A stretch of DNA of 26,191 bases from NCBI GenBank assembly GCA_043809315.1, contig JAZDDX010000037.1:1-26191 (forward strand). Direction: 5' to 3'. The position numbers and the translations under genes are program-made. The notes under the pieces were generated by a model. It made no database searches, was not told where the DNA came from, and was given only the letters and a program-made list of their open reading frames with translations. Source of the stretch: Pseudomonadota bacterium (GTDB taxonomy: Bacteria > Bdellovibrionota_G > JALEGL01 > DATDPG01). Below are positions 1 to 26,191 of the stretch, in pieces (the first letter of the stretch is position 1; every line of letters begins with the position of its first letter).

Positions 1-1
1 T

Positions 2-1060
2 CCCGACTCGGATCACCGGGCCGAGCTGAACCTCGACGGGCAGTTCGAGGCGGATCCCCTCTCCGATTCGTTCGACGGAGGGTTGTTCCGGGCCAGCGTC
101 ATCTGGGGTCATCCGAAGTACGGCCTCACGTTCGAAGGGGGGCGGTTCCTTTTACACCAGGGGTTCGGGATGATCCCGCTCGACGGCGTGCAGGTGATCT
201 GGAGCGGGAAGGCGCGCATCTCACTCCGAACGTACGGGGGGATTCGCCGACAGTACGAGGTGAGAAACTTCTCACGCGGCTCGGTCCTCGTAGGGGGCGC
301 GGTCACCGTCGACCCGATCTCGCTGACCTCGATCACGGCCGGCTACCGCTTCGAGGATGATCTCGCCGGGATCCGCCGCCAATCGGCGATCGGAACGGTC
401 CGCCAGGCGTTTCCGTTCCTCTGGGAGCCGGTGCTGATCGGATCGATCGACTACCAGCTCGGAAACCAAACGATCGGAACCGCGCAGGGAGGAATCGAAC
501 TCCACCCGACCGAGCGAGTGAATCTTCTGGGAGAGGTCGCCCGATATGACGAAACCAACGACGGCTTCCGCTTTGAGAATCGGATCTTTCTCCTCTTCGC
601 CCGAACCCCTCAGTGGATGGAGCGGGGAACGGTTTCGGTCCAGGCGGCCAAGCTCCTGACCTTCCATGCTTCCTACTCCCGCCAGTCGTACGACGTGGTT
701 CCGGGAATCAAGGAGCTGGGACACATGTCGACCGTCGGGGGACACTTTGGGAGCGACACCTCCCGGTTTTCCGGCGACGCTTTGCTCTTCCACGAAAACA
801 GTTACGGCGGACGGGTTTACGGCGGGATCGCCGCGCTCCGCGAACGGATCCTCACGTCGTGGCTCGCCGCTGCCACGTTCGCCGTCGGAAAGTACGACAA
901 AATCACCGGTTCGAACGACTACGCTCTTCACGCCGGACTCGCCTTGAGTCGTGTGTTCAAGACCGGCCTCGAGATGGGGATCGGGAGCGAGTTCAATTCG
1001 AACGTCGATCAGCCGAAAGATTTTCGGGCCGGGGTTTTTGCGAGGTACCGATCGCTATGA
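2..1060 (+). CDS. Outer-membrane beta-barrel protein, probable porin of a porin-cytochrome complex (5' truncated)
   Basis: Frame is open from base 2 (PDSDHRAELNLDGQFE...) to TGA 1058-1060. Many amphipathic beta-strand-like segments with Gly/aromatic alternation (SITAGYRF, TFHASYSRQSY, LHAGLALS, DFRAGVFARY). ATGA overlap with a downstream multiheme lipoprotein. Confidence 0.7.
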   Translation, partial: PDSDHRAELNLDGQFEADPLSDSFDGGLFRASVIWGHPKYGLTFEGGRFLLHQGFGMIPLDGVQVIWSGKARISLRTYGGIRRQYEVRNFSRGSVLVGGAVTVDPISLTSITAGYRFEDDLAGIRRQSAIGTVRQAFPFLWEPVLIGSIDYQLGNQTIGTAQGGIELHPTERVNLLGEVARYDETNDGFRFENRIFLLFARTPQWMERGTVSVQAAKLLTFHASYSRQSYDVVPGIKELGHMSTVGGHFGSDTSRFSGDALLFHENSYGGRVYGGIAALRERILTSWLAAATFAVGKYDKITGSNDYALHAGLALSRVFKTGLEMGIGSEFNSNVDQPKDFRAGVFARYRSL

Positions 1061-1641
1061 GGCTCCGGTTCCTGATCGCGTCGATCGCTTTCCTCTCCCT
1101 CGTCTCCTGCATCAAGGATTTCAACCGGCGGAAGGTCGCTCCGGTCGACCGCAAGATGCGCTGGGAGCTGTTTGACCACGGGAAGCACCAGAAAACATTC
1201 ATCGGCCTCGAGATGAGCTGCCTCAACTGCCATCCGACCCGTCCGAACCTGGAGAAGATCGTCCCCGTCAAATGGAACGGGAAGATCTACACCTGCCACG
1301 ACTGTCATCGGAACGCGACGATGGTGGGGGCCGCGCCGCAGAGGTGCACGATGTGCCACAAGGATCTCGAGCTCTTCCGCCCGAGCGATCACCGTCTCGA
1401 CTGGAGGAACCGCCACGCGATCTTCGCCCGGGTCGAGCCTTCCAAGTGCGCCACCTGTCACGACCCGTCGGTCTGCACCGACTGCCATCTCCAACGGAAT
1501 ACAGTCCGGGTGACGGCGCATCCGCGGACGTTTCTCTACTATCACTCGGTCGAGGCACGCTCCGACCCGCACAAATGCGGTAGCTGTCACCAGATTAACT
1601 TCTGCCGGGATTGTCACCTTCAGAGGGGGGTGACGTTTTGA
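1057..1641 (+). CDS. Heptaheme c-type cytochrome lipoprotein (194 aa)
   Basis: True start is ATG 1057 (ATGA overlap), not 613. Signal peptide with lipobox LVSC. Seven CxxCH motifs: CLNCH, CHDCH, CTMCH, CATCH, CTDCH, CGSCH, CRDCH. FDHGKH c3/c7-type motif. Confidence 0.92.
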   Translation: MRLRFLIASIAFLSLVSCIKDFNRRKVAPVDRKMRWELFDHGKHQKTFIGLEMSCLNCHPTRPNLEKIVPVKWNGKIYTCHDCHRNATMVGAAPQRCTMCHKDLELFRPSDHRLDWRNRHAIFARVEPSKCATCHDPSVCTDCHLQRNTVRVTAHPRTFLYYHSVEARSDPHKCGSCHQINFCRDCHLQRGVTF

Positions 1642-1907
1642 AACGGTGGGGTCTCGTAGTGGCACTGCTCGCCTTCGGATGCGGGCACGATTCGGCCGGT
1701 GAGCGCCAATCGGGCGTCATCTTGACGCTCCAAACGCATGCGCCGGGATGGCAACGGGCCGAGTGCTTCAGCTGCCATCTCCCGAAGAACCTGCATCTCC
1801 CGAACGCGGACACCCCTCCCGGAATGAACCTGGATCAGATTCAGGCGGTCGTGTCGGCCCAAGGGGAAGCGAGTTGCCACCCCTGCCACGGGAACAACGG
1901 TCTCTAG
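1638..1907 (+). CDS. Small diheme c-type cytochrome lipoprotein (89 aa)
   Basis: TTG start at 1638 overlaps the upstream TGA, with purine-rich GAGGGGGG just upstream. MKRWGLVVALLAFGC lipoprotein signal. CFSCH and CHPCH motifs. Confidence 0.85.
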   Translation: MKRWGLVVALLAFGCGHDSAGERQSGVILTLQTHAPGWQRAECFSCHLPKNLHLPNADTPPGMNLDQIQAVVSAQGEASCHPCHGNNGL

Positions 1908-2947
1908 AGCGCGGGTTCCGGGACGTTCCGGGCCGGCTTCTCCCGGTCGTAAGAGTACGTGGGATGGCATCCGCTCTCGCAGCTGCCCCCCGTCTTCGTC
2001 GGCCGGTAATGAAGCGGGATCTCCCACTCGAAGAAGGAAACCGAGGTGCGGATCAGTTTCGGCTGGCTGCTCGCATGCGGGGAATGGCAGTTCCGGCAGG
2101 TGTGCGTCTTGAACCCCTTCCGAACGTGTACGAAGTGCAGGTTCGTCGTCCCGTTCCGGAAGTTGGTTGCCGCATCGGTCTGTTCCAGCTTCACCATCTT
2201 CTCGTCGTGCTCGTGGCACGAGAAGCAGAAGGCGTAGGACGCCGGTTCGAACGGGGCATACAGCCCCGCGGCAAGCGTGGTCTTCAAAAGCTTCGGAAAC
2301 TGTTTCGGCTCGTGGATCTGATGGCACCCGACACAGTCCCCCTTCGCCACCGGGCCGTGTTTGTATGCCGCCCCTTTCACCTCTTTCTCGATCTTCCCGT
2401 GGCAGCCGAAGCAGAGCGGCGACTCTTGTTTCTTCAAAAGATACGCTTGATCGGAAAGGTGGGGATCATGACAGGTCATGCACTGCTCCTTGAACGCCAG
2501 CCCGCCATGCTTGAAATTCATTTTGTCCAGGTTCTCCTGGATGTTCGTGTGGCAGGTCGTGCAAAGATCGGGGACCTTGTCGGTTAGGAGACGGGACTGA
2601 TCGGAGTCGTGCGGAGCGTGACAGCTGCTGCACCCCTCCTTCATCACCTCGTGGATCTTTTTCGGCGCTTTCGCCTCCTCCACGCTGAAATCGGTGTGGC
2701 AGGTCGTGCAGGCCTGGCTCCCGATCTTGGATGGGGCGGCCCCTTCTTTCTTGGAGGGGGGAACGTGGCATGAGTTGCACTCCCCCTCCATGATGAAGTC
2801 GTGTTTGAACTTCTTCTTGGCCACCTGCACGTGGCACTGCGAGGTCACGCACCCCGCCCCGACGTTCGCGTGCGGGCCATCGGCTCCGAGCGAAAGCGAG
2901 GGAAGTGTCGTGACGACCGTCAGAAAGATGGCACACCTGGAGTTCAT
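1904..2947 (-). CDS. Periplasmic multiheme cytochrome c, doubled-CxxCH family (9 canonical plus 2 atypical heme motifs; 347 aa)
   Basis: Probable start ATG 2947 (MNSRCAIFLTVVTTLPSLSLGA, Sec-like signal, no lipobox). CNSCH, CTTCH, CSSCH, CTTCH, CMTCH, CFGCH, CVGCH, CFSCH, CRNCH plus CVTSQCH and CESGCH. Repeated CxxCHxPH...LL...LCxxCH pattern. Confidence 0.92.
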   Translation of the reverse strand: MNSRCAIFLTVVTTLPSLSLGADGPHANVGAGCVTSQCHVQVAKKKFKHDFIMEGECNSCHVPPSKKEGAAPSKIGSQACTTCHTDFSVEEAKAPKKIHEVMKEGCSSCHAPHDSDQSRLLTDKVPDLCTTCHTNIQENLDKMNFKHGGLAFKEQCMTCHDPHLSDQAYLLKKQESPLCFGCHGKIEKEVKGAAYKHGPVAKGDCVGCHQIHEPKQFPKLLKTTLAAGLYAPFEPASYAFCFSCHEHDEKMVKLEQTDAATNFRNGTTNLHFVHVRKGFKTHTCRNCHSPHASSQPKLIRTSVSFFEWEIPLHYRPTKTGGSCESGCHPTYSYDREKPARNVPEPAL

Positions 2948-2957
2948 TCGGAGGACG

Positions 2958-3962
2958 TCAGACTTTTTCCTCGAGCCCGGCCAGGATCGAATCGATGTCA
3001 TCCGTACGGTCCGCCTCCGATCGTTCGAACGTATGCTCCGCCGTGTTCTCCTCGGGCGATTCGCCAAAAATGTGAGGCAGAGATTCTTCCTGCGCCTGCC
3101 CCGGCTCGATCTCGAACGAGTCGATCTGTCTCGGATCCTTCATCTTCGTGATCGTCAATCCCAGATCGATCGAGATGTTCTCGACGATCTCGGGCCCGAT
3201 CGTGGTCGCTTTCAGGATGAACCCCTCGAACAGGGCGTTGTCGGCAATCGTATTGATAAGGCGCGGGATCCCACGGGAATACCGGTGGATCGCTTCCGCG
3301 GCCGTGGGAAGGAAGATTTGCCGCTGAGCGCCGGCGAGACGCATGCGGTGAGCGATATAGTCGCGGCACGAGGGCGCATCGAACGCGTCCAGATGATACT
3401 TGAGCGCCACCCGTTGCAGGAGGGGTGGATCGAGTTTCAGGTAATCCTCGATCTCCGGAAGGCCGAAAAAGATGAAGGTGATCAGCTTCTGATCGGGAAT
3501 CTCCAGGTTCAAGAGGCCGCGGAACTCCTCCATCAGATCCTCCGTCTGCAGCATCTGCGCTTCGTCGATCAGCACCACCGCTTTCTTTCCGGCATCAGCA
3601 ATCTGAAGGAGCCGGCGGTACAATTGGCTTAAGAGTTGGAGTTTGTCGTCGCCCGGCTTCCGGATCCCGAGTTGCTGCGCGATCCTCCGGAGCAGCCAGT
3701 CGGCTGTGATCCCGGAGTGGATGATTACGAGAAGCGCCGCTTCGAACTCCGATTCCGGCAAGTTGTCCAGGAGTCGTCGGGCCAGCGTCGTCTTGCCGGT
3801 TCCGATGTCCCCGACGAGAACGGCCAGCCCTTTCATCTGCCGTGCAACCCGCTCGAGACGGACGATCGCTTCCGCGTGTTGATTCGAGTTGAAGTAGAAC
3901 CGGCTGACGGGGGCGTTGGAGAACGGCTCCTGCTCGAGTCCGTAGAAATCCAGATAACTCAT
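2958..3962 (-). CDS. ExeA/GspA-family AAA+ ATPase
   Basis: N-terminal YLDFYGLEQEPFS, Walker A GDIGTGKT, Walker B VVLIDEAQ, GIPRLIN motif. ATG directly abuts the upstream TAA. Confidence 0.9.
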   Translation of the reverse strand: MSYLDFYGLEQEPFSNAPVSRFYFNSNQHAEAIVRLERVARQMKGLAVLVGDIGTGKTTLARRLLDNLPESEFEAALLVIIHSGITADWLLRRIAQQLGIRKPGDDKLQLLSQLYRRLLQIADAGKKAVVLIDEAQMLQTEDLMEEFRGLLNLEIPDQKLITFIFFGLPEIEDYLKLDPPLLQRVALKYHLDAFDAPSCRDYIAHRMRLAGAQRQIFLPTAAEAIHRYSRGIPRLINTIADNALFEGFILKATTIGPEIVENISIDLGLTITKMKDPRQIDSFEIEPGQAQEESLPHIFGESPEENTAEHTFERSEADRTDDIDSILAGLEEKV

Positions 3963-6548
3963 TTAGATGTAGGAGATCTTAGTCTTCTTCCCGGGAATTT
4001 TCACCACTGATTTGTCCTCGGCCGACGCCTTCTCCGGCGCGGAGGGTGGAGGCGCGGAGCGCCCGAGGTCGAGCTCGAGTTCCTTGGCGCGGCGCCGGCA
4101 GTCGCGGAAGGTCGGATCGACATCGGCCACGCGTGCGAAAAGCTTGTACGCTTCCGTGACGCTCCCGTTCCCGATGTACGCTTCCGCCAATTCGTAGGCC
4201 AGTCCGAGCGCCTCCGCGGATTTCGGAGATACCTGGGCCAGCGCCTTCCGGTAAACGGCAATGGCCGCCGTAAAATCCTTCTTGGTCAGCAGACAGAGCC
4301 CGATCATCGAGGCGCAATCCGCTGCCTGTTTCAAGTCGGCCCCCGCCACCTCGAACTCGTGGATCGCCTCGTCGAGAAGCCCCATTTCTTTATACGCGAT
4401 CCCGAGGTTGTAATGGGTCGCGTAGTCGTCCTTGGCGACGGTGCGAGACACCCCTTTCTTGAACTCGGAGATCACCTCCTCGGGGCTTAAATACACCTCC
4501 TCGTCGGACGACTTCGGACGCGCCAGCTCTTCTTCCAGATCTCGGATCTCTTCTTGGAGCTCCTCGGAGAGATCGAACAGAGCACCGCTCTCCTCGAGGA
4601 CGCGCGCCGGAGCCCTGCCCACTGGCTTCTCTTCCGGCTCGGGGAGGGCGACTTCTTCGCGTGTGATCCGGTTGGTTTTCCGCCGTTCCGGTTCCAGATT
4701 GGCGCGGACCGGTGGCGGCGCGGGATTCACTTCCTTGAGCTCGGCCAGTTTCCGCCGCGCTTCCGGATGATTGGGTGATTTCTCAAGAATCGCGCGATAG
4801 ACCTCTTCCGCCTCCTCCAGTAACCCCTGGCTCGCGAAGAAATCCGCCTCCTCGAGATCGGTCGAGAGATCCTCCGGGGCGGCCTTCGTTTTCGAAAGCG
4901 ACTTCGGTTTCGCGTGGGATTCGACTGCCGTCGGTTCCGGTCCCGGCTCCGGTTCGAACTCGAGAGAGACCTCGATCGCGGGAATTTCCGGCTCTACCGG
5001 AGCCGGAATCGGTTCGGGAGCGGCCTCTTCGTCAACCTCGAATGTAAGCGAAACCGATGCTTCCGGCGGCACCTCGATAACCGGAGCGGTCTCGGCCAGC
5101 TCGGGTGGAACGGAGACCGCGCTCGGTCGCGGGGCGGGTTCCGGCGACGGCGCCGCGACCGCGGAACCTTCGATCTCCGCCGCCATCTCGGGAGGGAGTT
5201 CGAACTCTTTGGCCGACCCGGTCGAAACGACGTCCGGGAGAGAGAACTCCAGGGATTTCTCGGGTGGAACCGCCGGAGCGGCCTCAGCCGGGGGCGATTC
5301 CGGAGCGACCGGCGCTTGATCCGGCCAGGCACCGATCTGTCCGATCTCCTTCTGGATCGCCGAAACCGCGTCGGTAAGATTGAGCGCTTCAGCCGCGGCG
5401 AGAGACTTCTTGAGCGCCGCGTCCAGCCGGTGGAAGTCCCCCACCTGTCGATAGACCTCGACCAGCTTGATCCGGAGCGCCTCGTTGGCCGGTATCGCGG
5501 CAACCGCCTGGTCGAGAGCATCACAGACTTTGGCCATGAGGCCGTACTGAAGGAAGACCTCGACCTCCTCGAACACCTTCTCGACCGGCTTGGCCGATGA
5601 CGGCAACGGCTTTTCCGGAGCAACCACCGGCGGAGCGACGGCCGGAGCGGGTTTCGGCAGACTTTCGACGATCGGTTGGGCAGCGGAAATCAGTCCGAGC
5701 GCCCGAAGCTTCGCGGTGAACCGGTCCCGTTCCTCGAGAAGGCCGTGCTCGTTCGCAAGGTTGATCATCTCGGTGTAGACCGACTTCGCCTTCTCCGGCT
5801 GCTGCAGCTCCGTGAACGCCCGCGCGAGGAATTCCAGGATTTTCAGGTTTTTCGGATCTTTTTGAAAGAGAACCCGGAGCTTGCCGAGCGCCTTCTTCGG
5901 TTCCCCCGACTCGAGATAGACTTCGACCAACTCGAGTTTCTGGGATTCATCCAGGATCCCCGCCGCCTCCATCTTTTCGTAGACGCGGGCTAGCTCCTGC
6001 GTGTTGTTCTTTTTCTTGAGGTCCTCTGCGACCGCAAGGAACTGAGCGACCGACTCGTCGCCGTGTCCCTCTTTCGCGTACAGCTCCGCGAGCTTCAGCT
6101 TGCTGGTGGCGTTCTCCGGCTCCAGCTCCGCCATCTTCTTCAGGATGTCGAGCGATTCCTTCTTGAGCCCCTGCGTCTCGTAGTGACGAACGACGACCTG
6201 ATACTGTTTCATCGCTTCGCTATTGAGGCCGAGGTGCTGATACAGCTCCGCCAACCGGACGTAGATCCGGATCAATCCGGGATCGAGTTTGAGAATCTGC
6301 TTGAAGACCGCAACGGCTTTTAGAAAGAAGCCGTCTTTCGCGTAATGCTCTCCGACCTTCTGATAGGTTTCGTTCGCCGCATCGATATTCCCCAGCTTCG
6401 CGTGGAGATCGCCGATCTTGAGAAGCGTCCGGATGTCGGACGGGTCGTTCTCGACGACGAGAAGGTATTCCTGGATCGCCTCGTCGATCTTCCCCTTCTG
6501 GAGAAGCTTCTGCGCCTTCACCAGGCTCTTGTTTCGGTTATAAGCCAA
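3963..6548 (-). CDS. sgmX: Large TPR scaffold, SgmX (MXAN_5766)-like polar type IV pilus regulator
   Basis: N-terminal TPR array, long Pro/Ala/Glu-rich linker, internal EADFFASQGLLEEA motif, C-terminal TPRs (THYNLGIAYKEMGLLDEAI). Lies between accC and an ExeA-like gene, matching the recalled Myxococcus order. TTG start preceded by GGAG. Confidence 0.75.
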   Translation of the reverse strand: MAYNRNKSLVKAQKLLQKGKIDEAIQEYLLVVENDPSDIRTLLKIGDLHAKLGNIDAANETYQKVGEHYAKDGFFLKAVAVFKQILKLDPGLIRIYVRLAELYQHLGLNSEAMKQYQVVVRHYETQGLKKESLDILKKMAELEPENATSKLKLAELYAKEGHGDESVAQFLAVAEDLKKKNNTQELARVYEKMEAAGILDESQKLELVEVYLESGEPKKALGKLRVLFQKDPKNLKILEFLARAFTELQQPEKAKSVYTEMINLANEHGLLEERDRFTAKLRALGLISAAQPIVESLPKPAPAVAPPVVAPEKPLPSSAKPVEKVFEEVEVFLQYGLMAKVCDALDQAVAAIPANEALRIKLVEVYRQVGDFHRLDAALKKSLAAAEALNLTDAVSAIQKEIGQIGAWPDQAPVAPESPPAEAAPAVPPEKSLEFSLPDVVSTGSAKEFELPPEMAAEIEGSAVAAPSPEPAPRPSAVSVPPELAETAPVIEVPPEASVSLTFEVDEEAAPEPIPAPVEPEIPAIEVSLEFEPEPGPEPTAVESHAKPKSLSKTKAAPEDLSTDLEEADFFASQGLLEEAEEVYRAILEKSPNHPEARRKLAELKEVNPAPPPVRANLEPERRKTNRITREEVALPEPEEKPVGRAPARVLEESGALFDLSEELQEEIRDLEEELARPKSSDEEVYLSPEEVISEFKKGVSRTVAKDDYATHYNLGIAYKEMGLLDEAIHEFEVAGADLKQAADCASMIGLCLLTKKDFTAAIAVYRKALAQVSPKSAEALGLAYELAEAYIGNGSVTEAYKLFARVADVDPTFRDCRRRAKELELDLGRSAPPPSAPEKASAEDKSVVKIPGKKTKISYI

Positions 6549-6585
6549 GACTCTCCATCTCGGGGATATGACCCCCCAACCCTCT

Positions 6586-6615
6586 ATTATAAGCGGAGGA
6601 AGGGGAATACGCGAA
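6586..6615 (-). promoter_or_regulatory. Putative sigma70 promoter for sgmX-exeA-cytochrome
   Basis: Perfect TATAAT on the minus strand at 6586-6591 in the 93-bp accC-sgmX gap. Only a weak -35 (TTCGCG, 18-bp spacer). Confidence 0.45.
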
Positions 6616-6641
6616 CAATAGTATGCCTCATTGATGGCATT

Positions 6642-7988
6642 TTATTTGTTTAAATTGAATAACTTGTCGAGAAACTTCACACTGACGTTGCCTTTTAGGA
6701 ACTCTTCGTTCGTTAGGATTTTCTTGTGCAGCGGAATGTTCGTATGAATCCCCTCCACCAGGAACTCGTCGAGCGCGACCAATCCTTTCCGGATCGCCTC
6801 TTCCCGGTTGTCGCCGTGGACGATCAATTTGCCGATCAACGAGTCATAATAAGGGCTTACGACATAGCCGTGGTAAGCGCCCGAATCGACGCGAACCCCC
6901 CGCCCCCCGGGGACGTGGAACGCCGTGATCTGTCCGGCCGACGGATAGAATTTCTCCGGGTCTTCCGCGTTGATCCTCATTTCGATCGCGTGCCCGCGGA
7001 ATCGGACCTCGTCCTGCCGGAACGGGAGACGTTCTCCGGCCGCCAGACGGATCTGCAACTTCATCAGGTCGATCCCCGTGATCTCCTCGGTGATCGGATG
7101 CTCGACTTGGATCCGGGTGTTCATCTCGAGGAAGTAAAAGTTGAGTTTCGAATCCGCGAGAAACTCGACGGTTCCGACATTCCGGTACCCGATCTTGCCG
7201 ATCGCCTCGGTCACGACATGTCCCATCCGTTCCCGGATTTCGGGGGTTACGACGTAGGCGGTCGCCTCCTCGACGACCTTCTGGTACCGGCGCTGGATCG
7301 AACAATCCCTCTCACCCAAATGGACCACGTTCCCGAAATGGTCCGCCACCACCTGAAATTCGATGTGCCGGGCATCCTCCAGGAAACGCTCCAGATAGAC
7401 TTTCGAATTCCCGAACGCCGCCTGCGCCTCGGCTTGAGCGGTCTTGAGCGTGTTCCAGAGTTGATCCATGGATCGGATGATCTTGATCCCTTTCCCGCCG
7501 CCGCCGGCCGTCGCCTTCACGATGAGCGGAAGCCCGACCTCCTCCACGGCCGAGGTGGTCGCTTTCGGGTCCTCTAGATTCACCTCGATGCTCGGAAGCA
7601 TCGGAAGCCCCGCCTTCCTCATCGTGGCGCGCGCCGCGAGTTTATCCCCCATCGCAACGATGTTCTCCGAGGTCGGCCCGATGAAGACGAGGCCGCACTT
7701 TTCGCAAACGTTCGCGAACTCCGCATTCTCCGCCAGGAAGCCGTATCCCGGATGGATCGCCTCGGAGTTCGTCACTTCCGCCGCGCTCAGGATCTTCGGA
7801 ATCGCGAGATAGCTCTCCCGCGCCGCCGCCGGCCCGATGCAGACCGACTCGTCCGCCATCTTGACGTGGAGCGATTCCCGGTCGACGTCCGAATGCACGG
7901 CCACCGTGGCGATCCCCAGCTCCTTACACGCGCGGATCACGCGGAGGGCGATCTCGCCTCGATTGGCTACCAGGATTTTGCGGAACAT
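6642..7988 (-). CDS. accC: Acetyl-CoA carboxylase, biotin carboxylase subunit
   Basis: KILVANRGEIA, HPGYGFLAENA, GGGGKG, ERDCSIQRR, EMNTRIQVEH, YYDSLIGK motifs. Confidence 0.97.
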   Translation of the reverse strand: MFRKILVANRGEIALRVIRACKELGIATVAVHSDVDRESLHVKMADESVCIGPAAARESYLAIPKILSAAEVTNSEAIHPGYGFLAENAEFANVCEKCGLVFIGPTSENIVAMGDKLAARATMRKAGLPMLPSIEVNLEDPKATTSAVEEVGLPLIVKATAGGGGKGIKIIRSMDQLWNTLKTAQAEAQAAFGNSKVYLERFLEDARHIEFQVVADHFGNVVHLGERDCSIQRRYQKVVEEATAYVVTPEIRERMGHVVTEAIGKIGYRNVGTVEFLADSKLNFYFLEMNTRIQVEHPITEEITGIDLMKLQIRLAAGERLPFRQDEVRFRGHAIEMRINAEDPEKFYPSAGQITAFHVPGGRGVRVDSGAYHGYVVSPYYDSLIGKLIVHGDNREEAIRKGLVALDEFLVEGIHTNIPLHKKILTNEEFLKGNVSVKFLDKLFNLNK

Positions 7989-7992
7989 ACGG

Positions 7993-8472
7993 TCAGCCGA
8001 GCGGTTCGATCCGGAAGAGTTTTTCCCCGAACTCCACCGGTTGCCCGTTCTCCGGGTAGATGTCCAAGATCTTTCCGTCGTAGTCGCATTCGAGTTCGTT
8101 CATCAGCTTCATCGCTTCCACGATGCAGAGGATCTGCCCCTTCCGAACCGTCTGACCGACCTGGGCGTATGGATCCGCGTCGGGCGAGGGGGCCCGATAG
8201 AAAGTCCCGACGAATGGCGACGTCACGAAGATGTCCTTGCTGTTCGGGACCTCCTCAGCCGCCGGCGCGTGGATGATCGCGGCCGCCTTGGGCGATTCCG
8301 CCGGATGGGGTGCTGGAACCGAATGCGGCATCAGGTGAGCGGTCGGCATCATCACCTGCTGGGGCTTCCCCCGCTCGACCCGGACCTTGAGCTCCCCTTG
8401 CGCGATCTCGACTTCGGTAAAATCGGTCTTCTCGATCAAGCGGAAAATCTCTTTTAGTTCCCGAAGATTCAT
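7993..8472 (-). CDS. accB: Acetyl-CoA carboxylase biotin carboxyl carrier protein
   Basis: SPFVGTFYRAPSP and EAMKLMNE biotinyl-lysine motif; adjacent to accC. Confidence 0.97.
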   Translation of the reverse strand: MNLRELKEIFRLIEKTDFTEVEIAQGELKVRVERGKPQQVMMPTAHLMPHSVPAPHPAESPKAAAIIHAPAAEEVPNSKDIFVTSPFVGTFYRAPSPDADPYAQVGQTVRKGQILCIVEAMKLMNELECDYDGKILDIYPENGQPVEFGEKLFRIEPLG

Positions 8473-8521
8473 GAGCGCCCCTATTTATCGGCCGCGCGGC
8501 CCTTTGTCCATGGAAGCGTGT

Positions 8522-8881
8522 CTACAATTCCTTCCGGATCGCCGGGGCAACTCGTCGCAGGAAAAACCGCCCCTGGCCCAGGTTCGAACCCGATCCCAGC
8601 ATCAACAGCATGAAATACTCGTCGTTCAGAACGCGCAAAACGAACCGGTTCTTCTCGGTGGAAACCACCAGCTCTTCCAAACCGCCCGCGTCGTTTCCAA
8701 GACTCACCTTGGCCGCTTCCTTCAGGAGACGACTGAGCTCGACTCCGATCTCCTGATACGACGCCTGGCCGCCCGCCGGCTTGGCGTCTGCCACGACGAT
8801 CCCGTCAAATCCCATCAGAGCCGCCGCCTGCGCCCCCTCCACGCCATCGACGACCGCCTTCAATTCGTTCGTGAAGTTCAT
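8522..8881 (-). CDS. mglC: Roadblock/LC7 protein, MglC ortholog
   Basis: 119-aa Roadblock pattern (AAALMGFDGIVV; NLGQGRF). F25-D26-I28 match the numbering of the MglB-binding FDI surface recalled for M. xanthus MglC. Located between pilQ/TPR and accB. Confidence 0.85.
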   Translation of the reverse strand: MNFTNELKAVVDGVEGAQAAALMGFDGIVVADAKPAGGQASYQEIGVELSRLLKEAAKVSLGNDAGGLEELVVSTEKNRFVLRVLNDEYFMLLMLGSGSNLGQGRFFLRRVAPAIRKEL

Positions 8882-9573
8882 GCCGCCTTTCTCCTTCGCG
8901 CGGAAATCCGCGCCAGAAGGCTCTCCAGAACCTGTCGTTTCCCGGCGGGGGGGGCGGGAGCTTTCCGCGGGGGTGAGAGCTGCGCCGCGATCTCCCGCGC
9001 CGCCTGCGCCAACTTCTCGTTTCTCGGCTCCGCCGCCGAGAGCCTCCGGTAGATCGCCAGAGCTTCCTCGAGATGCCCCTGCGACCGGTACAGGTTCGCC
9101 AACGTGGCCGTTTCCGCCGGCGGCGCGGCTTCCGTTGGCTTCGACACCGGGGCGACTTTGGGTTGAGGTGCCGACAATTTCGCAAGCTGTTGGGCGACCC
9201 AGGGGTCGGACGGAGCAAGGGCAATGAGTTGCTTCAAGAGCCCGGCGGCACGGTCCGCCGATCCTTCCTGGATGTGAATCTGGGCGAGAAGGCGGTTCGC
9301 GATCAGGTTGTCGGGAGCGAAGTTCAAGACCTCCTCGAAAAATCCCCGGGCAAGGTCGTAGTCCCCGTTTTCGAAATAGGCCCGCGCCAAAGCCACCTTC
9401 GCGCCGAGATAGTTGGGGTGGCGTGCCAGCCCATCGCGCGCAACGGCGATCGCTTCGTCGTACCGGCCCAGCTTGCGATAGATGTCGGAGAGAGGGACGA
9501 ACGCCCTCGATTTCGGATCGTTCGCGATCGCCTCCGTGTGTTTTCGGATCTCGGCCTCGAACGGTTCCCTCAC
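8878..9573 (-). CDS. Tetratricopeptide repeat protein
   Basis: DPKSRAFVPLSDIYRKLGRYDEAI TPRs, Pro-rich linker, ETATLANLYRSQGHLEEALAIY C-terminal TPR. ATGA overlap with mglC. Confidence 0.88.
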   Translation of the reverse strand: MREPFEAEIRKHTEAIANDPKSRAFVPLSDIYRKLGRYDEAIAVARDGLARHPNYLGAKVALARAYFENGDYDLARGFFEEVLNFAPDNLIANRLLAQIHIQEGSADRAAGLLKQLIALAPSDPWVAQQLAKLSAPQPKVAPVSKPTEAAPPAETATLANLYRSQGHLEEALAIYRRLSAAEPRNEKLAQAAREIAAQLSPPRKAPAPPAGKRQVLESLLARISARRRKAA

Positions 9574-9606
9574 GGAGGAAAACCTACCACACCCTCCTCG
9601 AACGTC

Positions 9607-10167
9607 CTACTGCGCCGTGGAGAGGGTCGTTGTGCCGCCGCCGGTCGTCGTCGAGAGCTTCGATACCGCAATCGACAGCGCCGCTTCCTGCCCGCCCCCG
9701 ATGATGGCGTTGAAGGTGGCGGTATAGGAATCGACCCCGAGATCGGCCGGGGCCGCGAGCCGAACCGCCATATCGTATCCGCCTCGAGCGTCGGTTGCGA
9801 AGTTGTACGGGTTGGAAACCGTTTGTAGTTTCGAGTGGTCGAACGTCGCTCGACCGTCGTTCCCCGCCCAATCCATGAGATCGCACTTGTCGCAGGTTGT
9901 TACGACATAGATGTTGTTTCCGGGACCGCTCGTCGGGTCGGGCCCTGTGGAACCCGGGAAGATCGGATCGATTCCAACGGGAACCGTCACGTTTACATGA
10001 ACGTTGACCGTTGTCGCGGTGTCGATGGCTCGCGTCGTTGGTCCGGTAACGGCAACCGAGGACCCCTCCGGAGCGTTGAAGCCGTTGGGGGCCGCGTTAC
10101 AACTCAGCATCCAGAACCCCGCTAACAAGAGCGGAAGATTTAAAATTAAACTTTTTTTCGTGTCCAT
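9607..10167 (-). CDS. Hypothetical beta-rich (possibly Ig-like) lipoprotein (186 aa)
   Basis: ATG 10167 preceded by GGGGG, 10 nt after the pilQ stop. MDTKKSLILNLPLLLAGFWMLSC lipoprotein signal. Thr/Val/Gly-rich body with CDKC. Confidence 0.75.
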   Translation of the reverse strand: MDTKKSLILNLPLLLAGFWMLSCNAAPNGFNAPEGSSVAVTGPTTRAIDTATTVNVHVNVTVPVGIDPIFPGSTGPDPTSGPGNNIYVVTTCDKCDLMDWAGNDGRATFDHSKLQTVSNPYNFATDARGGYDMAVRLAAPADLGVDSYTATFNAIIGGGQEAALSIAVSKLSTTTGGGTTTLSTAQ

Positions 10168-10177
10168 CGTGATCCCC

Positions 10178-13100
10178 CTAATCCCGGATATCCCGGATCG
10201 CTTCCCGTTCATCCCCAACGATCCTCGGTGTGACAAAGATCAAGAGCTCCGTCCGCCGGAGAGACTTCTGGTAGTTCCGGAACAGCGCCCCCAGAATCGG
10301 GATCTTCGACACGAACGGGAGACGATCCTGCGAATTCGCCGTCCCCGTCGAATAGATCCCGCCCAACACCGTCGTGTTGCCGCTCTTGACCAGCACCTCC
10401 GTGTTGGCGCTTCGCGTGTCGATCAGCGGATTCCCCTGAACCAACTGCGCGAAGTTCGGTTCGCTCCGGGTCGCGCTGATCGTCATCAGGATCGATCCGT
10501 CGTTCGTGATGTGCGGGGTCACCGAGAGCGTGGTCGCGGCGCTTTCGAAACGGACGTTCGACCCGGCATTCGCCGTCTGGGTCTGGAACGGGATCATCGA
10601 CCCGGCCGTGATCGTGGCTGACTTGTTATCCAATACCGTCACCTTGGGTGCCGAAACGAGTTTCGCGGTTCCCTCTTGCTCGCCCAAGGTCAATCCCAGA
10701 TCGAGATCGACGATGTTGTTGATGCTTCCCAGCTTGATTCCGGCGGTCGTGTTGATCACACCGTTGTTGGGGAAGTTCATCGTGAACGGGGAGATCGCGA
10801 TCGAGTTCGGGAAGAAGATCCCGGTCGGATTCCCCGTCGCGGCGGTGAACCTCGTGTTCCCGCTCCACGTGATCCCGAAGGACCGGGTAAAGGTCTGCGT
10901 GGCTTCGACGATCCGTGACTCGATCGACACCTGCGGGGTCTGCGTGTCGAGGATGTCGACCATCTTGCGGGCCTTATCCAGATTCTCCCGGATGTCCTTG
11001 ATGATCAGCGTGTTCGTCCGGCTGTCGATGTCGACCGTGCCCCGCTCACTCAAGACCGACGCAACCTGCTTTGTGAGCGTCGCGGCCTGGGCAAAACTGA
11101 CCGGTTTGAAGAGGACGTCAAGCGGTTTCGCCGCCTTGGCCGCCCGCATGGTGGCGGCCGCTGACTCGCGCTCCCGGCGCAGGCGATCGGCCGGCGCGAT
11201 CCGGACGATGTTCCCGTACCTCTCGAACCAAAGACCTCGCGTCTGGAGAATGATCGCAAACGCCTGATCCCACGGTACGTCATCCAGGCGGATCGTCACC
11301 CGCCCATCGACGTCGTCCGAGATGATCATGTTGAATTTTGAAATCTCCGCGATCAGCCGGAAGATGCTCCGCACCTCGGCGTCCTTGAAATCCAGGGAGA
11401 TCTTGCGGCCCACGAACTTCCGGCCTTCGTATTCGCCGGAGAGAATCGCCCCCATGTCGGTCAGCGGTTCCCCCTTGCTCATGCTCTCACTCATGAACGC
11501 TTCCCGGACGTACCGGTACTCTCGGGCCGGAACGGCCCGGGGGCCCCCATCCTCCGTCCCTTTCGCGGGCGTCACCCCTTCCGCACTCATGACTCTCTCG
11601 GAAGGAGCTCCCACTTCCCTTCCCGTCCCTGTCTCGAACTGACTCTCCGTTAACCCCTCGGCCGGAAGCTGGGGAGGCGGTGCCGCCTTGGAAACGGTCG
11701 GGGTTCGCTTGCGGAGAATCTGGGGGGGGATGTCGACATCCACGTAGAGATTGCTCCCCTCTTGCGTAACGGTATACGGCATTTGTTGTTCGATCTCGAC
11801 GATGAACGCAGCCGTCTTGGCCCTCTTGTCCGCTTTGGGGGAGACACTTACGATCGCCGTCTGAAATTCCCGCGTATCGAATTCCCGGCGAAGCGCCTGT
11901 TTCTCGAACTTCGCGTTCGCGATCGTGACGGCGAATTTTCCTGGCGCGATGTCCTGGGTCGTGTACTCCGCACCCGAATTGCTCAGCCCGATGATCAGGC
12001 GGGACTTATTGACGTCCTTCATCTGTTTGAACCCGAGTCCCGTGATCCGAACCGGTTTCCCCGGGGTAACGGGAGGAGCGGCGATCGCCGGAAGAGCCGC
12101 ATCCGTCGGAGCCGCCGCTTCCGGAACGGGAACGTCGGCGACCGGAATTTCGGCCGCGGGGACTTCCGCCGTTGCGGACGGAGTCTCTCCCGTCGCCACC
12201 GTCGCGATGTTCAACACGAGGGCGTTTCCGTCCCGCGTGATCGTATAGGCGGGGGGGCCCGAGGAGGATGCATCCAACACGATCCGAATGTCCGCCCCCT
12301 TCGCTTTCTTCCCCCCGATCCGAAGAGCCGACACTTCCGGAGTTCCCAAGTTGATGCTCTTTCCTCCCGGATAGGCATTCTTCATCCCCTTCAGATCAAC
12401 GACCACACGATGGGGATTCTTCAGAACGAAATCTTGATAATTCTCCACGGGGCCGTTTCCGATCAATCGGACGGTCGTCCCGGTCGTCGAGGAAGAATAT
12501 TGAATGTCGACCAGTTCCGTCGCTTGGGACGGAGCCGGAGCCACGGCAGGAGACGTGGCGGCGGAAATTTCGGCGGCCGGGATTTCGGCGCCTGGAACCC
12601 ACTCGATCGGCGGGACCGCAGTGGGAGAAGGCAATGCGACCGCTTCGGAAGCGAGAGGAGAGGTTTCGGGTGACGCGGCATCCGGGGATGGGCCGGGGGT
12701 CGATCCGAGTCCGGGGATTTCCGGCAATCCGGCGGGGGCCGAGGAGCTCATGATCTCCCCGCCCGCGGAATTGACCAACAACACCAATTTGGATCCCTGC
12801 GATTCGACCTGGTACTCCATCGGCTGCGTGAGTCCCACGACGACACGGCTCAGGGAACTCTTGGCGTCGTCAAACTGATTCGCCGTGATCTGGGTGATCC
12901 CCCCCTTGTTCATATCTTGCGAGGCGGGAAGCTGTCCGAGCTTGGTGTCGGTCAGGTCGACGATGATTCGATCCGGATCGGTCAATTTAAAGATGTTCGG
13001 GGACATCGGGGCGGTCCCTTCGAGCACGACCGCTGTCGTTTTTCCGCGCTCTTCCATCTTCACCGAGACCAGCTGATTCATCGAACGGCCGCCGTCGGAC

Positions 13101-13198
13101 GTGCCGGCCGCCGTGTTCGGCGCCGATTTCTTTCCCGCGCAGCCGAGCAAGAGCGCAAGCGCCAGAAAGCCGGCGAGGCAGTTACGTAGGGCTACCAT
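10178..13198 (-). CDS. pilQ: Type IV pilus secretin PilQ with lipoprotein signal and about three AMIN domains
   Basis: Start ATG 13198 after GGAGG; LALALLLGC lipobox. AMIN-like motifs (FKLTDPDRIIVDL, FVLKNPHRVVVDL). GRKISLDFKDA, VPWDQA, DSRTNTLII, LSVTPHIT, IPILGALF, ELLIFVTPRI secretin motifs. Confidence 0.96.
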   Translation of the reverse strand: MVALRNCLAGFLALALLLGCAGKKSAPNTAAGTSDGGRSMNQLVSVKMEERGKTTAVVLEGTAPMSPNIFKLTDPDRIIVDLTDTKLGQLPASQDMNKGGITQITANQFDDAKSSLSRVVVGLTQPMEYQVESQGSKLVLLVNSAGGEIMSSSAPAGLPEIPGLGSTPGPSPDAASPETSPLASEAVALPSPTAVPPIEWVPGAEIPAAEISAATSPAVAPAPSQATELVDIQYSSSTTGTTVRLIGNGPVENYQDFVLKNPHRVVVDLKGMKNAYPGGKSINLGTPEVSALRIGGKKAKGADIRIVLDASSSGPPAYTITRDGNALVLNIATVATGETPSATAEVPAAEIPVADVPVPEAAAPTDAALPAIAAPPVTPGKPVRITGLGFKQMKDVNKSRLIIGLSNSGAEYTTQDIAPGKFAVTIANAKFEKQALRREFDTREFQTAIVSVSPKADKRAKTAAFIVEIEQQMPYTVTQEGSNLYVDVDIPPQILRKRTPTVSKAAPPPQLPAEGLTESQFETGTGREVGAPSERVMSAEGVTPAKGTEDGGPRAVPAREYRYVREAFMSESMSKGEPLTDMGAILSGEYEGRKFVGRKISLDFKDAEVRSIFRLIAEISKFNMIISDDVDGRVTIRLDDVPWDQAFAIILQTRGLWFERYGNIVRIAPADRLRRERESAAATMRAAKAAKPLDVLFKPVSFAQAATLTKQVASVLSERGTVDIDSRTNTLIIKDIRENLDKARKMVDILDTQTPQVSIESRIVEATQTFTRSFGITWSGNTRFTAATGNPTGIFFPNSIAISPFTMNFPNNGVINTTAGIKLGSINNIVDLDLGLTLGEQEGTAKLVSAPKVTVLDNKSATITAGSMIPFQTQTANAGSNVRFESAATTLSVTPHITNDGSILMTISATRSEPNFAQLVQGNPLIDTRSANTEVLVKSGNTTVLGGIYSTGTANSQDRLPFVSKIPILGALFRNYQKSLRRTELLIFVTPRIVGDEREAIRDIRD

Positions 13199-13223
13199 AT
13201 CTGACCTTCCTCCCATGTTTCGA

Positions 13224-13796
13224 TTACTCATCGGACATCCTCACCGTCAGTCCCGGCTTTTCTTTCGCCTTCTCTTCTTTCCCGTGGATCTCGAAGTTCG
13301 ACTCTCGGACGACCAGCTTCCCGGTTGGATCCCGATATTCTTCCTCGATGAATACCTCGCGCCGCGTGATCCGGGAGACACGCCCCCGGTTCTTTCCCAC
13401 CCGACTGTTCATCTTCACGATGTAACTGTACCCGTCCGGCGCGCGAATCCGCGCGCGCGGATCGGAGATCCCCCATACGATTCCCGTCAGATGCAATTCA
13501 TCCAATTCGTACCGTTCCAACGGAGCGCGGGGTGCCGCCATATCCTCTTTGACGAGTTCCCCCGCGAACCCCTTGAACGGATCCCTTTTTCCGACCGGAT
13601 TGTAGAAATATTCGTCTTTGGCCGTCAGGAACGGAGACGGCACCTCCACCTTGGTCGCCTCCCCCGCCGCTCGGCCGACCGCCGGTTTCGCTGGTTCCGG
13701 GACGGTTGTCGGAGGCAGTTCCGTCGAACAGGAGATCAGCATAACCCCTGCGACGAGAAGAGAACCCGCGAGCTTCCAGCGGAATCGGGCCGTCAT
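13224..13796 (-). CDS. pilP: Type IV pilus assembly lipoprotein PilP
   Basis: Lipobox LISC; YNPVGKRDPF, PLERYELDELHLTGIVW, VGKNRGRV. Confidence 0.93.
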   Translation of the reverse strand: MTARFRWKLAGSLLVAGVMLISCSTELPPTTVPEPAKPAVGRAAGEATKVEVPSPFLTAKDEYFYNPVGKRDPFKGFAGELVKEDMAAPRAPLERYELDELHLTGIVWGISDPRARIRAPDGYSYIVKMNSRVGKNRGRVSRITRREVFIEEEYRDPTGKLVVRESNFEIHGKEEKAKEKPGLTVRMSDE

Positions 13797-14371
13797 CGCC
13801 CACCTCCGCCGCTGAACATGAAGGTCGTAGCCCGGCAGTCGACATTCAGGACAATCGTATTCCCGACCGCCTTGGGAGAGGAAAAGACCAGGTTCGAAAT
13901 GTTCACGATCCGGCTCAGTTTCCCTACCTGGTCGATGAACGAAGCGATGTCGTGATAGGTCCCGTCGATCTTCAGATCCATGCCCAAGTCGCTATAGAAC
14001 CCCTTGTTCGACTGTCCGGCGGGCTTGAAGCTCAAGAGCCCGATGTTGGTCTTTTTTGCGACGATCGAAAGCTGTCGGTACAGCGTGTGAACATCCGCTT
14101 CGTTCGGGAGAAGAGCCAATGCCTGCTTCAACTGCTCGTTCAAGATATTGACCTCCTCCTGGAACTTCGGGAGGTTGTCCGCGATCGCCTGGTTCTCCAG
14201 GAGCCGCACCTTGAGTTCGGAGCTCTGCTTCCTCAGTCGGTCAAGCTCTTCCTTCTTGGGCGTGAAAAACATCCAGAATTCCACCGCCGCCACCGCCGCC
14301 AGAATGATGGCCAGGACAACCAGCTTTACGACGATCGGCGCTTTTCCGAACTGCTCCAGGAGCTTCGTCAT
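13793..14371 (-). CDS. pilO: Type IV pilus assembly protein PilO
   Basis: N-terminal TM, coiled coil, LLPNEADV, GTYHDIASFIDQVGKLSRIVNI. Confidence 0.94.
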   Translation of the reverse strand: MTKLLEQFGKAPIVVKLVVLAIILAAVAAVEFWMFFTPKKEELDRLRKQSSELKVRLLENQAIADNLPKFQEEVNILNEQLKQALALLPNEADVHTLYRQLSIVAKKTNIGLLSFKPAGQSNKGFYSDLGMDLKIDGTYHDIASFIDQVGKLSRIVNISNLVFSSPKAVGNTIVLNVDCRATTFMFSGGGGR

Positions 14372-14928
14372 GACTTGGCTCCCCCGGGGTTGTAGTTCAC
14401 GAGGCAGTTCACGCTGAACTTCTGAATCGTTCTGCCTCCTTCCCCGCCTTGCGACACCTGGATCAGCTGGACGTTATAGAAAAACTTGGATCCCCGCAGG
14501 TTGTCGATGAAGTCGGCGACGGTCGGCCCGTCGGCCGCGGCCCCTTCCAACGTGAGCTGTTTCTCCATTTCGCGGAACGTCGTGATCCAGGCCTTTCGCG
14601 GAAGCACGTAGCCGAACTCCTCCATGAACTTGACCGGACCGGTCCGCTTCTCGTTCAGATCCTTGATCGTGTTGATCTTCGCTTCGAGGTCTCTTCGCTT
14701 CCGCTTGTAATCCTCCACCTCGGCGATCACGGCCTGTAACTGGTTGATCTTCTGTTGAAGATCGTTCTGGACGATCCGCTCGGACTCGACCCTCTTCTCC
14801 ATCTCGCGGTTCTTCCACCAGCAAATCACCAGGGCGACCGCGATGACGATCACTCCCGCGATCAACTGGAAGATCGCCCCTTCTTTCTTCCGTTCCGCCT
14901 TGGTCGGGATCAGGTTTATGCGGATCAT
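14368..14928 (-). CDS. pilN: Type IV pilus assembly protein PilN
   Basis: MIRINLIP PilM-binding motif, TM helix, coiled coil. Confidence 0.94.
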   Translation of the reverse strand: MIRINLIPTKAERKKEGAIFQLIAGVIVIAVALVICWWKNREMEKRVESERIVQNDLQQKINQLQAVIAEVEDYKRKRRDLEAKINTIKDLNEKRTGPVKFMEEFGYVLPRKAWITTFREMEKQLTLEGAAADGPTVADFIDNLRGSKFFYNVQLIQVSQGGEGGRTIQKFSVNCLVNYNPGGAKS

Positions 14929-16001
14929 CGATCCCCCACGTAGCGCAGAGCCAATCCCACCGCGACGGCGGCCGCCGGAGCCACCTCGGTGATGTGAGCC
15001 ACGTTGAAGTTCTTTTCATTGATCGTCACGCTCTTGAACGGGTTCGCGATCTCAGTCGGGATCCCAAGTTTCGCCTCCACCACCCCGGGAAGCCCCGGAA
15101 CCTTCGAGCTCCCACCCATCAGGTAGACCTTGGTGATTTTGTCGTCCGACGCGGTAGCCGCGAAAAAATCGAGCGACCGCTGGATTTCGATCGCGACCGA
15201 CTCGGAGACCGACCGGATGATCCCACCCACCTCCTGGGGGATGACCGCTTCGGTCGTCTCGGCCGGGGAACTCAAGTCGCCCCCCAATTTGAGCGACTCC
15301 GCCTCTTCGTGACTCACGTTGAGCTGTTTCTGGATCTCCTCCGTGAACTGCGCCCCGCCGATCGAAATATCCCGGGTGAAGGTGGAGACCCCGCCCCGCA
15401 GGATGTTGACGTTGGTCGCGCTCGCCCCGATGTTGGCCAGGACGACCGTCCCCTCCCCCGTGAATCCATAATTCGCCTCGAACATGTTCTCGATCGCGAA
15501 GGCGTCCACGTCCATCACCAAGGGGGTGAGCCCGGCCTCATGCAGAACGGACATGTGATCGTTGATCATGTCCTTCTTGGCCGCGACCAGCAGAACCTCC
15601 ATCTGCCCCACGTTCTGTTCGTCCGGGCCGATGATCTGCACGTCGAGGTTGACGTCGGTGATGTCGAACGGGATGTACTGCTCCGCCTCCCACTGGATCG
15701 ACTCCTCGAGTTCCTGCTCCGTCATCTGGGGAAGCTTGATCTTCTTGACGATCACGGAGTGCCCCGAGACCGAGGTGGCGACCTCGCGGTTCTTGATCTT
15801 CTCTGCAGCGACAAGTTCGGCAATCGCCTCCACGACCGCACTGGAGTTCATGATGGCGCCGTCGACGATCGCCTCCGGGGGGAGCGGCACCATCCGGAAG
15901 TGGACGAGCAACATCCCATTCTTGCTCTGCCGGATCTCAACCGCCTTGACCGCGCTGGACCCGATGTCGAGACCGACTAAGTTCCTTTTTCCGCCGAACA
16001 T
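14925..16001 (-). CDS. pilM: Type IV pilus assembly protein PilM (actin-like)
   Basis: VGLDIGSSAVK, WEAEQYIPF, VLLVAAKK, IGGAQFT, LMGGSS, VAVGLALR. Confidence 0.96.
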   Translation of the reverse strand: MFGGKRNLVGLDIGSSAVKAVEIRQSKNGMLLVHFRMVPLPPEAIVDGAIMNSSAVVEAIAELVAAEKIKNREVATSVSGHSVIVKKIKLPQMTEQELEESIQWEAEQYIPFDITDVNLDVQIIGPDEQNVGQMEVLLVAAKKDMINDHMSVLHEAGLTPLVMDVDAFAIENMFEANYGFTGEGTVVLANIGASATNVNILRGGVSTFTRDISIGGAQFTEEIQKQLNVSHEEAESLKLGGDLSSPAETTEAVIPQEVGGIIRSVSESVAIEIQRSLDFFAATASDDKITKVYLMGGSSKVPGLPGVVEAKLGIPTEIANPFKSVTINEKNFNVAHITEVAPAAAVAVGLALRYVGDR

Positions 16002-16010
16002 ATCCTCTCG

Positions 16011-16250
16011 CTATCCCCCGAAGACCTGAGCTTTGTCGGTCAGGTTCAACCCCAACGCCTTGATGATCTTCCGCTTGGTGGCCATTCGGCAGATTCGGCC
16101 CCTTTCCACGCGGTCCACCGTCAGGGCCGACAGACCGGCCGCCTTGGCCAGCTCGGATTTGCTCATGAGAAGCTGTTCGCGAAACCTCCGGACATTGTTG
16201 CCGACTTTCGCGGCCGGACTCTTCTTTCGACGAGACATCCCCCGGGTCAT
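16011..16250 (-). CDS. XRE-family helix-turn-helix protein, first gene of the pil operon
   Basis: NNVRRFREQLLMSKSELAKAAGLSALTVDRVERG HTH. GAGGTG SD upstream of ATG 16250; 9-bp gap to pilM. Confidence 0.88.
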   Translation of the reverse strand: MTRGMSRRKKSPAAKVGNNVRRFREQLLMSKSELAKAAGLSALTVDRVERGRICRMATKRKIIKALGLNLTDKAQVFGG

Positions 16251-16313
16251 CGTACACCTCGTATCACGACACTAGGATTGTATTTACGGCGCAGTACCAC
16301 TGTCTGATCATCC

Positions 16314-16341
16314 ATTGTAAAAAGGGGGGTACAGCTGTCAA
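16314..16341 (-). promoter_or_regulatory. Near-consensus sigma70 promoter for HTH-pilMNOPQ
   Basis: Minus-strand TTGACA (16341-16336), 16-nt spacer, TACAAT (16319-16314), flanked upstream by an AT-rich tract. Confidence 0.7.
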
Positions 16342-16410
16342 GAAAAGGTGCAATATTTAATGCAAATTAAGCTAAGTTATATTTAATTATATGTCTACAA
16401 GGAGCCGCCG

Positions 16411-16986
16411 ATGACTGAACCAGCGCAGCGTGACCATGACACGAGCCGTTGGAAACGACTCTTCCGAAGGAAGTTCTACCTCTATCCGTTCCTGAACCGG
16501 AAGCTGCAGTTCAGTTTCGCGGCCCTTCTCGCCGTGATTGGGCTTGGAAACGCGATCTATCTCCTTCTCCTCTTCTATTTCTACGCCCGCGAGACGTTCG
16601 ACCTCCTGGTCCCCTACATCCCGGAGTATATTGCGGTCGACCCGATTTTCGCGCACCACACGAGGATCTTCCTCCGGACGGTGGGGTTCATCCTGATCCC
16701 GGAGACCGTCTTGCTGGTCCTGTGGGGGCTGTTCTTCGCCCACCGGATCGCCGGCCCCTTGTACAAGATCGATCGGACGTTCCGTGAGATCTCAGGTGGG
16801 AAAGAACCGAAACCGATCCACCTGCGAGATGGGGACATGTTGCTGGATGTGGCCGATCAGGCGAATCTCGCAATCGCCGGTTTGTCCGGACAGCGCAAGG
16901 AGATCGCAACGGCACTTGCGGAACTCGAAGCGGGGGATGCCAAGTCGGCGGGTACCCGACTCAAGAAGCTCATCCGCCCAGAATAA
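16411..16986 (+). CDS. Two-TM membrane protein with HAMP-like domain and no output domain
   Basis: AAGGAG SD; two hydrophobic helices, then AHRIAGPLYKI...IHLRDGDMLLDVADQAN HAMP-like signature and a short coiled coil. Confidence 0.8.
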   Translation: MTEPAQRDHDTSRWKRLFRRKFYLYPFLNRKLQFSFAALLAVIGLGNAIYLLLLFYFYARETFDLLVPYIPEYIAVDPIFAHHTRIFLRTVGFILIPETVLLVLWGLFFAHRIAGPLYKIDRTFREISGGKEPKPIHLRDGDMLLDVADQANLAIAGLSGQRKEIATALAELEAGDAKSAGTRLKKLIRPE

Positions 16987-18745
16987 GAACCTGCGTCTTC
17001 CGCGAAAGATGCTCCGCCGCCTGCCGGCTGAGATCGCGCAACGCCGGATCGGCCGCGGCTGATGAGTTCAGATCGAGAACGATCGGAAGAGGCCGATTCC
17101 CCGCGCCGACCGCCTGCCAGAGCGTAAATTGGATCGCGAAAAGTACTTGAGCCCGTTGTTGAAGCCCAAGATCGCTCCAGGTGAATTTCCCGTTGGAGTC
17201 GTCTCGGAAGGAGGAGATGGAATCGCCGGTAACGTCGACTCCTCGAAGTCTTCCGTTTGAAAGCCGGGAGAGATTCATTTCGAGCCCAGGTCGTACGAAT
17301 GCAATCACTTCTTCCGGAGTTCGCCCCACGATCGACGCCGCAAGACGGATCAGGCCGTTCGGATCGTCGGGACGCGCTTCCTCTAGAGGGCGGAACCCGC
17401 CGACCGGCTCCGGCGTCCGGGCCACCTCCTCGAGCCGCAATATTTCCAGGCGAATCGCACTCAAGTCCCCTGTCACCGGCGGCAGATCGGAGAGCTGACT
17501 CTCCAGCTTCGCAACCTCACGAACGGCTTCCTCCCGCTCTTTCCGAAGCTCCTCCTCCGGCACTTCCCGCCGAAGAGCTTCGATCTCATCCGCAACAACC
17601 TTCCGCTGGCCGGAAAGGTCCGCGTGTCGTTCCAACAACGCGAGAAGATCCGACGAATCGTTGTTTCCGGTCTCGGCAAAAAACTTCCGGGCGGCCGCCG
17701 TTTCGATCTCAAACCGTTTCTCGATCCCGGCACGCTCGCCTGCGAACCCCGCGATCTGCTTCGCAAGCTCACTCCTCCGGGTGATCCGGCGTTGCCCCGC
17801 GAAATACCCGAGCGCCGCCACCACCATCGCACCGATGAAGACGATACAGGAGAGCGCGAAGGCCAATCTCTGATGGCGGAGAAGCCCGATCGCCGCGAAG
17901 CTAAAGGGGATGGCGACGGCGCCGATCAGGCCGACCGGCTCTTTCCAGAGAGGACGGTCGGGGAGACCGGCCAGATCGGCCTCGGTCCGGATTCGCTTTT
18001 CCTCCAGAGCTTCCAGGTCGGCGCTCCGCTTCTCTTGCGCCGCGGGATACGCCGCAAGCTTTGAGGTCAGATCGGGAACGAGAAGCCCCGGACGATCGAA
18101 AATCTTGTACTGCTCGTACTCGGAATCCACCTCCGCCAACTGTTTCCTCGGTTCCTCGAACCTCCGGAGCCTCTCGTCCGCTCTTTGGATCCGTCCCTGC
18201 AGCTCGTCGACACGGGAGCCGACCTCCAGAATCTTCCGGTGCGTTTCCAGCTCCCGCCGAAGCCCCGGAAGTCTCTCTTCCGGGTTTCGAATACCTTTCG
18301 CTACCGGAACGGAGACTTCCTCCGCCGGGAGCCGGTCGGAGAGACGGGAGACGAGAAGGAACCGGAATACCCGGGACCGGGGCACTTGCGCAGAACGTCC
18401 CAGCGCCTCACGGACGAACGAGAGATCGTGCGAGATTTCGCGGTATGAATCGTCGCATCCCGGCTCCAGCTGGGAGAAGCGAATTGAATTCTGGAGATAG
18501 TTCCGCGCGATTCGATAGGTCGTACCGCGGGATTCGAAGGTCAAGGTCGCTTCCTGCGCCTTTCCCGGCCCCAGCATCCCGTTTCTCCCGGGCGCCGGAT
18601 AGAGAAGGCTCGTGAAGAGCTCGATGAGGATTTCAGGCCGAACCGGGCCGCTCTGTGTGAGCCGGTTCAGCCCCGGATCGAAAAAAAAGCTCTGGGATTC
18701 CCGTGCTCCGGGAAGACCCGAAACCGTAAGTTCGATCAAACGCAC
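16970..18745 (-). CDS. SMC/Rad50/YhaN-like coiled-coil protein with central TM hairpin and degenerate ATPase motifs
   Basis: N-terminal MRLIELTVSGL...FDPGLN head, long coiled coils, two TM helices mid-protein, C-terminal LGLQQRAQVLFAIQFTL...PLPIVLD...TQVLIL head half. Confidence 0.7.
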   Translation of the reverse strand: MRLIELTVSGLPGARESQSFFFDPGLNRLTQSGPVRPEILIELFTSLLYPAPGRNGMLGPGKAQEATLTFESRGTTYRIARNYLQNSIRFSQLEPGCDDSYREISHDLSFVREALGRSAQVPRSRVFRFLLVSRLSDRLPAEEVSVPVAKGIRNPEERLPGLRRELETHRKILEVGSRVDELQGRIQRADERLRRFEEPRKQLAEVDSEYEQYKIFDRPGLLVPDLTSKLAAYPAAQEKRSADLEALEEKRIRTEADLAGLPDRPLWKEPVGLIGAVAIPFSFAAIGLLRHQRLAFALSCIVFIGAMVVAALGYFAGQRRITRRSELAKQIAGFAGERAGIEKRFEIETAAARKFFAETGNNDSSDLLALLERHADLSGQRKVVADEIEALRREVPEEELRKEREEAVREVAKLESQLSDLPPVTGDLSAIRLEILRLEEVARTPEPVGGFRPLEEARPDDPNGLIRLAASIVGRTPEEVIAFVRPGLEMNLSRLSNGRLRGVDVTGDSISSFRDDSNGKFTWSDLGLQQRAQVLFAIQFTLWQAVGAGNRPLPIVLDLNSSAAADPALRDLSRQAAEHLSRKTQVLILGG

Positions 18746-18769
18746 GGAGCCGGGGGCAGGCTTGGAGTT

Positions 18770-19192
18770 CTACTGGGAAGCCGTAGCGCTTTGGGTGCCC
18801 GATGCCGGGGAGACTTCCTTCGCGGGAGCGATCGGTTCGTCCTCGGAGGTGTACGTCCCCTCTTCGATCTGGGTCGCCTTGCCGACTCTCTTCCGGAGGT
18901 AGTAAAGCCGCGCCCGGCGGACTTTCCCCTTCTGGACCAGCTCGATCTTCTCGACCGAGCGGCTCTCCAGCGGGAAGATCCTCTCGACACCAATGCCGTA
19001 CGAGATCTTCCGGACCGTGAAGCTCACCCCTTTTCCGGTCCCGCGTTTCTTAATCACGGTCCCTTCGAACAGCTGGACGCGCTCTTTCTCCCCCTCACGG
19101 ATCTTCACGTGAACGCGGATCGTGTCCCCCACCCGGAATCCGGGATGTTTCGCCGGGGCCTTAAGTGAATCAATGATTGCCTGTGTCTTCAT
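18770..19192 (-). CDS. rplS: 50S ribosomal protein L19 (with C-terminal extension)
   Basis: [53 protein letters not shown]. Confidence 0.98.
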
Positions 19193-19896
19193 ACGCTCTC
19201 CTTACATCGGTTGTTCAAAACTTCTCGCCCGGCGAGATCGGGACGCCGCTCCCTCGTCCGCCGGTCGGACATTTCATTCCGCCAGGCTTCGATCGCCCGG
19301 TGATCCCCGGACCGCAACACCTCCGGGACCTCTTTGTCCCGAAAGACCGCGGGTCGCGTGTACTGCGGAAACTTGAGCTTGCCGCACGAAAACGAATCGG
19401 TCGCCACCGATTCCCAATCCCCCACAACGCCGGGGATCGTGCGCGCCACTGTCTCCAGGAGGACCATCACGGGAAACTCCCCCCCGGAAAGCACATAATC
19501 GCCGATCGAGAACGACTCGTCGACCCACCCCTCGACGAACCGCTCGTCCACCCCCTCGTATCGCCCCGCCACCACGACGAGCTGCGGGACCTTCGAAAGC
19601 TCCGCCGCCCACTCCTGCGTCAGCTTCCTTCCCTGCGGCGAAGCGTACAGGACTTTGCGGCTCTCCTTTGTCGCGATCGACTCGACCGCGCGCACCAGAG
19701 GCTCCACCTTCATCACCATCCCGGGACCGCCGCCGTACGGCGTATCGTCCACGGTGTGGTGCTTGTCCTCCGTGAAATCGCGGAGATCGTGTACGTGAAG
19801 CTCGATCTTCCCCGACTCCTCGGCGCGCTTCCAGATCTGGCTCGCCCGCAACGCTTCGAACATTCCGGGGAAGATGGTGACGACGTCAAACCGCAT
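19189..19896 (-). CDS. trmD: tRNA (guanine37-N1)-methyltransferase
   Basis: [40 protein letters not shown]. Confidence 0.98.
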
Positions 19897-20398
19897 CGAC
19901 CACCTCCGCCGGACGGATCACGATCTGCCGCTTTTCCAGCTCGACACGAACGACGACTTCCGGGATCGCCGGGAAGAGCGACTCCCCGCGCGGCCCGTTC
20001 ACGACGTAGATGTCGTTCGAGGGGGTCGTCATAACGCTCCGGAGCGTCCCGATCCACTCGCCGTTCTCCGTCTTCACGTCGCAGCCGATCAGATCGACGT
20101 GGTAGTACTCCCCCTTCGGAAGCTCCGGTAGATCGGAACGCTTGGCGAACAGTTCGCGGCCGGTCAGCTTCTCCGCCGCTTCCCGCGTGTCGACCCCGTC
20201 GAAATGAACCACGCACGATTTCGGCTGTTGCGAGAGACTCTGGATGACAAGGGTCGTGAGGTTCGACGGATCGGTTCCGGACGCGATCGAGCGGACGTTC
20301 TCGAGCAGCTGGGAGTCGGGGTTGTACACTTCCACCCGAACCTCCCCGCGAAGCCCTTTTGCCCGGCCGATCCGGCCTATCGCGATCCATTGTTCCAC
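19886..20398 (-). CDS. rimM: 16S rRNA processing protein RimM
   Basis: Probable GTG start at 20398 (the longer track ORF overlaps khpA). IGRIGRAKGLRGEVRV, LPELPKGEYYHVDLIG, PRC-barrel end. Confidence 0.93.
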   Translation of the reverse strand: MEQWIAIGRIGRAKGLRGEVRVEVYNPDSQLLENVRSIASGTDPSNLTTLVIQSLSQQPKSCVVHFDGVDTREAAEKLTGRELFAKRSDLPELPKGEYYHVDLIGCDVKTENGEWIGTLRSVMTTPSNDIYVVNGPRGESLFPAIPEVVVRVELEKRQIVIRPAEVVDAV

Positions 20399-20406
20399 GG
20401 CAACCT

Positions 20407-20637
20407 TCAGTCGATGATCTCCAGCATCACACGCTTGTTCTCTTTGACGCTCGCAGCGCTCAGAACCGTCCGGAGCGCTCGCGCGGTCCGTCCCTGCTTG
20501 CCGATCACTTTCCCCAAATCTTCCTTGTGAACGCGCAGTTCGAAGACGCAGGTCTGTTCCCCCGCGACCTCCGAGATGTTCACATCGTCGGGGTGATCGA
20601 CGAGCTTCCGGACCACGAACTCCAGGAGTTCCCTCAT
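20407..20637 (-). CDS. khpA: KH-domain RNA-binding protein KhpA
   Basis: LVDHPDDV, DLGKVIGKQGRTARALR; canonical position between rpsP and rimM. Confidence 0.95.
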   Translation of the reverse strand: MRELLEFVVRKLVDHPDDVNISEVAGEQTCVFELRVHKEDLGKVIGKQGRTARALRTVLSAASVKENKRVMLEIID

Positions 20638-20879
20638 GCGCCCTTCGCCACGCGCTTGAGCATCTGGGCCACGGTTCGGGTCGGCTGCGCCCCCTTCCCG
20701 ATCCAGTAAGCAACGCGCTCCTGTTTGATCACCGTCCCGCCGGTTTCTTTTCTAGGATCGTAGCTTCCGATCGCCTCGATGACCCGCCCGTCGCGTTTCG
20801 CGCGCTGGTCGGTCACCACCACCCGGTAGGTGGGGATCTTTTTTCTGCCATAACGTCTCAGTCGAATTTTCACTGCCAT
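20634..20879 (-). CDS. rpsP: 30S ribosomal protein S16
   Basis: MAVKIRLRRYGRKKIPTYRVVV, RDGRVIEAIGSYDP, GAQPT. Confidence 0.98.
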   Translation of the reverse strand: MAVKIRLRRYGRKKIPTYRVVVTDQRAKRDGRVIEAIGSYDPRKETGGTVIKQERVAYWIGKGAQPTRTVAQMLKRVAKGA

Positions 20880-20892
20880 GTTCGTTCCTCCG

Positions 20893-22227
20893 TTAAAATA
20901 ACCCGCCTCGCGGTAACCCTCGCGCCCCCATCCGGCCCAAGCGCGATATCATCTCGCGAGCCTGCGAGAACTGCTTTAAAAAACGGTTTACGTCGGCCAC
21001 CGTCGTGCCGCTCCCCGCAGCGATCCGCTTCCGACGGCTTCCGTCGAGAATCCGGTCGTTGTGACGCTCGCGCCGGGTCATCGAGTTGACGATCACCTGG
21101 GCCCGGTCGAGTTCCTGCTGGGGTATACCACCGGCGAGTGCTTTCTTCACCTGCGCCCCTCCCGGCAGCATCCCTACTATATCTTCGAACGAACCCATCT
21201 TTTTGACGGCCCGCAACTGCTCGGCGAAGTCCTCGACGGTAAACGCCCCTTTCCGAAGCTTCTTCGCCAGCCGCGCCGCCTCCTCGATATCGACCGCCTT
21301 CCGGGCCCGCTCGACGAGCGAAACGACGTCCCCCATTCCGAGGATCCGGGAGGCGAGACGTTCGGGGTGAAGCCTCTCGAGCGCGTCGATTTTCTCCCCG
21401 ACACCTAGAAAATAGATCGGTTTTCCGATCGTGTATCGGACGGACAGGGCCGCGCCGCCGCGGGCATCGCCGTCCATCTTGCTGACGATCACGCCGTCGA
21501 ACCCGATCTTCTCGTGGAACGCCTCCGCGCTCCGGAGAGCGTCCTGCCCCGCCATCGCGTCGAGAACGTAGAGAACCAGATCCGGCTTCACCGCCTCGCG
21601 GATCGCGGCCAGCTCCGCCATCAGCGATTCGTCGACGCCCAAGCGCCCGGCGCTATCGAAAATCAAGGCGTTCGCGGCGATCTCCTGTCCTTCGACCGCG
21701 CGGATCGCGGCTTTGCAGACATCAACGGCGTTCGGATCGCGGGAGGAAAAGACCTGAATTCCGTTCTCGTGGCCCAGTTGCTCGAGTTGCTCGCGTGCCG
21801 CGGGTCGCGCGGTGTCGGCGGGAACGAGAAGGGGTCGTTCTTTGCGCTCGTCGCGCCACAAACGCGCGAGCTTGGCGGCGGTGGTTGTTTTCCCGGAACC
21901 CTGAAGTCCGGTTAAGAGAATTCGTACTGGACGTCCGGAACCTTTCGGAAGCTCGGGCGCATCACCGCCCAGGGTCTCGACGAGGTGGTCGTAGAGGATC
22001 TTGACGAACAGTTCGCCGGGTTTGACGCTGGACAAAACTTCCTGCCCCAAGGCTTCGCGACGGACGGAATCAACAAGAGACTGAACGACACGGTAGGCGA
22101 CGTCCGCTTCGAGCAAAGCGGTACGGACTTCGGAAAGGGCTTCTGAAATATTCCCTTCCCGGATCTTCCCGAGGCCAGCCAAGTTTCGGAAGACCTTGGA
22201 CAGGCGCTCCTGCAGCTGATCAAACAT
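20893..22227 (-). CDS. ffh: Signal recognition particle protein Ffh
   Basis: ALLEADV, GLQGSGKTT, DSAGR, SKMDGDARGGAALS, M-domain NSMT..ER and SRRKRIAAGSG. Confidence 0.98.
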   Translation of the reverse strand: MFDQLQERLSKVFRNLAGLGKIREGNISEALSEVRTALLEADVAYRVVQSLVDSVRREALGQEVLSSVKPGELFVKILYDHLVETLGGDAPELPKGSGRPVRILLTGLQGSGKTTTAAKLARLWRDERKERPLLVPADTARPAAREQLEQLGHENGIQVFSSRDPNAVDVCKAAIRAVEGQEIAANALIFDSAGRLGVDESLMAELAAIREAVKPDLVLYVLDAMAGQDALRSAEAFHEKIGFDGVIVSKMDGDARGGAALSVRYTIGKPIYFLGVGEKIDALERLHPERLASRILGMGDVVSLVERARKAVDIEEAARLAKKLRKGAFTVEDFAEQLRAVKKMGSFEDIVGMLPGGAQVKKALAGGIPQQELDRAQVIVNSMTRRERHNDRILDGSRRKRIAAGSGTTVADVNRFLKQFSQAREMISRLGRMGARGLPRGGLF

Positions 22228-22284
22228 CGTAACTACCTGATCGAATTAGGTATTTTCTATCCCCGCCCAGCGGGGAAACGGGCC

Positions 22285-22313
22285 TCTATAGTATAAGTTG
22301 GCAGGCAGGTCAA
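22285..22313 (-). promoter_or_regulatory. Possible sigma70 promoter for the ffh operon
   Basis: Minus-strand TTGACC (22313-22308), 17-nt spacer, TATAGA, within a TATACTATA tract. Confidence 0.4.
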
Positions 22314-22318
22314 CTGCG

Positions 22319-22504
22319 TCAGCTGTACTCAGAATAGATCACCCAGGCGATGACCGATTCTACGAGAATCAGGATCGTAACCGTCCCGGAGACTAAATAG
22401 ACCCTCTTTTTCGGGTGTTGGCCGGTCAGGATGTAGACCGCGAGTCCGAGCGCGAGCGTCAGGATGGCAATCGAGATCCCGCCGAGGAGTTGGAATTTGT
22501 TCAC
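22319..22504 (-). CDS. Small two-TM membrane protein (61 aa)
   Basis: GTGA overlap with the phoH stop; two hydrophobic helices separated by the basic loop GQHPKKR. Confidence 0.65.
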   Translation of the reverse strand: MNKFQLLGGISIAILTLALGLAVYILTGQHPKKRVYLVSGTVTILILVESVIAWVIYSEYS

Positions 22505-23850
22505 AGGATGTTCGACGCCAGCTCCGCGAGCGGCGATCGCTCCCCTTTTTGGAGCGTCATGTGTCCTGCCATCCGTTCATCCTTGAACCGATCGACCACG
22601 AACGTCAGCCCGTTGTTCGTCGAATCGACGTACGGATTGTCGATCTGGTAGGGGTCGCCGGTGATCACCATCTTCGTGTGGTCCCCGACCCTTGTAATGA
22701 TCGTCTTCATCTCGTGCGGCGTTAAGTTCTGTGCTTCGTCCACGATCAGGTACTGGTTCGGGATCGACCGGCCGCGGATGTAGGTCAAAGGTTCGATCGC
22801 CAGCATCCCGAGGTTGATCAGCTCCTGGTAACTGACGCCCGAAGAGCTCTTCTTCTTGTCGCGCCCGGACGACGCGCTCATGAGAAGTTCGACGTTATCG
22901 AAAATCGGCTGCATCCACGGAGCGAGCTTCTCCTCTAGGTCCCCGGGCAAGAAACCGATCTCGCGCCCCATTGGAAACACAGGCCTCGAAACCAAGAGGC
23001 GGTTATAAACGTTCTCGTCGCTCACCTTGTGGAGCCCCGCTGCGATCGCGAGCAACGTCTTTCCCGTTCCCGCTTTTCCCATCAGCGTCACGAGGCGGAT
23101 CGAGTCGTTGAGCAGAAGATCGAGGGCAAACGTTTGTTCGAGGTTCCGCGCCGCAATCCCCCAGATCGGGCGACGGCTCTCGCGAATCAGCTTCACTTTG
23201 CCATGCTCGACGACCGCCTTCGCGAGCAACGAGCGGTTGTCGTCCCCTTCGCCGCGAACCAGGAGCATCTCGTTCGGATGCGGCGACAGTCCGTCCAGCG
23301 CGCACTCCCCCATCTTGGAGAGTTCTTCCAGCTTCGTCAGCGGCCAGCGAACCTCGCGCCACCCTTTGTACAGCTCGTCGAGGTTCATTACCTCCGGCTC
23401 GTAGTCGACCGCCGTGATCCCGAGCGCATCGGCCCGGATTCTCAAATTCGTGTCTTTGGTCAGGAAGATGACCGGGGCGCCGTTCGCCTTCTCCTTCACG
23501 TCGAGGACGATCGAGAGGATCGTCATGTCGGCCTGTCGCTTCGTGAAGAGCTGTTGCAGGCGGTTTCCCTTGCCGCTTCCGAGGTCGACCCGGAGCGTTC
23601 CGCCGTCCGGAAGCGCAACCCCTTCCGCCAGGTGGCCGTTTGCACGCAACTTGTCGAGAAAACGTGAAATCTGCCGCGCGTTCCGCCCCGTTTCGTTCTC
23701 GTCCTTCTTGAAGTTGTCGATCTCCTCGATCACGGTGATCGGGATCACGACCTCGTTGTCGGCGAATTTGAAGAGGGCTTTCGGGTCGTAGAGAAGTACG
23801 TTCGTGTCGAGAATGTAGATCTTCTTCATGGGCTTAGAGGAGCGATCCAT
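22501..23850 (-). CDS. PIN-PhoH (PhoH2/YlaK-family) ribonuclease-ATPase
   Basis: PIN motif YILDTNVLL...TKDTNLR; PhoH motifs GKAGTGKT, GFLPGD, EPLTYIRGRS, IVDEAQN, GDPYQID. Start at 23850 or 23829; the track start 24174 overlaps the divergent gene. Confidence 0.93.
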   Translation of the reverse strand: MDRSSKPMKKIYILDTNVLLYDPKALFKFADNEVVIPITVIEEIDNFKKDENETGRNARQISRFLDKLRANGHLAEGVALPDGGTLRVDLGSGKGNRLQQLFTKRQADMTILSIVLDVKEKANGAPVIFLTKDTNLRIRADALGITAVDYEPEVMNLDELYKGWREVRWPLTKLEELSKMGECALDGLSPHPNEMLLVRGEGDDNRSLLAKAVVEHGKVKLIRESRRPIWGIAARNLEQTFALDLLLNDSIRLVTLMGKAGTGKTLLAIAAGLHKVSDENVYNRLLVSRPVFPMGREIGFLPGDLEEKLAPWMQPIFDNVELLMSASSGRDKKKSSSGVSYQELINLGMLAIEPLTYIRGRSIPNQYLIVDEAQNLTPHEMKTIITRVGDHTKMVITGDPYQIDNPYVDSTNNGLTFVVDRFKDERMAGHMTLQKGERSPLAELASNIL

Positions 23851-23919
23851 TAGCCGATTTTGACCCCCCTCACAAGCTCTTCCTCGGCGCGCGGGGTTCC
23901 GGTACGCTGACACCCACTT

Positions 23920-24984
23920 ATGATTCCAGAACGCTTGACGGAAGTTCTCCCCAATCTCCTCCGGACCGTCGAGTACGAAGGCTCGTGGAGCGCCGAACCG
24001 ATCCCGGGAGATGCCTCGAACCGGAGTTGGTTCCGGGTCAAGGCGGGGGAAAAGACCTTCATCGTCATGCTGCTGGCCGAAGGGTTCAACTCGCTCGCCG
24101 AGCAGAACACCAAGACCAACCGGAAGATCACGGAGCCGCCGATCGTCGATCTCGAGCGGTATTTTTCGAACCACGGCGTCCGGATCCCGAAGCTACTGGC
24201 CCAGGACGTTCACCGCGGTATTTTTCTCATGGAGGATTTCGGCGATCGCCTCCTCCAAGACGTCGTCTACGCCGGAAAACCGACCGCGATCCGTCCGCTT
24301 TACGAAAACGCGCTGGATCAACTCGAGCGGATCGCCGTGATCGCGCCGAACGACCCGAAGAGTTCGATCGCCTTCGCCCGGAGCTTCGACCTGAACCTGT
24401 TTAACTGGGAATTCACGCACTTCGTCGAGTTTGCTATCGACAAGCGGATTCCCGGGGGGCCGAAGCCGACCGACCGGCAGACGATCTTAACGGAGTTCGA
24501 GAAGCTCACGGCGGAGTATCTGACCTGGGAGAAGGTGATCGTCCATCGCGACTATCACAGCCGGAACCTGATGGTCTTGAGCGCCAACGAGGTCGGCGTG
24601 ATCGACTTCCAGGATGCACTCCTGGGTCCCGCCCTCTACGACCTCGCCTCGCTCCTCCGGGATTCGTACGCTCGGCTCGATCCCAAGATGCAGGATGAGC
24701 TGGTCGACCGGTACCGCAACCAGCTTAAAGCGAAGAAGATCAAAGGGACCGCTTCACGCGAGAAGTTCCGCCGCTCGTTCGACTGGATGGGGATCCACCG
24801 GAACCTCAAGGCGGCCGGGCGGTTCTGTTACTTCGACAGCGAGAAGGGGAACCGCCGCTATCTCCCGCACGTCCCGCGCACGCTCGGATATGTCCGGGAA
24901 ACGCTCGACCGGTACCGAGAGCTCAAGGATCTCCGCCACGCCCTCCTTCCCTACTTCGACGAACTGATCCGATCATGCGGGTGA
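23920..24984 (+). CDS. amgK: Aminoglycoside-phosphotransferase-fold kinase, probable anomeric MurNAc/GlcNAc kinase
   Basis: GDASNRSWFRV, MEDFGD, HRDYHSRNLM, IDFQDALLGP..YDLASLLRD, RNLKAAGRF; coupled to a nucleotidyltransferase. Confidence 0.8.
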   Translation: MIPERLTEVLPNLLRTVEYEGSWSAEPIPGDASNRSWFRVKAGEKTFIVMLLAEGFNSLAEQNTKTNRKITEPPIVDLERYFSNHGVRIPKLLAQDVHRGIFLMEDFGDRLLQDVVYAGKPTAIRPLYENALDQLERIAVIAPNDPKSSIAFARSFDLNLFNWEFTHFVEFAIDKRIPGGPKPTDRQTILTEFEKLTAEYLTWEKVIVHRDYHSRNLMVLSANEVGVIDFQDALLGPALYDLASLLRDSYARLDPKMQDELVDRYRNQLKAKKIKGTASREKFRRSFDWMGIHRNLKAAGRFCYFDSEKGNRRYLPHVPRTLGYVRETLDRYRELKDLRHALLPYFDELIRSCG

Positions 24985-25982
24985 AGCAGGCGATGCTCCT
25001 GGCCGCGGGGCTTTCAACCCGCCTCCGGCCGCTGACCGACGAGATCCCGAAGCCGCTCCTGCCGTTCTGGAACCGGACCGTTCTCGACGTGACCGTCGCC
25101 TATCTCAAGGACGCGGGGATCACCGCGGCGGCAGTGAACGTGCACCATGGCCGGGACCGCTTCTTAAGCGTTCTGCAGCAGCGCCACCCGATCCGCCTCG
25201 TCCCGTTCGTGGAGGAGACGATCTTGGGAACCGGCGGCGGGATCAAGAACATGCGCCGGTTCATCACCGACCGGACGTTCGTCGTCGCGAACTGCGACGT
25301 CATCGCCGATGTCGATCTGGTAAAAGCGATCCGCTTCCACCTCTCGAAAAAATCGATCGCGACGATGGTTCTCGCAGGGCATCGGGATCTCCGGGGGTAC
25401 AAGACGATCGGCGTTCAAAAGGACGGGAGGATCACGTCGTTCCCGTATTCGAAGGTTTCTGGTGACGTTGATGAGCGGGGACTCTTCTCGGGAATCCACA
25501 TCTTCGACCGCGCGATCTTCAGCGAATTCCCCGACGTCGAGATCTTCGACATTAATCAAAATGTCTACGGACCGCTGCTCGACCGCGGGGGACCGGTCTT
25601 CGCATATGTGAGCCCCGCGCCATGGATCGATCTCGGGGAAACGCGCCTCTATGCGGCCGCGCAGTTCGATCTGCTGGAGGAGCGCCCGAAATGGCTGACG
25701 CCGTTTCTCAAGAACTTCACCGGAAAAACGAAGAAGACGTTCGTTGCGAAGAACGCTTCGGTCGCGAAAGACGCGGTCCTCCACGCGCCACTCCTGATCG
25801 CTGCTAAGGCAACCGTCGAGGGGGAATGTCGGATCGGTCCGAGCGTGGTTCTGGGGCCCCGGTCATCGGTCGGCCCGGGGTGTTCTCTCGATCGTGTGGT
25901 CGTCCTACCCGACGCTCATGTGCCGGCCGGAACGACGTCCCGGCGGCAGATCTTCACCGCACACGGTCCCGTCGCGTTCTAG
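24981..25982 (+). CDS. Sugar-1-phosphate nucleotidyltransferase (MurU-like) with C-terminal left-handed beta-helix
   Basis: AMLLAAGLSTRLRPLTDEIPKPLLP, LGTGGG, WIDLG and a hexapeptide-repeat tail. GTG 24981 (GTGA overlap) or ATG 24975. Confidence 0.85.
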   Translation: MKQAMLLAAGLSTRLRPLTDEIPKPLLPFWNRTVLDVTVAYLKDAGITAAAVNVHHGRDRFLSVLQQRHPIRLVPFVEETILGTGGGIKNMRRFITDRTFVVANCDVIADVDLVKAIRFHLSKKSIATMVLAGHRDLRGYKTIGVQKDGRITSFPYSKVSGDVDERGLFSGIHIFDRAIFSEFPDVEIFDINQNVYGPLLDRGGPVFAYVSPAPWIDLGETRLYAAAQFDLLEERPKWLTPFLKNFTGKTKKTFVAKNASVAKDAVLHAPLLIAAKATVEGECRIGPSVVLGPRSSVGPGCSLDRVVVLPDAHVPAGTTSRRQIFTAHGPVAF

Positions 25983-26191
25983 TTCAACGCCTGTGCGCAG
26001 GGGGTCGTTTCGGTCGATTCCGGAGAGACGTTCCAGTCGGCATTGAACGCCATCTTGAAATATTGAGCCGCATCGGGACTGTCGAGAAGGATCCCGAGTT
26101 CCCGGTTGTTCATGACGGAGTTCTGCGTTCCATTGATCGAACTCACGAGCGCGAACCGGTCGTCGGCGAGAAACCCCTTGTTGTGGATGAT
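25979..26191 (-). CDS. Phospholipase D superfamily protein, C-terminal fragment (5' part outside window)
   Basis: Not in the ORF track. Reverse-strand translation IIHNKGFLADDRFALVSSINGTQNSVMNNRELGILL...FNADW...ALN* contains the HxKxxxxD motif, SxN and NRE. Confidence 0.88.
   Translation of the reverse strand: MIHNKGFLADDRFALVSSINGTQNSVMNNRELGILLDSPDAAQYFKMAFNADWNVSPESTETTPCAQALN

Follow-up and report, generated by a model that had tools for sequence, protein, structure and literature searches.

An MtrA-like multihaem cytochrome gene behind the pilus-polarity genes sgmX-exeA belongs to a conserved porin-cytochrome-like module and was probably placed there by rearrangement

Why should a multihaem cytochrome gene follow genes for the activation of pili at the leading cell pole? 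In the window, the whole 26,191-nt stretch of DNA that was analysed, three genes lie in close succession on the minus strand, encoding an SgmX-like TPR protein of 861 aa (3963..6548), an ExeA-like AAA_22 ATPase of 334 aa (2958..3962; PF13401, 6e-25) and a multihaem cytochrome of 347 aa, here cyt347 (1904..2947). The TAA of the sgmX-like gene (3965-3963) abuts the exeA-like ATG at 3962 to give TAAATG, and the exeA-like TGA (2960-2958) is separated from the cyt347 ATG by a 10-nt spacer (CGTCCTCCGA, 2957-2948), just as the original prediction had read it. That prediction went on to propose that electron transfer is coupled to surface contact or that twitching polarity receives a redox input, with a simple rearrangement as the fallback. 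Our results favour the fallback, as cyt347 is probably the MtrA-like subunit of a four-gene porin-cytochrome-like module that was inserted behind exeA in this genome alone, so that its linkage to pilus genes stems from rearrangement.

The SgmX-like protein matched NCBIfam model NF052243 at 367 bits, below the cut-off of 1800, with the match confined to residues 4-275 (model positions 2-273), and it is ~200 aa shorter than M. xanthus SgmX (1052 aa). Both TPR blocks are homologous to SgmX at the M. xanthus locus L075, with 44% identity across the N-terminal 281 aa and 37% across the C-terminal 263 aa, and the gene neighbourhood is shared. Upstream on the minus strand, Pfam annotation gave accC (6642-7988), accB (7993-8472), a TPR protein (8878-9573), an unknown ORF (9607-10236), pilQ (10178-13231) and then pilP, pilO, pilN and pilM (13224-16001). 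The order pilQ...accB-accC-sgmX-exeA is common to all four same-family genomes and to Myxococcota loci.

The ATPase gene is present as one copy in this genome, and its product shares 66% identity with the L075 protein and carries the Walker A motif GDIGTGKT of an AAA_22 P-loop. ExeA/GspA proteins are type II secretion ATPases with a C-terminal peptidoglycan-binding domain. Such a domain was absent among the 20 Pfam families listed for the ATPase, whose best NCBIfam match (TIGR03015, 199 bits) falls below the cut-off of 324. “ExeA-like” is used here as a label only, the gene being orthologous to the MXAN_5765 type.

The comparison operons are sgmX-MXAN_5765-tamB-tamA of M. xanthus and bd2492-bd2494-bd2495 of B. 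bacteriovorus (Milner 2014, PMC3983030; Potapova 2020, PMC7519303). The context given in the original prediction agrees with Milner 2014, which reports co-transcription of bd2492-2494-2495 and their synteny with MXAN_5763-5766, MXAN_5765 lying between. The locus in the window is alike in its TPR protein, ATPase, abutting stop and start, and upstream pilMNOPQ and accBC genes. Tight junctions are normal for sgmX-exeA operons, for example sgmX ends at 8967 and exeA starts at 8968 in L075. Unlike in these operons, however, tamB and tamA do not come next. In M. xanthus tamB begins 5 nt past exeA, and it follows exeA in 46 of 58 loci with at least 5 kb of downstream sequence; the exeA-tamB/tamA arrangement is also present in genomes G015 and G040. 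The expectation of tamB/tamA behind exeA was therefore sound, and here the cytochrome holds the slot of tamB, with no TamB (DUF490) and Omp85 genes directly downstream of exeA. These genes sit apart from exeA at C36:1325-8012, on a contig of the same genome where TamB scored 114.6 bits with PF04357 and where an Omp85 homologue is also encoded.

Among the same-family genomes, lgt2 starts 6-19 nt past exeA in three, while in G002 one TIG-domain gene lies between them. Past lgt2, a DUF255 thioredoxin and VKOR/DsbA were found in three of the four, with VKOR/DsbA only in G001. The slot after sgmX-exeA is hence a changeable one, occupied by tamBA in Myxococcota and some relatives, by lgt2-thioredoxin-VKOR in the family and by the cytochrome, as first gene, in this genome. 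No other locus surveyed had the exeA-cytochrome linkage. It was missing from 12 relatives' loci, none of which had a downstream ORF with more than one CxxCH motif, and from 80 further exeA loci of other genomes, where no ORF with at least three CxxCH motifs occurred within ~9 kb of exeA. Nor was exeA present in any of 80 metagenome loci of the wider family of cytochromes to which cyt347 belongs (~450 aa). Throughout the sets searched the linkage is unique to this assembly, an outcome named in advance as counting against a redox-polarity link. The set contains no second genome of this genus, and an arrangement fixed in a clade would look the same as one private to the strain.

The cytochrome itself has a clear affiliation. 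Its MNSRC start at 2947 suits the N-termini of the orthologues (reciprocal best hits) better than an in-frame ATG upstream, and the ORF, ending at 1904, opens with a Sec-type signal without a lipobox. It contains nine CxxCH motifs plus CX4CH and CX3CH sites that are invariant in 41 homologues, giving 11 predicted haem sites. The closest homologue, P0152, is 63% identical and lies on a 23-kb contig. Pfam returned PF09699 (2e-40), and the MtrA/DmsE decahaem model TIGR03508 matched residues 36-212 at 79.4 bits, under its cut-off of 192.2. In a phmmer search of the PDB the sole match was 6r2q_A (E 5e-8), which we take to be MtrA. An AlphaFold2 (AF2) model built without haems (pLDDT 82.9) gave the same chain as the only Foldseek match at E<=0.001 (E 9.4e-7, 25% identity over 267 columns, TM 0.46 by query and 0.58 by target), with the next-best match at E 0.24. 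By sequence and predicted fold, cyt347 is thus MtrA-like.

Three plus-strand genes converge on cyt347 from the start of the window. The first (2..1060), OMP418, encodes an outer-membrane beta-barrel and is represented by its 3' part of 352 codons, the ~66 codons at the 5' end being on contig C18; C18 and the start of the window share an exact overlap of 141 nt, and the alignment with orthologues is continuous across the join. Next are cyt2 (1057..1641), a 194-aa cytochrome with seven CxxCH motifs, a Pfam c7/c3 match and a lipobox-like LVSC, and cyt3 (1635..1907), encoding a small probable lipoprotein cytochrome with two CxxCH motifs, identified from its ORF and motifs. The cyt3 ORF runs from 1611, with the GTG at 1635 as the likely start. 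Packing is tight, as the cyt2 ATG overlaps the stop of the barrel gene (ATGA), and the stops of cyt3 and cyt347 overlap in the palindrome CTAG. cyt2 is 49% identical to its orthologues in G001 and G002 and 32-34% to that in G004; cyt3 homologues occur in the same three genomes, each adjoining cyt2. Read by eye, a Cys follows the hydrophobic leader of cyt2 in three of four genomes and of cyt3 in all four.

The barrel protein is ~410 aa long (~385 mature residues), and its family has 186 representatives. No Pfam or NCBIfam family was found for OMP418 (0 NCBIfam for the G004 orthologue), no consistent Pfam family among 50 members of the barrel family, and no MtrB/PioB match in either database. 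An AF2 model of the G002 orthologue, 40% identical to OMP418, has 22 strands and no plug domain (pLDDT 92.3). Foldseek retrieved generic barrels only, with ushers at the top.

The genes for cyt347, the barrel, cyt2 and cyt3 are adjacent in G001, G002 and G004 as well as in this genome, while in G015 the cyt347 orthologue adjoins a barrel gene only. In G001 and G002 the module is divergent, ~90-100 nt separating the cyt347 orthologue from the barrel operon, and in G004 it is a co-directional, tightly packed operon, 1.42 Mb from exeA on the same chromosome. In all four of these genomes the orthologues lie away from exeA. Within the lineage the module hence stays together but is located elsewhere in the other genomes, its support coming from only five related genomes of one small phylum. 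In 80 metagenome loci, no barrel of the OMP418 family was found next to the wider cytochrome family.

In gene content the module is of the porin-cytochrome (Pcc) type, that is, a barrel, a multihaem cytochrome with a signal peptide and lipoprotein-type cytochromes side by side, which suggests that it may move electrons across the outer membrane. MtrB has ~700 aa and 26 strands. Compared with the MtrCAB complex of Shewanella (PDB 6r2q, 'Structure of the Mtr complex'), cyt347 matches chain A and its gene adjoins that of a large plug-less barrel; however, it has 11 predicted haem sites including CX4CH and CX3CH where MtrA has ten CXXCH, the barrel, without an MtrB/PioB match, is predicted to form 22 strands in ~385 mature residues, and an MtrC-like decahaem cytochrome is absent, with the seven-CxxCH and two-CxxCH cytochromes in its place. 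The Geobacter Pcc clusters OmaB/OmbB/OmcB and their relatives (PMC4282303, PMC4245776) differ in haem numbers and gene order, and here no orfR-type regulator was seen and the barrel matched no Pfam or NCBIfam family. For magnetotactic Bdellovibrionota, a putative mtrAB operon (PMC13200544) is alike in having an MtrA-like cytochrome adjoining a barrel in metagenome-assembled genomes labelled Bdellovibrionota. Its genes were reported as detectable MtrA and MtrB homologues (E<1e-64 and <1e-45), whereas our barrel gave no match of this kind. In an uncultured subsurface lineage with small genomes, labelled Bdellovibrionota, an MtrA-like cytochrome is thus paired with a member of an undescribed family of ~410-aa barrels, and the pair would represent a compact form of porin-cytochrome conduit.

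The spacer (2948..2957) marks the synteny breakpoint. In a DNA alignment of exeA 3' ends from G000 (this genome) to G004, conservation reaches the stop codon and the sequences are unrelated beyond it. On C18, with tauE, fdx, lgt2 and VKOR/DsbA, family synteny resumes ~4.5 kb beyond exeA, which puts the four-gene module between exeA and these genes. In a metagenome-type assembly of 44 contigs with a contig end inside the barrel gene, one might suspect a chimera that joins separate parts of the genome or different organisms. Such a join is, however, scarcely credible, as C18 restores tauE and lgt2-VKOR, the exeA neighbours in G001-G005, which a chimera would not do, the GC content is even over 1-7000, and a 151-nt contig from DNA run X1 bridges the junction (2892-3042) with no differences, X1 being possibly the assembly's own source and so not independent.

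Insertion of the module between exeA and the resident tauE-fdx and lgt2-VKOR genes, with cyt347 as its periplasmic multihaem subunit, would account for this layout. The two halves are convergent, with cyt347 10 nt after the exeA stop and the barrel gene 10-40 nt after the tauE stop. Because cyt347 shares the strand of exeA across a 10-nt gap in which a consensus scan found no terminator-like site, its co-transcription with sgmX-exeA is plausible; the RNA contigs found match sgmX only. We infer that cyt347 may now be transcribed mainly by read-through from sgmX-exeA. If co-transcribed, it would have a de facto regulatory tie to these genes, and later co-option is conceivable.

Alternatively, cyt347 may be expressed from a promoter of its own near the 3' end of the exeA coding sequence, its adjacency to sgmX-exeA being positional and without co-regulation. 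Promoters within coding DNA do occur in this genome, since fdx (ATG at C18:1498, minus) and lgt2 (TTG at C18:1516, plus) diverge with their start codons 17 nt apart, so that at least one promoter must sit in coding DNA, and in G001 and G002 the cyt347 orthologue forms its own transcription unit, pointing away from the barrel operon. A crude consensus scan of 1400-7000 nonetheless found no sigma-70-like site, in all five family genomes exeA stays conserved as coding sequence as far as its stop codon with no imported promoter segment visible, and an internal promoter would leave read-through from exeA intact. We therefore regard independent expression as unlikely.

A further reading is that the sgmX-exeA operon recruited the cytochrome, which would tie the expression of electron transfer, or of a redox signal, to pilus activation at the leading pole. 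In Geobacter, pilus genes are required for the export of cytochrome filaments. A precedent is the cytochrome c TfcP, reported to take part in type IVa pilus formation (PMC8833165). The slot after exeA hosts envelope systems elsewhere (tamBA or lgt2-thioredoxin-VKOR), and the strand, gap and missing terminator-like site described above also suit such recruitment. The three surveys without a single second case of the linkage speak against it, as do the conserved neighbours of cyt347, namely the barrel, cyt2 and cyt3, and the other half of the module, which is joined in the same manner behind the unrelated tauE, where accidental insertion fits better than design. We consider recruitment very improbable and the proposed surface-contact or redox role in polarity did not hold up. 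As the linkage was found in one genome only and the conserved module lies elsewhere in others, rearrangement is to be preferred over redox control of pili, and co-transcription would be a by-product of it rather than a selected link. An adjacency in one genome only should not count as evidence of a coupling between polarity control and electron transfer.

A more speculative extension of the rearrangement is that the module arrived without promoters of its own and its halves are driven by two unrelated resident operons. The MtrA-like wire subunit would then be made only when the SgmX operon is on, and the conduit completed in step with pilus surface motility or mineral attachment; we think this improbable. 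With each half 10-40 nt behind a resident gene, the locus offers a clean natural case of how transplanted genes become expressed. Elsewhere in the same genome, an ORF with 27 CxxCH motifs is present at C26:65024-67129, among different genes and unlinked to pilus genes.

The studied genome (G000) comprises 2.42 Mb in 44 contigs, and the genes of interest here lie on the minus strand of one of them, C37, which in its full length (26,191 nt) is the window. These are pilM-N-O-P-Q (16001..10178), a gene for a 231-aa TPR protein between the pil genes and accB, then accB and accC upstream of the 861-aa TPR protein gene sgmX (6548..3963), the 334-aa AAA_22 ATPase gene exeA (3962..2958) and cyt347, encoding a 347-aa multihaem cytochrome (2947..1904). 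Two further minus-strand ORFs lack a Pfam family, one of 591 aa between pilM and rplS (16970-18745) and one of 209 aa 3′ of pilQ (9607-10236), the latter kept in the same-family relatives G001 and G002. The junctions are as originally described: the TAA of sgmX abuts the ATG of exeA with no gap, and a spacer of 10 nt separates the TGA of exeA from the cyt347 ATG. An in-frame ATG further upstream was rejected as the cyt347 start on the basis of orthologue N-termini, which fit the downstream ATG better. A 151-nt contig from DNA run X1, possibly the assembly's own source, spans 2892-3042 with 0 differences.

The N-terminal 272 residues of the 861-aa protein match the NCBIfam SgmX model at 367 bits, far under the full-length cut-off, and identity to SgmX at the Myxococcus xanthus locus (L075) is 44% in an N-terminal block and 37% in a C-terminal block. 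Potapova 2020 (PMC7519303) identifies MXAN_5766 as SgmX, and the literature context given in the original prediction is correct. The ATPase shares 66% identity with the product of the gene that separates sgmX from tamB in M. xanthus; no peptidoglycan-binding domain was present among the 20 Pfam families listed, hence exeA is used only as a label.

The ATPase was searched against 40 relatives and, at E ≤ 1e-10, had a match in 18 of 41 genomes (G000 included). What follows exeA was compared at the 12 best orthologous loci; the G034 contig stops 0.5 kb past exeA. The order pilQ...accB-accC-sgmX-exeA was kept in all four same-family genomes (G001–G004), three of which have a second lgt paralogue (lgt2) 6–19 nt after exeA, while in G002 a TIG-domain gene stands between exeA and lgt2. 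After lgt2 come a DUF255 thioredoxin and VKOR/DsbA in three of the four, and VKOR/DsbA alone in G001. VKOR/DsbA is a fusion at these loci (L033–L036, from G004, G002, G003 and G001, respectively), with the DUF255 thioredoxin sitting between lgt2 and the fusion in three. The lgt2-(DUF255)-VKOR/DsbA genes thus form a lipoprotein and disulfide set of the envelope, at the position that tamBA occupies elsewhere; a DUF255 homologue was not found in G000 (tblastn, 1e-8). TamB and Omp85 follow exeA in two other relatives (G015, of the same phylum, and G040), and in G005 exeA is followed by a gene for a 743-aa protein, an opposite-strand tauE and lgt2. This protein (L037:2954-5185), from the sole sister-family genome, has a signal peptide and no Pfam or NCBIfam family. 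A downstream ORF with more than one CxxCH motif was detected in none of the 12 relatives' loci.

A wider profile search with one genome per species yielded 80 exeA loci, mainly from Myxococcota, two of which seemingly duplicate loci already seen. Of the 70 loci with at least 1 kb of upstream sequence, 61 have sgmX. Downstream sequence of at least 5 kb was available at 58 loci, of which 46 have tamB, one has lgt2 and 11 have other genes, chiefly on the opposite strand. None of the 80 had an ORF with at least three CxxCH motifs within ~9 kb. From both surveys it follows that tamBA is the usual follower of exeA, as had been expected, that the slot is variable, and that a cytochrome occupies it only in G000 among the loci surveyed.

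The leader of the cytochrome is of Sec type and lacks a lipobox; the protein carries nine CxxCH motifs and invariant CX4CH and CX3CH sites, with sub-threshold matches to the DmsE and GSU2203 families. Its one PDB match by sequence is 6r2q_A (Mtr complex). For the AF2 model (pLDDT 82.9), Foldseek returned this chain and no other at E ≤ 0.001 (E 9e-7, TM 0.58 of target). A homologue of the cytochrome, P0152, shows 63% identity. Within the family, the best cyt347 matches lie far from exeA: the one in G004 is 1.42 Mb off, those of G001 and G002 are on other contigs, and G003 has no match. Orthologues of cyt347 instead adjoin orthologues of the three genes converging on it in the window, which encode a ~410-aa protein without a Pfam or NCBIfam family (a predicted outer-membrane beta-barrel), a 7-CxxCH cytochrome (cyt2) and a ~100-aa 2-CxxCH cytochrome (cyt3); reciprocal best hits hold for these module orthologues. 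In G004 all four are tightly packed into one co-directional operon; in G001 and G002, cyt347 is transcribed away from its three partners, with ~90–100 nt between. In G015 a cyt347-like ORF comes before the barrel gene. The barrel orthologue there (L137, G015:C61, 678-2045) reads as two ORFs, at 678-1451 and 1455-2045, through either gene breakage or a sequencing error, perhaps.

Of the 17 genomes of the phylum, 5 have the barrel family, each time adjoining the cyt347-type cytochrome. A homologue search with the barrel returned only the query itself, and an exhaustive profile search gave 186 representatives of about 410–440 aa. The orthologue from G002, which shares 40% identity with the window copy, was modelled (pLDDT 92.3) with 22 strands, short loops and no plug domain. 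Foldseek returned generic barrels only, with usher pores at the top. Complex prediction for this barrel and its cyt347 orthologue scored 0.00, below the mark, which bears neither way. The anatomy of the module is that of a porin-cytochrome conduit, suggesting a putative conduit function. Across G000, twelve stop-to-stop ORFs contain at least three CxxCH motifs, with a maximum of 27 in one ORF on contig C26, and clusters of them lie on C24 (77-82 kb) and C39 (33-44 kb).

Bearing on the origin of the exeA-cyt347 adjacency is a second contig, C18 (L051, 6658 nt), which when reverse-complemented has an exact 141-nt overlap (C18 1-141) with window positions 1-141. Joined, the two form one continuous locus with a complete barrel gene, whose ORF and orthologue alignment continue across the join. 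Beyond it lie tauE, a 2Fe-2S ferredoxin gene (fdx), lgt2 and VKOR/DsbA, giving the order sgmX, exeA, cyt347, then on the opposite strand cyt3, cyt2, barrel, tauE and fdx, followed by lgt2 and VKOR. Family synteny therefore resumes ~4.5 kb past exeA, and in nucleotide alignments of exeA 3′ ends homology ceases exactly at the stop codon. The barrel gene starts 10 nt past the tauE stop (40 nt by a second GTG), and because the starts crowd the exeA and tauE stops, both module halves lack upstream intergenic DNA. A simple rearrangement, the fallback of the original prediction, is the best reading of the adjacency; speculatively, a circular permutation of the divergent arrangement of G001 and G002, opened in its promoter region, would give the present layout. 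The proposed surface-contact-coupled electron transfer, or redox input into twitching polarity, is unsupported.

Judging by the 10-nt gap, read-through from exeA into cyt347 is likely. Consensus scans detected no terminator-like site in the spacer and no sigma-70-like site in 1400-7000, the latter scan being too crude to rule out a promoter. The fdx ATG (minus) and lgt2 TTG (plus) are divergent and only 17 nt apart (C18 1498-1516), so some promoters of G000 must be located within genes. The convergent cyt347 (minus) and cyt3 (plus) overlap by their TAG stops in the palindrome CTAG (1904-1907), with no intergenic DNA or terminator between them, so the two units may be transcribed antisense into each other. 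Four contigs from a groundwater metatranscriptome (X2) match stretches of sgmX without a difference (3995-4153, 4672-4823, 5355-5526 and 6223-6577), the deepest of them lying at its 5′ end (6223-6577, depth 16.7). None fell on exeA or cyt347, and RNA runs X3 and X4 had no contig on the window. The X2 contigs indicate presence in an RNA library only and are silent on co-transcription.

A metagenome scan with cyt347 alone as query found no relative. The wider cytochrome family was surveyed at 80 metagenome loci (31–41% identity). Neither the barrel family nor exeA was present in these by HMM search, which detected all positive controls (L048–L050, L137, L033 and L075). At these loci the cytochrome is surrounded by further multihaem ORFs and by TPR, AhpC-TPR and NHL proteins, a context unlike that of the window and carrying no information on the module. 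These wider relatives are ~450 aa with 13 CxxCH motifs. NHL-repeat proteins occur nearby in L154 and L161, and in five loci (L152, L179, L188, L190 and L199) a ~300–340-aa TPR protein follows the cytochrome, once fused to an AhpC/redoxin domain.
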